The notes under the pieces are model-generated. The model was not told where the DNA came from and made no database searches. It saw nothing but the letters and a program-made list of their open reading frames with translations. From an uncultured Gammaproteobacteria bacterium (lineage in GTDB: Bacteria > Patescibacteriota > Patescibacteriia > Patescibacteriales > GWC2-42-12), in NCBI GenBank assembly GCA_964560005.1, contig CAZLKB010000004.1:12112-76111 (forward strand): a stretch of 64,000 nucleotides of DNA, read 5' to 3'. Positions 1-64,000 of this stretch are shown here, one piece after another. Made by a program: the position numbers and the translations under genes. Each line of letters starts with the position of its first letter. Positions within the stretch are counted from its first letter, which is position 1.

Positions 1-496
1 GCGCCTTGCCGGTTAAGCCGGCTTTAATAACGGTCTTTGTATAATTACCCTGGGTTAATAATGTCCGATAGATTTCCGGGTTGACCGGCCTGGGGCCGAC
101 TAGGCTCATATCGCCTCTAAATATATTAAACAGCTGGGGCAGCTCGTCCAAATAAATTTTTTGCAATATTTTTCCCACCCGCGATAAGCTATGTCCATCG
201 CGCTCCAGCACTTTGGTGTGTATGAAAATTTTATTTTTCTTCAGGCGGGCGATAACATCGGGTTTAAAAATATTAAGTTTTATCAAATTAAAAGGCTGTC
301 CCATTGATATCCTAGTTTCTGTATAAAATAACGGGGCGAAAATTTTCCCGGTAATTACATGCTCAAGGAATATCAGTGATAACAAAATTAGTAAAAACGG
401 TGAAGTGATTACCAATAATAGAGCGGAAAAGATTATATCAAACAATCTTTTGAGCCTAGGCAGGGTAATTTTTTTAACATTATCCGGGTAATCCAT
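1..496 (-). CDS. Bacterial sugar transferase (polyprenyl-phosphate glycosyl-1-phosphate transferase family), N-terminal part; C-terminus runs off the window
   Basis: Own translation from the ATG at 494-496: MDYPDNVKKITLPRLKRLFDIIFSALLLVITSPFLLILL...LDELPQLFNIFRGDMSLVGPRP. The LDELPQL..GDMSLVGPRP block is the signature of this family. It is absent from the ORF track because no stop codon lies inside the window. Confidence 0.8.
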   Translation of the reverse strand, partial: MDYPDNVKKITLPRLKRLFDIIFSALLLVITSPFLLILLSLIFLEHVITGKIFAPLFYTETRISMGQPFNLIKLNIFKPDVIARLKKNKIFIHTKVLERDGHSLSRVGKILQKIYLDELPQLFNIFRGDMSLVGPRPVNPEIYRTLLTQGNYTKTVIKAGLTGKA

Positions 497-629
497 GGCT
501 ATATTCTATCACAAAAAAATTATCATCTCAATTCTTGAAATAATAAATTCCTCAATATAATAATCTCAAACCGCTCCGGGTTGAAGCCTTAAAATAAAAG
601 CCCACAGCGTCCCTCTCGGCTTATAATAC

Positions 630-660
630 AAAAATAAGGCTCATCAAAGCCTTATTTTTA
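630..660 (-). terminator. Hairpin terminator after the sigma-factor operon
   Basis: AAATAAGGC (632-640) pairs with GCCTTATTT (649-657), with A/T runs on both sides. It lies about 30 nt beyond the stop of 689..1096. Confidence 0.5.
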
Positions 661-688
661 TTAAACAAAAATTGTGAATAACTTTAAC

Positions 689-1096
689 CTACTTTACTGC
701 CTGCTCCGCGTGATCGCAAATACCGTTTTTATCAGCGTCAATGAAATTGGCGCTTTTTCCCGTACCGCCATTATTCATCCGGCAGCCGCCATTCTGCCCG
801 CTGGCGCTATTTTTCATGCCGCAGCCTCCGGCGCCGCCTTTGCCGCGCCCCTGTCCTAAGCCCAGTTCGGTGCGAATTTTTTGCGCCTCTATATAATTAC
901 CCTCGGCCATCAATTGGTGCATCTTAGTAAACCGGTCAAAGTTCTGCTCGGTTACCGCGCTGGCGGCGCGGCCGCCGTTGTTGCCGATTACCGAACGCCA
1001 AGCTTCATAATTATTACCGGCCGCGTAAGCCACTGAAGCGGCCAACAAAGCCATAACACCGACGCCCAATCCGGCTAAAAGATACTTTTTTTTCAT
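689..1096 (-). CDS. Small secreted protein with a Gly/Asn/Cys-rich C-terminal half, function unknown
   Basis: 135-aa ORF with a signal-peptide-like N-terminus (MKKKYLLAGLGVGVMALLAASVAYA). The tail reads GGAGGCGM..NGGCRM..DKNGICDH. It is the last gene downstream of the ECF sigma. Confidence 0.6.
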   Translation of the reverse strand: MKKKYLLAGLGVGVMALLAASVAYAAGNNYEAWRSVIGNNGGRAASAVTEQNFDRFTKMHQLMAEGNYIEAQKIRTELGLGQGRGKGGAGGCGMKNSASGQNGGCRMNNGGTGKSANFIDADKNGICDHAEQAVK

Positions 1097-1166
1097 ATTT
1101 ATTTATTAATTATTAAATGAAAGCTGGTGCTTTCACTTATAATACGCGGATCCCGGGTTTTTTCTT

Positions 1167-1898
1167 TCACTGTTTTATCATTCCGCAGAAGCCGGCGCCT
1201 TGAGCCCTGCCGCAACCGCCTGACCCCTGCCAGGGGCGCACTTCCTCGACGGTAAAATTATCCCCGGCGGCCAGGCCGATTAATTTAATTTTAAGATCAA
1301 TTTCCGGCCTTAAATTATGCCTCCAAACAGCTTGAGCCGTATCAATAATCCAAATTTTTCCATCAAGGTCGCGCAAGCTATAGCTATTATCACTCCGAAT
1401 GTTAATTATTTTTCCGGCTAATAATCCGTCGTCCGGCTTCTGCCAAACTTCTTTCATGTACGCTTCCCTGTTTTGATACAACGGCACCGAACTAAAAAAT
1501 TTATCCGCCCGCCGGCTTATGCCGAAATAATTAAACAACCAACCGGCCGTGACTGCCAAAAACAATAAAACCAAACCAATCTTTATAAATGAATAACGAT
1601 AACCCCGCCCGATATTGCGAAAATCGAGCGAAGCTAAAAATCCACCCAGAATAATCAATCCGATTAAAATCAGCGGCATTCGCCCGAAAAATAATCCAAA
1701 ACCAAACCGGCCGCCATGAATCCATGGATTATCAGTCCAAAAATACCATAAGAGTCCAAGTGACATGATAATCAAAAAAATGAATAACATTAAACCCGCC
1801 CACTGCCCGCCGTCACGCAGCCTAAATCGCCAACCGGGCAAGGGCTTAAGGTGTTCATTTTTTATTTTACTCAATATTTTGTCGGAAATAGCGCTCAT
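1167..1898 (-). CDS. Polytopic membrane protein directly downstream of the ECF sigma (candidate anti-sigma/sensor, unproven)
   Basis: 243-aa ORF separated by a 4-nt gap from the sigma gene. About 4 hydrophobic helices occupy residues 30-125. A soluble C-terminal domain ends GSGGCGRAQGAGFCGMIKQ. Confidence 0.55.
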   Translation of the reverse strand: MSAISDKILSKIKNEHLKPLPGWRFRLRDGGQWAGLMLFIFLIIMSLGLLWYFWTDNPWIHGGRFGFGLFFGRMPLILIGLIILGGFLASLDFRNIGRGYRYSFIKIGLVLLFLAVTAGWLFNYFGISRRADKFFSSVPLYQNREAYMKEVWQKPDDGLLAGKIINIRSDNSYSLRDLDGKIWIIDTAQAVWRHNLRPEIDLKIKLIGLAAGDNFTVEEVRPWQGSGGCGRAQGAGFCGMIKQ

Positions 1899-1902
1899 AT
1901 TA

Positions 1903-2475
1903 TTAATTTAATAATTCCTCTTTCACCAGCTTGGCGAATTTCTTCTTAGCCCGGTTAACCAGGGTGGCGATCGTGCCCATTGGTTTTTTTAGAATATCAG
2001 ACATCTCGCTATAGTCTTTTTCTTCAAAAAACTTTAAAATAAGAATTTCCCGGTATTTTGGATCAATTTGCTCAAGAATGATTTTAGTTTTATTTTTTAG
2101 AATCTCCCGGTCAAACTCAGCCCCGGGGTAACTCTCGCGCACCAGCTCCTGCCACGGTTCAAAATCTTCCAGCTTTACCGTTGGCTTAACATTCGCTTTG
2201 CGGAAGGCGCTAATCGTTTGGTTGTGCGCGATACGATAAATCCAGCTGGAAAATTTAAACTTTTTGTTAAAATCATTCAATCGCAGATAGATGTTCAAAA
2301 AAACTTCCTGCAAAATATCCTCTGAATCCGTTGTGCCGCCGCCAAGCCTAACAACATAACGCCGCAAAGCCTCGGTATAGCGATTAACCAAACAGGCATA
2401 ATAATCCGGGTTAATTAACGCTTTTTCGACCAAGATATCATCCGTATATTTTTGACACTCTGATTCTAGAATCAT
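1903..2475 (-). CDS. ECF-type RNA polymerase sigma-70 family factor
   Basis: 190 aa. The region-2-like block is DILQEVFLNIYLRLNDFNKKFKFSSWIYRIAHNQTISAFRK. The region-4 HTH block is YREILILKFFEEKDYSEMSDILKKPMGTIATLVNRAKKKF. Confidence 0.85.
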   Translation of the reverse strand: MILESECQKYTDDILVEKALINPDYYACLVNRYTEALRRYVVRLGGGTTDSEDILQEVFLNIYLRLNDFNKKFKFSSWIYRIAHNQTISAFRKANVKPTVKLEDFEPWQELVRESYPGAEFDREILKNKTKIILEQIDPKYREILILKFFEEKDYSEMSDILKKPMGTIATLVNRAKKKFAKLVKEELLN

Positions 2476-2530
2476 AGTTAAAGTATATCATTATTAATAC
2501 GCTTTACAGAAGTTTTTCTTTCATGGCTGA

Positions 2531-2564
2531 AAACGACCGGCCTCCTTCTAGGGGTCGGTCGTTT
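2531..2564 (-). terminator. Hairpin terminator after the Memo-like gene
   Basis: ACGACCG (2533-2539) pairs with CGGTCGT (2556-2562), followed on the minus strand by TTTTC. The same GACCG..GGTCGGTCG stem words recur at 18106-18133. Confidence 0.5.
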
Positions 2565-2629
2565 ATAACTTTATTTATCCGGCTCCGCCGGCTAAAACAT
2601 GCTAAAACCGATTTAAACGAGTTTAACAA

Positions 2630-3541
2630 TTATTCACTGATAAAAGCAATCCCGAAATAGCTGGTAGTGGCCGCCGGTTTAGAGATGGCGTAATCAAAAG
2701 AGTTGTTATGCCGGATAAAAGAAGCTTTAAGGCCAGCTTGCTCGGCCAAGAGCATTGCCATAGCCAGGCCGGCCGGCGAATCCACATAGTCATTATTTAA
2801 ACCGTAAATTTTATCTATTAAAAAATTTTCTATTAAACTCTTGGTTTCTTCGTCTTTTAAATCCGCTTCCCCCTTGGTTAGGTAGTGGGAAAAGTCCAGC
2901 GAAAAAATAACCAAGCTGTTTTTCCCCAAGCGGCTTTTAAGCCAGCCGCTTAGTTTTTCAGCTTCAACTTTCCCGGCATAAGAAGACAAAACTATAGGCA
3001 GGACTCGCGCCTGGGGCAAATAATGCTTAATAAACGGCATGATGGCGCCGACCGAATGTTCATTCGCCAAAGCCGATGGGTTAGGCTCAAGCCGGTTATC
3101 GGTTAAAAATGATTTCACCAGTTTATCGTCGGCGAGCAAATCGCCTTCCGGCGTTTGCCAATTAACCGGCGCGCTAGCCAGCGGTTCGCGGCCGACATTA
3201 CTGTGGTTTGGCCCGATCACAACCACCGTATCAATCGGCCGGCCGCTGGCCGTTTTTAAGAGTTCGGCGATAATATCGGCGCCGACTAAGTGATGCGGCA
3301 CGATAATCGCGTAGACATCAGGTCTGGGCGCTATTTCACCGGCCTTTTTTACGGCCGGCAAAAATTGTTCCCGGCTATAAAAACTATCTTGCGTCTCCAC
3401 TATGGGCAAACCTGAAATATTTTTTCGGTCAGCCGGAGGCGGTGATAATTTTAACGACTTGATAAACCAAAAACAAAGTAGAAAAACCAAGCAGCAGCTT
3501 ATGCCGGAAATAATAATTATTATATTAGCTCGCTTATTCAT
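2630..3541 (-). CDS. Membrane-anchored Memo-like / AmmeMemoRadiSam-system-protein-B-like protein
   Basis: 303 aa with an N-terminal TM helix. The motifs IIVPHHLVG, VIGPNHSN and SLDFSHYL resemble the His-rich Memo/LigB-type fold. Its start overlaps the A2M stop by 1 nt (TAATG). Confidence 0.5.
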   Translation of the reverse strand: MNKRANIIIIISGISCCLVFLLCFWFIKSLKLSPPPADRKNISGLPIVETQDSFYSREQFLPAVKKAGEIAPRPDVYAIIVPHHLVGADIIAELLKTASGRPIDTVVVIGPNHSNVGREPLASAPVNWQTPEGDLLADDKLVKSFLTDNRLEPNPSALANEHSVGAIMPFIKHYLPQARVLPIVLSSYAGKVEAEKLSGWLKSRLGKNSLVIFSLDFSHYLTKGEADLKDEETKSLIENFLIDKIYGLNNDYVDSPAGLAMAMLLAEQAGLKASFIRHNNSFDYAISKPAATTSYFGIAFISE

Positions 3542-6500
3542 TATTCGGTAATGGTTAGGCTTTGGGAATTAGAGTAATTGATAAAATCGGGGTTGATAAA
3601 CGATTGGATAATGGCGGGTTCGGCTAAATAGGCTCCGCGATTTTTAACCCGCGCGTAATACTTAATATAATTCCCGGCGCAATAACTGTTGCGCCAATCC
3701 CGATTAATAAAATATTTCACCATTTGCCCGTCGGTGTTATAGGGGTACCAATAATTGCAGTCATAGCGAGAACCGCGATAATATATTTTCGTAACCGGCG
3801 CCAAGCCGCTCGGCAATATATCGGTAATCTGGTAATCGCCGGACAGAGCTGATTTCTTAAAAACCGGATAGAGCCTGACTTCCACCAAATCGTTTTCCTT
3901 AAAGCGCAGAGTTGACACTCCGTTAACATAATATTCGCGGGTGATGTTTATATCGCTGTCACGTTTAACTTTATTTAAGTCCAACTGTTCAATATAGCGC
4001 ACGGAAATTCCCACTTCGCCGGTAATGGACTTAAAATTAAGGCTGGCGGCTTGCTCCGGCGCCAGTTGGAAAAAATATAAATTACTGCCGGTGACATTGG
4101 CTTCCTTGGTTTCGCCGGACAATTCGTAAGTCACCTTGGCCGGGCTGGGTTTTAAATTAGGCAGAACCTGCTTTATATAATTTAATTTTTCCAAATTAAA
4201 CAGATTTTCGCTATTTTTATTTTCGCCGTATAAAACCTGATTCTCGTCTAAATATTTAAACAAGCCCTGAGCTTCTTTAATATCCAGCGAAGCGGCCAAG
4301 ACGGCGGCTACGGCCGTAGCTTGAAAGACTTCATCGTAATTATTGCTGACGCGGATGATTATTTGCGGTAATTTTTCCTCGCCGTATTGCTTTAAAACTT
4401 CGTAAAAAATTGTCTGACTTAACTCTTTAGCTCCTAAATCAACCAGCGCTTGAGCTAGATACAGACGCTCCTTAGGGTTTAAGTCGGTCCGCTTGAGCCA
4501 AGAATTAATTCGGGTCAGAACCGGCTCGCCCAGTTCGGCCAAACCGAACAAGGCATAACTTATTTCTTCGCGGTTAGCCTTATCGTCTTCCAGTTTATTA
4601 AAGAAGTATTGGGCTAAAGAAATTTTGTCAAACGGCTCCGCGCCCAAGGCTGATACTCTGGCGGAAAATTCCAAATCTTCGCCGCTATACGGCAGTAAAG
4701 CCAGGCCGCCGGTGGAAAGCTGATAATCAAAAGGGTTAAAAGCCGGTTCAATAATATCTTCTTGGTAATATTTTTTTAAGGTCTCCCGGCTTAATTTACG
4801 AACATATTTTTGATCAAGGCGGTCGCCCCAGGACCAGCTTAAACTCAACAGCGGGTCATATAGTTCATTCCGTCCCAAATCGCTTAACACCACGGCTATG
4901 GGAAAATTATTAATCGCTTTTACCTTAGTTTCAATAGTCAACCGGCTGCTGGTAGAAGTCTGCCCCGCCAGCCGGGAACTAATCGCCTTTAGCGGCAGTT
5001 TAATGGAGTCGTTGCCTTTGGCTGATTTTAATTCATAAACGATTTTGTGCTCGCCTAAAGACAGCGCCGGTAAATTATAATAAACCGGCTTAAAGGCCGA
5101 GGCGGAAAGAACCGGTGATTTATCCAAACCCAGAGTCGGAGCTGACAACGAGAAATCAACTTTGTCTACGGCCGCCAAAGCGGTGCCATAGGCGCGCAGG
5201 CGCGCTGAAGGCTTATCCGCGGTTAAATATTCATCACCGATAGTAACTTCGGCGAAAACCGGCAAAGACACCGGAATTTTTGCCACGCTTACCCCGGCCC
5301 ATAAATCTTTAGTCAGGCCCTGCGCGGTCACGCGCCAAGAAGTGATGTTATCAGGTAATTTAAATTCAACGGTTGCCCGGCCGCCGCTATCGGCGCGGAC
5401 TGATTGAAAGACGGCGGCATCGGTAAAATACTCTCTGGCTCCGCCGCCCTTTTCCGCGTTATGAACCCAAATGCCATCGGCAATATAAGTATGCTCCGGA
5501 TCAATGCCAAGATTGTAGACTTTGACCAATTCATGCTTTGTTTCTATCTCGCGCACCAAGACTTTTTCTTTGGCCGGAGACCAAAGCCAGTCGCCCACTT
5601 TCAGGCGGCCGGCGTCAACAAAATGATTATTGGCGAAAACCTGGTGTTCCGGAGTAATCTTGATTTTTTTATTGATGATCAGGTATTCACCGACCAAGTG
5701 CTCAACCACTTCTTCTACCCGGCCAGAAGTTAATTGCCGGCTGACCGGGTCGTTAAAGGTTAGAACCTGGTCGCCTACTACCATTTTTTCTATCGGCTTA
5801 TTGGTACCGTCGACCAATAAGATATTGGTCCCGGCGAGGAAACAACCGCCTTTTTCCGCGCCGCTGGAATTATCCACCAGGCTGGCGTGAGTTGAAAAAG
5901 CGATTAAAGTGCCCATACCAACTCCGGTATAGATTGATTCTAAGGGGGCGGCCGTATCTTCGGCTACCGCGTAATAGGCTTCATCCACTAAATTTATGTT
6001 TATTTCCGCCGGCAACGGCTTATTATTCCTGTCGGTTACCGCTATATTTAATTTGACATTCTCGCCCGGCAAATAACTTTTTTTATCGGTTTGTATATTG
6101 ACTTTTAGTTCCCTGTCCGCTGCCTTAAAATTAGCTGATTCGCCCCAGTAGCTCGCGCCAGTGGAGTGGTACGACCGGCCGTCAAAATAAACTCCAACCA
6201 AGTTGACATTCGGCACATCGCGGGATTCAAAAGCGAAGCTGTATTCGTTTTTACCGGCTACCTGATATTCTTGCAAGCCATTTTGTAGCTGCAGATAGAG
6301 AAAGCGGTTATTGCCGTTTTGCACCGGCTCATCATTTTTCTTGAAAATCGCCTTGACTTGATCGTTAATTGAGTAGGTTTTATTTTGCTGAGTTACGGGA
6401 TCGGCTAAGTTCAAATGATAATATTGGTAATTAAAGCCGTCGTAGCGATTAAGAGAAACGCCGTCATAGTAATATAAATAACTGATTCTTTTGTCAAATC

Positions 6501-9036
6501 GTGCCTGGCTGTCAATAAAGCGATACTTAAGTTGGTAGGAAATTTCCGGTTCAAGCGGCTGGTTAAAAATATATTTGCCGTCTTGGTCCGTTGTACCGCT
6601 AAAGCTCCTGACTTTTTCCTCTCGCCTGTCGTAGCTGTAAGTCTTATAACTGGTTTTGTTGATAAAGTCGTAGGCCGTGCCGGTTTCTTTCTTGGTATAT
6701 GAAATCTTTATTAAATCGCCTTCAATTCTAATCCCGGCCGCGGGCAAGTCGCCTAAGCTCCGGCTCCCCGACTGGTCGGCTTCCAGTTTAGCCAAATCAA
6801 TTAACTTGGCGGTCATCTCCAGCTGGCCTTGGCCTTTGGCCGGATAAATGGTCTTGCTTTCCAGATAGGCTTTCGGGCCGTAAAAATTAATATATGTTTC
6901 AGCGCTGATTTCCGCCAATTCGGAATTTTCCGGAGCGATTGATAGCCTGCTTGATTTCGGCCAACAACCGTAATCATCCGGGCAATCAATATAATTTTCT
7001 GTATAGGTTAAATCAGCCTCCCCGTTCTCGTCGGTGGTAAATATTTTTACTGTTTTTTCCGGAGTTTCAAATTTAAGCGATAAGGCCGGTACCGGAGTGC
7101 CTTCAAAAAAACTGGCTTTAACTTTTAAATTAACCGTATCGCCGGCGAAAGCGGCGTGGCGATCCGGCACCAGGCTTAATTGAAAAGCCGGCTTGGTATA
7201 AGGCATGATGGTGATATAGCTTCGCCTAACCACGGTTTCGCCGATTTTTAATTCCAGGGTGTAATAATCCGGCCGCAAATTTTTTATCGCCATCTCGCCT
7301 TTAAAGCTATTCAAATCGCCGATGTTTAACTCCTGGGTCATAATGGCTATGGGTTGGTAATAATAATCAACATAGCCTTCTTTAAAAAGCGTTAAAGTGG
7401 CTTTTCCATTTAAAGATTCGGAGCCGCGGTTTTTAACCAAGCCCCAATATTTTATGGTGTCGGTCGCTTGATAGCGCGGCCGATCGGTATAAAGATAGAG
7501 CCAGTAATCATCGGCCGCGATCGGACGGTTCCACCACCAATTATGAGATATTTGCGAGGCCGGTAAAATCAAGATATTATTATCTTTGGTTAATTTAAAA
7601 TATTGTCGCTTAGCGGCTTTTTCATCGGTAGAGCTATTTAATATCTCAGCCGGCGTATTAAATACCGCCACGCCCTGCGCGTCGGTTAAAACCGACAATG
7701 GATTATCAAGCAATTCCAGTCTAACCCCGCTAACCGGACTCTTGGTCAGGCTATTATTTAGCCAAAAAATCGTCTGGGTTTTTGTCACATTGTAATAAGC
7801 TGATAAATCGCTTACTTGCAGCCAGACCTGCACTTTACTGCCGTTGTTTTTTAATTCGGCCAAATAAAATCCCGGGGGCATTTTTTCCGGAAATTCTATA
7901 TATTTTATCTGGTTGCTGACTTTCACCGGCACGGTAAAGGCGCTGGCCTTTTTCAATTTGGCCGTATCCAGCAAGAAATCGTCCTTACTATAAGACCACC
8001 AGGGCAGGTTATCGCGTTCACGAATTGACTTTAAATATTCCTGCCAATCATTAAAACGAAAAGTTTCAACTTCCAGCTTATCGGGCGCCGCGTATGAAGA
8101 TACTTGTATGATCGGCGGGTATTGGGAGTCGCTTTCAATTAAGCGGTTATAAACTCCATACCAATCATTGGATCTAGAGTCGCTAGCCAGTTGAGTTTCA
8201 AAAGTAAAAATATAATCGGAGGCCAGGGTTTCCGCCGATTCGGCCAGCGGCAAACCGCGCTTAATCGTAACTTGATATAGAGTTCTGAAATTTAAGTTTG
8301 TTTCCGGAATAAAGACTAAAGTACGGCCATGCCGTTCAAACTCGCCCTTAACCGATGGATTAATGGAAAAATATTTTTCGTAATCGTAATAATTATCGTG
8401 GCTAAAAGTTATTTCAACGCCGGAATTAACCGGAACATTCGTGCCGGCGTCGCGAGGAATGCTATGAAGCACTTTAAAACTATCTTTAACCTGATAGACC
8501 CAGGAATAATCCCGTTCTTGGGTTTGATTATTTTCGTCAACAAAGGCCGTGGCCAAAGCAATCCGCACCAGCGTATTAGCCGGCAGAGCCCGGCGCGGCG
8601 CTATCTGCCATTCGGTATCGGAAATTTTTTTAAAATCATAAGGAAAATCAGGCTGAATCCGCAAATTATCTTTAATTAAATTCACATCCAGCGGTTCTTT
8701 GCTCTTTATAACATAAACCGTATCAGCCTTAACGCCCAAGCTGTCAATATTTAGCGGTTTTAAAGTAAAATTATCGCTGGCATTAGCGACGCTGATAATC
8801 AATTTTGAAAAGCCGCTAAACAAATCTTGGCTTTCCGGAGTCTGGCCGCCGGAAGGACCGGTTGTTCGCGTAGAAAAATAAAAAAATGCTGTTGCTGACG
8901 CGACTAATAAAATTAACAGCGAAGCCGCGCCTACTCCGGGCCAAATTCGTTTATTTTTCTTATCCGGCTGGAGCGGCGAGGAAGGCTCGGCCGGGGGCAT
9001 ATTTTCCCTTACCGGCGGATTATGTTCGTTTTCCAT
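3541..9036 (-). CDS. Membrane-anchored alpha-2-macroglobulin-like protein with no CxEQ thioester motif, interrupted by a Hint/intein-like domain
   Basis: The ORF runs 3541..9102. The probable start is M23 (ATG 9034-9036, MENEHNPP), because the upstream codons overlap the neighbouring gene. TM helix: GVGAASLLILLVASATAFFYF. The A2M-family block REYFTDAAVFQSV..GRATVEFKLPDNITSWRVTAQG follows the insert. I found no C-x-E-Q anywhere in the translation. Confidence 0.7.
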   Translation of the reverse strand: MENEHNPPVRENMPPAEPSSPLQPDKKNKRIWPGVGAASLLILLVASATAFFYFSTRTTGPSGGQTPESQDLFSGFSKLIISVANASDNFTLKPLNIDSLGVKADTVYVIKSKEPLDVNLIKDNLRIQPDFPYDFKKISDTEWQIAPRRALPANTLVRIALATAFVDENNQTQERDYSWVYQVKDSFKVLHSIPRDAGTNVPVNSGVEITFSHDNYYDYEKYFSINPSVKGEFERHGRTLVFIPETNLNFRTLYQVTIKRGLPLAESAETLASDYIFTFETQLASDSRSNDWYGVYNRLIESDSQYPPIIQVSSYAAPDKLEVETFRFNDWQEYLKSIRERDNLPWWSYSKDDFLLDTAKLKKASAFTVPVKVSNQIKYIEFPEKMPPGFYLAELKNNGSKVQVWLQVSDLSAYYNVTKTQTIFWLNNSLTKSPVSGVRLELLDNPLSVLTDAQGVAVFNTPAEILNSSTDEKAAKRQYFKLTKDNNILILPASQISHNWWWNRPIAADDYWLYLYTDRPRYQATDTIKYWGLVKNRGSESLNGKATLTLFKEGYVDYYYQPIAIMTQELNIGDLNSFKGEMAIKNLRPDYYTLELKIGETVVRRSYITIMPYTKPAFQLSLVPDRHAAFAGDTVNLKVKASFFEGTPVPALSLKFETPEKTVKIFTTDENGEADLTYTENYIDCPDDYGCWPKSSRLSIAPENSELAEISAETYINFYGPKAYLESKTIYPAKGQGQLEMTAKLIDLAKLEADQSGSRSLGDLPAAGIRIEGDLIKISYTKKETGTAYDFINKTSYKTYSYDRREEKVRSFSGTTDQDGKYIFNQPLEPEISYQLKYRFIDSQARFDKRISYLYYYDGVSLNRYDGFNYQYYHLNLADPVTQQNKTYSINDQVKAIFKKNDEPVQNGNNRFLYLQLQNGLQEYQVAGKNEYSFAFESRDVPNVNLVGVYFDGRSYHSTGASYWGESANFKAADRELKVNIQTDKKSYLPGENVKLNIAVTDRNNKPLPAEININLVDEAYYAVAEDTAAPLESIYTGVGMGTLIAFSTHASLVDNSSGAEKGGCFLAGTNILLVDGTNKPIEKMVVGDQVLTFNDPVSRQLTSGRVEEVVEHLVGEYLIINKKIKITPEHQVFANNHFVDAGRLKVGDWLWSPAKEKVLVREIETKHELVKVYNLGIDPEHTYIADGIWVHNAEKGGGAREYFTDAAVFQSVRADSGGRATVEFKLPDNITSWRVTAQGLTKDLWAGVSVAKIPVSLPVFAEVTIGDEYLTADKPSARLRAYGTALAAVDKVDFSLSAPTLGLDKSPVLSASAFKPVYYNLPALSLGEHKIVYELKSAKGNDSIKLPLKAISSRLAGQTSTSSRLTIETKVKAINNFPIAVVLSDLGRNELYDPLLSLSWSWGDRLDQKYVRKLSRETLKKYYQEDIIEPAFNPFDYQLSTGGLALLPYSGEDLEFSARVSALGAEPFDKISLAQYFFNKLEDDKANREEISYALFGLAELGEPVLTRINSWLKRTDLNPKERLYLAQALVDLGAKELSQTIFYEVLKQYGEEKLPQIIIRVSNNYDEVFQATAVAAVLAASLDIKEAQGLFKYLDENQVLYGENKNSENLFNLEKLNYIKQVLPNLKPSPAKVTYELSGETKEANVTGSNLYFFQLAPEQAASLNFKSITGEVGISVRYIEQLDLNKVKRDSDINITREYYVNGVSTLRFKENDLVEVRLYPVFKKSALSGDYQITDILPSGLAPVTKIYYRGSRYDCNYWYPYNTDGQMVKYFINRDWRNSYCAGNYIKYYARVKNRGAYLAEPAIIQSFINPDFINYSNSQSLTITE
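5458..5844 (-). other. 129-aa Hint (mini-intein / bacterial intein-like) domain inside the A2M-like ORF
   Basis: Block A is CFLAGTNILLVDG (Cys codon 5842-5844). Block B is KITPEHQVF (TxxH). Blocks F/G are VYNLGIDPEHTYIADGIWVHN (Asn codon 5458-5460). The next residue is Ala. There is no endonuclease domain. Confidence 0.8.
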
Positions 9037-9047
9037 AAAATTATTAA

Positions 9048-9263
9048 TTAAAAACTGATCCAAAAATAAAAGGCGCCGATGAGGAATATAACTCCTCCCC
9101 AAAATATCTGCCCGCCCTTAAACATTTGAGCTTTTTTATTAACACGACCAGGAAGCACGATTTTTTCAATTCCTTTAAACAATATTGCCCAGCCTAAAAT
9201 AGTTGCGGCGACCGGCCAGTCGGCGACCCAAACATTGTGTGCAACAACGGTAGCTAAGCCCAA
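9048..9263 (-). CDS. Small hydrophobic membrane protein, function unknown; start uncertain (TTG, or an upstream ATG via a frameshift)
   Basis: 71-aa ORF, GLATVVAHNVWVADWPVAATILGWAILFKG...IFLIGAFYFWISF. An ATG at 9292-9294 would join this frame if the A6/T6 run at 9265-9270 were one base shorter. Confidence 0.4.
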   Translation of the reverse strand: MGLATVVAHNVWVADWPVAATILGWAILFKGIEKIVLPGRVNKKAQMFKGGQIFWGGVIFLIGAFYFWISF

Positions 9264-9308
9264 TAAAAAAGTAATGACTAATAATCTGCTTCATCTTTAT
9301 TCTAACAT

Positions 9309-9339
9309 AAAAACCGCCATTATTGAAAGGGCGGTTTTA
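9309..9339. terminator. Bidirectional-looking hairpin terminator downstream of the FTR1 gene
   Basis: AAACCGCC (9311-9318) pairs with GGCGGTTT (9330-9337), with A and T runs on either side. Confidence 0.5.
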
Positions 9340-9495
9340 AACTGGCTCCGATTTATTTTTTAGCATCATAAGGATATTTTAATTATTTATTGACAATATG
9401 TTACCATAAATTATTATTTTTTTCTATCGTTTATTCTTATTGAGACTTGCTTAATAATGAAAATTGCGGTTTTATTTTTCATAAAAAAATTAAAT

Positions 9496-10302
9496 TTATA
9501 TTACTTTATGCACCTTCTCTATGTTTTTCCAGAATACCACAACGGAAATAATATAAATAAAATAGCTTAATATTTCAATTAATGAAGGATTGCTGTTATA
9601 TCCGAACAATCCCTTTAAAATACTACCGATAAATCCATCCTCATTTAGGATTGAATTAATGTCCCAGACGTGTTCTATAACTATGGGAATTATTCCCGCT
9701 TCTTCAAATTCGTGGACACCATGGGCCACGAGCCCAGCGGCGAAAAGAATTAACAAGATGCTGGTGATATTAAAAAATTTCTTTAAATTAATTTTCATTG
9801 AACCGACGAAAATTGCATAGCCGAGAAAAATCGCTGCCGTAATGCCCGCCAAAGCTCCAAGCAAATTATTGCTGGCCGAAGTAAAACTGGCCGCCCCCAA
9901 AAAAATAACCGTTTCTATGCCCTCCCTTAAGACGGCGGTAAAAACCAATGAAAATAAACCGAATTTATGAGCCTCATTAAGTTTCGCGGTCACGCTCTGT
10001 TCTAATTCCTGAGTAATATGCTTCTGTTTCATCATCCATAGTATCATGGTGGTCAGAAGCAACGCACCAACCAACATAGTAACTCCTTCAAATATTTGCT
10101 CCGCTCTACCGGTAAATCCGCCCGCCAAATTAATAAATAACCAAGCGCCAATAATACTGGCGAACACGCCGAAAATGACACCCATATAGACGGCGTTATT
10201 ATATTTTGTTTGTTTTATTCTAACGAGATAACTCAAGATAATTCCAACTATTAAGGCGACTTCTAGCGTTTCTCTAAAGGTTATTATTAAACTTTGAATC
10301 AT
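9496..10302 (-). CDS. FTR1/EfeU-family high-affinity iron permease
   Basis: 268-aa polytopic protein with two REXXE motifs: FRETLEV (N-terminus) and LREGIETV (mid-protein). Confidence 0.8.
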   Translation of the reverse strand: MIQSLIITFRETLEVALIVGIILSYLVRIKQTKYNNAVYMGVIFGVFASIIGAWLFINLAGGFTGRAEQIFEGVTMLVGALLLTTMILWMMKQKHITQELEQSVTAKLNEAHKFGLFSLVFTAVLREGIETVIFLGAASFTSASNNLLGALAGITAAIFLGYAIFVGSMKINLKKFFNITSILLILFAAGLVAHGVHEFEEAGIIPIVIEHVWDINSILNEDGFIGSILKGLFGYNSNPSLIEILSYFIYIISVVVFWKNIEKVHKVI

Positions 10303-10531
10303 ACTTTTTTTCTACTAAATATTAATACCTTAATTTTTAAATAATTAAATTCTTAATCTCCTACTAAATTAGTCGGTATTAACATAATAACATACCTTAA
10401 ATTTATGTCAAATTTAAACTTCTTTTAATTTCACCTAAGACCAGCGGTTCGAATGCAAATGTGGAGCAAAAAAAATAACGCTTAATGTAAGCTTTATTTT
10501 TCGGCGTACTCAATCTTAATAAAAGAGTATT

Positions 10532-11776
10532 TTATTCATAAACCAAGCGGTAAATAACTCCGGCCGAATCATCGGAAAAATAAAGAGCGCCGTCTGCTAT
10601 CATAATATCGGCCGGCCGGCCGTATTTCCGGCCGTCTGGCCCGAGAAAACCGCTGATAAAATCATCTATGCCTTGAAGCTCGCCGCCGTCCGACAATCTT
10701 AAGCGGACGATCTTATAACCGGTGGGCGTACTCCTGTTCCAGGAGCCGTGGAGAGCTACCAAGGCATCGCCCGATAAATCCTTCGGCCAGCTTTGAGTAA
10801 AAAAAGCTATGCCCAAGGGCGCCGAATGAGCCGGCAAATCAATCAGGCTGGGGGTTTCAAACGGCTCAAGGCAAGGATTCCTAATATAAGTATTCTTATC
10901 AAATTCATCGTCATGAATATTTCGGCCGTAACAATTCGGCCAGCCGTAATTTTTTCCCCGAGCTAAAATATTAATTTCGTCAGGCGGTAAATCGTCGCCC
11001 AGATTATCTCGGCCCATTTCCGTAGCCCAAACCTGGCCGTCAGACGGATTAATAGCCATAAAAACGGCGTTGCGAAGCCCTTTGGCGAAAATTTCGCTGC
11101 TACCTCCGTCAAGATCCATAGCTAGAACCGCCGCGCGCCGCTCGTCCCCTTCCCGGCAGACATTGCAGGACGAGCCGACGGAAACCAGTAATTTATCCTG
11201 GTAAATCAACAAGCTTCGGGTAAAATGTCCGCCGCCGGACGGCAACTCAGCCAGCCGCTTGATAAAATTCGCCGTAAAATCCACCGGATTATAATCATAG
11301 GTAACTACTTCACTTTCCGAAGCCAAATAAAGCCGGCAGGAACCGGTCTGGGTTTTAAAAAAGGCCAAGCCGTGCGGTTTGCTTAGACCTTTCAAAACCG
11401 TTACTGTGCGATCCGACCGGCCATCGGCGTTCTTATCCGGCAGAGCCACAATTTGACCCGCGGCCGTTAGGCTGGCCGCTAAATTTCCGTCGCAATCCCT
11501 GGCTAGCGAGCGAGGATTATTGAGATCTTTGGCAAAAAGCGATAGGCTGGCCCCGGCCGGAATCCGGAGAGGAAATCCGGCGGCGGTTGAAGTAGCAGAA
11601 TTTGAACTATCAGCCGTGAAACTGCCGGCCTGATCCAGATAATCAACAGAGGCCGAGTCCGAATTTTTAAACGCCAAATAAGCGCCGCGCCAGCTGCCGG
11701 TTAAACGCCAAGCCGCGAATATGCCCGCAACCGCGGCCAATATAATTAAATATAAAATTATTTTTTTGTTGCGCAT
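10532..11776 (-). CDS. PQQ-dependent sugar (glucose/sorbosone) dehydrogenase-like beta-propeller, membrane/signal anchored
   Basis: 414 aa. Motifs PHGLAF, GGHFTRS, MGRDNLGDDLPPDEIN..GKNYGWPNCYG and HSAPLGIAFF are typical of the soluble GDH/sorbosone dehydrogenase family. Confidence 0.7.
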   Translation of the reverse strand: MRNKKIILYLIILAAVAGIFAAWRLTGSWRGAYLAFKNSDSASVDYLDQAGSFTADSSNSATSTAAGFPLRIPAGASLSLFAKDLNNPRSLARDCDGNLAASLTAAGQIVALPDKNADGRSDRTVTVLKGLSKPHGLAFFKTQTGSCRLYLASESEVVTYDYNPVDFTANFIKRLAELPSGGGHFTRSLLIYQDKLLVSVGSSCNVCREGDERRAAVLAMDLDGGSSEIFAKGLRNAVFMAINPSDGQVWATEMGRDNLGDDLPPDEINILARGKNYGWPNCYGRNIHDDEFDKNTYIRNPCLEPFETPSLIDLPAHSAPLGIAFFTQSWPKDLSGDALVALHGSWNRSTPTGYKIVRLRLSDGGELQGIDDFISGFLGPDGRKYGRPADIMIADGALYFSDDSAGVIYRLVYE

Positions 11777-11794
11777 AAATATTCCAGCTTGCCG

Positions 11795-11974
11795 CTATTT
11801 AAGGTTCGCTTCCAGCTTATCCTTTCTTGCTCGACTGAGCGCTTTTAACCTGCTCTTGGAAAGGCTGGTCCAACTCAATACGCCGATAGCGGCTCTTAAC
11901 GCTTCCTTCTCTTCATTAAGTAAATTTTTATTCAACAGCTTTAATAAAATAGTAACGGCTTTTTTGTCATCCAT
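11795..11974 (-). CDS. Possible 59-aa helical protein (below the ORF-track cutoff)
   Basis: Own translation: MDDKKAVTILLKLLNKNLLNEEKEALRAAIGVLSWTSLSKSRLKALSRARKDKLEANLK*. It fills the gap between two minus-strand genes. I recognised no homology. Confidence 0.3.
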   Translation of the reverse strand: MDDKKAVTILLKLLNKNLLNEEKEALRAAIGVLSWTSLSKSRLKALSRARKDKLEANLK

Positions 11975-12007
11975 AGATAACTTTATTTATATTTTCAAGC
12001 ATTATAT

Positions 12008-12589
12008 TTATTCGCCGATTACCTTTAGGTTCGGCAAAGCGATTTTTATTTGGCTAAGATCTGTTTTAGAATAATTATTGCCCGTCAAATTTAATATCTT
12101 CAGCTTAGTTAAATTTTTTATTTCCAGCGGCAAGCCGGTTAACTGATTATTTGAAAAGTCCAGCTCTTCAAGCAAGGCCAGCTGTCCGATTTCCGCCGGG
12201 ATGCCTGTCATTAGATTATTACCGGCCTTGAGCTTTTTCAACTGCTTCAAAAATCTAATTTCTCCGGGCAAAGCGCCGGTCAATTTGTTGGCTGAAATAT
12301 TTAATTCTTCTAAACTTTCCATTTTTAATACTTCCGCCGGCAGCCTTTCTAGCCCTTGATTGCTTAAATCCAGAACCTTCTTGGAATTCGCGGCCGGAGC
12401 CGTTGCGGCTTGATTGTCGCTTAAATTACCCGGCTGATTATTCCCGATTGAATCGGTAGCCGTTCTATTTTTAAAATAAATTAAACCGCCGCCGATAATG
12501 CTTACTACAATGATGGCGATAATTACGCCGACGCTCATCTTAAAATTTGATTTCGCGCCCTGAGGCATAGCTATTTTTTCTTCATTCAT
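12008..12589 (-). CDS. Membrane-anchored leucine-rich-repeat protein
   Basis: 193 aa with an N-terminal TM helix, followed by about 5 LRR units (LxxLxLxxNxLtxLPxEI), e.g. LEELNISANKLTGALPGEI and LEELDFSNNQLTGLPLEI. Confidence 0.75.
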   Translation of the reverse strand: MNEEKIAMPQGAKSNFKMSVGVIIAIIVVSIIGGGLIYFKNRTATDSIGNNQPGNLSDNQAATAPAANSKKVLDLSNQGLERLPAEVLKMESLEELNISANKLTGALPGEIRFLKQLKKLKAGNNLMTGIPAEIGQLALLEELDFSNNQLTGLPLEIKNLTKLKILNLTGNNYSKTDLSQIKIALPNLKVIGE

Positions 12590-12752
12590 AAATTTTAGAT
12601 TATCTTTATTAAGCTTAAATTAGTATTATAACTAATTTGACTTGCTATTGTTTTAATAAATACAAATCATGCCATAATTATACGCTTTCTTATTGCGAAT
12701 GCAACTCCGGCATAAAAGATGACCTGTCTCGCTCTATAGGGGTGGGGTCACC

Positions 12753-13328
12753 TTAGGCTTTTAATGAGCCGCGAAATCCCCTGGCGCCGTAGTAAGAATC
12801 CGCGCCGTTATGATAGACGAAGACATGGTCATAGCGGCGATCTGCGAAGATGGCGCCGCCGAGTTTTCTGATGTCAGACGGAGTTTTTAACCAGCTCGAA
12901 GTTTTTATGTCAAAATTTCCCAGTTTCTGCAACTCCCGATATTGTTCTTCCGTTAAAAGCTCAACGCCCATAGCGGCCGCCATATCAATGGCGGTATTTT
13001 TTGGTTTAAATTTTTTTCTCGACTCCAACGCTTCACGGTCGTAGCAAATATTTCTGCGGCCTTTAGGGCTTTCCGCCGAAAAGTCTATAAAAATATATTC
13101 ACCGGTCTTTTTATCATAAGCAATAATGTCCGGTTCGCCGCCGGTACTTTCCATTTCATTAAGCGACCACAGTTTCCCGATATTAGCTTCCAGCTTGGCT
13201 TGCACTTTATCCCATTTTAAATCTTTATGGCGATTCATGTTTTTCTCAAAACGGGCTTTTAAGACCTGGAGTAGCCCCTTGCGTTGTTCTGACGATAGCT
13301 CTTTTTTATTGCTTTTATTGTTGTTCAT
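12753..13328 (-). CDS. DUF4256-like protein
   Basis: 191 aa. The overall pattern (WSLNEMESTGGEPD..., FADRRYDHVFVYHNGADSYYGARGFRG) matches my memory of DUF4256. Confidence 0.55.
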   Translation of the reverse strand: MNNNKSNKKELSSEQRKGLLQVLKARFEKNMNRHKDLKWDKVQAKLEANIGKLWSLNEMESTGGEPDIIAYDKKTGEYIFIDFSAESPKGRRNICYDREALESRKKFKPKNTAIDMAAAMGVELLTEEQYRELQKLGNFDIKTSSWLKTPSDIRKLGGAIFADRRYDHVFVYHNGADSYYGARGFRGSLKA

Positions 13329-13391
13329 TCTTTTATTCTTAACTAATTTTTTATCCGGAATTATCCTGTTAAATGATCTTCAACCTAGCTA

Positions 13392-13775
13392 TTACTTCAT
13401 ATCCACCACAACCTTAAACCCGCCGTAAGCAAAACGCTTCATATCAAAAGGCATGGGCATATTTTCGTACTTTTTCCCCTCCTTATCCATCTCGGCCATG
13501 ACTTTTTTATTCACCTGATCGCGATGCGCCTTGGATTTATAGACAATATAAGAAAACCAGACGGCTTCATTTTTCTTTGCCTTTATCATTTTCGGAAAAG
13601 TGAGCGCCGGAGTCATGCCGCCGGTGTTGGGGCGCATGTCATCACCCACGCATTCCTTATAATCAAGAGCGCCGTGCTTTAGCCAAACCCTGGCTCCTTC
13701 TCGCGCCATCTTGCGGTAGGCGGCGAAATTCTTCTTCGGCACCACCAGCACGAAACCGTCAACATATTCTGCCAT
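13392..13775 (-). CDS. DUF1428-family protein
   Basis: 127 aa. The N-terminus MAEYVDGFVLVVPKKNFAAYRKMA..GALDYKECVGDD is typical of DUF1428. Confidence 0.7.
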   Translation of the reverse strand: MAEYVDGFVLVVPKKNFAAYRKMAREGARVWLKHGALDYKECVGDDMRPNTGGMTPALTFPKMIKAKKNEAVWFSYIVYKSKAHRDQVNKKVMAEMDKEGKKYENMPMPFDMKRFAYGGFKVVVDMK

Positions 13776-13792
13776 ATAATTAAATTTAATTA

Positions 13793-14260
13793 TTATTTAC
13801 CCTTGAAAGCTTTTTCCAAATCGGAAATTATAATTTTTTTCATTGGTAAAAAAGCTTGAGTTACCCGATCAATCTGTTCGGGCGTGCCCTTTCGCATCAT
13901 TTCCCCCATCGCGGTCGGAACAATCTGCCATGACAGCCCATATTTATCTTTTAGCCAGCCGCACTGTTCGGCCTCGGGCACGGCGGAAAGTTTCGACCAA
14001 TAGCGGTCGATTTCGGCTTGGTTTTGGCAATTTACCATAAGTGAAATTGCCTCGTTGAATTTAAAATTATGCTCGCGCGCGCTATCCATGGCGAAGAATT
14101 CCTGTCTCGCGAGGAAAAACGAGCCATGCATGACTGTACCCTGTATTTCCGGTTCCATTCCTGCTCCATATCGCTCAATCTCTCCTACTTTCCCTTCCGG
14201 AATGATAGATGAATAGAAATTCATCGCCGCCTCGGCTTTTCCCTTACAGTCCGGCGACAT
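13793..14260 (-). CDS. VOC/glyoxalase-superfamily protein (PhnB-like, '3-demethylubiquinone-9 3-methyltransferase domain' family)
   Basis: 155 aa. The blocks GKAEAAMNFY and CGWLKDKYGLSWQIVP are characteristic of this family. Confidence 0.7.
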   Translation of the reverse strand: MSPDCKGKAEAAMNFYSSIIPEGKVGEIERYGAGMEPEIQGTVMHGSFFLARQEFFAMDSAREHNFKFNEAISLMVNCQNQAEIDRYWSKLSAVPEAEQCGWLKDKYGLSWQIVPTAMGEMMRKGTPEQIDRVTQAFLPMKKIIISDLEKAFKGK

Positions 14261-14447
14261 TAGGGAGTATTCCTTCCTTTATAAGTTCAACTGTATTCAA
14301 GGTTTTATATTTACCCATTTCAAACTCACCGCCGCCTTTAGCCACTAGCGGCATGCCGCAATCAACCAGAATCTTGGCTGTATCAGTCCAAATCTCTACG
14401 CAAGATCCGCCAATTTCTTTTGTGCCTCGATGTATTTTTAATTTCAT
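14244..14447 (-). pseudogene. 5' fragment (67 codons) of an MBL-fold metallo-hydrolase gene
   Basis: MKLKIHRGTKEIGGSCVEIWTDTAKILVDCGMPL...GILPNVAGL* matches MBL-fold N-termini, but it stops before the HxHxDH motif. The ORF end overlaps the start of the next gene. Confidence 0.6.
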
Positions 14448-15235
14448 TAGAGTTTTATTTCTTTAAGTTCAAGCTTAAAGCCATCTTTAAATACAATCAT
14501 TTTGCATTTATCATCAAATGACTTAGCTACCAAACTAAATTTAATATCCTCGTCCGGATTTATTATTAAAAAGAAACCGATTTTCTCAATTCCTGATTTA
14601 GCTAAATCGTCGTTAATTTTATCAATAAAATTTTTGATATTTGGATATTGAACCATCGCCATCAGCTGTTGCCCCGAGTTCGAGTTTACAAATGTTAAAA
14701 CGGCTGGTTTTATTGTTATGCCTGAAACAATTTTAAAATCGGTATAAAATGCCTCTTTGGCTGCATAGACGAATTTACTATAAACATAGGCTTCGAGTAC
14801 TGCTTTAAGGATTGACTCAGATGAGCCAATTTTTTTAGCTTCAATAACGAATAATTTACCATCCTTATACGACAGCAAATCTATGTCGCCATGCTTAGAT
14901 TTAAGTTTCTCCTTAAACGGCACTTCATAATCCAGCATTTTACCCAACAGGGGCAATTCTTTTAAATTAAACAATGCTCGGCAAAACCTTTTTTCAACAT
15001 GCTGTGATATATCAGTCGCAAGTTGGCACTGTCCGTGATGGCTGGAAAGGCGAAAATTATTTTTACGCAAGCCTTCGTAATTTATTTTTACCTTCTCAAA
15101 TTCATCAAGAAGCAGTTTGGCTATTTCTTCCGAATACCCCCTAGGGCGCAGGCTTGTCCAATTGTATACAGAGAACCAATCCTTTTTTAATTCAGACCAT
15201 TCCTCTAATAATAGTTCTCTATTTTTATTTGACAT
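14447..15235 (-). CDS. PD-(D/E)xK nuclease-fold-like protein, function unknown
   Basis: 262 aa. The candidate catalytic pattern is DYEVP...GDIDLLSYKDGKLFVIEAKK (D..ExK). Its stop overlaps the MBL-fragment start by 1 nt (TAATG). The region looks AT-richer than its flanks by eye. Confidence 0.5.
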   Translation of the reverse strand: MSNKNRELLLEEWSELKKDWFSVYNWTSLRPRGYSEEIAKLLLDEFEKVKINYEGLRKNNFRLSSHHGQCQLATDISQHVEKRFCRALFNLKELPLLGKMLDYEVPFKEKLKSKHGDIDLLSYKDGKLFVIEAKKIGSSESILKAVLEAYVYSKFVYAAKEAFYTDFKIVSGITIKPAVLTFVNSNSGQQLMAMVQYPNIKNFIDKINDDLAKSGIEKIGFFLIINPDEDIKFSLVAKSFDDKCKMIVFKDGFKLELKEIKL

Positions 15236-15273
15236 AAAAAAAATTTGCTTTATCGGCTATGCTGGATCCAAGT

Positions 15274-16026
15274 TTAATTATCAGTTAATATTTTATAACT
15301 CTTAACCAGCCAGACACCGTCAGTCGATTCCCAATATTGGTTAAGGTAAATTTCAGCTGTCAATTGTTTGTTCTCCAATAACACTACTGTGGCCACGGCA
15401 GCTTTGCTCGGCTCAATCGTTTTAATTGATTTAAGCGTCAGACTGTTTTCTCCGTGGCTTATGGAAGTCAAATCCCCTTTTTCCAATTCGTTCTTAACGA
15501 CAGCGACCGGATCTTTTCTCCAGGACTGGATGCCTTCGTCGGCTAGGGTTTGATAAAGTTTCAAAAATTCCTTATTAAACCCTTTATTTACATAAACCGT
15601 ATTGTCATTGTAAATCTGACTGATCTGCCGATCTCTCTGCTCCTGTATCTTATACCCAATCTGCGCCGCTTCAATTGGCAAAAATACAAATAAAAAAACG
15701 GCGAAAATACCCAATATGGTATTCCTAAAACCGATTTTACCCGCCTCCTTATCGTGACGGTAAAAAAACCAAATGAAAACCGATAATAATAAAAATCCTA
15801 TGACAAACGGTAATAATGGATAGAGAAAAAATAATAAATAATCATTCTTTAAAAATTCAATCAGCATACCGCCAAAATTATCCGTAAAATTCCTGCCCGC
15901 CATATTACCGACCCAGAGAATAGCCGGGACTTTAAACATGATATACAAAAATAACAGCGCTAAAATCGAAACTACCGCTAAAAAATCGGAAAAATAACGG
16001 CTGATTAACAGCAAAACTTTTTTCAT
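15274..16026 (-). CDS. Membrane protein (about 4 TM helices plus a C-terminal soluble domain), function unknown
   Basis: 250-aa ORF with hydrophobic segments in residues 1-125. I recognised no motifs. AT-rich. Confidence 0.5.
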   Translation of the reverse strand: MKKVLLLISRYFSDFLAVVSILALLFLYIMFKVPAILWVGNMAGRNFTDNFGGMLIEFLKNDYLLFFLYPLLPFVIGFLLLSVFIWFFYRHDKEAGKIGFRNTILGIFAVFLFVFLPIEAAQIGYKIQEQRDRQISQIYNDNTVYVNKGFNKEFLKLYQTLADEGIQSWRKDPVAVVKNELEKGDLTSISHGENSLTLKSIKTIEPSKAAVATVVLLENKQLTAEIYLNQYWESTDGVWLVKSYKILTDN

Positions 16027-16042
16027 AATTTATTATTTTAAT

Positions 16043-16867
16043 TTATACAATTTTGTTTTTTCTTAATTTTTCCAGATATAGCACCAGGGGGATGTAGCAG
16101 ATAATTGCTAAGCTGAAAATGACTAAATAGGGAGCGGTGGAAATATACCGCAAATATTGCCAACCGACATCCTGAAAATGTATTTGAACGGCTTCGGCGT
16201 TGGTGATAAACGTCAGGGATAAAAAGGCATTATAGACCCACAATAAATAATTCGTCTTGGGATTTTTTATCAGCTTTTTGCTGACAAAGAAAAATACGGC
16301 TAAATATAAGGCGATAAAAAGACTGGTCACCGGAATCTGAAATTTCCAGCGCCCGTCCGGTGGAATGGAAATAAGAACATAATAGATATTTATTCCCAGT
16401 AAAAAAAGCGCGCCGAGTAGAAATGATTTTAAAAAAGAAATATTTAAATTTAATTTAAATTTTTGTTTTGGCAAAAAGATCAAATTTATCCCCCTGATAG
16501 CGATGCCAACCAAGCCGCCAGCGATATAAGCGCCAAGCAACATTAAGGTAAGATCTAAACCATCATGGCCAAATGGATTAATATATGCGAAAAAAGCAGT
16601 ATTTATATGGCTAGTAAAATACAGAATAAATTTTCCGAAAAACACCGACACAAAACTAAAAAAGACTGAACTGGCTAGAATCGCAGGAAGAAATTCATAG
16701 CTTTTATTTTTATTCTGCGATAAAGCAGACATTAGTCCTGCGGCCACCGGCGTAAGCGCGACCAGGACAATCCAACTCACCGAGTAAGAAAGAAGATTAT
16801 CAATATTCAAAAATAGCAATAAAAAAATGAAAACCGCGAGCGAATTAAATATTAATAATTTTTTCAT
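16043..16867 (-). CDS. Polytopic membrane protein (about 8 TM helices), function unknown
   Basis: 274-aa, very hydrophobic ORF. I recognised no motifs. AT-rich. Confidence 0.5.
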   Translation of the reverse strand: MKKLLIFNSLAVFIFLLLFLNIDNLLSYSVSWIVLVALTPVAAGLMSALSQNKNKSYEFLPAILASSVFFSFVSVFFGKFILYFTSHINTAFFAYINPFGHDGLDLTLMLLGAYIAGGLVGIAIRGINLIFLPKQKFKLNLNISFLKSFLLGALFLLGINIYYVLISIPPDGRWKFQIPVTSLFIALYLAVFFFVSKKLIKNPKTNYLLWVYNAFLSLTFITNAEAVQIHFQDVGWQYLRYISTAPYLVIFSLAIICYIPLVLYLEKLRKNKIV

Positions 16868-16889
16868 AATACAAAATCAGTCATATAAT

Positions 16890-18008
16890 CTATTTTAAAT
16901 AAATTGCGATGTTCGCCTGATGCTCCTTGTAAGTCTTTGAGCAATGGATCTGTCTGTCTGAATCGTGCAAATAATATAGGCACTCGGTCTCGGCCGGATT
17001 AAGAGCAGCCTTAATGGCGGAAAGTCCCGGATTGCAGATTGGGTGAGGCGGTAACCCTTTATTACGATAAGTATTGTAAGGCGAAGCGATATCCGTGTCT
17101 CCGGCCTTGAGCGGCGTCCACCAGCTTCCTGCGCTTAAATAATTTAACGGTTGCGTATCATGGCGGGCTTCACCGTAATGGATAATATCATCGCGCGCAT
17201 ATTGAACCGTAGCGTCGATTTCCAACTTCATGCCACCGAGCAAACGATTCCAAATAATGCCTGAGACAAGCGGCATATCATTCTGGCCGGCCGCTTCGCG
17301 CTGGACGATCGAAGCAATTTTTAAAAGCGTATCCCATTTAACATTTTTATTTAACGCTTCCTTGGAGTATGGAGCAAATTTCTCTTCAAAGTGGACCCGC
17401 AGGCGGTCAGCGACAGCAAGCGGTTTTTCGTCAACCGGAATAAGATAAGTATCGGGAAAATATACGCCTTCCAGATAATCGTATTTTATAGCCGTAAAAT
17501 TCGTTATCCAATCGTTTTTTTGCTTTTCGCTCCAGTTCAAAGATAGCTGATCGGCTAAAATGTCAGCTATCTGCTCTTTGCGCAGGCCTTCGGGAATAAC
17601 CACCCATTTCATATATGGCTTGTCTTTTATAGCCTTGGCTATCTGCCAAGCATCCATTGACTTGGAAAGCTTATAGGCTCCTAGGACAAAACAATCGTCA
17701 CAGGTAGTATTGGCAAGCCTGCTTATAGCAATATCCGCCCCGATGGTTTTTAAATAAGCGATTCTGAATCCCGTTTCGTTCTTGATAAACCCTTTATCCT
17801 TGAGCAGTTTTGCAAGTCCCGTGAGATCGCTCGTTTCCGAGCTCAACGGTACGGTTAATTGTTCAGTCCCGGCCTTTGTTTGCGGAGCGGCAAATAAATT
17901 AAAATATATACATCCTCCGGCGATAACGGCGAAAACAATAATGATCCCGCCGATAATGGCAAGATATTTTAACCATTTATTATTCTTTTGACTTTGATTT
18001 TCCGCCAT
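16890..18008 (-). CDS. mltG: Endolytic murein transglycosylase MltG (YceG-like)
   Basis: 372 aa with an N-terminal TM helix. It carries YceG-type blocks LKIASIVQREA, GLPPHPICNPG and YYLHD. Confidence 0.8.
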   Translation of the reverse strand: MAENQSQKNNKWLKYLAIIGGIIIVFAVIAGGCIYFNLFAAPQTKAGTEQLTVPLSSETSDLTGLAKLLKDKGFIKNETGFRIAYLKTIGADIAISRLANTTCDDCFVLGAYKLSKSMDAWQIAKAIKDKPYMKWVVIPEGLRKEQIADILADQLSLNWSEKQKNDWITNFTAIKYDYLEGVYFPDTYLIPVDEKPLAVADRLRVHFEEKFAPYSKEALNKNVKWDTLLKIASIVQREAAGQNDMPLVSGIIWNRLLGGMKLEIDATVQYARDDIIHYGEARHDTQPLNYLSAGSWWTPLKAGDTDIASPYNTYRNKGLPPHPICNPGLSAIKAALNPAETECLYYLHDSDRQIHCSKTYKEHQANIAIYLK

Positions 18009-18099
18009 ATATTATTTGTTATTAGCATTTAATTACAGTTTATCACAATTGAGAATAATTTAAAATTTTATGCAAAGACCGACAGGGACCGGTCGGATA

Positions 18100-18134
18100 G
18101 AAAAACGACCGTCCCCCAGACAGGGGTCGGTCGC
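18100..18134 (-). terminator. Hairpin terminator after tRNA-Asn
   Basis: CGACCGTCCCC (18106-18116) pairs with GGGGTCGGTCG (18123-18133) with one mismatch, followed on the minus strand by TTTTT. Confidence 0.55.
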
Positions 18135-18155
18135 TTTGGAACTTTTTTTATCCTG

Positions 18156-18227
18156 CTCCCGGGGTCAGATTCGAACTGACGACCAACTCGTTAACAGCGA
18201 GCTGCGCTACCGCTGCGCTACCCGGGA
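18156..18227 (-). tRNA. tRNA-Asn (anticodon GTT)
   Basis: Hand-folded cloverleaf: acceptor TCCCGGG/CCCGGGA, D stem GCGC/GCGC, anticodon stem GCTCG/CGAGT with loop CTGTTAA, T arm GTCAG-TTCGAAT-CTGAC, discriminator G. No CCA is encoded. Confidence 0.9.
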
Positions 18228-18437
18228 AGATTTTAGATTATAAATTTTATAGTGAAAATTTTAACTTTGCTACAAATGTTCAATTTACACTTGTCCCGAG
18301 CATAGCGAGGGGCTACCCGGGAAAATTATGATTACTGATTTACTTTTCAATAATAAATATCTGCCGACAGGCAGTATTAACATATTAAATAATAATATGA
18401 CTTTAGTCAACCCTTCACGCTTTAAAAAAACTAAACA

Positions 18438-18464
18438 TTGACAAAGAGGCTAATTCATTATAGT
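18438..18464 (+). promoter_or_regulatory. Candidate sigma-70-type promoter for 18579..19646
   Basis: TTGACA (18438-18443), a 15-nt spacer, then TATAGT (18459-18464). The spacer is shorter than optimal. Confidence 0.3.
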
Positions 18465-18578
18465 TTATTACTTAACCTCGTCAATATGCTAATAACCGCC
18501 TAACCGAGCAATTGACTCGCATTTTAAAAATTCAAAACAAACCAAAATCGTCTAAAACAATCAACCAAAGGATTAGTC

Positions 18579-19646
18579 ATGGATTATTTACCCAAAGGCC
18601 AAGCCGTAGTAGAAAGAGATCGAAACAACCGAGTTATCAGAGTAATTGCCGTCTGGCAAGGGAAAAAAATTCCTTTTGTTCAGATCGCCAATAAAAAAGT
18701 TATCAGGGAAGATCACTTAAACCTCTTAAAACCGCTTATACCGGCCGCCCACTACCGGAAAATATACCGCCAGGTCTGTTCAGTTTTCGCGGATAACCAA
18801 ACCAAGACCGAAGACCTGTATTGGCTGGTACGAGACTTAAACCATTGCGGTGTTTTCCTAAATGGAGGGGGTAGATTGGAAGTCACCCGCTGGGACAAAG
18901 AGGCCGGCCAAAGACCGAAACTGGTTCGGCAAAAAGTTAAAGATCTTGACTCGGCAATCCGCATGCAGGGTCATATAATTGATCGATACTCAATCAGCCG
19001 CGAGAGAAGCCTCGGCGAACTGGACCAGCTCGAAAGTATTGATTTGGTAATCACCGAGGCCAACCAGGTACTACAAAATTGGCGATACGCCCAAGCTGGA
19101 GAAAAAGAAAGGCTCCAAAAACGACTGGCTGGCGTAGTGCTCCAGCTGGAAAAATGCCGTAACGAGTTCAAGGTGGCGGCCAGGGTTCAAGCGAAAAAAA
19201 TTATTCCGCTAAAAGACAGCTTGGGCAGACCCAATCCGGGCGCTTTTGCCGCCAGAACCATCGCGGCGTTAAACGACCTGACCGAGAGGATAAAGGAGTT
19301 GAATATAATCATGCCCTATATCGCCATGAGAAAACAACTCTTAATTCTAGCTGACCGATGGTTAAAATCAAAATTCAGACAAGCCTACGGCATTATCACT
19401 CTAATCGCGAGACACCGGGTATTTAAGGACGGGACGATCGCCGGGCATGAAGCGAAAATCATCGGGCAAAAGATCGATCAAGCCGTTGCTTTGCTAAACA
19501 GCGCGGTAATCACGCCGTACTTTGAGAGAGCCCGAGAAGCTCAGGCCGAGCTAAGATCGGCGAAAAAATCACTGCAAGAAAAAAACTACAGATCTTGCGG
19601 GCAAAAACTAAAACTCGCTCTGGAAAATTTAGCCGACGCGGCCTAA
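18579..19646 (+). CDS. Hypothetical, predominantly helical protein with no recognised family
   Basis: 355-aa ORF. It is the only plus-strand gene in the first 23 kb. It has its own candidate promoter and a clear terminator. Confidence 0.6.
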   Translation: MDYLPKGQAVVERDRNNRVIRVIAVWQGKKIPFVQIANKKVIREDHLNLLKPLIPAAHYRKIYRQVCSVFADNQTKTEDLYWLVRDLNHCGVFLNGGGRLEVTRWDKEAGQRPKLVRQKVKDLDSAIRMQGHIIDRYSISRERSLGELDQLESIDLVITEANQVLQNWRYAQAGEKERLQKRLAGVVLQLEKCRNEFKVAARVQAKKIIPLKDSLGRPNPGAFAARTIAALNDLTERIKELNIIMPYIAMRKQLLILADRWLKSKFRQAYGIITLIARHRVFKDGTIAGHEAKIIGQKIDQAVALLNSAVITPYFERAREAQAELRSAKKSLQEKNYRSCGQKLKLALENLADAA

Positions 19647-19665
19647 TGCGCTTTTAAAGCCACAA

Positions 19666-19700
19666 AACCCCAGCCTAACTAAAGGCCGGGGTTATTTTTT
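19666..19700 (+). terminator. Rho-independent terminator
   Basis: AACCCCAGCC (19666-19675) pairs with GGCCGGGGTT (19684-19693), followed by a T run (19695-19700). Confidence 0.7.
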
Positions 19701-19847
19701 AAATAATTTTAGTGGTAATGCCTTAATTTATTGGCCTGATTTACTCTTCAATCTCCCGTCAAATCCCGCTTATTTGATCTAAACTTAATTTCCTGCCTAA
19801 TAACAAAGTTATGCTTTATTGAAAATTAAATCAATTGGAAATTGTTT

Positions 19848-19877
19848 GTCCGCCAAAGGCGGATCCGCCTCTGGCGG
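19848..19877. repeat. Twin abutting GC hairpins: TCCGCC-nnn-GGCGGA, twice
   Basis: TCCGCCAAAGGCGGA (19848-19862) is immediately followed by TCCGCCTCTGGCGGA (19863-19877). Confidence 0.8.
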
Positions 19878-19907
19878 AAAAATTGAGAATTGAAAATTGA
19901 AAATTTT

Positions 19908-21179
19908 TTATTGGTAATCCCTCAATTTTTTAATACCGGCATGCTTCTGAATCCGCTCTATGGCCTTAGCCTCAATCTGCCTAATACGCTCGCGGGTAAC
20001 ATCAAATTCCCGACCGACTTCTTCTAGTGTATGAGCCACCCCGTCAACCAAACCGAAGCGCAATTCCAATATTTTCTGCTCGCGCGGAGTTAATTCGGCA
20101 ATCACCGCTTTGACATAATCTTTTAGAAGCTGCAAAGCGGCCGAACGATCCGGCGTGACATTTTTTATATCTTCAATAAAGTCCTCCAAAGTTGAATCTT
20201 CATCATCTTCGCCGATGGTAGTTTCTAAAGATATGGTTTCTTGGGATATTTTTATAACATGCCTGACTTTTTCAATATCTTCGCCCATCTCCGAAGCGAT
20301 TTCCTCGGGCAAGGGTTCGCGGCCCAGATCCTGAATCAACTGCCTTTGCACCTGCTGAAATTTATTTATGGTTTCCACCATATGCACCGGAATTCTTATG
20401 GTCCGGGACTGGTCGGCCAGCGCCCGCGTAATCGCCTGCCTGATCCACCAGGTGGCGTAAGTGGAAAATTTATAGCCTTTGCGGTATTCAAACTTCTCCA
20501 CCGCCCGAAACAAGCCGATGTTGCCTTCCTGGATTAAATCCAGCAGGCTCAAGCCTTTAGAGCCGGTAAACTTCTTAGCTATGCTTACCACTAGGCGCAA
20601 ATTAGCTTCAATAATCTTTTTCTCCGCTTCTTTATCGCCTTTTTCCTTGCGCTTGGCTAATTCAATCTCTTCGGCGCTGGATAAGAGCGGCACTTTGCCG
20701 ATTTCCCTTAAGTACATCTGGATGGAATCGGCGCTTAATTCGGAAATATCAAATTTTTTCTTTTCATTAAAACCGATTATTTGCGAAGTTTTCTTTTTGA
20801 TATCGTCGCCGGTGCCTAAAAATCCGCCCGTGTCCTCTATTATCTGAATGCCGTTTTTTTGCAATTCTTCCAAGGTTAATTCATAATCATAGATATATTC
20901 TTCAACTTCGGGAAAGATATGAAGTAATTCAGTCTCGGTGATAAAACCGCGCGACCGGCCTTTAACGATTAAATTTTTCACCATCTCTTCGGTCGGCTTG
21001 ACAACTAGATGCTCTACCGGCGGCTTGACCGTTTTTTTTATCTCTTTCTTGAATTTTGCCTTTTTGATATATCTTTTAAAATTTTTCTTTTTAAATTTAA
21101 TCTTCTTTTTAAATTTCAGCGCCGGCTGGTACTTTCTTAGCTTGGATTTAATATTATTTTTTTTAATTTTTTTCGCCAT
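19908..21179 (-). CDS. rpoD: Primary RNA polymerase sigma factor RpoD with a Lys-rich N-terminal extension
   Basis: 423 aa. Region 2 reads [39 protein letters not shown]. Region 4 reads [33 protein letters not shown]. Confidence 0.95.
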
Positions 21180-21197
21180 ATTTAAAATTATTTTGAC

Positions 21198-23222
21198 TTA
21201 TTTTACGCCTAGCAAATTAATTTCCTCGGTTAAGGCCTTAAACTCCCGCATCAGCGCCATCAGTTTCTCGGTTTTCTCCGCTACCGGCAGGTTTTCTTTT
21301 TCGGCGGAAGCGATTAATTTAATAATTTGATAACGGCGCTTGCTTAAATGGTTCATCTTTAAAGCAGCCACTAAATTTATTATTTCCGTTTTAGCCTGTT
21401 CTGCCGTGTAGTCGTAAAAATCTTTATCAGCTAAAAGAACCAGCCTGTCTAATAAGCTGGCGCACCGATAGTTATCTCCGCTGTTAGTAATTTCATTATT
21501 ATCTTGATTATCTGATTCTAAATTCTCAGGATTATTAAACCAATCCTTTAAATTCTGATAATTTATAGTTAAATCAAAGCCTCCCCCCTCGTGAGTCCAT
21601 AAATCAATAAGCTTATTATAATAAATAATTAAATTTTTGTAAAGTAATTTATAATCATCCCCGGTCTTAGGCAGGCCTACCGAACCGGGCGAAGCCGAAG
21701 TAGCCAATTCGTCCGGCGTTAGATGATTAATAATATACTCCAAATGCGTCGGATATCTTAGCGCCAGCGCCAAGAGCAACTCGGATAACTTAGCCTCCCG
21801 AGTCTGTTTTAAATCTTTAAATACTTGCCCGGGCTGTCCGCCCGATTTAGCTCCCCCGGCCGGCGGCTCGTGCTTTTTCTCCTCTGCCCGACGACCCAAA
21901 GAAATCATTTCATTTAATTTCTCCCTTAATAAATTTTCATTAATATCAACTTCTTGGCTTAATTTTTTGAGCCAAAAATCCTGTTCAATTTTTGAACCGA
22001 ATTTAACGATTATTGATAAGAGTACATCAATGCTTTGGCGCTGGCCTTCATAATCGTTTTTATTGAATTTTACGAAGGTCTTGTCAAAATAATATTGCAT
22101 CATGGGCTTGGCGGTTTCTACCGCCCTCCGCCAGGCTTCCGGATTATTTTTAATGCACTCGTCAGGGTCTTTGGCTCCCTTTATCTCAATTACCTTAATC
22201 TGCATTTCTGCCCGCATGGCCTGGGCGATGCCGCGTTCGGCCGCCAAATCGCCGGCTTTGTCCATGTCAAATGCCAAATATAAATTATTGGAATATCTTT
22301 TAATCAAACCAACCTGCTCGCCGGTTAGCGCCGTGCCCGAAGAAGCGATCACATTATTAAAACCGTTTTGGTGAGCGGTGATAGCATCCATCTGGCCTTC
22401 AACCAAGATCGCCGCGTCCTCGGCCTTGATAGGCATCTTGGCTTTATCCAGGCCGAATAAAATTCTTGATTTATCATAAATCATAGTCGCCGGCGTATTG
22501 ATATACTTGCCCATTTTTTCTTCCGCTTCCTTTTCCGGCGAAACGCGCGCGGTAAAACCGACGGCATTACCGCTGATATCGCAAATGGGAAACATGATTC
22601 TACCTCTAAAACGATCGTAAAAACCCGCTCGCCCCGAGCCTGCCTGCCGTGAGCTTGCCGAACCGGCTGAAGGATCTTTCTTGATCGACAAGCCGGCCAA
22701 AAAAATTTCATTTTCGCCGAAACCCTTGCCCTTTAAAAAATTAACCAAAGTCTCCCAGGCGTTCGGGCTATAGCCTAACTGCCAGGCCTCAATCGTGGCT
22801 TCGGTCAAGGCTCGCTGTTTTAAATACGCCCGCGCCGACTCTGCCGCCGGGCTGTCTAAGAGCACTTTATGATAAAATTTAGCCGCTAACTCCACAATAT
22901 CCATTAAAACATTTCTCTTGGAGGCCAGCACCGGGTCGGCCTTTTTCAAAACTACATTGGCCTTCTTGGCCAAGAGCCTTAAAACTTCAATGAAGCTCAG
23001 ACTTTCTATTTCCATGACAAAAGAAAAAATATCGCCACCCTTGCCGCAGCCGAAACAATGCCAGATTTGCTTTTCCGGGCTGACCATAAAAGACGGGCTT
23101 TTTTCCCGATGAAACGGGCAATTAGCGCGAAAATTCAAACCAGCCGCTTTAAGCGGAATATATTCGCGGATAATTTCCACGATATCCAGTTTGGCTTTTA
23201 TTTCATCTGACGGATTGGGCAT
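21198..23222 (-). CDS. dnaG: DNA primase DnaG
   Basis: Zinc ribbon CPFHREKSPSFMVSPEKQIWHCFGCGKGGD plus TOPRIM block ILVEGQMD. The ORF track starts at 23249, but the first 9 codons lie in the palindromic repeat, so I place the start at the ATG at 23220-23222 (MPNPSDEIK). Confidence 0.9.
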   Translation of the reverse strand: MPNPSDEIKAKLDIVEIIREYIPLKAAGLNFRANCPFHREKSPSFMVSPEKQIWHCFGCGKGGDIFSFVMEIESLSFIEVLRLLAKKANVVLKKADPVLASKRNVLMDIVELAAKFYHKVLLDSPAAESARAYLKQRALTEATIEAWQLGYSPNAWETLVNFLKGKGFGENEIFLAGLSIKKDPSAGSASSRQAGSGRAGFYDRFRGRIMFPICDISGNAVGFTARVSPEKEAEEKMGKYINTPATMIYDKSRILFGLDKAKMPIKAEDAAILVEGQMDAITAHQNGFNNVIASSGTALTGEQVGLIKRYSNNLYLAFDMDKAGDLAAERGIAQAMRAEMQIKVIEIKGAKDPDECIKNNPEAWRRAVETAKPMMQYYFDKTFVKFNKNDYEGQRQSIDVLLSIIVKFGSKIEQDFWLKKLSQEVDINENLLREKLNEMISLGRRAEEKKHEPPAGGAKSGGQPGQVFKDLKQTREAKLSELLLALALRYPTHLEYIINHLTPDELATSASPGSVGLPKTGDDYKLLYKNLIIYYNKLIDLWTHEGGGFDLTINYQNLKDWFNNPENLESDNQDNNEITNSGDNYRCASLLDRLVLLADKDFYDYTAEQAKTEIINLVAALKMNHLSKRRYQIIKLIASAEKENLPVAEKTEKLMALMREFKALTEEINLLGVK

Positions 23223-23233
23223 GATAAAAGTTA

Positions 23234-23464
23234 AAAATGTAAATCTCAAAATGTAAAATTAGAAATTCTAAATCTTAATATCCCTGCCTGCCGGCAGGCA
23301 GGTAAACCCTAAACAAATCCAAAATCATAAATCCAAATATTTTAAACAAAATTTAATTTTTTAAATTTAAAATTTCGGTCATTTGAATTTGTTTAGAATT
23401 TAGGATTTAGATATTAGAATTTTAAATTTTGCATTGTCATTTTACATTTTGAGATTTACATTTT
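23234..23464. repeat. 231-nt imperfect palindrome with perfect 26-nt terminal arms (AT-word family A)
   Basis: AAAATGTAAATCTCAAAATGTAAAAT (23234-23259) is the exact reverse complement of 23439-23464. The interior is also roughly self-complementary and contains the 20-nt GC palindrome CCTGCCTGCCGGCAGGCAGG (23283-23302). Confidence 0.9.
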
Positions 23465-23496
23465 ACATTATTTGTAAATTTTACAATTACCAATTT

Positions 23497-23811
23497 TTAG
23501 GCTCTAAAACTCGTTGGTACAAAACTTTTTATCCTGGCCATCTCGCTCTCCACCAACTCCCCGTCGTATTCGGCGTTATGGGCGTGCGCCCCTTCGTAGC
23601 TCGCCTGTTTTTGATCCAAATGCAAATTAAAAACTATCTGGCCGTTTTGCTGTTCAAGGTAAAGGTGAAATCTGGGGTAAAACCCCCGGTTAAGCCGGCG
23701 TACAAAGCTCTCCTGTCCGGTATTTCTGTCTACCAAATATGCATAACCGGCTTGCCTTAACAGATTTTCCGGCGCTTGATCTAAAATATTTTCATCTAAT
23801 ATTAGCTTCAT
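23497..23811 (-). CDS. Hypothetical 104-aa protein
   Basis: ORF MKLILDENILDQAPENLLRQAGYAYLV...RFHLYLEQQNGQIVFNLHLDQK. I recognised no family. Confidence 0.5.
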   Translation of the reverse strand: MKLILDENILDQAPENLLRQAGYAYLVDRNTGQESFVRRLNRGFYPRFHLYLEQQNGQIVFNLHLDQKQASYEGAHAHNAEYDGELVESEMARIKSFVPTSFRA

Positions 23812-23886
23812 AATTTGAACGATTAGGTTATCTCTTAGTTATTTTATCATAGTTTAAAAATTAAATTAGGTCAAAGACGGAAAATT

Positions 23887-24654
23887 ATGGTAAAATTAGT
23901 ATATATGTTTAATGTCTACTTATCTACCATAATTAGCGTTTTAATCGTTTCCTTCCTCTCGCTCATCGGTATTTTTATTTTGACGATTAGACAAAATAGT
24001 TTAAACAAGCTTACCATACTTTTAGTAAGCTTGTCTGCCGGCACTTTGCTCGGCGACAGCTTCCTTCATCTGATTCCCGAAGCGGTGGAAAAAAATAACG
24101 GCTCGGCGACCTGGCTTTGGCTCTTAGCCGGAATTTTATTCTTCTTTATTTTGGAAAAAGTAATTCATTGGCGCCATTGCCATCTGCCGACCACCGAGGA
24201 GCACCCTCATCCTTTCGGCTTGATGAATTTAGTCGGCGACGGCCTGCATAATTTTTTAGACGGCATTGTCATCGCCGGGTCATTTTTAGTTGACCTGAAT
24301 TTAGGCATGGCCACCACCATCGCCGTTATCGCCCATGAAATCCCTCAAGAAATAAGCGACTTCGGCGTTCTGCTCCACGCCGGCTTTAGCCGGATAAAAG
24401 CTTTGCTTTTAAATTTATTCTCCGCCAGCCTAGCTATTTTCGGCGCGCTCCTGGCTTTATCTATCGGCGGACGAACGGATAGTTTTACGGAATTCATCAT
24501 CCCCTTTACAGCCGGCAATTTTATCTATATCGCCACTTCCGACTTGTTCCCGGAACTGAAAAAAGACTGCACCAAACTGCATCAAGCATTCTTACAGCTG
24601 GCCAGCATAATTATCGGCATCGGCATCATGCTGGCGCTAAAAAAACTAGGTTAA
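23887..24654 (+). CDS. ZIP-family divalent metal (zinc) transporter
   Basis: 255-aa polytopic protein with the ZIP signature HEIPQEISDFGVLL and a His-rich loop HWRHCHLPTTEEHPHP. Confidence 0.8.
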   Translation: MVKLVYMFNVYLSTIISVLIVSFLSLIGIFILTIRQNSLNKLTILLVSLSAGTLLGDSFLHLIPEAVEKNNGSATWLWLLAGILFFFILEKVIHWRHCHLPTTEEHPHPFGLMNLVGDGLHNFLDGIVIAGSFLVDLNLGMATTIAVIAHEIPQEISDFGVLLHAGFSRIKALLLNLFSASLAIFGALLALSIGGRTDSFTEFIIPFTAGNFIYIATSDLFPELKKDCTKLHQAFLQLASIIIGIGIMLALKKLG

Positions 24655-24720
24655 TATGCTATCAATATGTATTGCGCCGGTTAATTAACCGGCGATACAA
24701 TTAATTATTAATAATTTTCT

Positions 24721-25113
24721 ATGCCGCATCTAAGCAGCTCATATTACAGAATTTGGATATTCATTATCGGTATTATCGCTACCATCGCCTACCGAGCGGT
24801 TATAATTTTAAATAATTACAGCCAACTTTGGGTGGAGGTCGCCTGGTATATCGGCACTATCGGTTTTATTTGGTATTTCGGCCATCGCTTCAGAGTAGAA
24901 AACCGCCGCGATCAGCTGATTGAAAAGCTTGAACTGATTAATAAAATCGAGGCCGGCCAATCTTTAAAGGCCGGGGATAAAGAGGCTCTGCTCTATGTTT
25001 TAAAGAGCCTGGAAACCAGCCTGGCCAAGTGGAACTATATCGCCATCTTCATTTTTTCCGGTCTGGCTATGGCTTACGCGATTTATGCTGATATTTCGGC
25101 CTTCATTAAATAG
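24721..25113 (+). CDS. Small membrane protein, function unknown
   Basis: 130-aa ORF with 3 hydrophobic helices. Confidence 0.5.
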   Translation: MPHLSSSYYRIWIFIIGIIATIAYRAVIILNNYSQLWVEVAWYIGTIGFIWYFGHRFRVENRRDQLIEKLELINKIEAGQSLKAGDKEALLYVLKSLETSLAKWNYIAIFIFSGLAMAYAIYADISAFIK

Positions 25114-25130
25114 CAAAATCAATTAAACAT

Positions 25131-25164
25131 AAAACACTTCAGTTAGAAATTGAAGTGTTTTTTA
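25131..25164. terminator. Bidirectional terminator between convergent genes
   Basis: AAACACTTCA (25132-25141) pairs with TGAAGTGTTT (25151-25160), followed by a T run. Confidence 0.7.
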
Positions 25165-25179
25165 TAATTTAATCCTGTG

Positions 25180-25515
25180 CTAATTAAGCGATAATAAAGC
25201 CACGGCGAGAAATGCTAAAATTATTCCGATTATGCCAATAACGGTTAATTTTTCTCCAAAAATTAAAACCCCGATTAAAACCGTGGCTAGCAAGCTCATC
25301 ACCGACCAGATTGCGCCCACGATTGATAACTGATTTTTCTGTAAAATCGCCGGCAACCAGGCCAAAACTCCTAAAGAATATACAACTAAAATAATTACCA
25401 CCATGGTCGCTCTGGGATTAAGCGCAAATTTTTTTGATAAAAATTCTCCGCCGGCGAACAACAGGCCGGATAAAGCCAGCCAAATTAAATAATTTATTGA
25501 TAAAAGAAATTTCAT
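25180..25515 (-). CDS. 4-TM SMR/DMT-superfamily small membrane transporter-like protein
   Basis: 111 aa with four hydrophobic helices. Its size and pattern resemble the EamA-half/SMR-type proteins. Confidence 0.45.
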   Translation of the reverse strand: MKFLLSINYLIWLALSGLLFAGGEFLSKKFALNPRATMVVIILVVYSLGVLAWLPAILQKNQLSIVGAIWSVMSLLATVLIGVLIFGEKLTVIGIIGIILAFLAVALLSLN

Positions 25516-25964
25516 AATTTTTTTACTATTTCCTCAATGCTCTTTAACCTGCTGTCCATCTCATGGATCTCGCGCTTGACTTTTTCGTTTTCTTTCAACT
25601 CCACTTCAACTTCATCCTCGGTTTTTTCAACTATCTTCTTTTCTTTCTTCAGCCCGGAAATAATAATTTCATTGCCGATAAAGCTGGTGACAAATAGGCC
25701 GACGACTAGCAATAAACTAGCTCCGATTAATATGGATAACGGCCCGTCCCACCAGGGCAGTTGAGGCTGGCTGGTGCTGGTAACGCTGTCGCTAACGGTA
25801 AAAAACAAACTCATGACATAATCCGCCGTATGCCAAAGGCCGCGCCAAAAAAGAATTATGCCGGTACCGCCGATAAAGGCATAAATAATCGGATAGTGGC
25901 TTAACTTGCCCCGAGCCTTATCTTCCAGCCGGTCGCCAAGGTTGTAAATTTTTTTATAAAGCAT
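25512..25964 (-). CDS. Membrane protein with a C-terminal charged coiled-coil, function unknown
   Basis: 150-aa ORF with 2 TM helices and a tail KKEKKIVEKTEDEVEVELKENEKVKREIHEMDSRLKSIEEIVKKL. It overlaps the next gene by 4 nt. Confidence 0.5.
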   Translation of the reverse strand: MLYKKIYNLGDRLEDKARGKLSHYPIIYAFIGGTGIILFWRGLWHTADYVMSLFFTVSDSVTSTSQPQLPWWDGPLSILIGASLLLVVGLFVTSFIGNEIIISGLKKEKKIVEKTEDEVEVELKENEKVKREIHEMDSRLKSIEEIVKKL

Positions 25965-25986
25965 AGTTATTTATTAATCCTGACTT

Positions 25987-26098
25987 GCGGAGAGTGAGGG
26001 ATTCGGCCTCGGCTCTCGCCTCGCCTTCGCTCGGCTCGGTCTGGCCACCGCCTCGCGGTTTTGCCAGCTGGCAAAACTCGCTCCGGCGTTCGAATCCC
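25987..26098. other. Unassigned GC-rich structured element next to tRNA-Ser (decayed tRNA or unknown RNA/repeat)
   Basis: The ends GGGATTCG (25998-26005) and CGAATCCC (26091-26098) are inverted repeats. TTTTGCCAGCTGGCAAAA (26059-26076) is a perfect 18-nt palindrome. 25987-26005 resembles the reverse complement of a class-II tRNA 3' end. Confidence 0.4.
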
Positions 26099-26109
26099 TT
26101 TTCAAATAA

Positions 26110-26150
26110 AAATATTTTTTGTTAAGCAAGAAGCTTAACAAAAAATATTT
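26110..26150. terminator. Hairpin with a perfect 18-bp stem directly after tRNA-Ser
   Basis: AAATATTTTTTGTTAAGC, a 5-nt loop (aagaa), then GCTTAACAAAAAATATTT. Checked base by base. Confidence 0.7.
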
Positions 26151-26154
26151 AATG

Positions 26155-26241
26155 CGGAAGAGGAGGGATTCGAACCCTCGAAGGCTTTTACACCTTACAT
26201 GCTTTCCAAGCATGCGCCATCGACCACTAGGCGACTCTTCC
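26155..26241 (-). tRNA. tRNA-Ser (anticodon GGA), class II with a long variable arm
   Basis: Hand-folded: acceptor GGAAGAG/CTCTTCC, anticodon stem CATGC/GCATG with loop TTGGAAA, T arm GAGGG-TTCGAAT-CCCTC, discriminator G. 87 nt. Confidence 0.9.
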
Positions 26242-26247
26242 GAAAAT

Positions 26248-26823
26248 TTATACCGCGCCCATTTTCCTCAGCTCACTGTACAGCTGGCTTAAGGGAAACC
26301 CGACTACAACATAATAGTCGCCGCTAACGCTTTCTATTAAGGTCGCGCCTTGGTCTGTCATGTTGTAAGCGCCAGCCGCATCCAGAGGTCTGCCGGTTGC
26401 TACATATTCCTCTATTTCCCGATCATCTAAATTCCTGAATTTTATAATTGCTTCTCCGGTTTTTTTAACAATCTTATCGTTTCTTGTATCAATAATGGCT
26501 AGGCCGGTGATAACTTTATGGCTTTTACCGGAGAAATTTTTTAAAAAATTTCTCGCTTCATCTTTGTCTTTAGGTTTGCCGATAAGCTTACCCTCTAAAA
26601 TCGTAAAAGTGTCCGCTCCGATTACTAGCGCATCTCCGTAATTTTTTGCCACGGCTTCAGCTTTTTTAAAAGCCAATAATTTAGCCAATTCATACGGATC
26701 GGTTGCGGCATTCATATCTTCATCGTAGCTGCTTTCTACCACTTCAAATTCTAACCCTAACTGCTCTAAAAGTTTTTTGCGCCTAGGCGATCTTGAGGCC
26801 AAAACTATTTTTCGCTTTTGCAT
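26248..26823 (-). CDS. maf: Maf-like nucleoside-triphosphate pyrophosphatase
   Basis: 191 aa. It has the family blocks IVLASRSPRRKKLLEQLGL.FEV and GKPKD...GAY. Confidence 0.85.
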   Translation of the reverse strand: MQKRKIVLASRSPRRKKLLEQLGLEFEVVESSYDEDMNAATDPYELAKLLAFKKAEAVAKNYGDALVIGADTFTILEGKLIGKPKDKDEARNFLKNFSGKSHKVITGLAIIDTRNDKIVKKTGEAIIKFRNLDDREIEEYVATGRPLDAAGAYNMTDQGATLIESVSGDYYVVVGFPLSQLYSELRKMGAV

Positions 26824-26831
26824 AATTAAAC

Positions 26832-27527
26832 CTATTGCAATAACTTATTAATTATTGTCTGCATGCCGTCTTCTTTATCTCCGTTGGAAGCGGTAAAATC
26901 TTCAAACGGATAAGCGCCCGGATAAATATTGCCGTTTACGAAGCTCGTGGGCGTGCCGGTCACTCCGGCTCTTTCCCCTTCGGCAATGTCCGTTTCCACT
27001 TTATTTTTATATTTCCCGCTATCCAAGCATTGGCTGAATTTGGCCGCGTCCAAACCTAGATCGCCGGCATCTTTTTTATACTGATCGGCGCTAAGGCGGC
27101 CGGCCTTATTGTCGGCAAACAGTTTGTCATGCATCTCCCAAAATTTACCCTGTTCGGCCGCGCATTCCGAGGCTTCCGCCGCGGGCAGGCCTTCCGGATG
27201 GCCGGCCAGAGGGTAGTGCCTGAAAGCAATAACCACTTTATCTTTAAAATTTTCCTCCACCTGTTTCATGGTGTCGGCGAATTTAGAACAAAACGGACAT
27301 TCAAAATCGCTATAAACTATCATCTTAACCGGAGCATCCAAAGAGCCCCGGACATGATCGGCCGCGTCAATCGGCTTAAGCCCCCCGACATTACCGCCAC
27401 CGTTATTTTGGCCATTACCCTGGCCGTTATCTCTCTGGGTCGAACCGCAGCCGGTTAAAAATACTAAACTACCGGCCATAATTAATGCTAAGGCGATAGT
27501 TAAAATCTTTCTGTTTTGTTTAGACAT
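26832..27527 (-). CDS. DsbA-like thiol:disulfide oxidoreductase, probable lipoprotein
   Basis: 231 aa with a lipobox-like LTGCGS, thioredoxin active site CPFC, and a DsbA-type helical insertion. Confidence 0.7.
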   Translation of the reverse strand: MSKQNRKILTIALALIMAGSLVFLTGCGSTQRDNGQGNGQNNGGGNVGGLKPIDAADHVRGSLDAPVKMIVYSDFECPFCSKFADTMKQVEENFKDKVVIAFRHYPLAGHPEGLPAAEASECAAEQGKFWEMHDKLFADNKAGRLSADQYKKDAGDLGLDAAKFSQCLDSGKYKNKVETDIAEGERAGVTGTPTSFVNGNIYPGAYPFEDFTASNGDKEDGMQTIINKLLQ

Positions 27528-27532
27528 AGAAT

Positions 27533-27605
27533 AAAATTTTTAATTTTCAATTTTTAATTTTTAGATAATTTTTAATATCTTAATTTTAAAAATTAAAAAT
27601 TTTTA
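27533..27605. repeat. AT-word palindromic spacer (family B, TTGAAAAT/TTAAAAAT words)
   Basis: AAATTTTTAATTTTCAATTTTTAATTTTTAG ... CTTAATTTTAAAAATTAAAAATTTTTATT. The arms are roughly reverse-complementary, and the spacer ends at the DsbA-like start codon. Confidence 0.6.
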
Positions 27606-29066
27606 TTATATTTTAGCTTTTTTAAGATGCCATTCGGTCGCTTCTTCAAAACCCCGCCCTACCCTTAAAAGCGTGGCTTCGTCCAGCCTCTTGCCGATCA
27701 ACTGCATACCGACCGGCAAGCCTTTATCAAACCCGCAGGGAATAGATAGAGCCGGTAAGCCGGCCAGCGAAGCGCCGGTCACGAAAATGTCTTCCAAATA
27801 CATCTTTAAAGGATCGTTGGACTGCTCGCCGATTTTAAAAGCCACGGTCGGCTGGGTTGGCGTCAATAAGCAATCAACCGTATCTAATATTTCGTCCATT
27901 TCCTCTTTAATTTTTGTCCTGACTTTTTGCGCCTTAAGATAATAAGCGTCGAAATAACCGGCTGATAAAACATAAGTGCCGAGCATAATTCTTCTCTTAG
28001 CTTCAGCGCCGAACCCCAAACCCCGGCTCTTTGTATAGATACTCATTAAATCGGCCTTAGCCCTATCATCTTGAATACTTAATCCATATTTAATGCCGTC
28101 GAACCTAGCTAAATTGGAACTGATTTCAGCCGGCGTAATAATATAGTATACCGGAATGCCGTATTTGGTGCTAGGCAAACTCACTGTCTTAAACTTAACG
28201 CCTAATTTTTTTAAAGTTTCAATGGCCTGGTCCAAGGCTAGGGCTACGCCCTTATCCGTACCGGCAACGAAATATTCATTTGGCAAGCCGATCGTCATGC
28301 CCTTTATATTCTCCTCCCTGACAAGGGGGGCTGGGGGGGTTATTTCCACCGTGGTGGCGTCATTTTCGTCCCTGCCGGCAATGACTGATAAAACTATGGC
28401 CGCATCCGCCACGGTCTTAGTAAGCGGACCGGGCACATCGGTCGAACTAGTCATAGAAATTAAACCAAAACGAGAGCTTCGCCCATAGGTCGGTTTCAAC
28501 CCGGTAATGCCGCAAAAAGAGGCCGGACACCTTATAGAACCCCCGGTATCCGTACCTAAAGCAAATAAACACATGTCAGTGGCTACTGCCGCGGCGCTAC
28601 CGCCGGACGAGCCGCCGGGCGTGCGCGTAAGATCCCAGGGGTTGTGCGTCGGTCCGAAAGCGCTGTTTTCCGTGGAAGCGCCGTGAGCGAATTCATCTAA
28701 ATTGGTTTTGCCTAACAGCACGGCTCCAGATTGTTTCAATCTTTTTATGATAGTTGCATCGTAAGGCGCGATATAATTTTCTAAAATTTTTGAAGCCGCC
28801 GTGGTTTTTAGCCCCCTGGTCAAAATATTATCTTTAGCCAAATACGGAATGCCCAATAAGGCGCCAGTTTCGCCGCCAGACCTCCGTTCGTCCGCCATTT
28901 TCGCTTCTGCCAGAGCTTCTTTTTCGCAGACAGTCAAACAAGCTTTGACTTTCCCGTCAATCTCATTAATCCGCGCTAAACAAGCCTTAGTTAATTCAAC
29001 CGAGGTAATCTCACCTTTGTCTAATTTCTTGATGGCCTCGGTAATTGTTAATTCATTTAATTTCAT
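27606..29066 (-). CDS. gatA: Glu-tRNA(Gln)/Asp-tRNA(Asn) amidotransferase subunit A
   Basis: 486 aa with the amidase signature GGSSGGSAAAVA and the block GTDTGGSIR. Confidence 0.9.
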   Translation of the reverse strand: MKLNELTITEAIKKLDKGEITSVELTKACLARINEIDGKVKACLTVCEKEALAEAKMADERRSGGETGALLGIPYLAKDNILTRGLKTTAASKILENYIAPYDATIIKRLKQSGAVLLGKTNLDEFAHGASTENSAFGPTHNPWDLTRTPGGSSGGSAAAVATDMCLFALGTDTGGSIRCPASFCGITGLKPTYGRSSRFGLISMTSSTDVPGPLTKTVADAAIVLSVIAGRDENDATTVEITPPAPLVREENIKGMTIGLPNEYFVAGTDKGVALALDQAIETLKKLGVKFKTVSLPSTKYGIPVYYIITPAEISSNLARFDGIKYGLSIQDDRAKADLMSIYTKSRGLGFGAEAKRRIMLGTYVLSAGYFDAYYLKAQKVRTKIKEEMDEILDTVDCLLTPTQPTVAFKIGEQSNDPLKMYLEDIFVTGASLAGLPALSIPCGFDKGLPVGMQLIGKRLDEATLLRVGRGFEEATEWHLKKAKI

Positions 29067-29346
29067 AAATTATTCTGTATTGTAATGCGAGCAAAGAAAA
29101 TAATTATTTAGAATCACCAAAGGGGTTTGGGGTGACGAGCTGAGCGACAAGGTGCGAGGCATAAAAAGTCATTAAAGGCACTAGCGAATTGAGGCACCCC
29201 AAAACTTCTTTGGTTACTTTCTTGGTTACAAGAAAGTAACCCTTAGCGGAGCGACACGAACGAATTTACTAATAAATAGACAAAAAATAAGAAGTACTCG
29301 GCAGCTAAAACCTAGATTGCGAAAAAGTAACCCCAGCGGAGCGCTC
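29067..29346 (-). other. 280-nt structured spacer inside the gatC-gatA pair
   Basis: It contains a perfect 12-bp hairpin, GGTTACTTTCTT-ggttac-AAGAAAGTAACC (about 29211-29240). It also has a long-range inverted repeat, CCAAAGGGGTTTGGGGTG / CACCCCAAAACTTCTTTGG. A direct repeat AAGTAACCC(TT/C)AGCGGAGCG sits at about 29234 and about 29325. Confidence 0.6.
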
Positions 29347-29640
29347 TTACTCTATCACTCTCTTTACCTTAATAAACCTCCCCTCCCTTTCCGGCGCGTC
29401 GCGTAAGGCCGCTTCTATTTCATCTTTATCCCAATCTTTTAATTCATCGTCGCGTAAAACATTGGTCAGGCCGGTAATTTGCGCCGTAGGCTCCACGCCC
29501 TTAACATCAACCTCCTTAAGCTGATCAATATAATTTAAAACATTTGACAGCTGGCTGCCATATTTTTCCAGCTCGGCCTCGGTTAAATCCAGCCGCGCCA
29601 ATTTGGCGATATGTTGTATTTCGTCTTTTGATAATTGCAT
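29347..29640 (-). CDS. gatC: Glu-tRNA(Gln)/Asp-tRNA(Asn) amidotransferase subunit C
   Basis: 97 aa. MQLSKDEIQHIAKLARLDLTEAELEKYGSQLSNVLNYIDQL is typical of GatC. Confidence 0.85.
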   Translation of the reverse strand: MQLSKDEIQHIAKLARLDLTEAELEKYGSQLSNVLNYIDQLKEVDVKGVEPTAQITGLTNVLRDDELKDWDKDEIEAALRDAPEREGRFIKVKRVIE

Positions 29641-29654
29641 ATTAACCTAAATTA

Positions 29655-31790
29655 TTAAGAAATCAATTTCAAGAACTCCTCCTCGTTAATCACCTTCACC
29701 CCCAGTTTCTGTGCTTTTTCCAATTTACTCCCCGGTTCTACGCCCGCCACCACATAGTCGGTGTTCTTACCGACAAACGACGAAATCTCTCCACCCAGTT
29801 CCCTTATCTTAGCCTTGGCTTGGTCTCTTGTCAATTTTTCCAGAGAGCCGGTCAAAACAAAAATTTTACCAGCTAAAATCTGCTCTTTTTGCCCGGTTAC
29901 CCGCTTAAATTTCAAACCGTTTTTTTCCAATCTATTTAATAATTCAAGATTGCACTTGTCGTGAAACCAGTCAAAAATGCTTTTAGCTACAATCGGTCCA
30001 ACATCGGGCAACCTCTGCAAACCTTCCAAAGTCCAGTTTTGCACAGCCTCTATCAGATCTGTAATCTTCTTACTTCTAACTTCTAACTTCTTACTTAAAA
30101 GCTGTGCCGTTTCTTCGCCCACATGCCTGATGCCAAGGCTATAAATAAATCTAGCCAAATTAATTTCTTTTCTGGCGGTAATGGCTTTGGTTAAATTATC
30201 AGCGCTTTTTTCGGCAAACCTTTCTAATGGTTTTAAATCACCCGTGGTTAACTTATAAAAATCGCTTGAATCACGCACCAAGCCTTGTTTGAATAATTGT
30301 TCAATAATTTTTGGGCCTAAGCCTTCTATATCCATAGCATTCTTTGAGGCCCAATGGCTAAGCTGCCGCAGGCTGACCGCATAGCAATTTTTATTCATAC
30401 AGCGATAAGCCACTTCACCTTTTACTTTTTCCACTTTGCCTGCGCACATCGGGCAATGGCGCGGCACCTTAATTTCTTTTTCCGCGCCCGTGCGTAAATC
30501 AGACAGAACTTTTATGACTTTGGGAATAACATCTCCGGCCCGCTGAATTATCACCGTATCGCCGATTTTTAAACCCAGCCGGTTGATTTCATCTAAATTA
30601 TGCAAAGTCGCCCGGCTAACCGTCACGCCGTAAATCAGCACCGGGCTAAGCACGGCCGTTGGCGTCAGCACCCCGGTCCGACCGACCTGCCAAATTACAT
30701 CTTCAATCTTAGTCGTCGCCTCTTCGGCCGCAAATTTATAAGCCATAATATATCTCGGGCCCTTGCCCACGAATCCCAATTTCGGCCATAAATTCAAGTC
30801 ATTAACCACTATAACTACGCCGTCGCAATCAAATGGAACTTCATCTCGGCGCTTTTCCCAATAATCATGATAACCAATGGCTTCGGCTAAATTCTGACAT
30901 AATTTATTCTGTTTTAGAACTTTTAAACCCAATAATTTTGCCACTTCATGCTCCTGCTCATGATAATTTAAACCTAAATCAGTAGCCAAGGAGTAAATAT
31001 AACAATCCAGTCGCCGCTCTCGCGTCAGCTTTGAATCCAATTGCCTAATTGAACCGGCCGCGGCGTTGCGCGGATTGGCAAAAAGCGGTAAGCCGGCTTT
31101 TTTATTGATTTGATTTAATTCTTTGAAAACTTTATTGGACATGATGGCTTCGCCGCGTACTTCAAGACGGCCTTGCTCCAAGGCTTGATATAATTTATTA
31201 ATTGAACCGTCGGTTAAGCCGATTTTTATTAATTCTTGCCTGTCCGGCCGGCGCAATTTAAGCGGTATGGCGTCAATAGTTTTTAAATTCTGGGTAACTT
31301 CTTCGCCGACTTGGCCATCGCCGCGAGTCGCGCCTGATATAAATTCTCCCTGCTCATATACCAGCGCCACGGCCAAACCGTCCATTTTTAATTCGGCGTA
31401 ATAACCTCTAATTATCCCTCCTTGATAAAGAGCCTGCCCCGCGATTGATGCGGGAGGGTTAGGGGGATTATTAGAAGTAAGAATTTTTTCCATTCTTTTC
31501 TCCCAGTCCATCATATCTTCAGCCGAGAAGGCGTCAAACAGCGACATCATGGGCGAAGAATGCCTAACTTTATTAAATTGCTCTAATGGCTCCCCCGCCA
31601 CCCTTTGCGTAGGCGAATCAGCCGTAATCAGCTCGGGGAATTCGCTTTCCAATTTTTGCAACTCATTTTTTAAACTGTCCAAGGCCGCGTCGGAAATTAA
31701 AGACTTATCCAAGACATGGTAAGCATAGCGATATTTTTCAATCTCTTGTTTTAATTTTTCTATTCTTTTTTTGGCAGCTGATTTATCCAT
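29655..31790 (-). CDS. ligA: NAD-dependent DNA ligase LigA
   Basis: 711 aa with adenylation motif ELKMDGLA, a Zn finger CPMCAGKVEKVKGEVAYRCMNKNC, HhH repeats and a C-terminal BRCT domain (KIFVLTGSL). Confidence 0.95.
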   Translation of the reverse strand: MDKSAAKKRIEKLKQEIEKYRYAYHVLDKSLISDAALDSLKNELQKLESEFPELITADSPTQRVAGEPLEQFNKVRHSSPMMSLFDAFSAEDMMDWEKRMEKILTSNNPPNPPASIAGQALYQGGIIRGYYAELKMDGLAVALVYEQGEFISGATRGDGQVGEEVTQNLKTIDAIPLKLRRPDRQELIKIGLTDGSINKLYQALEQGRLEVRGEAIMSNKVFKELNQINKKAGLPLFANPRNAAAGSIRQLDSKLTRERRLDCYIYSLATDLGLNYHEQEHEVAKLLGLKVLKQNKLCQNLAEAIGYHDYWEKRRDEVPFDCDGVVIVVNDLNLWPKLGFVGKGPRYIMAYKFAAEEATTKIEDVIWQVGRTGVLTPTAVLSPVLIYGVTVSRATLHNLDEINRLGLKIGDTVIIQRAGDVIPKVIKVLSDLRTGAEKEIKVPRHCPMCAGKVEKVKGEVAYRCMNKNCYAVSLRQLSHWASKNAMDIEGLGPKIIEQLFKQGLVRDSSDFYKLTTGDLKPLERFAEKSADNLTKAITARKEINLARFIYSLGIRHVGEETAQLLSKKLEVRSKKITDLIEAVQNWTLEGLQRLPDVGPIVAKSIFDWFHDKCNLELLNRLEKNGLKFKRVTGQKEQILAGKIFVLTGSLEKLTRDQAKAKIRELGGEISSFVGKNTDYVVAGVEPGSKLEKAQKLGVKVINEEEFLKLIS

Positions 31791-31794
31791 AAAA

Positions 31795-32199
31795 TTACTC
31801 CTTGTACTTTGCTTCCACTGATCGTTTCACCCCGCTAAAACTGCCGATTGATTGAAATTTAATGTAAGTTACCCCTCCCTCGATAACTCTAGAAAAATCT
31901 ACTTTATAGGAACTTCCATTTCCGATGTCCACCAAGCTAAATAAATTGAGCTGATCAACCGGAGGAATAGGATTTTGCACGCCTCTGCTCTCCCATGTCC
32001 TGGCTTCCCATAAAGCTCGTTCCAGGCCGGCTTCAGAGGCGAAAAAAGCGATACTTGAATAACCGGTCAGCCGATTCATCTTTATACCGGCTAAAACCAA
32101 ACTGGCCGCGCCTAAAGTAACTATTAAAATACTGCTTAAAATAAATAAAGTTAAAAGCAGTATTACTCCTTTTTGATTTTTCATTTGTAGTATTCGCAT
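31795..32199 (-). CDS. PilX-like minor pilin / pilus-assembly protein
   Basis: 134 aa. The leader MRILQMKNQKG is followed by a hydrophobic helix VILLLTLFILSSILIVTLGAASL that lacks Glu at +5. Confidence 0.5.
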   Translation of the reverse strand: MRILQMKNQKGVILLLTLFILSSILIVTLGAASLVLAGIKMNRLTGYSSIAFFASEAGLERALWEARTWESRGVQNPIPPVDQLNLFSLVDIGNGSSYKVDFSRVIEGGVTYIKFQSIGSFSGVKRSVEAKYKE

Positions 32200-32219
32200 A
32201 CCATTTGTAGTATTCGCAT
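32182..32219. repeat. 20-nt tandem duplication spanning the PilX-like start codon
   Basis: CATTTGTAGTATTCGCAT occurs at 32182-32199 and again at 32202-32219. On the minus strand this reads ATGCGAATACTACAAATG twice. Confidence 0.85.
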
Positions 32220-32224
32220 TATAA

Positions 32225-32818
32225 CTATTCGTAGTACCTTGATGAAACGGTAAACTGAATTTTCATTTTCTGTTTATGCATAGCCAGCCCATCCGCTTCA
32301 ATATCCATTACCATGGTTACATACGGCTGGACGCTGGGCAAAGCGCCGATAGGATCGTCAACCACGATGAATTTTAAATTGCTGACTATGGTATTCTCTG
32401 GGGTAACAAAATCTTCGAAGGCGTTGGCGGGTGAAAGTCTTTTATATCTTATTTTTAGACGGTCACTTTCTAAGAAATAAGCAATACAGACACTATCTTT
32501 ATTCATAAAATATAGAATGTTGTTGTCTGTACCTTTTAGATTATATACTTTATTAGTCGCGTTACCCGGAGCACCGCTAAATACATGATCGCAATCATGA
32601 TTGCTAATTTTAGCCATCCTGATTTCTTTACTGATTCTTTCCATGATATACCTGATATTTTCTTGCACATTTTGCGCGCTGACGGAGTTTCGCTGGCCGT
32701 CTATTACCATTTTAAATATGGAAGTGGCGGCTAGCATAATAATCGTGAACAAAGTAATCGCCACCAATAGTTCCAACAAACTCGTGCCTTTTTGATTCTT
32801 TTTTTGCTGTATTCGCAT
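32225..32818 (-). CDS. Prepilin-type minor pilin (PilW/PulJ-like)
   Basis: 197 aa. The leader MRIQQKKNQKG is followed by TSLLELLVAITLFTIIM (Gly at -1, Glu at +5). Confidence 0.6.
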   Translation of the reverse strand: MRIQQKKNQKGTSLLELLVAITLFTIIMLAATSIFKMVIDGQRNSVSAQNVQENIRYIMERISKEIRMAKISNHDCDHVFSGAPGNATNKVYNLKGTDNNILYFMNKDSVCIAYFLESDRLKIRYKRLSPANAFEDFVTPENTIVSNLKFIVVDDPIGALPSVQPYVTMVMDIEADGLAMHKQKMKIQFTVSSRYYE

Positions 32819-32842
32819 ATTATTTTTAGCATTCGGATTGTG

Positions 32843-33385
32843 CTATCTCCAATTATATAAATAAGTTTCCGCCGTATAATCATGGCTTTGGCTGCCTTCC
32901 AGCCAGCGGATAGCGCATTTTACATAAAGATAATTAGGATTAGGGCTTGGATTTTCAACTACAGTAATTAAACGATAAAAGTTGGTTGGCGTATTGCCGC
33001 TGGACGCGTGAGTATATAAATTCTTATATAAACCGACCTCATTATTTATATATAATCTGGCGCCGGCATCGCCAACGAAATTAACTGCCTGGCTAATACT
33101 GCTCCGGCCTCGATAGTCAATTGTATAAGTGCCGTCGGCTACAATGTCTTGATTCCAGACATAACCCTGCTTCAGCCAATTCAAATCTCTAACATTTCTC
33201 ACCAATTCCAAGCCTTCCTGCGCCAAGCCGGTAGCTATTAAGATGTTTTTATTGATATATTGAGCTTGAATATTTTGGATTACCAGCGATAAAACGCCTA
33301 CCATGCCCATGGTAATTATTAAAATCGCTACGACGACTTCCAGGATGCTGATGCCCAGATTGTTGGATATTATTTTAATTTTCAT
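32843..33385 (-). CDS. Prepilin-type minor pilin (PilV-like)
   Basis: 180 aa. The leader MKIKIISNNLG is followed by ISILEVVVAILIITMGMVG (Gly at -1, Glu at +5). Confidence 0.6.
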   Translation of the reverse strand: MKIKIISNNLGISILEVVVAILIITMGMVGVLSLVIQNIQAQYINKNILIATGLAQEGLELVRNVRDLNWLKQGYVWNQDIVADGTYTIDYRGRSSISQAVNFVGDAGARLYINNEVGLYKNLYTHASSGNTPTNFYRLITVVENPSPNPNYLYVKCAIRWLEGSQSHDYTAETYLYNWR

Positions 33386-33399
33386 GTTTATATATTAAA

Positions 33400-33535
33400 T
33401 TCTAATATCTAAACTCTAAACAATATCAAAATTCTAATATCAAATGACCAAAACAAGAATTCAAAAGCATTTATTTGGAATTTTGGATTTTGAACATTTG
33501 AATTTGTTTAGGATTTAGTATTTCGGATTTAGAAT
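33400..33535. repeat. AT-word palindromic spacer (CTAAAT/TTAGAA/TTTGAA words)
   Basis: The left arm is AAATTCTAATATCTAAACTCTAAACAATATCAAA. It roughly matches the reverse complement of the right arm CATTTGAATTTGTTTAGGATTTAGTATTTCGGATTTAGAATTT. The right arm is nearly identical to 23378-23420. Confidence 0.65.
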
Positions 33536-33543
33536 TTATTATT

Positions 33544-34233
33544 TTACTGCGCATCTATTAAGCCAAAAAAATTTACTTCCACCGTGGCCGTTGAATTATT
33601 GGTGCTTTCTATTAAGCTAATAATAGCGCTATTAGCCGGGCGGTTAAAGACATTCCTGGTGTTGATGTAGACAGCCGGGTCGGGCGGGAAAAAAATAATA
33701 TCTAACTTAGGGACGTCATCATTATACTTTAAAAAATTAATAGTTACTCCGGCCGTTAAATGCTTAATTTCCATTCCCTCGCCGTCGTCATATTCATGAT
33801 TTCCATCAGGATCACCGGCCACAACGCCGCCATCCGCAAAAATAATATATTGAGAAGGGTTTGCCTTATCAAAATGCACGCCCCAACCACCCGTGGGCGT
33901 ATCGGTTGCATTATAAGTTTTTGAACCTAAGCTGTAATTCTGCGCCAGTCTAATATCCGAAGCCAGTTTTTGCTTCGTCATATTCAGTCCGGAACGCTTA
34001 TCTGCGCCGCGATAATTAACCATAAAAATACTGCTGATTAAAGCAACAATAAAAATACTAACCAATAATTCAATTAGGGTGAACCCCGTTAAATTGCGGC
34101 TTAGCCGCACTCCGGCTTGGCGGAGATTTAACCTGCCTACCCGCCTACCGGACAGGCAGGCCGGACAGGCAGACGGAGTAAAGCCGGGGTGATTGCTTAA
34201 TATTTTATTTTTATCTCCTTTCAACTGTCTCAT
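33544..34233 (-). CDS. Prepilin-type protein (FimT/GspH-like pseudopilin)
   Basis: The cleavage motif is NLTG|FTLIELLVSIFIVALI. The first 41 codons are made of GC-rich hairpin repeats. An alternative GTG start at 34108-34110 would give a normal 9-aa leader (V/M)RLSRNLTG. Confidence 0.6.
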   Translation of the reverse strand: MRQLKGDKNKILSNHPGFTPSACPACLSGRRVGRLNLRQAGVRLSRNLTGFTLIELLVSIFIVALISSIFMVNYRGADKRSGLNMTKQKLASDIRLAQNYSLGSKTYNATDTPTGGWGVHFDKANPSQYIIFADGGVVAGDPDGNHEYDDGEGMEIKHLTAGVTINFLKYNDDVPKLDIIFFPPDPAVYINTRNVFNRPANSAIISLIESTNNSTATVEVNFFGLIDAQ

Positions 34234-34267
34234 AATTATTTTAAATTAGCGCGGCGTCGGCCACGCT

Positions 34268-34429
34268 ATAAACAATTTCTAATTTTCAATTTCTCCCCCT
34301 CCACTAAAACTACGGAGGATAAATAATTTCTAAATAATGTTTTAATGTTTTAATTTCTTAATTGAAACATTAAATCATTGAAAATTGTTTGAAAATTGAG
34401 AATTGAAAATTGAAAATTATTATTGTTTA
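34268..34429. repeat. AT-word palindromic spacer (family B), about 160 nt
   Basis: The left arm is ATAAACAATTTCTAATTTTCAATTTC (34268-34293). The right arm is GAATTGAAAATTGAAAATTATTATTGTTTAT (34399-34429). An internal hairpin CCTCC..GGAGG is present. Confidence 0.6.
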
Positions 34430-35998
34430 TTCCGGTTTAACTTCCTTCCAGTCGGGCAATTTGGCGTTAATATTTACCAATATGGTAATCTCTGAATAAT
34501 AATGGTCTACATCTGTTACTTTTAACTTTACATCAAAAGATCCGGAGTTATCAAAAATAATTATCGGCGTTGAGGTCGCCTGATTATTATCATCTATACT
34601 ATTATCAAATAAAGCACCGCTGGGTAAAGTCCAAAGCCAGTCGCATTTATCTTCGTCACAAGGTACGGCAACGGTGGGTGAAGCGCCCTCATAGATACTG
34701 CTGGTATCGGTAAATTTAACCCTTTCTCCTTGGCTGGGGCTTTGTGGCGTATAAATGGCGCTAACATCGGGGAACTCATGCTTATAGGTAGTAAAAGTCA
34801 ACTGATTAAAGTCGTTGTTGTCCGTATCTGAGCTAGTATCGTACTGCATCAGCGCCGAAGCTTCATTATTATTATCCCAAACCTGAACCCACCAGTAATA
34901 AGCAGTGCTATAGGTTAAGTTATAATAAGGCATCTCGGTAACAGGATTCCAGTTATAGGTCTGGGAATTAGATAGCCGAAATTGATCGACGCCCAGACTC
35001 ATTTTGCACATAGCTGGATCACATGATCCTATCGGCTCGCAGGTATTCGGGCCAAGGCATTTGCCCGAATCAAACATCGGATTATCGGTAGAGTCGCTAG
35101 TGTTAACGATTATTCTATAAGCGTATTCTTCCGCACCCTGATCAGAATCATTAAAAGTCCAGCCAAGTCTAGCATTAAGAGCGCCATACTGGCTGGCACT
35201 GGAAAAATCCCAATTAGGCGCTGTCATGTTGGTTACCGCGGGCGCACTGTTAATATTGGCGACAACCTTATAATCCGAGGTACCGCCCGGAGCGCCGCAT
35301 GTATTTATGTCATCCGGAGGTAAAGTGCCGTCGCTTGAGTGATCGCAATTAAAGCTTATCCAGCCGATGCCTGAACCGTCGTCATTGGCATTCCAGGCCC
35401 AACCGCTAAAATCACCGGTTGCCGGATCAATTGAAACCCCGGGATTATTGCCGTTAAATTTTATCCAGCCATTATTACCCAGCGATAAAATCTTTGCCCA
35501 GCCCGTAACAGCATAAGTGGCATTGTCATAATGCGCCCAAATTTTTGGATCATCGGGCGCATCATTCGCCTGAGTTAAACCATAAGTTGGCAAATCAGCG
35601 TCTGGCCCAAAATAAATCCAGCCCACAATGGAGCTCCAGGCATAACCGGAAAAATTGCCCAAAGTTGCACCTGCATTTATATCTATTTTGACGCCATAAT
35701 CGTCCACCGCGCCTGAAGCCGGGCAGTCAACCGGCGCCGGCGTACTACCACCGCCTTCGTTGGCTCCTTCATACATTAAATCTCCGTCAATATCGCAATC
35801 GGTTGAATTAAAACTAATCCAGCCGATATTGGAACTCCAGGCGAACCCGGTGACATTATCATCCGCGCCGGCTCTAACAATTTTTACATTTTGCTTTAAA
35901 CCAAATTCGTAATAAACAACGGCCGAACTTAAGCCAAGGGCAATAAAAAACAATGAGGTCGCGATTAACCAAGTCTTTGGCTTAAAATAATCTTTCAT
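34427..35998 (-). CDS. Membrane-anchored secreted protein with four G(F/Y/W)AW..GWI.F repeats and a C-terminal PKD-like domain (candidate pilus-associated adhesin)
   Basis: 523 aa with an N-terminal TM helix. The repeats are GFAWSSNIGWISFN, GYAWSSIVGWIYFG, GWAKILSLGNNGWIKFN and GWAWNANDDGSGIGWISFN. The C-terminus reads SGSFDVKLKVTDVDHYYSEITILVNI. Confidence 0.6.
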   Translation of the reverse strand: MKDYFKPKTWLIATSLFFIALGLSSAVVYYEFGLKQNVKIVRAGADDNVTGFAWSSNIGWISFNSTDCDIDGDLMYEGANEGGGSTPAPVDCPASGAVDDYGVKIDINAGATLGNFSGYAWSSIVGWIYFGPDADLPTYGLTQANDAPDDPKIWAHYDNATYAVTGWAKILSLGNNGWIKFNGNNPGVSIDPATGDFSGWAWNANDDGSGIGWISFNCDHSSDGTLPPDDINTCGAPGGTSDYKVVANINSAPAVTNMTAPNWDFSSASQYGALNARLGWTFNDSDQGAEEYAYRIIVNTSDSTDNPMFDSGKCLGPNTCEPIGSCDPAMCKMSLGVDQFRLSNSQTYNWNPVTEMPYYNLTYSTAYYWWVQVWDNNNEASALMQYDTSSDTDNNDFNQLTFTTYKHEFPDVSAIYTPQSPSQGERVKFTDTSSIYEGASPTVAVPCDEDKCDWLWTLPSGALFDNSIDDNNQATSTPIIIFDNSGSFDVKLKVTDVDHYYSEITILVNINAKLPDWKEVKPE

Positions 35999-36027
35999 AA
36001 CTATATGGATTATACTTTTAATCTCCC

Positions 36028-36127
36028 GGTCTTGGCTAAATTTATTTATTTTTGAAGCGAGGAATGACCGGCCGGCACATAATGAATTTGATCCGCAGCT
36101 AAAAAATAAATAAATTTAGCCAAGACC
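36028..36127. repeat. 100-nt hairpin with a perfect 26-bp stem between pilD and the adhesin-like gene
   Basis: GGTCTTGGCTAAATTTATTTATTTTT (36028-36053) is the exact reverse complement of 36102-36127. The 48-nt loop contains GACCGGCCGGC. Confidence 0.9.
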
Positions 36128-36153
36128 TGATTAGCTGACTGACTATTATATAT

Positions 36154-37020
36154 TTAAAGCAAACCAAAATACCAATCTAATATCCGCGTGTGCCAAAATA
36201 GGCTGATTATCGTGCCGGCCGCTAAAAAAACTCCCAAAGGAACTTCCGAACCCCATTTCTTCTTACCGGTTAAAATTAAGCCCACGCCGACTACGGAACC
36301 GATAAAATATGAAATGATAATCGCGAGTATTACCACCGGCCAACCCAGCGCTAATCCCATGAGCAGTCCCAGCCGGATATCTCCCCCGCCGATCCATTTA
36401 CCTTGAGAAATCAGGAACTGAATTAAGAAAAAACCACCTCCTATTATACCAGAAATTAAGAGATTCCACAAACTAAAACCCAACAATAAATTCATGGCTA
36501 AAACCGCCAAACAAGCAGGTATTGTTACCTTATCCAAAATCTCATACCAGCGCAGATCATAGATAAAAACCACTATCATCACGGAAATTATGAACCAGTC
36601 TCGGAATAATTGAATTATTGATTTTGAATTTTGAATTTTGATTGAATCATTAATAATTAAATAATTAAATATTGATTCAAAATTAAAAATTCTAAATTCA
36701 AAATTTTGCATAAATGCTACGACAAATAATAAGCCCGTTATTAGTTCCACCGTCGGGTACTGCCAGGAAATCGGCTGCCTACAATGCCGGCACTTGCCTT
36801 TAAGCAGAATAAAACTCAAAACCGGTATATTATCATACCAATTGATTTGTTTCTTGCACTTCGGGCAATAAGAGCGATTCATCAGGCTTTCTTTCTGATG
36901 CAAACGCCAAATTAAACAATTTAAAAACGAGCCGATGATTAGGCCGAAAACAAAAACAAACATTAAGATTATTGGCACAGGCATAAATTTTCCGCAATTA
37001 AGCACCGGCTTATAGTTCAA
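36154..37020 (-). CDS. pilD: Prepilin peptidase PilD (A24 family) with an N-terminal Zn-ribbon domain
   Basis: CPKCKKQINWYDNIPVLSFILLKGKCRHCRQPISWQYPTVEL, plus the A24 Asp motifs IYDLRW and GGGDIRL. The likely start is M13 (ATG 36982-36984). Confidence 0.85.
   Translation of the reverse strand: MNYKPVLNCGKFMPVPIILMFVFVFGLIIGSFLNCLIWRLHQKESLMNRSYCPKCKKQINWYDNIPVLSFILLKGKCRHCRQPISWQYPTVELITGLLFVVAFMQNFEFRIFNFESIFNYLIINDSIKIQNSKSIIQLFRDWFIISVMIVVFIYDLRWYEILDKVTIPACLAVLAMNLLLGFSLWNLLISGIIGGGFFLIQFLISQGKWIGGGDIRLGLLMGLALGWPVVILAIIISYFIGSVVGVGLILTGKKKWGSEVPLGVFLAAGTIISLFWHTRILDWYFGLL
36610..36709. repeat. AT-word palindromic element lying in frame inside pilD
   Basis: The DNA GATTTTGAATTTTGAATTTTGATTGAATCATTAATAATTAAATAATTAAATATTGATTCAAAATTAAAAATTCTAAATTCAAAATTTTGC is an imperfect palindrome. 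It encodes QNFEFRIFNFESIFNYLIINDSIKIQNSKSII. Confidence 0.7.
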
Positions 37021-37099
37021 ACTCTATTTTAAAATTATGATAACAGTCTATGGTTAAATCTTACCATTTAAAAATTTTCATTTCAACTTAATAATAATA

Positions 37100-37127
37100 C
37101 AAAAGCACCCCTTTCTGAGGTGCTTTG
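37100..37127 (-). terminator. Terminator after ftsZ
   Basis: AGCACC (37104-37109) pairs with GGTGCT (37119-37124), followed on the minus strand by TTTTG. Confidence 0.55.
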
Positions 37128-37178
37128 GCTTAGATCAAAAATTTAAAATTTGTTTAATTCGCTTTTCATTCGCAATGT

Positions 37179-38354
37179 CTACATCATCTTCTTCCTAATA
37201 AACGCCGGAATGCCCAGCTCGTCGTCCGTTTCCGCTTCCATTCCTTTTTTTTGCGCCGGTTCGGCTTGAGCTTGCTTTAAAGGAGAAGTCTTGCTCTTCT
37301 TTTTTATTTGCTCTTTCTTGTCTTTATCTTCTTCGGAAGCGATATAAGGATTGGGAGTATAGACTCTTTCGGCCGTCATAGCATCGCTTAAGCCTACGCG
37401 GCGGCCGTCAAAACCGGTGGCCACGACCGTTACCTTAATCTCGTCTTTGTATTTATCGTCAATCACCGCGCCGAAAATAATCTTAGCGTCCTCATCGGAC
37501 GAAGAGGTTATCACTTTGGCCGCTTCATTCACCTCATGCATGGTCAAATTAGGGCCGCCGACTATGGTAAAGAGCACGCCGCGCGCTCCTTCAATGGACA
37601 TCTCCAGGAGCGGCGAACTAATCGCCGCTTTAGCCGCTTCAATCGCTTTATTTTCTCCCGAGGCCTGGCCTATGCCCATTAAGGCCGAGCCGGCATTAGC
37701 CATGACCGCTTTAACATCGGCAAAATCAACATTGATGAGCGCCGGAATAGTAATAATTTCCGAAATACCCTGAACGCCCTGCCTTAAAACTTCGTCTACT
37801 ACTATAAAAGCGTCCAACAGCGTAGTTTTTTTATCAATCACTTGCAGTAATTTATCGTTGGGAATCGTGATAATCGCGTCAACCTTGTCGGCCAGTTCGG
37901 ACAGCCCCCGCTCCGCGATATTTTTTCTTTGCGCGCCCTCAAAAGCGAACGGTTTGGTTACCACGGCTACGGTTAGAGCGCCCAAATCCCTGGCGATCTC
38001 GGCCACGATCGGCGAAGCACCCGTGCCCGTTCCGCCGCCCAGACCGCAAGTAATAAAAACCATATCAACATCTTTTAAGATATCCCTGATTTCGTTTTGC
38101 GCTTCTTCGGCCGAACGCTTGCCCAATTCCGGATTCATGCCGGCTCCCAGTCCGCGAGTAATGGTTTTTCCGATATGTATCTTCTTTGAAGCTTTGTTGG
38201 CATGAAGAGCCTGCACATCGGTATTAACCGCGATAAACTCTACCCCCCTAATGCCGCAATCAATCATGCGGTTAACCGCGCTGCCGCCGGATCCGCCCAC
38301 GCCGATGACTTTTATTTTGGCAAATGTTTCAACCAACGGTTTTACTTCAGCCAT
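37179..38354 (-). CDS. ftsZ: Cell division GTPase FtsZ
   Basis: 391 aa with tubulin signature GGGTGTGASP, the block NTDVQAL, and a C-terminal peptide DDELGIPAFIRKK. Confidence 0.97.
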   Translation of the reverse strand: MAEVKPLVETFAKIKVIGVGGSGGSAVNRMIDCGIRGVEFIAVNTDVQALHANKASKKIHIGKTITRGLGAGMNPELGKRSAEEAQNEIRDILKDVDMVFITCGLGGGTGTGASPIVAEIARDLGALTVAVVTKPFAFEGAQRKNIAERGLSELADKVDAIITIPNDKLLQVIDKKTTLLDAFIVVDEVLRQGVQGISEIITIPALINVDFADVKAVMANAGSALMGIGQASGENKAIEAAKAAISSPLLEMSIEGARGVLFTIVGGPNLTMHEVNEAAKVITSSSDEDAKIIFGAVIDDKYKDEIKVTVVATGFDGRRVGLSDAMTAERVYTPNPYIASEEDKDKKEQIKKKSKTSPLKQAQAEPAQKKGMEAETDDELGIPAFIRKKMM

Positions 38355-38551
38355 ATGAGTATTTTTACCCCTTTAATAACGGGGGTTAGGGGAATTTAAA
38401 ACTTCGCAAATATCTACCTCTATAATATAATAATTGTTAAAATATAGCAAGAGTCATTTTCCACAGGCTATTTCTGACATCTTCCCACGACTGTATAAAA
38501 GTTTTATACACCTTGCATGTGCCCCTCTTTAACAAAGCGGCCTAAGAATTT

Positions 38552-39817
38552 TCACGGTATCAATGAACTAAACCATTGTTTAACTTTTTCTATAGTCTTG
38601 CCGGCCATACCGCTCACCTGGCGATTTAATTTTGATCCCTTTTTATTGCCGGATAATTGGTTGCCCCAAGCTACTAGGCCTAAGGCTGTCAAATAATTGA
38701 CATCATTAACTTTATCAATGGCCAGCGGTACATTCTTGTTAGCGCCCAGGCTGGCGGGCAAGCGCAATCTTTTTTTAGCGGTTTCAACTATATCGGTTAA
38801 GTTAGCGCCGCCGCCGATTAAAAATACTCCGGCCGGCAGCATCCCTGAACGGTCTATTTTTTTCAATTCATCGTCAATTTTGTCAAAAATTTCTTCAACC
38901 CTGGCTTCAATAATTTCCGCCACATATTTCCGAGAAATCACCATCTTTTCGTCTTGGCTGTTTTCTTCTTTAGCCAGGTCGCTTACATCAATCTCGTCTT
39001 TTTTAGTATATTTTTCTCCATCGGAAGTGCCATATTCCAGTTTTATTCTTTCCGCCAAATTGATCGGGCACCTAAGGCCGATGGCGACATCGGCCGTGAT
39101 GTGCTCCGAACCGATCGGGATAACCGCCGCGTGCAGCAATTCGCCCTCTTCAAAAACAGCTAGGCTGGTGGTGGTGGCGCCGATATTGATTAAAGCCGCG
39201 CCCAATTCTTTCTGCTTGTCGGACATAACCACTTCGGCCGCCGCCAGGGGCGACAGAACCAAATCATTGATTTCCAGGCCGGTGCGATAAATCGCCTTGG
39301 TCAAATTTTTTATCTGGGTGGAAAATCCTTGGATAATTAAAGCTTCAACTTCAAGCCTGACTCCGGTCATGCCGATCGGATCTTTTATATCCGCCTGATT
39401 ATCCACGCTGAATTTAACCGGTATAACATGAAGGATTTCATAATTCGGCGGCACCGATAAAGCCTGAGCGGCTTCAACCACCCGATTTACATCATCCTCG
39501 GTGACTTCGTTATCGCTCCTACCGACGGCTACCACGCCATGGCTTTTTTCGCATTTTAAATTCGGCCCATTTATCCCTACCCAGACATTGCTGGCGGGCA
39601 GGCCGATCAGCCGTTCGGCTTTTTCTAAGCAAGCCGAAATCGCCGATGTAGCGTCTTCAATGGAATTAACCGCGCCTCGGCTTATGCCTTGGGCCGGTAC
39701 GGTGACCGCGCCCAGAATTTGCAATTGTTCTCCGGATTCATTTTCTTTTCTCTGGCCTACCACCAGCCTAATGGCCGTAGAGCCGATGTCCAGTCCGGCA
39801 ATAATATTATCTTTCAT
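38552..39817 (-). CDS. ftsA: Cell division protein FtsA
   Basis: 421 aa of the actin-like ATPase fold, with blocks GLDIGSTAIRLVVG, INIGATTTSLAVF and VFLIGGGANL. Confidence 0.92.
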   Translation of the reverse strand: MKDNIIAGLDIGSTAIRLVVGQRKENESGEQLQILGAVTVPAQGISRGAVNSIEDATSAISACLEKAERLIGLPASNVWVGINGPNLKCEKSHGVVAVGRSDNEVTEDDVNRVVEAAQALSVPPNYEILHVIPVKFSVDNQADIKDPIGMTGVRLEVEALIIQGFSTQIKNLTKAIYRTGLEINDLVLSPLAAAEVVMSDKQKELGAALINIGATTTSLAVFEEGELLHAAVIPIGSEHITADVAIGLRCPINLAERIKLEYGTSDGEKYTKKDEIDVSDLAKEENSQDEKMVISRKYVAEIIEARVEEIFDKIDDELKKIDRSGMLPAGVFLIGGGANLTDIVETAKKRLRLPASLGANKNVPLAIDKVNDVNYLTALGLVAWGNQLSGNKKGSKLNRQVSGMAGKTIEKVKQWFSSLIP

Positions 39818-39907
39818 AAAAAAGCTAATTAACAGCGAATCAATAAATTTAAAATTCGCTTATTCGTTCGCTTTAAATTCGTATTTACATTATACTAAAA
39901 AATCAAA

Positions 39908-40279
39908 TTAATGTCCAAACATCTCTACCAAGTGCGGCAAAAATATTATAGCTCCGACCGCTAAGGCGGCCAGCGATGATAATAAAACCGCCGCCGCCAT
40001 AATATCTTTTATTTCCTTAACATAACTGTTGATTCTAGGCTTTAAAACATCGGTGATTCTTTCAACCGCGCTATTGGTTATTTCCGTGATTAAAACCAAG
40101 CCGATCACTAAAAAAAGTAAAGTCCAATTATAAGCATTAATTCTAAAATAAATCCCTAAAATTATGGTAATCAAGCTTAAAATAGATTGGATTTTTAAAT
40201 TTTGCTCTTCGCGAAAGACTTTCGTTAATCCTTTTACGGCATAACCGAAGCTTCTTAATAATCGACCGAGTCGTATCAT
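39908..40279 (-). CDS. dgkA: Diacylglycerol/undecaprenol kinase DgkA family
   Basis: 123 aa with 3 TM helices and the motif TEITNSAVERITD. Confidence 0.85.
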   Translation of the reverse strand: MIRLGRLLRSFGYAVKGLTKVFREEQNLKIQSILSLITIILGIYFRINAYNWTLLFLVIGLVLITEITNSAVERITDVLKPRINSYVKEIKDIMAAAVLLSSLAALAVGAIIFLPHLVEMFGH

Positions 40280-40346
40280 AAATCAGTTGAAAGTGAAAAG
40301 TCATAAAGTTATAAAGTTAAAGCTTAAATTTAAAACTTTTAACTTT

Positions 40347-40760
40347 TTACTTTACAACTTTAAACTTATTAATAAACTCCTCGCCCAGATTAATCATCTT
40401 TAATCTATCCGCTTCATTGGCATCATCATGCCCTAAAAGATGCAATAATCCATGGACTAAAATAAAAACCAACTCCTCTTCCGCGCTATTGCCGAATCGC
40501 CCGGCCTGCCTTTTAATCTGCCGGTAATCTATCACTAACTCGCCTAAAAAATCAGCCTCTCCTATAAAGGTTAAAACATCGGTCGGCTTATTAATGCGGC
40601 GATAAATTTTATTTAATTTCTTAATTTCAGAGTCGCCGACGAAAGCCAGGGAAACTTCTTTTTGCCTGATCTTATAGGCTTGCGCGAATTCAGCAACCAC
40701 CCGTTTAACTAAATTTATATTAATTTTACTTTTCGTCCGATTATTTATTTCAATCAACAT
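40347..40760 (-). CDS. ybeY: rRNA maturation endoribonuclease YbeY
   Basis: 137 aa with the metal-binding motif HGLLHLLGHDD. Confidence 0.9.
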   Translation of the reverse strand: MLIEINNRTKSKININLVKRVVAEFAQAYKIRQKEVSLAFVGDSEIKKLNKIYRRINKPTDVLTFIGEADFLGELVIDYRQIKRQAGRFGNSAEEELVFILVHGLLHLLGHDDANEADRLKMINLGEEFINKFKVVK

Positions 40761-40774
40761 ACCTTTCTTGCAGG

Positions 40775-40860
40775 GTTTACCCTGTTAAATAATTTTGCCT
40801 ACGGCCTGCCTGTCCGGTAGGCAGGCAAAATTAGAGCGAAGCGCTATTTGACAGGGTAAA
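40775..40860. repeat. Composite palindrome (TTTACCCTGTTAAATAA arms around the CCTGCCT..AGGCAGG hairpin)
   Basis: GTTTACCCTGTTAAATAATTTTGCC (from 40775) roughly matches the reverse complement of GGCAAAATTAGAGCGAAGCGCTATTTGACAGGGTAAA (to 40860). The core hairpin lies at 40805-40825. Confidence 0.65.
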
Positions 40861-41904
40861 GGACTTAATCATCATGTTAAAAATATCAATATAATCTAAA
40901 ATATTGTTCTCGCCCGGATTATAAGCCAAAGTAAAAACATAGTCTTGATTTAAATCCATTAAATATAAAGTCAGGCCGTCCAGATTTTTTATCCCCTGCC
41001 AATCAGGCGCGCTCAATCGGTCAGCCTCGTTGATTTCAGTTACGGCCAGTTGATCCATATACCATTGATCCAACGGCTGTTGAGTCGGGTTAGCCTGAAC
41101 AATGATCTGTAAAAATTGATTGTCGCCGCTTTGGAACATGATTGAATCGTCGCCGCCATTTACGCTCATCTGCCAATCTTTAAGATAAAGCAAGCTATAA
41201 TTAAAGGTTTGATTTTGATATAACGCTATATTCGGGTTGTCGATTAATTTAGCGGTGCTGGCCGGATCGTATAAATTCAACAATTCGGCGCCATCCGGAT
41301 AACTATCGCCATCCGTATCCGGGGTTGAAGTTGAAGTGGCCAATAAAATTTCTTCCGCGTCAGACAGGCCGTCTAAGTCGCTATCAAGCGAAGGGATTAG
41401 GCCGATAGGTAATTCTTGCTCAATGATTTCCTGGGTGCTAGTGGCGGTGGAAGTGGCTAAGCCATCGTCAGTCGGCAAGATAGGCGGCTCAATATCCGTC
41501 AGAGTTGAAGTCTCCGCGTCATCCGAGCCTTGATTGATTTCCGGTTGAACCTCCTCGGTGGTGTCGGGCTGGCTGACTTCCGCCACCGGCTGTTCCTGAT
41601 TAACGGAAACGGCCGGTTGTTTAAACAGATAAAAATATAATAGCGCCGAAGCTAATAATAAAAATACCACGCCGCCGCCGATAATTATCATACCGGTAGT
41701 CTTGGCGCTCTGGTTATTTACCGAGGCGTGGCGGAACCGTTCCGGCATGGTATGAATAACGATGTTGTCAATTTGAATCGGCTGTTCCACTACCGGCTGA
41801 GGTGTTAAGCCTTCAAGGTCGGACGGCTGGGTTGTTTTTTTCTTAAAAAAACTTAGAGGATTAAGCATAGTATTAATTTTCAAATCCCTATTTTCAATTT
41901 TCAA
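40831..41904 (-). CDS. Single-pass membrane protein with thrombospondin-type-3-like DxDxDG repeats
   Basis: It has a TM helix, an acidic linker, the repeats DSDLDGLSDAEE and DTDGDSYPDGAE, and a C-terminal domain. The first 12 codons are repeat words, so the likely start is M13 (ATG 41866-41868). Confidence 0.6.
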   Translation of the reverse strand: MKIENRDLKINTMLNPLSFFKKKTTQPSDLEGLTPQPVVEQPIQIDNIVIHTMPERFRHASVNNQSAKTTGMIIIGGGVVFLLLASALLYFYLFKQPAVSVNQEQPVAEVSQPDTTEEVQPEINQGSDDAETSTLTDIEPPILPTDDGLATSTATSTQEIIEQELPIGLIPSLDSDLDGLSDAEEILLATSTSTPDTDGDSYPDGAELLNLYDPASTAKLIDNPNIALYQNQTFNYSLLYLKDWQMSVNGGDDSIMFQSGDNQFLQIIVQANPTQQPLDQWYMDQLAVTEINEADRLSAPDWQGIKNLDGLTLYLMDLNQDYVFTLAYNPGENNILDYIDIFNMMIKSFTLSNSASL

Positions 41905-42014
41905 ACAATAACCAATGAATTAATGACTTAATTTTCAAACAAGGATGATTATGCTTTGAAAATTTAGACATTGAAAATTTATTGAAAATTGAAGCTTGAA
42001 AATTGAAAATTAAT
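41888..42014. repeat. AT-word palindromic spacer (family B)
   Basis: CTATTTTCAATTTTCAAACAAT (from 41888) faces TTGAAAATTTATTGAAAATTGAAGCTTGAAAATTGAAAATTAAT (to 42014). Confidence 0.6.
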
Positions 42015-42045
42015 ATAATTTATTTCTAAAAAAGTCCATGCGTTA

Positions 42046-42741
42046 TTATTTTATTTCCAGTAATTTCCCCGGTCCTAGAGGATTATAGCCCTGCGTAACT
42101 TCGGCGCCATCCTGATAGCCGTCGCCGTCGGTGTCCGCGCTCAAAGCATCGGTTTTATAAACCTTGGCCTCTTCCCGGTCGGTTAAGCCGTCATTGTCCG
42201 TGTCCGGATTATAAGAATCCGTACCTAAATCGGCCTCTTCCCGGTCGGTTAAACCGTCTTGATCGCTGTCCGGCGAAGGCTCCTCCACTACCGGCTGAAT
42301 CGGCTCAATTATATTATCAGCCTCCTCCACTTCTTCGCCGGCCGAGGTAATCTCTGAAATTTCTTGAGCATCGGGCTGTTCTTGAATAAACGAATTATTA
42401 ACCGCCTGGTTGCTCTTAACCGCCAGCTTTAAACCCACATAGCCTCCGGCCACAATTATTATTAGGCCGCCGAATAATAGGCCAAAAATCATAATTTTAT
42501 TGCTTTTCCAGCCGGTTGCCGGCGGCAAGACGGTACCGCGCGGCGGAATGTTATCCTGTCCGGGCCTGAAAACTTCGGGCTTAACGCTCTTATCCACTTC
42601 GGCGAAAATATCTTCTGTTCTCGCCGAGGGGACCGGCGCGGTTGACGCGGCTGGCGCCGGCGCAACCGGCCTATACGACGGGCCGAGCGGCTTGGTATCG
42701 GCCGTAGGCGCGGCGTTGTTGTTGTCTAGTTGGTCAAACAT
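42046..42741 (-). CDS. Single-pass membrane protein with three thrombospondin-type-3-like repeats
   Basis: 231 aa with a Pro/Ala-rich N-terminus and a TM helix. The repeats are DSDQDGLTDREE, DTDNDGLTDREE and DTDGDGYQDGAE. Confidence 0.65.
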   Translation of the reverse strand: MFDQLDNNNAAPTADTKPLGPSYRPVAPAPAASTAPVPSARTEDIFAEVDKSVKPEVFRPGQDNIPPRGTVLPPATGWKSNKIMIFGLLFGGLIIIVAGGYVGLKLAVKSNQAVNNSFIQEQPDAQEISEITSAGEEVEEADNIIEPIQPVVEEPSPDSDQDGLTDREEADLGTDSYNPDTDNDGLTDREEAKVYKTDALSADTDGDGYQDGAEVTQGYNPLGPGKLLEIK

Positions 42742-42780
42742 AATTTTAATTTATATTTATAATTAAGGTTATTTAATTAT

Positions 42781-45700
42781 TTACTGAATATTAATCGGCG
42801 TAGCGCTAATTGTATTGGAATTGGCGCTTTCTCGGCTATCAGCATCTATAGATCTTACTATGAAATTATAAAGTGTGCTATTAGTTAAACCGGTGACAAC
42901 TTGCGGATTAGCGGCCGTACCGGCTGTAGGAGAGGCAACAAACTTGGTAAATACGGTTCCGCCCTGATTATAATATACTCTATAACTGACCGCGCCCGAC
43001 GCCGCATCCCATGATAATCTCACTGATCCATTGCCAATACCCCTTAAAGCTAAATTAGCCGGAGGCGCGAAAGGTTTGGCTGAAATTTTATCGGAATTAA
43101 CGCTCTCCTTGCCATCGGCGTTAACTGATCTAACTATTAAATTATAAGTTACGCCATTGGTTAGGCCGGTAATAACCTGCGGATTAGCGGCCGTGCCGGC
43201 TGTGGAGCTGGCAATAAATTTAGTAAATACGGTTCCGCCCTGATTGTAATATACTCTATAGCTGACCGCACCCGGCGCCGCGTCCCATGATAGTCTTACC
43301 GATCTATCGCCAATACCCCTTAAAGCTAAATTAGCCGGAGGCGCGAAAGGTCTGGCAGAAATTATATTGGAATTAGCGCTCTCTATATTATCAGCAATAG
43401 ATCTAACTATAAATTTATAAGTTAATCCATTAGTTACCGGAATAATTTGCGGATTAGTAGCCGTTCCCGCCGTAGAAGTAGCGACAATAGTAGTAGTAAA
43501 GGTATCTCCGCCATTAGTATTATAATATACTTTATAGCTATTTGCGCCCGACGCCGCCTCCCATCTGACTTTTACTTCGCCATTACCTACGCTGACTAAA
43601 GATAAATTAACTGCCGCCGACGCGAACGGAGTGGCCGCAACCGTAGTGGTGGCGCTCTTATTGCCGGACGAATCATAAGCCACTACGCCGAAGCAATATT
43701 TTATTCCATTGGTAAGATTACTGGTGGTCGCTGTTTTATTATTAGTTGCGAATGAAGCGCCGAAGTTGACATTAGCGCCGCATGTATCATTGGCTTTATA
43801 AAACACTCTATAATTTACCGCTGTGTCATCATTTTCAGTCCAGGTTAAGGCGACTTGCCTATCCTTAGGAGTGGCTGACAATGAAGCCGGCTGTACCGGC
43901 GGCGTAGTATCGGCCGGCACCACGGTTACTTCGTTAGAATAAGCGCTTTCGTCGCCATTAGAGCTTAGCGAAGTAACCGCGAAATAATATTTTACCCCGT
44001 TGGTTAAATTGTTTATGGTCGCGGAAGTACCGGTGCTTGGAACAGATTTTGTATAGGTTTTTGGCTTAGTGCCGTAGTATACTTTATAGCCGGTGGCGCC
44101 GGAGATAATATCCCAGGTTGCGCTTACTCCACCGCCCGAATCCAAAGCTGTAACCTCTAAATTACTTGCTGCACTGGGCAGGCTTTCCCTAAAAAAATAA
44201 AATTCTTTTAAAATATCAACCTGGCAGGTGCCGGAGTTACTGCCACAAGGTGTATTTATGGAATTAGCCTCTGAACAGCTGCTGTTTGAACAGCTACAAA
44301 TCGAATTATAATCGCATTTGCCGCTCTTATCACTGCAGATATCCCCCTTTATCTTATCCGTGCAATCGCCGGTTCCGTCATCGCAATTTAAAGAATTGCT
44401 TCTGCAGATTAAATTCATACCCCTGATGGTGGCTGTGTTGGAAATCGCGGGTAAGTCATCGGCCGTTCCCGGTCCGCCCGCGTCGCGGCAGTAAGACAAT
44501 TTCATGTTAGTCGGGGTGCAGGTACCTCCTCCAGCCGGACATCCTGAAGGTTCTTCCCACGGCTCCCAGGTGCCGTCAGACTGCATCTGCGGCCAAGGAT
44601 TATCGCAAACCATTAAATAAACATCGGCTTCTGCCGGAAAAGAGCCTCCTCCGGTTCCGACCACTGTAGCCGTGGCGGTAATTTCCGCTTCGCCCGTGGT
44701 TACTGTGGGCAGAGCTTTAACTAATTTTTTATTATCTGGTAAAGTTCCTGTGGTTGGAGCTAAAACTTTAAAAATATCTTCATTGCTGGAACTCCAACCC
44801 CAAGTCCAGTAGTATATATCGGTTAGCGGATATAAGACCGTGCCGTCGGCCGCGTAGGCGTTAGCCGCGAACAGTTTGTCGCTGTCCTTAATCTTATCAA
44901 AAGCCGCCTTATCGTTCGGATCATTATCTGTAATATTGTCCTTATTGGTTTGAAAAAGATACGAAGCCGGTTCAAGCTCGGCGTAGACAATCTTGCAAAT
45001 GCCGTGGTCGTCGCCGCTGTCCGGCCTGGTGGTGAAAAACCAAATTTTACCATTATAAGTTTTACCGTTAAATTGAGAATTCGGTGAAAAAGGTACCGGA
45101 GTCATGCCCACGCCATAAGCGCTTAAGACTCCTTCTCTTATAGCATCGGCGGTATTACCGTCCCCTTTAATAATAACATAATATTGCCTGGACGGCGCTA
45201 AAACTTTTTCCGGCCTGAATTCCAGCACTGATTTGCCGACCGCGTTGTCGTAGCCGCTAACCGTGCCTTTAATGGCGCAAAAATTTCCTGTCAGCGCCAT
45301 TGCGTCTGATGTGAATAATTTTTTGACTAGGGGTATCTTGGCTAGGACTGATTTTACTCTGGCTAAAAAGGTGGGTTTATAAGCCGCGGTTAAATATTCG
45401 GTATCGGCCGGGCAAGGATCTAGGTTGTAATAGCCAGCCACGATAATATTGCCGTTAAAGCTCTCTGTCTGCATGGACTGGCTAAAAGTGGCTTGAATTA
45501 CCGCGTTGCGGCAGACGTTTTCGCTGAAAGGCGCTGGTTGTTGACCGGCCACTGCCGGCCTGGCGTGGCAGCAAGTGTCCTGCCCGCAGCCGTTCGTATC
45601 AGGACTGTCGCAACTATTATCATCCGTACAGCCGCAGCAAAGTCCGCGCTCATTAGTATCACTGGTACAGGGCGATTGATTCGGCTTGCAGGTTAATTTA

Positions 45701-48700
45701 AGCTTTGCGCATTGGTCCGGGTTAGCATCTGGATCGCAACAACAAGTTCCGCAGGGAGGAGTGGAAGGAATATTACCGGTATCAGTTAGGCAAGAAAAAC
45801 CAACACATCTATTAATATCACAGCTTGGCGAAGCGTTGTAAGCGGAGCAATTTTCGCCGAAATCCGGCTTCTGGCATTGATTATCGCAATTATCTGTCTT
45901 ATAGTCGCCATCTTTTACCTTCGTAGTGTCGCAACTATTAGCATTAACACCGGTGCCGCAATTATAATAAGCGCAATAATTATAAGGCGGTTCAGAGACA
46001 TAATCTTCGCCGCCGCGACAAGCATTACTAATTTTGGCGTCAACACAGCAAGAGCCGACGCCGGCGGTAGAACAAGCCAAGGCTGTAGTTAACTGCGCGC
46101 AATCCTTACAAACTCCTTGCCCGCCGGCGGCCGAAGTATCGCAATATTTTCCGCTGGTGCCGGAACAATTGCAAGCGTCGTTGCTAGCGGATATATCTAC
46201 CAGGTTATTGGTGCCTCTGACCGTACAGCCGGTGCAAAGTCCAAAAGTGTCGTCCGTACTGCTAGTGCCGCTGCCGCAAGTGCCTTGGCACTTTAACGGC
46301 GCGCAACAATCCTCCGCGTCATGGCCGGCGCGGCAACAACAGTCGCAACTGGCGCTGTTGCTTGGCGCGACGGCGGCGCATTTGTTATTACCGGTGCAGA
46401 TTGAGCCGGCCGGGCAGACATTAGTATCAACCGCGCAAACACCGGCTCCATCCTGATTCAAACAATTAAAACCAATATCGCATGAAAAGCAAGTCAAAGT
46501 ATTTTCTGTACATTTACCGCCTCCGATATTAGTCCAGCCGGTCGGGCAGGAATAATTAGTGCTGATTTGCCATTTACTATTAACACAAATTGCTTCAACA
46601 TCATGGCTATTTACATCTTGAACCGTTTTTGGTAAATCGCAAGTTGGATCAATCTTTTTAACGCATCTATTGATTTTTTCTTCATATTCGCATAAATTTA
46701 ACTGGCAATATCCGCTCGTACCGCAAACATCGCCATTTTGTTTGCCCAGACAGCTGCCTGCCCCGCCAACGCATTTTGAACACGACGCCAAACTATTACA
46801 GCTAAAGTCGCAATCGCCGACGATGCGCGAACCGCTGTAAAGCTCGTTGACCTCGTCCGAGCTTAAAGCCCGGTTATATACGCGCACATCGTCAATAAGG
46901 CCGTTGAAAAATCTACTGCCATTGCCATTGGCGAACCAAGCTCGTCCGATCTGTACCGTTGAACCAGAATCATCACCCGGACCGCTGAGTCTTTCCCATT
47001 CCTTAGAACCATTCACATATAATATTATGTTGCTTGAGGTGTAGACGGTTACGACATGGTACCACTGGCCTGCACTAACCGGTTTTCCGGTGTCTGCTTC
47101 CGCGTTTCCGACATGCATGTTCCATTTTCCTAGCCTTACTTCGGTTCCTTTATCCCAAACCGCGTTATCGGTACAAAGAAAACAGCCCGGCTCATATATA
47201 GATTCTGGCTTCACCCAAGCGGCGTAAGATATCGGTTCATCATCAATTTTAAGCGGTGTATCAACATAAGTATTTGATCCGTTAAACTTAAGCGCCTGGC
47301 CGATTCTGCCGGGCACAATATTAGAGCCTGTTAAATTATTGAGTGTACCGTCCTGATCCTGGCCGGAACTGTCAGAGGCTTTCTTTCCGGCTATGTCTAT
47401 ATCCGCGCTGTCAAAAGTCCACCAGCCGATCAATCCGTTGCTTAATGTACTGCCGCTACTAACCGAGCATTTGCCCGGCGAATTGGGACAAAAATAAGTA
47501 TCCGCGCATAAATTGCCGTAACCGGAGCAGGATTCAGCCGGAGCCGGTATGCATAGACAAGAATTATTACAGGTAAAACCAGGATCGCAGGCACCCGCTT
47601 GACATCCGGGTTCATTCACATTTGTATCGCAGGTGGAAACTTTACAAATACAGTCCTGGTTACAGTAATAACCAGGATCGCAGGCACCCGCTTGACATCC
47701 GGGTTCATTCACATTTGTATCGCAGGTGGAAACTTTACAAATACAGTCCTGGTTACAGTAATAACCAGGATCGCAGGCACCCGCTTGACATCCGGGTTCA
47801 TTCACATTTGTATCGCAACGCACTGGTTCTTGGCAGAGGCAAGAAGTAGTATTACAAACATACGGAGAAGTACATTTAGATTGAGTTATATCGCAATATC
47901 CTTTTTTAGCGCCATTATAACAAGGGTCGCCCGGACCAGGTTCAGTGTCAAAATCCCACTCATAAACCGAAGAATTATATTCGGGAAAGCAGGCTTCTTG
48001 GACGTCTACTCCGTCTCTGCATCTGCCTACGAATGGAGTGCCTTTAGGGCAGCAAAAATTAGTCGCGCCGCATTCGCTATCAATTTTACAGGTACCAACC
48101 GTGAAATTCAGGCCATTGCCGACCACTTCAGGGCTGTTTTTAACCACTCTTACCGGACCGGTAACCGCTTGTTGATGAACCGTAGTAACTGATTTGTCCG
48201 GATCCTGCCCCCAACTCTTGATGGCCGCTCCGGATTGATCATAATTTAAATAAAATCTTACCTTGCTATTAGTATCTTGAACTCCAAAATACTCGCCCCA
48301 TAAACTTACATCATCACCAACCTGCCCCATAATTGGCTTAATTTTACATAAGCTGGGCGCAAGCGGTTTATCTTGCTCAAAACTAAATTGCGATGGAGTT
48401 AACTTACTGGTGTCAATTAACCAGTTTTGGCCGCCGCTTTTAGCGATCTCCATAGCTATTAAACCTGATACTGTATTTTTTATTTCCGCCGGCACCTTGA
48501 CTATAACTTGCTTATCGCTCCAGATTGAATCGGCGCAGACTTCCGGAAAATTAAAATCCGCTTCCACTCCTTCTTTGACTGTACCCGATCCTATTTCTGC
48601 GCCGAAATATACCTTGCTATTTCCCCTAGTTGCTCCGAAGCCCTTGCCTCGAATCGTTACATATTGGCCTGTAGCCCCGTCAACCGGATCAAAAGAAGTA

Positions 48701-50937
48701 ATTATCGGCCCGGCGTAAGGCTCCGGCTCCTTGGTAAAAATTAAATAATTGCTATAAACATTATCAGTTTCATTAATGACAAAGCTGGAAGTCTTGCCGG
48801 TTGTTATATTAGGAACCGTGGCGGTTAATTGTTTATCATTAACCACGGTAGAAATTATGGCCGGAACACTTTCTCCCCGCTTGCCGAAATGAGTCTGGGT
48901 ATCGGTCAGCTTAATGCCGCTATAAGTGATTAAAGTATTCATTGCCCCTTTGTCTGGGGAAAGCTGGCAAAGGCCGGGCCGGGCAATTGTATTAACTAAA
49001 AAATCCGGTATAGGTGGATTAAGCGTGCTATCGTCGGAAAAACCGGCGCCAGTCGTAACTTTAATCGGACCGCTGCTTGTATTAGGCACCACCGCGATTA
49101 TTTGCGTATCGCTCCAACTTTGAGCGCAACCCGGACCGCTGGCCAGGTCAGCCGGTTCATTATTAAAAAAAACTAGGCCGCTGCCTTGATTAGCGCCGAA
49201 ATTTATGCCGATAATTGTGACAAAATTTCCAGGCGCGCCGTTGGGGATATCTTGATTACACTCTTGGCCCGGGCAATCCTCATCGGCCAGGCAGGCTGTA
49301 TTATTATCTTCGCAAAAACCAGTACTTAAGCAGATGGCGCCCTCGCAGTCGCTTTGGCTTGAACACGCCCGGTTGTTTTCGCAAAACCCGCCGACCGGAA
49401 AAACTCCGGTTATAACCGGCTGGCGCTGGCAGATACAACAACTAGTAGTCCCGGGAGCATAACCGGCCTTCTCGCATTCTGTTGGATTAGACGGTGGATT
49501 AGAATTTAGTGTGGTGCAAAATTGTGAAGCGCATAAATTATTACTACATGTCGCTGGAATACTTATGTCATTGGCGCAGGCCGCGCCATCGCAGGCGCCG
49601 CACTCGCCGCCGCAATCCACATCGCTTTCGCCCCCATCTTTTATGCCGTTGCAGCAATGGCCAGCTCGTATTTGTGTTGTAAACTCCTCTTGAGCAAGCT
49701 GACCCACCACATCACTGGCTCTAACCCTGAATGTATAATAATCATCTTTTTGATAACCGCTAGTATCATATTTATAGCTATGGCTTAAATTAGTTTGGCC
49801 TATACCGCCGGTTTTAATTGATTGTGGGAAACAAATTTCACCTGTTCCTCCTTGTTTTTCAGAACAAAACTGTATATCAGCAACTCCTGTATCATCTTTC
49901 GCCCAGCCGTCAACTAAATTCGCATTCTGAATTGAATCTAGTATACCACCAACATTTTGGCACATCTGCCTGCTTTCTATACCTGCTTGCGGTCCGCTCA
50001 CATCTATTAAATGACCGGTGGAGAAATAAAACTGACAAGGAGAACTATTATCGCAGCTTAAACTTTGATTATTTATTGAAATGATACTATTTCCATCAAT
50101 TGTTACCTTAAATCTGCTCCAAGGCGGAAAACAATTCGGTGTATTCTCCGGGTTGTTGCAAGGATCAGTATCTTTAAAGGTAACGATCCTGCGGTCGTTG
50201 GCGAAATCCCTGCTTTCACTATTAATTAATGGCGGGGTTGGGGCGGTTAATGCTCCCGTATTAGGATCAACATTATTTACTTTTTCCACTTTAAAATTGT
50301 TAGCATTTAGCGTAACCGTATTTGCTATGGCTTTATTAAAATAAACTTTGATCACCACATTTCTAATCACGCCTTCTTCCTCTTGCCCCATTTTGTTAGT
50401 CGGGATGGTTTTAGTAATTCTGAAATAATCACCTGAAGACGGAACGCAAGGGCTAATAGAGCAACCGTAGGAGCAACAATATTCTCCAGCTGCGCAGGGC
50501 GGATCGCAGACGTAGTTTGGTCCAGGCGGAGTGGTTATATCAGTTAAAGCATTAAAAATAAAGCTGACGATGGCGAAAGAAAATATTATCAGCAACAAGC
50601 CGATCAGCGCGCCGATTAAAACTTTTTTGGCCTTTTCTATCCTTTGCTCGTTCCCGGCTGCCGTCATCCAGAGAAAGCCGGCGTAGATAATTAACATGAC
50701 CGCGATGATGCCTAAGAAGCCTATGAACCATCTTATAATATTAGTGATGGTGGCATATAAATTCGTGCCGGCTCCGGCCAGGCCGGCGTCGCCAGCGAAT
50801 TGGTCCCCGCTGCCGCCGACCGCGTTCCACGCGTCCAAAGCGAAAGCTGATGGAGCCAATATCAAATGAGCCACGGCCAATATAGCTATAACCAGACTGA
50901 TGAAAATGATAAATTTTTTTATCCGTTTAATTGTCAT
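42781..50937 (-). CDS. Giant (2718 aa) surface protein with an N-terminal VirB2/TrbC-like T4SS-pilin-type two-helix module, followed by Ig-like, IPT/TIG, Cys-rich, LamG and five FN3 domains
   Basis: Signal peptide ...APSAFA. Pilin-like block: IRWFIGFLGIIAVMLIIYAGFLWMTAAGNEQRIEKAKKVLIGALIGLLLIIFSFAIVSFIF. IPT-like: GNFVTIIGINFG and GQYVTIRGKGFG. LamG-like: GLIGWWTFD...FNGLIDDVRVYNRALSSDEVNELY. FN3: SWDAAPGAVSYRVYYNQ. Confidence 0.8.
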   Translation of the reverse strand: MTIKRIKKFIIFISLVIAILAVAHLILAPSAFALDAWNAVGGSGDQFAGDAGLAGAGTNLYATITNIIRWFIGFLGIIAVMLIIYAGFLWMTAAGNEQRIEKAKKVLIGALIGLLLIIFSFAIVSFIFNALTDITTPPGPNYVCDPPCAAGEYCCSYGCSISPCVPSSGDYFRITKTIPTNKMGQEEEGVIRNVVIKVYFNKAIANTVTLNANNFKVEKVNNVDPNTGALTAPTPPLINSESRDFANDRRIVTFKDTDPCNNPENTPNCFPPWSRFKVTIDGNSIISINNQSLSCDNSSPCQFYFSTGHLIDVSGPQAGIESRQMCQNVGGILDSIQNANLVDGWAKDDTGVADIQFCSEKQGGTGEICFPQSIKTGGIGQTNLSHSYKYDTSGYQKDDYYTFRVRASDVVGQLAQEEFTTQIRAGHCCNGIKDGGESDVDCGGECGACDGAACANDISIPATCSNNLCASQFCTTLNSNPPSNPTECEKAGYAPGTTSCCICQRQPVITGVFPVGGFCENNRACSSQSDCEGAICLSTGFCEDNNTACLADEDCPGQECNQDIPNGAPGNFVTIIGINFGANQGSGLVFFNNEPADLASGPGCAQSWSDTQIIAVVPNTSSGPIKVTTGAGFSDDSTLNPPIPDFLVNTIARPGLCQLSPDKGAMNTLITYSGIKLTDTQTHFGKRGESVPAIISTVVNDKQLTATVPNITTGKTSSFVINETDNVYSNYLIFTKEPEPYAGPIITSFDPVDGATGQYVTIRGKGFGATRGNSKVYFGAEIGSGTVKEGVEADFNFPEVCADSIWSDKQVIVKVPAEIKNTVSGLIAMEIAKSGGQNWLIDTSKLTPSQFSFEQDKPLAPSLCKIKPIMGQVGDDVSLWGEYFGVQDTNSKVRFYLNYDQSGAAIKSWGQDPDKSVTTVHQQAVTGPVRVVKNSPEVVGNGLNFTVGTCKIDSECGATNFCCPKGTPFVGRCRDGVDVQEACFPEYNSSVYEWDFDTEPGPGDPCYNGAKKGYCDITQSKCTSPYVCNTTSCLCQEPVRCDTNVNEPGCQAGACDPGYYCNQDCICKVSTCDTNVNEPGCQAGACDPGYYCNQDCICKVSTCDTNVNEPGCQAGACDPGFTCNNSCLCIPAPAESCSGYGNLCADTYFCPNSPGKCSVSSGSTLSNGLIGWWTFDSADIDIAGKKASDSSGQDQDGTLNNLTGSNIVPGRIGQALKFNGSNTYVDTPLKIDDEPISYAAWVKPESIYEPGCFLCTDNAVWDKGTEVRLGKWNMHVGNAEADTGKPVSAGQWYHVVTVYTSSNIILYVNGSKEWERLSGPGDDSGSTVQIGRAWFANGNGSRFFNGLIDDVRVYNRALSSDEVNELYSGSRIVGDCDFSCNSLASCSKCVGGAGSCLGKQNGDVCGTSGYCQLNLCEYEEKINRCVKKIDPTCDLPKTVQDVNSHDVEAICVNSKWQISTNYSCPTGWTNIGGGKCTENTLTCFSCDIGFNCLNQDGAGVCAVDTNVCPAGSICTGNNKCAAVAPSNSASCDCCCRAGHDAEDCCAPLKCQGTCGSGTSSTDDTFGLCTGCTVRGTNNLVDISASNDACNCSGTSGKYCDTSAAGGQGVCKDCAQLTTALACSTAGVGSCCVDAKISNACRGGEDYVSEPPYNYCAYYNCGTGVNANSCDTTKVKDGDYKTDNCDNQCQKPDFGENCSAYNASPSCDINRCVGFSCLTDTGNIPSTPPCGTCCCDPDANPDQCAKLKLTCKPNQSPCTSDTNERGLCCGCTDDNSCDSPDTNGCGQDTCCHARPAVAGQQPAPFSENVCRNAVIQATFSQSMQTESFNGNIIVAGYYNLDPCPADTEYLTAAYKPTFLARVKSVLAKIPLVKKLFTSDAMALTGNFCAIKGTVSGYDNAVGKSVLEFRPEKVLAPSRQYYVIIKGDGNTADAIREGVLSAYGVGMTPVPFSPNSQFNGKTYNGKIWFFTTRPDSGDDHGICKIVYAELEPASYLFQTNKDNITDNDPNDKAAFDKIKDSDKLFAANAYAADGTVLYPLTDIYYWTWGWSSSNEDIFKVLAPTTGTLPDNKKLVKALPTVTTGEAEITATATVVGTGGGSFPAEADVYLMVCDNPWPQMQSDGTWEPWEEPSGCPAGGGTCTPTNMKLSYCRDAGGPGTADDLPAISNTATIRGMNLICRSNSLNCDDGTGDCTDKIKGDICSDKSGKCDYNSICSCSNSSCSEANSINTPCGSNSGTCQVDILKEFYFFRESLPSAASNLEVTALDSGGGVSATWDIISGATGYKVYYGTKPKTYTKSVPSTGTSATINNLTNGVKYYFAVTSLSSNGDESAYSNEVTVVPADTTPPVQPASLSATPKDRQVALTWTENDDTAVNYRVFYKANDTCGANVNFGASFATNNKTATTSNLTNGIKYCFGVVAYDSSGNKSATTTVAATPFASAAVNLSLVSVGNGEVKVRWEAASGANSYKVYYNTNGGDTFTTTIVATSTAGTATNPQIIPVTNGLTYKFIVRSIADNIESANSNIISARPFAPPANLALRGIGDRSVRLSWDAAPGAVSYRVYYNQGGTVFTKFIASSTAGTAANPQVITGLTNGVTYNLIVRSVNADGKESVNSDKISAKPFAPPANLALRGIGNGSVRLSWDAASGAVSYRVYYNQGGTVFTKFVASPTAGTAANPQVVTGLTNSTLYNFIVRSIDADSRESANSNTISATPINIQ
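42790..43630. repeat. Three tandem 276-nt (92-aa) FN3-coding units; the last two are near-identical
   Basis: GCTAAATTAGCCGGAGGCGCGAAAGG recurs at 43049 and 43325, a period of 276 nt. The peptides are PFAPPANLALRGIGDRSVRLSWDAAPGAVSYRVYYNQGG and PFAPPANLALRGIGNGSVRLSWDAASGAVSYRVYYNQGG. Confidence 0.8.
47579..47817. repeat. Perfect 93-nt tandem repeat, 2.6 copies, inside the giant gene
   Basis: 47579-47671 and 47672-47764 are identical base for base, and a third copy is identical for a further 53 nt. The unit encodes CDTNVNEPGCQAGACDPGYYCNQDCICKVST. Confidence 0.95.
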
Positions 50938-50955
50938 TGTGGGCTAAATATTTTC

Positions 50956-50995
50956 TGTCATTGCGAGCCCCGCATCTGCGGGGCGAAGCAATCTC
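50956..50995. repeat. GC-rich hairpin element of the TGTCATTGCGAG...CGAAGCAATCTC type
   Basis: The sequence is TGTCATTGCGAG-CCCCGC-atct-GCGGGG-CGAAGCAATCTC, lying 19 nt upstream of the giant gene start. Confidence 0.75.
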
Positions 50996-51054
50996 ACGAA
51001 CCTAAATCCTGGCTTAAATCTCGCCACCTGGGATTAATTTTTTTATTAAATATT

Positions 51055-51378
51055 TTATTCTAATTCTTTAAGAGCCTTCTTCGCAGTTTCCAATGATTTG
51101 ATTTCCTCGCCAGTATACTTAATCCTGTCTAATCCTCGTCTACATTCATCTATCAACACCGTCCTAACTCTATCAATGGCTTCGCCTTGATCATTTTCTA
51201 AGGCTTTCAATGCCGTAGCGGCTGTTTCAGCGCTTGCTCTGCCCTCCAAATTTACGGCACCCCGAAGATGATCCTCTCCTAAACTATCTGGCAAAGCCAC
51301 TATTGTGTTGTGTAATTCTCGAGCCTTCTCCAAAAAACTCATAGGTTGTTCAATGCCTAATTGTTCTCTTTTATCCAT
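51055..51378 (-). CDS. Small (107 aa) soluble helical protein, function unknown, between the two pilin-module proteins
   Basis: ORF MDKREQLGIEQPMSFLEKARELHNTIVALPDSLGEDHLRG...; no signal peptide or TM helix, and no family recognised. Confidence 0.5.
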   Translation of the reverse strand: MDKREQLGIEQPMSFLEKARELHNTIVALPDSLGEDHLRGAVNLEGRASAETAATALKALENDQGEAIDRVRTVLIDECRRGLDRIKYTGEEIKSLETAKKALKELE

Positions 51379-51550
51379 ACAATTTGTATATCACTCTGCG
51401 TCAGAGATAGCAAAATGAAATTATTATTTAAAATAATTAAAAAATTAATATTGATATATACGATGCTTATTCCCACCAGCCTACCGGTAGGCTAGCCTGC
51501 GCGGTGAAGACAAAAGGTAACGGAGTTTCGTCCGCGAGTGACAATTAATT

Positions 51551-54500
51551 TTACTGGCACTTTTCACTATCTGTCGGAGTACCATTACAGCAAGACGGTG
51601 CTGCCGGATCAATAAGCGTCGCAGCACAGTCCAGGCTCCCGCTCGGCAGATAACAATTCTGATAAATGTCCTTTAAGCCCGAGCCTGCCTGGGCCCGATA
51701 AGACCTGGCTTTGCCGAAACTGCTATGGTTAAGAAAAACATCTGATTCTTCATACTCCCCGTCTCTAGGCTCTTTATCAAAACCCTTATTGGTTACCCAA
51801 TAAGCCAAAGGTTCGGTGGCGTAAGCCTTTAAATTTATCAGCTGGTGAATAACTTTTTCTTTATTATTGGTTACAGTCACATTGCCGGTGGTTAATCTAG
51901 AAGACATCATCAGTTTATCAAAATGCATAGAGATCGGCTTAACATAGTCGGCGGTCGCGAAATCATACGCTTTAGTAATGGGGTCGGTTAAGGTTATTTT
52001 CGGGCTGGTGAGATCTAGTAAATTATTTATAAAGAACTTCCAGAGGAAATTGTCGCCTTTTTCCTGGGCATTTGCTAAAGATCCGGCGCTACAAGCTACA
52101 ACCCCGCAAATCGTTAATTTATCGGCCTGACTGCACTGCTTATTGCCGCATAAGCCGTAGAGATCGTTTTCATTATAATAACTAACCGACCCTTGAGCTA
52201 AATCGTCGCGGTTGCCGTCTAAAGAATTTATGGCCGCATCCATGATTCCGCCTTTCACGCTATCCATTAAATACATTAAATCAGCCTGGGGATAATTTTC
52301 ATTGCTTGGATTTACGCAAACTTTTGTCGTATGGCAAGTATTATAAGGCGACTTGCTGGCGCAGTCAGCATCTGTATCGCAAAGGGCCAGGCCGGCGGCT
52401 TTTAACTCCACGCTTAAATGGCTGTTTTCCGGCAGGCAATATATTTTTTCTCCGCACGAATTAAAACCGCATTCCCTGTCAGAAATAAAATTAACCGTGC
52501 TGTATTGATTGGAAATCTCAAATTTACCTTTAAGGTAATTCGCGGCCACACATTTTGTTCCTTCACATATTAATGACTTGCAGTCTGAATCTTGTGTACA
52601 ATTCGCGCCCGCGGGGGCAGTAGTAGGGTTAGTATTAACTATCCTCTCTTTACATTTTAGTTCTTCTTTATCACACATAAACGACCTGCAATCCGCGTCA
52701 GCCGTACAGCTCAAGTCGGCGGGGTTAGCCGTGGTCGGCTTAGCCGCCGGATCAGCGTTAACCACTCTGATAAAATCATGCACTTCATCCGCCGTGCCGG
52801 AAACCTGCATGGGCATAATGGCTTCGTTAAACTCAATCTGGATGGTGGCGTTCATGGGCTTATCGCGCCGGCCTTTAACCGTAACGGTTTCCGGTCGGTC
52901 GGCTCCATTCTGCTCCATAGAAATTTTTAATGCTTCGGAGTTGCTGGTGTTAAATACAATGTTATTTCCCGCGGAACCGGCTACTATAGCTTCTAATATC
53001 ACAAATTCATTTAAATTTTGTTTAGTGGGAAAAGGCGGAATTGGTTTAACTTCGGTATTATTTTTTAAAGTTTGATAGATATTATACGCAGTAGCAGACA
53101 TTGAATTAGGACCTGCTCCCAAGAGAATTTGTTGATTGCCTGGCGAACCCGAGACAAAAGTATAAACCTTATTGCCAACCGTTAAAGTATCGGCGTCTAT
53201 GGCTCTGGTTACAGTAATATCCCAGCCATTGCCGGCCGAGAAATCATCGCTTAGGCCGCTTAAAGTTAAAACTAAATTACACTCGCTAAAAGATATGGTT
53301 TTGTGGCCGGCGCTTTGTCCGAAAGTTCCCTGGCCCATGAGCATGCTGGCGGGAGCGGGAGAAAAAAGTTGAGCAACCAAAGGGGTTGTGCCCGCGGGTA
53401 TGATTACTTTCAAGATTCCGTCTTGCCGGCAACTTGGGTTAATAACTGCTCCGGCCGGGTCGCCGCCAACTGAAACTACAGATGTAACCTCCGCGATTTT
53501 CTTTACCTCCGGCAATGCGGCAACTATTATCTCCCATGCGGCAGGAGTGGCCGCGCCTACGATATAACTATCCGCGCTGACATCAGGCGCCGGGAAAACT
53601 CCTCCGACCTTAACCTGGGGCGGGGTTAAATCTATTTTAGTGCTGACTTCAAAAGGCCACTCATAGCCCTGGCTGAAAGAGCCGGCAAAAGCATTTTTAC
53701 CATCGGCTTTTTTAATCCCGGTCGTCAAATAGACGCCGTAGTCAATGGGTTCCGATGGCGAGCCTAGATAACTATCCGGCACAAAAATGAAAGTCTTTTT
53801 ATTCGGAGTGGAATATGCTTTTGCTTGTGCTAAGGTGCAAAGAGGATCTATAGTCGCACTTGTGCAAAGAGTATGTTGCGATAATTTAAATATCCTAATA
53901 TTCTTTAACGCGTCAGTGTTAATTTCCTCACCATTGCATTTATTTACATCTGTCGGGTTACTGCAAATAGTAGTTGGATTAATCGCTTCCCTGAAAGTCA
54001 CGATAATGCTGGTATTGCGCGGCACATCTTTCTGATTGCGCGCCGGATAATGGGATTCAATGATGCCGCCGCCCAGGGCGCCCACGCCGATATTGCCCGG
54101 CGGCACGCCCGGCTTTTTATTCGCTCCTCCCCCGCCCGTTAACAGGTTTAGAATAAAACTTACAATGGCGAAGGCCAGTATTATAATAATCAAGCCTATA
54201 ACCGCGTTTTTTAAAACGGTCTTGGCTTTATCAATTTTTTGCGGATCGCCGCCCGAAGTCATCCAGAGAAAACCGCCGTAGATGATTAAGATAACCGCGA
54301 TGATGCCTAAAAAGCCGATGAACCATCTTATCACCCTGGTTATGGTGGTGTATAAATTCGTGCCTGATCCGGCTAAACCCGCGTCGTCCGCGAATTGATC
54401 TCCGGTAGTGCCGTCGCCGCCGGCAGAAAAATAATTATTTACATTAGTAGCGGCTAAAGCCGGCGGGACTAAAGCGAAATCAACCAACAAAAAAATAGCG

Positions 54501-54565
54501 AACATCGCCATTGATAGGCTGACGGCTATCTTAAAAATTTTTGAACTTTTAGCACGGGTAAGCAT
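51551..54565 (-). CDS. 1004-aa surface protein with the same N-terminal T4SS-pilin-type module, SbsA-type Ig-like domains and Cys-rich segments
   Basis: Pilin-like block: IRWFIGFLGIIAVILIIYGGFLWMTSGGDPQKIDKAKTVLKNAVIGLIIIILAFAIVSFIL. Ig-like starts: PARNQKDVPRNTSIIVTFREAINP and DKPMNATIQIEFNEAIMP. Cys-rich: CTADADCRSFMCDKEELKC. Confidence 0.8.
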   Translation of the reverse strand: MLTRAKSSKIFKIAVSLSMAMFAIFLLVDFALVPPALAATNVNNYFSAGGDGTTGDQFADDAGLAGSGTNLYTTITRVIRWFIGFLGIIAVILIIYGGFLWMTSGGDPQKIDKAKTVLKNAVIGLIIIILAFAIVSFILNLLTGGGGANKKPGVPPGNIGVGALGGGIIESHYPARNQKDVPRNTSIIVTFREAINPTTICSNPTDVNKCNGEEINTDALKNIRIFKLSQHTLCTSATIDPLCTLAQAKAYSTPNKKTFIFVPDSYLGSPSEPIDYGVYLTTGIKKADGKNAFAGSFSQGYEWPFEVSTKIDLTPPQVKVGGVFPAPDVSADSYIVGAATPAAWEIIVAALPEVKKIAEVTSVVSVGGDPAGAVINPSCRQDGILKVIIPAGTTPLVAQLFSPAPASMLMGQGTFGQSAGHKTISFSECNLVLTLSGLSDDFSAGNGWDITVTRAIDADTLTVGNKVYTFVSGSPGNQQILLGAGPNSMSATAYNIYQTLKNNTEVKPIPPFPTKQNLNEFVILEAIVAGSAGNNIVFNTSNSEALKISMEQNGADRPETVTVKGRRDKPMNATIQIEFNEAIMPMQVSGTADEVHDFIRVVNADPAAKPTTANPADLSCTADADCRSFMCDKEELKCKERIVNTNPTTAPAGANCTQDSDCKSLICEGTKCVAANYLKGKFEISNQYSTVNFISDRECGFNSCGEKIYCLPENSHLSVELKAAGLALCDTDADCASKSPYNTCHTTKVCVNPSNENYPQADLMYLMDSVKGGIMDAAINSLDGNRDDLAQGSVSYYNENDLYGLCGNKQCSQADKLTICGVVACSAGSLANAQEKGDNFLWKFFINNLLDLTSPKITLTDPITKAYDFATADYVKPISMHFDKLMMSSRLTTGNVTVTNNKEKVIHQLINLKAYATEPLAYWVTNKGFDKEPRDGEYEESDVFLNHSSFGKARSYRAQAGSGLKDIYQNCYLPSGSLDCAATLIDPAAPSCCNGTPTDSEKCQ

Positions 54566-54577
54566 GAGGGGAAATTA

Positions 54578-54685
54578 ATGCAAAATGTAAAAATCAAAAT
54601 GGAAAATGACAGTGTAAAGTTAAAAAATAATTAATAATTTTACATTTTTAATTGTCATTTTGATATTTACATTTTCAACTTTAAA
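54578..54685. repeat. AT-word palindromic spacer (family A) in the divergent region between the 1004-aa gene and rel
   Basis: CAAAATGTAAAAATCAAAATGGAAAATGACAGTGTAAAGTTAAAAAATAATT roughly matches the reverse complement of AATAATTTTACATTTTTAATTGTCATTTTGATATTTACATTTTCAAC. Confidence 0.7.
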
Positions 54686-54691
54686 TTTTTT

Positions 54692-54720
54692 TTGACTTAT
54701 ACCCAGTTTTATAATAATAT
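54692..54720 (+). promoter_or_regulatory. Candidate promoter for rel
   Basis: TTGACT (54692-54697), a 17-nt spacer, then TAATAT (54715-54720), 35 nt upstream of the ATG. Confidence 0.3.
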
Positions 54721-54754
54721 TATAACATAAACAAAATAACAAAAGCAAATAGCC

Positions 54755-56224
54755 ATGACCATAAATCAAATTATCAATAAATTTAAGGAAAGCCACCCTA
54801 AGGCGGACGCTACCATGCTGGAGCTGGCCTATGAATTCGCGCTTAAAGCTCATGGCAATCAAAAAAGAAAAAATGGCGAGGACTACATCCAGCATTGCCT
54901 GCATACGGCCTTTGTCTTGGTGCAGATTAAAGCCGATTATGAAACCATAATCGCCGGCTTGTTGCACGACATCCCGGAAGACACCGAATACACTTTGGCT
55001 GACATTGAAAAAAACTTTGGCGCCGAGGTGGCCGGCCTGGTTGAGGGCATAACTAAATTAAGCAAAATAAAATACCGCGGCATTGAACGCTACCGCGAGA
55101 GCCTGAGGAAAATGTTTCTGGCCATGACGCACGACCTTAGGGTAATCTTGATAAAATTCGCCGACCGCCTGCACAATCTAAGAACGTTGGACTCTCTGCC
55201 TTTGGAAAAACGCCTTCGCATCGCCAAAGAAACTTTGGAAATTTACGCGCCGATCGCCGGCCTCTTAGGCATTATGAAATTAAAATGGCAAATGGAGGAT
55301 ATCTGCTTTAAGCACCTCTACCCGGAAAATTTTAAAAAATTAGCCTATAAGTACGAAGTGGAAAAAAGGCTGGAGCATAACCGCTATATTCAAAAAATAA
55401 AAAACATTTTAAGCGTTAAGCTTAAGGAAGCGAAAATTCCTTTCCAGATCACCGGACGATTTAAGCACCTTTACAGTATTTATCTGAAGATGCAGAAAAA
55501 AGACAAAAGATTTGATGAAATTTATGATGTCTTTGCTTTAAGAATTATCGTGCCCGATATTGCCGACTGCTATAAAGTTTTAGGCATTGTCCATTCGCTC
55601 TGGCGGCCCAACCCTAGCCGCTTTAAAGACTATATCGCGGTGCCCAAGCCGAACGGCTACCGCTCGCTCCATACCACGGTTTTCGGGCCGGAAGGCAGGC
55701 CTACCGAATTCCAAATCAGGACCAATGAAATGGACGAAGAATCTAAGTACGGCATCGCCGCCCATTGGTATTATAAAATAAAAGTTAAGAACGGCGGCGA
55801 CCTGAGAAAACAGCCAACCTGGGTGAAAGAAGTCATAAAAATTCAAAAAGAAACCGAGGACACTCACGACTTTATTAAAAAAATAAAATTTGATGTCTTT
55901 CATGATCGTATTTTCGTCTTCTCGCCTAAAGGCGATGTCTTTGATTTGCCTGAGGGCGCCACGCCGATTGATTTCGCCTACACCGTGCATACGGATATCG
56001 GCAATCAGGCGGTCGGAGCCATGGTTAACGACAAAATCGCCAGTTTAGATCAAGGTTTGAGAAACGGCGACCTGGTAGAGATAATCAGGGAGCAAAAACG
56101 CAAAGGCCCCAGCCGCGACTGGCTTAAGTTCGTAAAAACCGCCACGGCCAGGAATAAAATCAAGCAAAATTTGCAAAATACCATGCTTGATAATATAAAG
56201 AAATTCATACCCAGGATGAAATAA
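54755..56224 (+). CDS. rel: Short bifunctional RelA/SpoT homologue (HD hydrolase, synthetase and TGS domains; no C-terminal ACT region)
   Basis: 489 aa. HD: HGNQKRKNGEDYIQH..LLHDIPEDT. Synthetase: RFKHLYSIYLKMQKK, DVFALRIIV, EFQIRTNEM. TGS: IFVFSPKGDVFDLPEGATPIDFAY. Confidence 0.85.
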   Translation: MTINQIINKFKESHPKADATMLELAYEFALKAHGNQKRKNGEDYIQHCLHTAFVLVQIKADYETIIAGLLHDIPEDTEYTLADIEKNFGAEVAGLVEGITKLSKIKYRGIERYRESLRKMFLAMTHDLRVILIKFADRLHNLRTLDSLPLEKRLRIAKETLEIYAPIAGLLGIMKLKWQMEDICFKHLYPENFKKLAYKYEVEKRLEHNRYIQKIKNILSVKLKEAKIPFQITGRFKHLYSIYLKMQKKDKRFDEIYDVFALRIIVPDIADCYKVLGIVHSLWRPNPSRFKDYIAVPKPNGYRSLHTTVFGPEGRPTEFQIRTNEMDEESKYGIAAHWYYKIKVKNGGDLRKQPTWVKEVIKIQKETEDTHDFIKKIKFDVFHDRIFVFSPKGDVFDLPEGATPIDFAYTVHTDIGNQAVGAMVNDKIASLDQGLRNGDLVEIIREQKRKGPSRDWLKFVKTATARNKIKQNLQNTMLDNIKKFIPRMK

Positions 56225-56264
56225 AAAATGTAGAGACGCAATGCATTGCGTCTCTACATCTTTT
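56222..56264. terminator. Bidirectional terminator: a perfect 32-nt palindrome between convergent rel and yqeY-like genes
   Basis: ATGTAGAGACGCAATG|CATTGCGTCTCTACAT (56228-56259), flanked by A6 and T4 runs. Confidence 0.8.
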
Positions 56265-56748
56265 ATTTCCCTAATAATTTTTTAACTAAGGCACCGACCC
56301 TATTGCCATCGGCTTTGCCCTTAACCTTGGCCATGGCCCGGCCCATGACTTTGCCGAAATCCTGAACTCCGGCAGCGATTATTTCTTTGATGATTTTTTC
56401 CAGCTCCTCGTCATTCAACTGCGCCGGCAGATATTTTTCTAAAATTTTTATTTCGTGCGTTTCCTTGTCAACCAAGTCCTGGCGCTTACCCTGCTGGTAA
56501 GCCTCCACTGAATCACGCCGTTTTTTTATCTCGCTGGAGATAACTTCGGTTATCTGGCCATCGGTCAGCTCAGCCCTGCCGTCTTGCCTGCCCGCCGAAG
56601 CCTCGGCGAAGGCGGGCCGCAAGCTAATTTCTTTGTTGCGCATAGCCGCGATTAACATCCTTAAGGTTGACAGCTCTTCGGTACGCCTTTCTTTCATGGC
56701 GATTTTCAGATCCTGATTAATTTGTTCTGATAATTTAGGCATAAACAT
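56263..56748 (-). CDS. GatB/YqeY-domain protein
   Basis: 161 aa with the YqeY-type blocks LKIAMKERR, EIKILEKYLP and GKVMGRAMAKVKGKADG. It sits downstream of rpsU, as in many Firmicutes. Confidence 0.8.
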   Translation of the reverse strand: MFMPKLSEQINQDLKIAMKERRTEELSTLRMLIAAMRNKEISLRPAFAEASAGRQDGRAELTDGQITEVISSEIKKRRDSVEAYQQGKRQDLVDKETHEIKILEKYLPAQLNDEELEKIIKEIIAAGVQDFGKVMGRAMAKVKGKADGNRVGALVKKLLGK

Positions 56749-56752
56749 ATTT

Positions 56753-56972
56753 TGTCATTGCGAGGAGCGCCTTTAGCCCCGGGCTTGACCCGGGGGACGA
56801 AGCAATCTCGCTCTCTGTCATTGCGGGCTCCCGCCCGCATCGCCAGCGAAGCGTGGCGGGCGCGGTGACCCGCAATCCACCCCGCACTTTGCGGGGCGGC
56901 TCGCCTCCCGCCCTAGGCGGGCAGGTCGGCTTTAAGGCCGGAATGACAATAAGACGGTCGCTCGCAATGACA
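56753..56972. repeat. 220-nt GC-rich MITE-like element with perfect 12-nt terminal inverted repeats
   Basis: TGTCATTGCGAG (56753-56764) is the reverse complement of CTCGCAATGACA (56961-56972). The interior is a chain of GC hairpins. These are ATTGCGGG..CCCGCAAT, CCCGCC..GGCGGG, CCCCGC-actt-tGCGGGG at 56880-56896, and CCCGCC-cta-GGCGGG at 56907-56921. Confidence 0.8.
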
Positions 56973-56983
56973 ATTCAAAGAGT

Positions 56984-57220
56984 TTACCATCTTTTTTTCG
57001 GCTCTTCTTTTAACTTGCCGATTTTCTTTAAATACTCTCTATTTGAATGAAGCTTCATGCCGACTAAAGCACGCTTTTTCTGCTGAGTTTTATTGATTTT
57101 CGGCTGAACATGCTGAATCTGGCGGGCTAAATACAATTTGCCGCTTTGCTGAAGCTTCTTATTGAATCTCCTTAGGAAACTCTCAAAACTCTCTCCCTTT
57201 TTTCTTTTAAATTCCGCCAT
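56984..57220 (-). CDS. rpsU: 30S ribosomal protein S21
   Basis: 78-aa basic protein. The block SFESFLRRFNKKLQQSGKL..AR matches the S21 pattern. Confidence 0.8.
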   Translation of the reverse strand: MAEFKRKKGESFESFLRRFNKKLQQSGKLYLARQIQHVQPKINKTQQKKRALVGMKLHSNREYLKKIGKLKEEPKKRW

Positions 57221-57256
57221 GTTAACACCTGCCTTTCTTTTTAATATTATTATTGT

Positions 57257-57348
57257 CCTACAAATCTACAAATCGTCTACAAATACTACAAATTCTCTTA
57301 AAATATTTTGATTTGTAATATTCGTAGCTGATTCGTAGATTTGTGGGG
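57257..57348. repeat. AT-word palindromic spacer (CTACAAAT words) between hisS and rpsU
   Basis: CCTACAAATCTACAAATCGTCTACAAATACTACAAATTC roughly matches the reverse complement of GATTTGTAATATTCGTAGCTGATTCGTAGATTTGTGGGG. Confidence 0.7.
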
Positions 57349-58803
57349 TTATTTTGCCGGACTGCCCAGCCTCTTTTCCACTTCCGCAAGAATTTTCTTG
57401 TAGTCAATTATTTCTTGAATGCCGGATTCCATATCGCGAATTAAGATGGTGCCGTCCATAACTTCTTTCTGGCCTAAAATCAAAGTATATTTTACTCCCA
57501 TCTTATTGGCCATTTCCAGCTGGCCTTTTAAGCTATCTTTGGTAAAAGCCTGCCGCACATTAAAGCCGGCTTTGCGCAAAACTTCAAATAATTTCATGAT
57601 TTTTCTCCTGGCCTGATCGCCTAATTGTGCTAAAAAAATGTCGCCTTTTTCTTCGTCCTTGATGGGAATATTTTTCTCTTTTATTTTTAAAATTACCCGT
57701 TCCAAGCCGATACCGAAGCCGCAAGCCGGAGTCGGCCGCCCGCCCATATATTCCACCAAGCCGTCGTAGCGGCCGCCGCCGCCCAAGGCCGATTGCCTGG
57801 ATAACTCCGCTTTACCGGCCTCCGGTTTATTCGCATAAGCTAAACCGGCAACGGCTTTGCCATGGCTATTCTTATTGGATGATTCGCTTAGCTCTGCTTC
57901 GGCATCAACCGCGGCCTCTAAATTGACCGGCCAGACTTCAAACACGGTGCGATTATAGTAATCCAGTCCTCTGACCAGAGTCGGATTTAAATTATAAGGT
58001 ATGTCCAGCTCATCCAGATATTCCAGAACTTTTATAAAATGATTGCGGCAATCATCGCACAAGCTATCAACTATCTGCGGCGCTTCAGCCGCCATTTCCA
58101 CGCATTGCTTTTCCTTGCAATCAAGCAGGCGCAAAGGATTCTTAACAAGCCTCTTTTTACAGTCATGGCATAACTTGGCTCGACGCCCCCGTTCTTTATA
58201 AAAATCTTCCAGTTTAACCAAATAATCTTTTCGGCATAAGGAACAGCCGATGCTATTTATCTGGATGACGACTTCAACCTGCAATTCGTGGAAAAAATAA
58301 TAGGCCACCGAGATAAGTTCAGCGTCGGCTACCGGGCTGGGCTCCCCGATATTTTCTAAATTAAACTGGCTGAATTGGCGGTAGCGTCCGGCCTGGGGCT
58401 TGTCATGCCTGAAAACCGGTCCGAGCCAGAATAATTTCACCGGCTGAGGCAGATTAAACATGCCGTGCTCAATATAAGATCTGACTATTCCGGGGGTGGC
58501 TTCAGGCCGTAAGGCGATCTTGTCGCCGTTTTTATCAACAAAAGAAAACATTTCTTTAATGACAATATCCGAACCGCGGCCGCTGGAGCGTTCAAAAAGT
58601 TCAAGGCTCTCCAGCACCGGCGTATCCATCCGCCTAAAACCGTAAGATTTAGAAAGTTCCGTGGCTTTTTTAACGGCTAAATTCCAATACCTGTACTCAT
58701 CCGGCAGAACATCCTTCATCCCCCGAAGGCGGGAAACGAATTTTCCTTTTCTGACTCTAAAAATTTCTTCTGGGTTTTCTTTTTTCTTAAACATTTTTGG
58801 CAT
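57349..58803 (-). CDS. hisS: Histidine--tRNA ligase
   Basis: 484 aa with blocks LRPEATPGIVRSY, NPLRLLDCK, VRGLDYYNRTVFE and GGGGRYDGL, plus a C-terminal anticodon-binding domain. Confidence 0.93.
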   Translation of the reverse strand: MPKMFKKKENPEEIFRVRKGKFVSRLRGMKDVLPDEYRYWNLAVKKATELSKSYGFRRMDTPVLESLELFERSSGRGSDIVIKEMFSFVDKNGDKIALRPEATPGIVRSYIEHGMFNLPQPVKLFWLGPVFRHDKPQAGRYRQFSQFNLENIGEPSPVADAELISVAYYFFHELQVEVVIQINSIGCSLCRKDYLVKLEDFYKERGRRAKLCHDCKKRLVKNPLRLLDCKEKQCVEMAAEAPQIVDSLCDDCRNHFIKVLEYLDELDIPYNLNPTLVRGLDYYNRTVFEVWPVNLEAAVDAEAELSESSNKNSHGKAVAGLAYANKPEAGKAELSRQSALGGGGRYDGLVEYMGGRPTPACGFGIGLERVILKIKEKNIPIKDEEKGDIFLAQLGDQARRKIMKLFEVLRKAGFNVRQAFTKDSLKGQLEMANKMGVKYTLILGQKEVMDGTILIRDMESGIQEIIDYKKILAEVEKRLGSPAK

Positions 58804-58814
58804 AGTAGAAAATT

Positions 58815-58920
58815 TAAAATGAAAATCTCAAAATGAAAAATGACAATGTAAAATTTAAAATTAGCTAATTCATAATTTTACATTTTAAACTGTCATTTTT
58901 AATTTTGATTTTTCAACTTT
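58815..58920. repeat. AT-word palindromic spacer (family A) between lepB and hisS
   Basis: It is centred on the perfect palindrome AATTAGCTAATT (about 58859-58870). The arms are TAAAATGAAAATCTCAAAATGAAAAATGACAATGTAAAATTT and AATTTTACATTTTAAACTGTCATTTTTAATTTTGATTTTTCAAC. Confidence 0.7.
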
Positions 58921-58923
58921 ACA

Positions 58924-59487
58924 TTAATATGAGTATTCCGGCGCGGAAAAAACATTAATCCGATTAAACGGCCAACCGCGGAGTAGCACTCGCCCGGTGA
59001 TATACTTCTCGTTCACCGCGCCGAAACTCCGGGAATCTTTAGAAGAATTGCGGTTATCGCCCAAGACATAAAATTCACTATCGCTTAAAGTAATAGTTTC
59101 TTCATTTAAGCCGTAAGTCCTTAAGTCCGATGACAAATATTGTTCTTCCAGCTGAAAACCGCTCGGCTGCGCTTGATTATAGATATAAACAAAACCGTCT
59201 TTAATCTGAATTTTCTCTCCGGGTAAGCCGATGATTCTTTTTATGAAAAATTCTTCCGGGTTCCTGGGGTAGCGGAAAACCACGATATCTCCTCGCACCG
59301 GCTCGTGAAAACGATAGCTGATTTCATCAATAATTAGGTATTCTTTATCATAAAAATTCGGCTCCATGGAAGCGCCCTTAACATAGAAGGGCTGAATTAA
59401 ATAATATCTGATAGGGATAATGATGGCTAAAGAAATTACTACGACTTTAACTAATTCAAAAATATAAGCTAAAAATTTTTTTAACAT
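58924..59487 (-). CDS. lepB: Signal peptidase I
   Basis: 187 aa with the catalytic Ser box GASMEPNF, the Lys box RGDIVVF..KRIIGLPGE, and GDNRNSSKDSR. Confidence 0.9.
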   Translation of the reverse strand: MLKKFLAYIFELVKVVVISLAIIIPIRYYLIQPFYVKGASMEPNFYDKEYLIIDEISYRFHEPVRGDIVVFRYPRNPEEFFIKRIIGLPGEKIQIKDGFVYIYNQAQPSGFQLEEQYLSSDLRTYGLNEETITLSDSEFYVLGDNRNSSKDSRSFGAVNEKYITGRVLLRGWPFNRINVFSAPEYSY

Positions 59488-59802
59488 AATAAATAAGAAT
59501 AAAAAGCTTTATTCAGCGGAGTTTACCCCGTTAAATAATACTACAACTGTTTATTCGCAATTACAATAACCTTTTAATTGTGTCAGTAAATATAATACCA
59601 AAAAGCTTTATTTAGCGGGGTAAATAAGCTTAGAACATTATTAGTATTTTGTCTACTTGTTATTATAACTACTTACTCGAAAAAAAACAACCCCTTAACT
59701 AATAAACGACGATACACGCAGTTGACACCACCGATAAAAAAACAGTAAAATACATCCTTAAATCTCTAATTAGTATGATGTTCAACATTAAAACTCCATC
59801 GT

Positions 59803-59831
59803 TTGTCAAAACCAAGAAACATATATATACT
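59803..59831 (+). promoter_or_regulatory. Candidate promoter for the LCP gene
   Basis: TTGTCA (59803-59808), a 17-nt spacer, then TATACT (59826-59831). It is followed by the leader hairpin ACCCCGTTAG..CTAACCGGGGT (59843-59868). Confidence 0.35.
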
Positions 59832-59889
59832 AAACAGTATGGACCCCGTTAGATTACTAACCGGGGTAATGTAACTAAAATTAGAAAAA

Positions 59890-61398
59890 ATGTCTGACTG
59901 GGTAAATAAAAAAATAGATTTATTAAAAGCCGATCTCCGGTCTGAAGCCGACGCGCCTGCCGCCGGCCAGTTCAACCATCAGCCGAAAAATAAACCGCTT
60001 AAACGAGTGGCTGTTTTGTTAACTTTCATATTTATCGCCTTTGTGGTCTTTGCTTTTAATAGGAACTCCAGCGAACCGTCATCGTCTTGGTTCTATAACC
60101 TGCCGATTATCAGCCAGATTAAGCATCTGGTTGAAAGTGCTGATGTTAAATTAAAAGGCGAGGACAGAGATCAAGTAAATATCCTGCTTTTGGGAATTGG
60201 CGGCAAAAATCATGACGGCGGCCTGTTAACCGATACTATAATTTTAACCAGCTTGAAGCCCAGCGAAAAAAAATTATCTTTGCTTTCCATACCGCGCGAC
60301 CTGGCCGTGCCGATTGAAAACATGGGCTGGCAAAAAATAAACAGCGTCAACGCTTATGCCGAAATGAAAGAGCCCGGCTCCGGCGGGCTGGCGGTCAGCC
60401 AAACCATCAGCGATGTTTTCCAAACTCCGATTGACTATTACTTAACCGTGGATTTCACCGGCTTTGAAAAAATTATTGACGACTTGGGCGGAATTAAAAT
60501 AACCGTAGACAACACTCTTGATGATTATAAATACCCGATTTTAGGCAATGAAGATTCGCCCTGGGATCAAAGATGGGAACATCTGCATATTGAAAAAGGC
60601 GAGCAAACCATGAATGGCAGTCTAGCTTTAAAATATGTCCGCTCCAGGCATGCCGGAGGCGTAGAGGGTTCTGATTTCGCCCGCTCGCGCCGGCAGCAAA
60701 AAGTCTTGGAAGCGGTTAAAGCAAAAGTAATGTCGCTTAACATTTTATTTAAACCCGCCATGATTTCTAAGACTATTTCCGATATCCAGGAAAATTACAG
60801 CACCAATTTAAAAATTTGGGAAATTATCAAGCTGTGGGAGCTGGGAAAAAATATCAAGAGCGAAGATATCTCTAGCAATGTGCTGGATAACAGCCCGGAC
60901 GGACTCTTAGTGGACACCGTGGGCGTTGACGGCGCCTATCTCCTATCGCCCAGAAGCGGCGACTTTTCGGAAATACAATATTTAATCAATAATATTTTTG
61001 CCGAGGCGCCGGTAAGCGACAAAGCGGTAATTAAGCAGCAGCCGGCCACGGTTGAAGTTAGAAACGGCACCTGGATAAACGGTTTAGCCAATAAAACCGC
61101 TTTGGATTTAGAAAAATACGGCTTTGATATAGTCCGCATCGGCAACACCAGCCAAAAAAACTTTGAAAAAACAGTCATCTATGATTTGACTTACGGCGCT
61201 AAAATTCAAGCGCTGACGATTTTAAAAAATAAAACCAACGCCAATGTTTCCTTGGGCATACCCGAATGGCTGATTAACGATCTGGCTAAAGAACTGGCCA
61301 TAGAAAAAACAGCCAAACCTGTCCAACCGGATTTTATTATTATTCTCGGCCGGGATGCGGACTCCACGCAATCAGGCGTGGAAAATACGGCACAGTAA
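59890..61398 (+). CDS. LytR-CpsA-Psr (LCP) family cell-envelope phosphotransferase with a C-terminal LytR_C-like domain
   Basis: 502 aa with a TM anchor. LCP block: NILLLGIGGKNHDGGLLTDTIILTSL...LSIPRDL. It also has YVRSRH and RRQQKV. Confidence 0.85.
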   Translation: MSDWVNKKIDLLKADLRSEADAPAAGQFNHQPKNKPLKRVAVLLTFIFIAFVVFAFNRNSSEPSSSWFYNLPIISQIKHLVESADVKLKGEDRDQVNILLLGIGGKNHDGGLLTDTIILTSLKPSEKKLSLLSIPRDLAVPIENMGWQKINSVNAYAEMKEPGSGGLAVSQTISDVFQTPIDYYLTVDFTGFEKIIDDLGGIKITVDNTLDDYKYPILGNEDSPWDQRWEHLHIEKGEQTMNGSLALKYVRSRHAGGVEGSDFARSRRQQKVLEAVKAKVMSLNILFKPAMISKTISDIQENYSTNLKIWEIIKLWELGKNIKSEDISSNVLDNSPDGLLVDTVGVDGAYLLSPRSGDFSEIQYLINNIFAEAPVSDKAVIKQQPATVEVRNGTWINGLANKTALDLEKYGFDIVRIGNTSQKNFEKTVIYDLTYGAKIQALTILKNKTNANVSLGIPEWLINDLAKELAIEKTAKPVQPDFIIILGRDADSTQSGVENTAQ

Positions 61399-61404
61399 TA
61401 AATA

Positions 61405-61509
61405 ATGCAAAATTGAAAAATCAAAATTAAAAATTACAATGCAAAATGTAAAATTATTAATCCATTTTTAACTTTACATTGTCATTTTACATTTTGAGAT
61501 TTACATTTT
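61405..61509. repeat. AT-word palindromic spacer (family A) between the LCP gene and der
   Basis: The right arm CATTGTCATTTTACATTTTGAGATTTACATTTT (61477-61509) is identical over 33 nt to 23432-23464. Confidence 0.85.
61479..61507 (+). promoter_or_regulatory. Candidate promoter embedded in the family-A motif upstream of der
   Basis: TTGTCA (61479-61484), a 17-nt spacer, then TACATT (61502-61507). The ATG lies at 61518, so any transcript would have almost no leader. No Shine-Dalgarno sequence is visible. Confidence 0.3.
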
Positions 61510-61517
61510 GAATTTCT

Positions 61518-62942
61518 ATGGCAGATACAAAAAAGAAAAAAAAGCCTCTCCCCCTGGTCGTTATCTTCGGTCGAACCAATGTGGGCAAATCCACTCTATT
61601 TAATTGCTTGGTTGAAAAACGCCAAGCCCTGGTTTCTGATATCCAAGGAACTACCAGAGACAGTAATTTAGGGGAAATCACCTGGCGCGGCCATAAATTC
61701 GCCATGGTTGATACCGGCGGCATGATTGATTTCAAACATTTATCCGATAAAACCAAGGCAACCGATGAAATTGATAACCAAGTTCAAAAACAAGCCTTTA
61801 AATACTTAAACCGGGCTGATTTAGTTTTATTTTTACTTGATAATAAATCAGGCCTATTGCCCCAAGACAAAGAATTGGCGCTGTTAATCAAAAAAAATAT
61901 CAATGCCGAAAAAGTAATCTTAACGGTAAACAAAGCCGATGCTCCGAAGGATCGGCTGAAACTTTCTGAATTTTATAAATTAGCTCTGGGTGAACCCTTT
62001 CCGGTTTCGGCCGCCAACGGTTCGGGTACGGGCGATTTACTGGATATTATTGTTAAAAAGCTTAAATTTAGAAACATCAAAAGCGACAAGGATAAGAATT
62101 ACTTAACTAAAGAAGCGCCGATTGAAGACAACCCGATTAAGGTCTGCATCATCGGCCAGCCCAATGTAGGTAAGTCCAGCTTGCTTAATTCACTGCTGGG
62201 CTACGAGCGGGTGATTGTCAGTCCGGTACCGCATACTACCCGCGAACCCCAGCACACTAAAATAATTTATGAAAACCGTCCCCTGCTGTTAATCGATACC
62301 GCCGGCATCAGCCACAAAGGCGCTAAAACCTACGGTTTGGAAAAATTCGGCATTGCCAAATCCTTGTCCGCCTTGTCAAAAAGCGATATTGCTTTATTGG
62401 TTTTGGATATGAGCCTTGAAATTACCCATCAAGACGCCAGGCTGGTGGAAGAAATCGTCAGTCATAAAAAAAGCTTTATTTTCATCGCCAATAAGTGGGA
62501 TCAAGTGCCGGAGCGAGATACAAAAAAATATACCGATTACATCTACGACAAAATGCCGTTCGCCCGCTTCGCGCCCATCCAATTTATTTCCGCCAAAACC
62601 GGCGAAAAAGTAAAAAAAATCTTTGATCTGATCTTAAAAATTGATCAGCAAAAAAAATTAGAATTAAGCGACTCCCAACTGTCTCATTTTCTGTCGCGCA
62701 TCGTCAGAGTACACCGCCCGGTTAAAGGCAAAGGCGTTAAACACCCTCATATCCGCGACTTTACCCAGATTAGCGCCAACCCGCCGAAATTTGAATTAAA
62801 AATCGGTCCTAAGGAAGACCTACATTTTTCCTATATCCGTTTTATTGAAAACCGCTTACGGGAAACTTACGGCTTTTTAGGCACTCCCCTAACCGTGCAA
62901 GTGGCCAAGAATAAAACCGCGCATGGAAAACACCAGGAGTAA
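61518..62942 (+). CDS. der: Ribosome-biogenesis GTPase Der (EngA)
   Basis: 474 aa with two GTPase domains (GRTNVGKST and GQPNVGKSS, each with DTGG/DTAG and NKxD) and a C-terminal KH-like domain. Confidence 0.92.
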   Translation: MADTKKKKKPLPLVVIFGRTNVGKSTLFNCLVEKRQALVSDIQGTTRDSNLGEITWRGHKFAMVDTGGMIDFKHLSDKTKATDEIDNQVQKQAFKYLNRADLVLFLLDNKSGLLPQDKELALLIKKNINAEKVILTVNKADAPKDRLKLSEFYKLALGEPFPVSAANGSGTGDLLDIIVKKLKFRNIKSDKDKNYLTKEAPIEDNPIKVCIIGQPNVGKSSLLNSLLGYERVIVSPVPHTTREPQHTKIIYENRPLLLIDTAGISHKGAKTYGLEKFGIAKSLSALSKSDIALLVLDMSLEITHQDARLVEEIVSHKKSFIFIANKWDQVPERDTKKYTDYIYDKMPFARFAPIQFISAKTGEKVKKIFDLILKIDQQKKLELSDSQLSHFLSRIVRVHRPVKGKGVKHPHIRDFTQISANPPKFELKIGPKEDLHFSYIRFIENRLRETYGFLGTPLTVQVAKNKTAHGKHQE

Positions 62943-63062
62943 ATTTTCAATTCTCAATTCTCAATTTTCAAACAATGTTATAATTCTTCAATTTCTTAAT
63001 TAACTAATTGAAAATTAAATCCTTGAAAATTGTTTGAAAATTAAAAATTAAAAATTAAAAAT
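62941..63062. repeat. AT-word palindromic spacer (family B) between der and pth
   Basis: AAATTTTCAATTCTCAATTCTCAATTTTCAAACAAT faces GAAAATTGTTTGAAAATTAAAAATTAAAAATTAAAAATTTT. It ends at the pth ATG. Confidence 0.7.
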
Positions 63063-63065
63063 TTT

Positions 63066-63620
63066 ATGCAGACCATCGTCGGCCTGGGCAACCCGGGCGA
63101 ACAATATGAAAACACCCGCCACAATGTCGGCTTTATGGCGATTGACGCTTTAGCTAAAGAACTTGGTTTAACTTGGGAAACCAGTAAAAAATTTAAAGCC
63201 GAATTAGCCAAAGGGTCTGGTTTATTATTGATTAAGCCGCAAGACTTCATGAACAACTCGGGCCAGACCGTGGCCGCGGTTTTATCGTATTACAAGCTTC
63301 TGCCGAAAAAGTTAGGCATACTTAAATCCGCTAACGCTGATTTATCGGAAATTTTAACGGTTATCCACGACGACTTGGACATTGAACTAGGAAAATTTAA
63401 AATTTCAATTGATTCCCGAAGCGCCGGCCATAGGGGCGTTGAATCTACCATCAACCATCTCAAAACTAAAAATTTTAAGCGTTTAAGGATTGGCATTCGC
63501 ACACCAGCCTTAGAAAAAATTCCAGCTGACAAGTTTGTTCTGCAAAAGTTTAAGGACGAAGAACTAAAAACAATTAATTCAGTAGTGCTGACTTCGTTAA
63601 ACGAGATTAAAATTAATTAG
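63066..63620 (+). CDS. pth: Peptidyl-tRNA hydrolase
   Basis: 184 aa. The N-terminus IVGLGNPGEQYENTRHNVGF and the block NNSGQ are typical of Pth. Confidence 0.9.
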   Translation: MQTIVGLGNPGEQYENTRHNVGFMAIDALAKELGLTWETSKKFKAELAKGSGLLLIKPQDFMNNSGQTVAAVLSYYKLLPKKLGILKSANADLSEILTVIHDDLDIELGKFKISIDSRSAGHRGVESTINHLKTKNFKRLRIGIRTPALEKIPADKFVLQKFKDEELKTINSVVLTSLNEIKIN

Positions 63621-63629
63621 TACAAATAA

Positions 63630-63662
63630 AAAACACCCTCGCTAATACGAAGGTGTTTTTTT
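63630..63662 (+). terminator. Rho-independent terminator after pth
   Basis: AACACCCTCG (63632-63641) pairs with CGAAGGTGTT (63648-63657), followed by a T run. Confidence 0.7.
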
Positions 63663-63676
63663 AATATTCACAATTC

Positions 63677-63756
63677 TGCCTAGAAGCCCGGGATAAACCC
63701 AATTGAAGGCTCGAGCTAAACCAGGAGGGAGGTTTAACCTTTACCACTCCTAGGCA
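63677..63756. other. 80-nt GC-containing structured segment of unknown nature
   Basis: It is closed by TGCCTAG (63677-63683) and CTAGGCA (63750-63756). Internal hairpins are GGG-ataaa-CCC and AAACC-aggaggga-GGTTT. I recognised no RNA-family motif. Confidence 0.25.
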
Positions 63757-64000
63757 AAATTCTAAATACTATTAAGCCCAAATTTACCCCGTTAGAATAA
63801 ATTTTCCATTAGACTCATAACTGGCCAACTTCACGACTCAACTAAAGGCTTTTTCTAATGGGGATAAATATGTTATTATGTCAATATAAAAACTTGATTA
63901 TTAATTTTAATCAAATTAAATATCATAATATATTATCACAACCAATTTTTCATGTCAAGAGCCAAATATAATTTTTACCAATAAAATTCGCTAATAATAA

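What the first reader, a model, noticed from the sequence alone, without database searches (positions are those of the whole stretch)
61477..61517. Conserved 33-nt AT-rich motif (TTGTCA-17-TACATT) placed 8-16 nt upstream of several start codons: possible combined terminator-promoter module giving near-leaderless mRNAs
CATTGTCATTTTACATTTTGAGATTTACATTTT is identical over 33 nt at 61477-61509, ending 8 nt before the der ATG, and at 23432-23464.

Oriented variants lie just upstream of other starts:
- hisS: 31/33 identical, ending 12 nt before the ATG at 58803.
- The 1004-aa surface protein: 29/33 identical, ending 16 nt before the ATG at 54565.
- dnaG: the 26-nt 3' part, ending 11 nt before the ATG at 23222.
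- rel: a 7-nt-deleted copy at about 54650-54675, about 80 nt upstream of the ATG.

The motif contains a -35-like TTGTCA and, exactly 17 nt later, a -10-like TACATT. I see no Shine-Dalgarno sequence between the motif and the ATG for der, hisS and dnaG; the surface-protein spacer I did not assess.

Each copy is one arm of a long palindrome. The opposite arm could therefore terminate the upstream gene while this arm promotes the downstream one. I do not know of a description of such a module.
Basis: partly seen in the sequence, partly recalled or inferred. Interest (0 to 1): 0.65.

Follow-up and report, generated by a model that had tools for sequence, protein, structure and literature searches.

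The report
Mobile palindrome arm, possible portable promoter
The 33-nt motif is the end-repeat of a small selfish palindromic DNA element, related to the "intervening sequences" that split ribosomal RNA, that has spread through the spacers between genes in many ultra-small (CPR/Patescibacteria) bacteria. It sits at a fixed 11-12 nt from downstream start codons, so it may also act as a portable promoter.

Summary
The 33-mer is exact at 23432 and 61477. Variants precede hisS, dnaG, a surface-protein gene and rel, and each is one arm of a ~120-nt AT-rich palindrome.

The motif is not specific to this genome. The same ~56-nt heptamer-periodic arm occurs in more than 117 Patescibacteria contigs, always as outward-facing inverted pairs. 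Its reverse strand encodes the start (ATG-xAA-AAT-GAC, giving M-x-N-D-x-x-K-F-K-N) of a 123-aa PF05635/TIGR02436 "23S rRNA intervening-sequence protein". Full units are arm-ORF-arm, and the window's copies are ORF-less miniatures. The same element sits in helix 25 of a 23S rRNA gene, so there it is a true IVS. Relatives with 57-59% identical Der have a tight LytR-der-pth operon with no element. This operon has its own canonical promoter and terminator.

The terminator idea is not supported, and absence of SD is genome-wide. The link to start codons is real:
- 45% of start-facing arms end 11-12 nt before the ATG, against 4.6% of native spacers.
- The spacing does not depend on the partner arm.
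- A pyrimidine at -1 is enriched.

All three fit an outward promoter starting at or near the ATG. I rate the identity at about 0.85 and the promoter role at about 0.45.

The parts
61399..61517 (.). ORF-less famA palindromic element that fills the LytR(stop 61396-61398)-der(ATG 61518) spacer
   Evidence: Inverted-repeat pairs I1, I2 and I7 show it is homologous as a whole unit to the hisS and surface/rel elements.
61460..61515 (+). START-facing arm (core 61480-61509, 61 bits).
61490..61492 (-). Vestigial S23p start codon: CAT on the + strand is ATG on the - strand. It is followed at once by TAA because motif position 9 is A.
   Evidence: Read from the sequence, compared with the ORF-bearing units.
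61399..61458 (-). END-facing arm (core 61409-61438, 50.5 bits; TGTAATTTTTAATTTTGATTTTTCAATTTT type). It begins directly after the LytR stop codon.
58804..58923 (.). famA element that fills the lepB(stop 58924-58926)-hisS(ATG 58803) spacer. The START-facing arm has core 58816-58845 (-, 61 bits, 12 nt before the ATG). The END-facing arm has core 58891-58920 (+, 48 bits).
   Evidence: One search gives a fold of -30.9 kcal/mol with z -5.6.
54576..54690 (.). famA element in the divergent spacer between the surface-protein gene and rel. One arm has core 54582-54611 (-, 64 bits, 16 nt before ATG 54565). The other arm, 54646-54682 (+), has one heptamer deleted and lies about 72 nt before the rel ATG at 54755.
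23234..23263 (-). START-facing arm (30 bits) that ends 11 nt before the dnaG ATG at 23222. It is the outer half of a split famA element.
23435..23464 (+). It is separated from 23234-23263 by a nested GC hairpin (about 23284-23303) and a TTTAGAA-type palindrome (about 23300-23430).
   Evidence: (I20, I21).
59722..59751 (+). Context: canonical sigma-70-type promoter TTGACA-18-TAAAAT (11/12) upstream of LytR. It is the likely promoter of the LytR-der-pth operon that contains the element.
63628..63661 (.). Context: canonical bidirectional intrinsic terminator directly after pth, marking the end of the operon.

Best explanation
The motif is the core of the ~56-nt, heptamer-periodic terminal inverted repeat of a horizontally spreading palindromic element family of Patescibacteria (CPR).

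The complete unit is about 490 nt and has the form arm - 123-aa PF05635/TIGR02436 four-helix-bundle gene ('23S rRNA intervening-sequence protein', S23p) - inverted arm. The gene's ATG and first ~12 codons lie inside one arm, on the strand opposite the motif. The four copies in the window are ORF-less miniatures of about 120 nt, with the two arms back to back.

These are elements of the same kind as rRNA intervening sequences. The same family is found in helix 25 of a 23S rRNA gene, but most copies sit in transcribed spacers between cistrons. They are usually co-oriented with the operon and fill the gap from stop codon to start codon. They are read through by RNA polymerase, so they are not terminators.

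Shown: the identity, architecture, distribution, gain and loss at orthologous sites, polarity, and the 11-12-nt phasing to the downstream ATG.

Inferred: the start-facing arm is held at that distance because it supplies an outward promoter whose transcripts begin at or within a few nt of the ATG (leaderless or near-leaderless). This suits an organism without Shine-Dalgarno pairing, and it would offset any polarity caused by the insertion. The transcript hairpin may also be cut by RNase III, as in rRNA IVSs.
For: Distribution
- The pattern TGTCATTTTNCATTTTGANNTTTNCATTTT hits more than 117 contigs, almost all from Patescibacteria MAGs of many lineages.
- The conserved core spans about 56 nt.
- There are 225 arms of at least 30 bits in 904 kb, while shuffled sequence reaches at most 6.5 bits.
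- Arms pair only outward: 69 pairs, none inward.

Link to the ORF
- In L010, L060, L089, L114, L116 and L018 an arm pair encloses a 123-aa ORF whose ATG is the reverse complement of motif positions 10-12.
- The ORF matches PF05635 (E 3e-18) and TIGR02436 (E 2e-23).
- The same architecture is found in Beckwith-, Wolfe- and Doudnabacteria.
- There are 3370 homologue clusters. The top 120 are 78-89% identical across phyla with a conserved M-x-N-D-x-x-K-F-K-N-E-F N-terminus, whereas Der is only 57-59% identical among relatives.
- Diverged PF05635 genes carry their own heptamer-repeat arms.
- The full unit folds with its arms as a terminal stem.

IVS link
- A famA palindrome lies in 23S helix 25 in L105 and inside a 23S insertion in L032.
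- The Coxiella IVS has terminal inverted repeats, an S23p ORF, heptameric repeats upstream of the ATG, and is excised by RNase III (PMC4990558).
- CPR rRNA insertions include 23S_rRNA_IVP ORFs and short IVS-site inserts (PMC11270868).

Insertion-like behaviour
- Orthologous LytR-der-pth operons lack the element. The closest relative has a TTTTCAA-type palindrome at the same spacer.
- The inter-core region is 0.72 identical within genomes and 0.57 between genomes (p=3e-5).
- The operon has its own promoter and terminator.

Promoter-type role
- The arm-to-ATG distance has its mode at 11-12 nt.
- 45% of arm-to-ATG distances are 11-12 nt, against 4.6% of native spacers.
- Arms without a partner keep the peak.
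- Y at -1 is 93% vs 67%, and C at -1 is 35% vs 13%.
- A23 and A9 are enriched in start-facing arms.
- The polarity is 25 to 8.
Against: Against the element identity and mobility
- No target-site duplication was found, and there is no known transposase in or near the units, so the mobility mechanism is unknown.
- PF05635 has no demonstrated mobility function.

Against the promoter role
- End-facing arms have the same consensus as start-facing ones, so any promoter would also fire antisense into upstream genes.
- The hexamers are weak.
- For the alternative -10 (T-nn-ATT, positions 29-34), which would put the start exactly at the ATG, the key second position is A in only 47% of arms and is not enriched in start-facing arms.
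- The two lines of support point to different hexamers.
- In the window only hisS (12 nt) and dnaG (11 nt) sit at the modal distance. der is at 8 nt and the surface-protein gene at 16 nt.

Limits of the data
- Gene calls were crude greedy ORFs.
- The loci were ascertained with a pattern taken from this window.
Confidence: 0.6

Rival explanations
1. RNA-level element only. The palindrome is co-transcribed, folds into a long A-U hairpin and is excised by RNase III, exactly as rRNA IVSs are. The fixed distance to the ATG reflects the processed 5' end or the needs of SD-independent translation initiation. The arms have no promoter activity.
For: The same family occurs as a 23S helix-25 IVS. RNase III excision has been shown for the Coxiella S23p IVS (PMC4990558). 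A review-type analysis lists RNase III among the factors retained in CPR (PMC12641178). The palindromes fold with z-scores from -3.9 to -6.7 in most cases, and the full unit forms a terminal stem. The element sits inside an operon with its own promoter.
Against: The arms show no positive co-variation; they are anti-correlated at several positions. The der hairpin is not better than shuffles (z -1.6). Arms with no partner keep the 11-12-nt peak, so the spacing does not need a hairpin.
Confidence: 0.25
2. The motif is a host-evolved combined module in which the upstream arm and the promoter arm form a terminator hairpin for the upstream gene, while the downstream arm is the promoter for the next gene.
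For: The element fills tandem spacers from stop to start. The hairpin is A-arm then U-arm on either strand. The start-codon phasing is real.
Against: The stems have no G-C pairs and are not flagged by the terminator scan, while canonical GC-stem/T-tract terminators are used elsewhere in the window. The element lies inside 23S rRNA genes. There is no arm co-variation. It is nearly absent from convergent gene pairs. Relatives have the same genes fused into a spacer-less operon. The arm sequence is explained by the coding start of an S23p gene.
Confidence: 0.07
3. Neutral selfish DNA. The arms do nothing for the host, and the distances to stop and start codons come from an insertion-site preference plus deletion bias in a streamlined genome.
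For: The element is gained, lost and replaced at orthologous sites. Copies are similar within a genome. Start-facing and end-facing arms have the same consensus. Stop codons overlap the arm ends.
Against: Nothing conserved lies between the arm and the ATG that an integrase could measure. Native spacers show no 11-12-nt mode. Enrichment of Y at -1 and of A23 and A9, and the 3:1 polarity, indicate selection on the start-facing side.
Confidence: 0.1

Closest known systems
23S rRNA intervening sequences carrying an S23p (PF05635) ORF (Leptospira, Coxiella burnetii, Brucella; Ralph & McClelland 1993; Warrier et al. 2016, PMC4990558), and the ORF-less IVS hairpins of Salmonella/Yersinia helices 25 and 45
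   Same: Both have terminal inverted repeats that pair into a stem around a ~120-aa four-helix-bundle ORF, with a total size of about 430-490 nt. Both have heptameric repeats directly upstream of or over the ORF start. Both have ORF-less short versions and a patchy, horizontally transferred distribution. One copy here is in helix 25 of a 23S gene.
   Different: Most copies, including all four in the window, are in spacers between protein-coding genes and not in rRNA. The arms are longer (about 56 nt), almost pure A/T, and conserved across CPR phyla. There is precise phasing to downstream start codons. RNase III excision has not been tested here.
Neisseria Correia repeat-enclosed elements (CREE/NEMIS), a MITE family
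   Same: Both are ~100-150-nt intergenic palindromic elements that are co-transcribed with neighbouring genes. From my own knowledge of that literature, Correia elements carry outward promoter-like ends and hairpins that RNase III can process. Both show presence/absence polymorphism at orthologous sites.
   Different: Correia elements create a TA target duplication and have no related ORF-bearing form. Here no target-site duplication was found, and an ORF-bearing parent unit exists. There is no sequence similarity.
REP/REPIN elements with RAYT (Y1) transposases
   Same: Both are inverted doublets of a short repeat that form a ~100-nt hairpin. Both are intergenic, multicopy and lack target duplications.
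   Different: REPINs are lineage-specific and are tied to a RAYT gene flanked by REPs. Here the flanked gene is PF05635. A Y1 transposase was seen next to one cassette only (L131), and none was found in the other 118 loci.
Leaderless-gene promoters (e.g. Actinobacteria, Deinococcus; a -10 element about 6-7 nt upstream of the start codon)
   Same: A T-rich hexamer ends 6-7 nt before the ATG when the arm-to-ATG distance is 11-12 nt. There is a Y(-1)R(+1) preference at the ATG, and no SD.
   Different: The hexamer's key A is present in only about half the copies. The same sequence also faces gene ends. No transcription start sites have been mapped for these organisms.

Membership tests
IVS-type element (rRNA intervening sequence with or without an S23p ORF) | Terminal inverted repeats able to form a stem that encloses the insert | tested here: met
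   There are 69 outward arm pairs. The palindromes fold as hairpins, and the full unit folds with a terminal stem.
IVS-type element (rRNA intervening sequence with or without an S23p ORF) | ORF of the PF05635 / S23p family inside the element (in the ORF-bearing forms) | tested here: met
   None of the window's own copies has the ORF.
IVS-type element (rRNA intervening sequence with or without an S23p ORF) | Location in 23S rRNA helix 25 or 45 | tested here: inconclusive
   This is met for L105 (helix 25) and for a 23S insertion in L032. It is not met for the window's copies or for most others, which lie between protein-coding genes.
IVS-type element (rRNA intervening sequence with or without an S23p ORF) | Excision from the transcript by RNase III without re-ligation | not testable with these tools
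   This needs RNA end mapping or an in-vitro cleavage assay. It is known for Coxiella (PMC4990558).
MITE (miniature inverted-repeat transposable element) | Short, non-coding, multicopy, with terminal inverted repeats | tested here: met
MITE (miniature inverted-repeat transposable element) | Target-site duplication flanking the element | tested here: not met
   No direct-repeat flank exceeded the control at any boundary offset or length.
MITE (miniature inverted-repeat transposable element) | Related autonomous element that encodes a transposase with the same ends | tested here: not met
   The ORF-bearing parent encodes PF05635, which is not a known transposase. No Y1 transposase recurs near the arms.
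MITE (miniature inverted-repeat transposable element) | Presence/absence polymorphism at orthologous sites | tested here: met
   This was shown at the der locus in relatives.
Sigma-70-type promoter | -35 and -10 hexamers 16-18 nt apart, with A at position 2 and T at position 6 of the -10 | tested here: inconclusive
   The match is 9/12 at 61479-61507. A at position 23 occurs in 67% of start-facing arms and 35% of end-facing arms. Many equal matches arise by chance.
Sigma-70-type promoter | Mapped transcription start downstream of the -10 | not testable with these tools
   No transcriptome data are available. The indirect evidence is the 11-12-nt phasing and Y at -1.
Intrinsic terminator | G+C-rich stem followed by a T tract | tested here: not met
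   The stems are A-U only and none is called by the scan. The element is tolerated inside 23S rRNA genes.
REPIN/RAYT system | Cognate Y1 (RAYT) transposase gene flanked by the repeats | tested here: not met
   tblastn with the L131 Y1 protein found no hit in the window or in the other 118 loci. Whole genomes were not available.
Known RNA family (Rfam) | Match to a curated covariance model | tested here: not met
   Only two tRNAs in the window reach the gathering score.

The most novel reading that the evidence does not exclude
PF05635 'S23p' four-helix-bundle proteins and their flanking heptamer-repeat arms form a previously unrecognised kind of mobile cassette. In this reading the (pentameric) protein binds its own heptamer arrays, as DNA or RNA, to promote spread or processing. 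The ORF-less derivatives have been domesticated across the CPR as portable leaderless promoters that break up operons in lineages that have lost Shine-Dalgarno pairing. This would give a function both to the long-enigmatic IVS protein family and to rRNA IVSs.
Probability: 0.15. Interest if true: 0.85.

Novelty: new variant of a known kind. Interest (0 to 1): 0.66.

Why it matters
IVSs and their S23p ORFs have had no known function or mobility mechanism for about 30 years. They have been treated as a curiosity of rRNA genes. Here the same kind of element, with a ~56-nt end sequence conserved across CPR phyla, is shown to have colonised ordinary operon spacers. It has ORF-bearing and miniature forms, a preferred polarity and a sharply fixed distance to downstream start codons.

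This has three consequences:
1. It explains much of the odd AT-rich heptamer 'filler' between genes in CPR genomes, a likely cause of fragmented assemblies and spurious small ORFs.
2. It provides a large natural data set for testing what S23p and its heptamer repeats do.
3. It gives a concrete, testable candidate for how genes are expressed in bacteria that lack Shine-Dalgarno pairing, namely leaderless transcripts from a portable promoter.

I found no description of it in the searchable literature.

Tried and rejected
1. Terminator function. The stems have no G-C pairs, the scan makes no call there, canonical terminators are used elsewhere, and the element occurs inside 23S genes.

2. Selected hairpin. 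Partner arms are not more complementary than arms from different elements, and they are anti-correlated at positions -3, -1, 10, 19 and 24. Part of this comes from ascertainment and from there being two arm variants.

3. A difference in the core between start-facing and end-facing arms. None was seen at p<1e-3 over all arms. Only the focused test found the A23 and A9 enrichment.

4. Target-site duplications: none.

5. RAYT/Y1 transposase association: one neighbour only, and none elsewhere.

6. Phage carriage: the motif is absent from viral contigs.

7. Rfam: no family matches.

8. The 11-12 nt as the native spacer length: rejected.

9. The 11-12 nt as hairpin-ribosome clearance: weakened, because arms without a partner keep the peak.

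10. General leaderless architecture in these genomes: only a weak TANNNT peak at gap 6, 10% against a background of about 4%.

11. My alternative -10 (T-nn-ATT at positions 29-34): it gives the right geometry, but A is not enriched at its second position.

12. TIGR-Tas arrays, which surfaced in the literature search: the architecture is different (36-nt tandem units), so I did not pursue them.

13. The source contig: only a 1.5-kb assembly fragment carries the identical Der, and it breaks at the flanking repeats.

Full report
OBSERVATION. The 33-mer is exact at 23432-23464 and 61477-61509, and a 2-mismatch copy lies at 58816-58848(-). None are expected by chance. They are 61480-61509(+), 61409-61438(-), 58816-58845(-), 58891-58920(+), 54582-54611(-), 54646-54682(+, one heptamer deleted), 23234-23263(-) and 23435-23464(+). 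The stated distances to the der, hisS, surface-protein and dnaG ATGs (8, 12, 16 and 11 nt) are right, and the gene identities hold. Each copy is one arm of a ~120-nt, 15-22% G+C imperfect palindrome that fills a whole spacer. The window also contains other heptamer-periodic palindrome families, of TTTTCAA and TTTAGAA types, in other spacers.

THE MOTIF IS PAN-CPR. Almost all are Patescibacteria MAGs: Falkow-, Kerfeld-, Uhr-, Yanofsky-, Staskawicz-, Nealson-, Moran-, Gottesman-, Taylor- and Brennerbacteria, among others. Conservation extends beyond the pattern I searched, to a ~56-nt core: A.TTTtaaATTTTacAtTGTCATTTT.CATTTTGATaTTTaCATTTT..ATTt. With a PWM threshold of 30 bits there are 225 arms in 904 kb, while shuffled sequence reaches at most 6.5 bits. 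Neighbouring arms pair only in the outward (-,+) arrangement: 69 pairs, none inward.

CONTEXT. Pairs lie overwhelmingly between tandem genes. In 31 of 69 pairs a stop codon lies within 30 nt on one side and a start codon within 30 nt on the other. Convergent contexts are almost absent. Stop codons overlap or abut the arm end, with modes at -2, +3 and +4. The distance from arm end to the downstream ATG has a sharp mode at 11 nt (21 cases) and 12 nt (14 cases). Looking backwards from the arms as a control gives no starts within 40 nt.

WHAT THE ARM IS. In five loci an outward pair encloses about 375 nt with a 123-aa ORF. The ORF belongs to PF05635 '23S rRNA-intervening sequence protein' (E 3e-18) and TIGR02436 'four helix bundle protein' (E 2e-23). 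Its start codon is the reverse complement of motif positions 10-12. TGTCATTTTnCAT read backwards is ATG-nAA-AAT-GAC-A, giving M-(Q/E/K)-N-D, and the inner extension of the arm encodes x-x-K-F-K-N. When position 9 is A, as in the window's exact copies, the frame reads ATG-TAA. Of the 225 arms, 167 keep the ATG but only 5 open a full four-helix-bundle ORF. The protein family is very large: 3370 clusters at E ≤ 1e-10. The top 120 are all ~123 aa and 78-89% identical, although they come from different CPR phyla, and they share the arm-encoded N-terminus. For comparison, Der is only 57-59% identical among this organism's relatives, so the cassette must move horizontally. Contexts fetched from Beckwith-, Wolfe- and Doudnabacteria show the same layout, with one arm over the ATG and an inverted arm right after the stop. 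More diverged PF05635 genes in my loci carry their own, different heptamer-repeat inverted arms: TTAGAAT/AATTAGG, TTTGTCA and GTTGTGG types. The first of these resembles the window's TTTAGAA family. So the various heptamer palindromes in the window are plausibly ORF-less derivatives of different S23p cassettes.

IVS LINK. Rfam scans of 18 loci placed famA elements inside 23S rRNA genes. In L105 an ORF-less famA palindrome, with a nested GC hairpin, begins at model position ~583. That is helix 25, a classical IVS site. In L032 a famA pair lies within an insertion between model positions 2608 and 2652. The published Coxiella IVS is a 428-444-nt element with terminal inverted repeats, an S23p ORF and tandem heptameric repeats just upstream of the ATG. 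It is excised by RNase III (PMC4990558). A survey of CPR rRNA insertions reports 23S_rRNA_IVP ORFs and many short inserts at IVS sites, but nothing outside rRNA (PMC11270868). The full unit in L060 folds with its arms as a terminal stem around the ORF.

INSERTION-LIKE BEHAVIOUR. LytR-der-pth synteny is conserved. Relatives with 57-59% identical Der have spacers of about 1-60 nt and no palindrome. The 80-81% relatives have palindromes, but L120 carries a TTTTCAA-type element where the window has the TTTACAT type. Within the window, whole elements including their loops are 81-90% alike (I1, I2, I7). Across the data set the non-conserved inter-core region is more similar within genomes than between them (0.72 vs 0.57, p=3e-5). 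The window's LytR-der-pth operon has a canonical promoter (TTGACA-18-TAAAAT, 59722-59751) and a canonical bidirectional terminator (63628-63661). The famA and TTTTCAA-type palindromes lie between its cistrons. No target-site duplication, no recurrent Y1 transposase and no phage copies were found, so the mobility mechanism is unknown.

TERMINATOR? Not supported. The stems have no G-C pairs and are not called by the scan, while classical terminators are used elsewhere in the window. The two arms of a pair do not co-vary positively. The der hairpin is no better than shuffles (z -1.6). The element is also tolerated in the middle of 23S rRNA genes.

PROMOTER?
- The SD argument fails, because almost no gene in the window has an SD. 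Loss of the anti-SD is known for about half of Parcubacteria (PMC9297842).
- End-facing arms share the same consensus as start-facing arms.
- Against that, four independent observations point to a function of the start-facing arm at the DNA level. First, 45% of arm-to-ATG distances are 11-12 nt, against 4.6% of native short spacers (p=4e-14). Second, arms with no detectable partner keep the peak, with 8 of 19 at 11-12 nt and 13 of 19 at 9-13 nt, so the hairpin is not needed. Third, the base before these ATGs is a pyrimidine in 93% of cases against 67% (p=1e-4), and C in 35% against 13% (p=5e-4). This is the usual Y(-1)R(+1) start-site preference.
- Elements also have a 25:8 polarity, with the GAnATTTACAT-type arm towards the start. 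The ORF-bearing units have the same polarity.

Two hexamer assignments fit a 17-nt spacer. TTTnCA (positions 6-11) with T-nn-ATT (positions 29-34) would start it at the A of the ATG when the distance is 11 nt. The data do not decide between them. Element-free genes show only a weak leaderless-type signal.

VERDICT. The identity of the motif, as the terminal inverted repeat of an S23p/IVS-type palindromic element with the window copies being ORF-less miniatures inside transcription units, is well supported (about 0.85). An outward promoter giving leaderless or near-leaderless mRNAs is the best current explanation of the start-codon phasing (about 0.45). RNase III-type processing without promoter activity is the main rival (about 0.25).

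CAVEATS. Gene calls are greedy long ORFs. The loci were ascertained with a pattern from this window. Only 8 kb per locus was available. Some MAG labels (Gammaproteobacteria, Spirochaetia and others) are unverified.

Noticed in passing
window 62943-63065, 34290-34426, 41871-42015, 27528-27605, 36612-36710, 19880-19907: A second family of ~120-nt AT-rich heptamer palindromes (TTTTCAA/TTGAAAA units) fills other spacers, for example der-pth from stop codon to ATG. It has the opposite arm polarity to the TTTACAT family. In relative L120 this family occupies the LytR-der spacer where the window has the TTTACAT family.
   Followed up: partly
window 33386-33543 and 23300-23430; L027 about 3830-4450; L002 about 2290-2780: A third heptamer-palindrome family (TTTAGAA/TTTAGGA) resembles the arms that flank diverged PF05635 genes in L027 and L002. 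At 23300-23430 it is nested, together with a GC hairpin, inside a split TTTACAT-type element.
   Followed up: partly
window, all gene starts (e.g. 1096, 1898, 9036, 12589, 13775, 25964, 26823): Almost no gene has a Shine-Dalgarno sequence. Many starts are preceded by TTAATAA-like, stop-codon-rich A/T runs 5-20 nt upstream.
   Followed up: partly
window 50950-51000, 56749-56990, 23284-23303, 40805-40830, 51479-51500: There are dispersed GC-rich hairpin repeats (GTCATTGCGAG...CGAAGCAATC type and CCTGCCTGCCGGCAGGCAGG type). Some are nested in the loops of the AT-rich palindromes, and the same is seen in L105 and L119.
   Followed up: no
window 42808-43609 and 47567-47845 (inside the 2718-aa ORF 42781-50937): A giant surface-protein-like ORF contains tandem coding repeats of 276 nt (3 copies, 73-89% identical) and 93 nt (3 copies).
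   Followed up: no
L028 2811-2841, L050 469-499, L054 5444-5474, L093 488-518, L103 344-374: In several loci the arm's inward ATG is in frame with a long host-like ORF, giving N-termini such as MQNDNVKLKI- fused to MurB-like, ligase-like or other sequences. Either the element has supplied a new start codon to host genes, or the frame stays open by chance.
   Followed up: no
L131 1317-1772 (also L132, L133): A Y1 (IS200/RAYT-type, PF01797) transposase gene lies next to a PF05635 cassette in a Wolfebacteria contig, and a PemK toxin gene lies on the other side. No Y1 homologue was found in the other loci.
   Followed up: partly
L032 1-4800: This 23S rRNA gene is interrupted many times. It has a group I intron (1108-1402), several further insertions and three TTTACAT-type palindromes (57-164, 499-598, 3825-3907).
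   Followed up: partly
L001 (Logan contig SRR12133404_1115927, 1491 nt): The only public contig with an identical Der protein ends within about 37 nt upstream and 29 nt downstream of the gene, that is, at the two flanking palindromes. The repeats apparently break short-read assemblies.
   Followed up: no
L031, L041, L048, L053, L056, L063, L065 (assembly CAZVCF01) and others: MAGs labelled Gammaproteobacteria, Spirochaetia, Nitrospirae, Phycisphaerae, Pirellulales or Pacearchaeota carry the motif, and CAZVCF01 has it on at least seven contigs. The labels are probably wrong or the bins mixed.
   Followed up: no
window 57249-57348 and 40280-40346: There are further short-period repeats in spacers: CTACAAAT units forming a palindrome upstream of the ORF at 56263-56748, and AAAGTTA units at 40280-40346.
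   Followed up: no
window 54714-54742 (- strand): An extended -10-like TGTTATAAT with an upstream TTGCTT/TTGTTA lies on the minus strand between rel and the palindrome. It could transcribe the surface-protein gene through the whole palindrome, which would then form a 5' leader.
   Followed up: no
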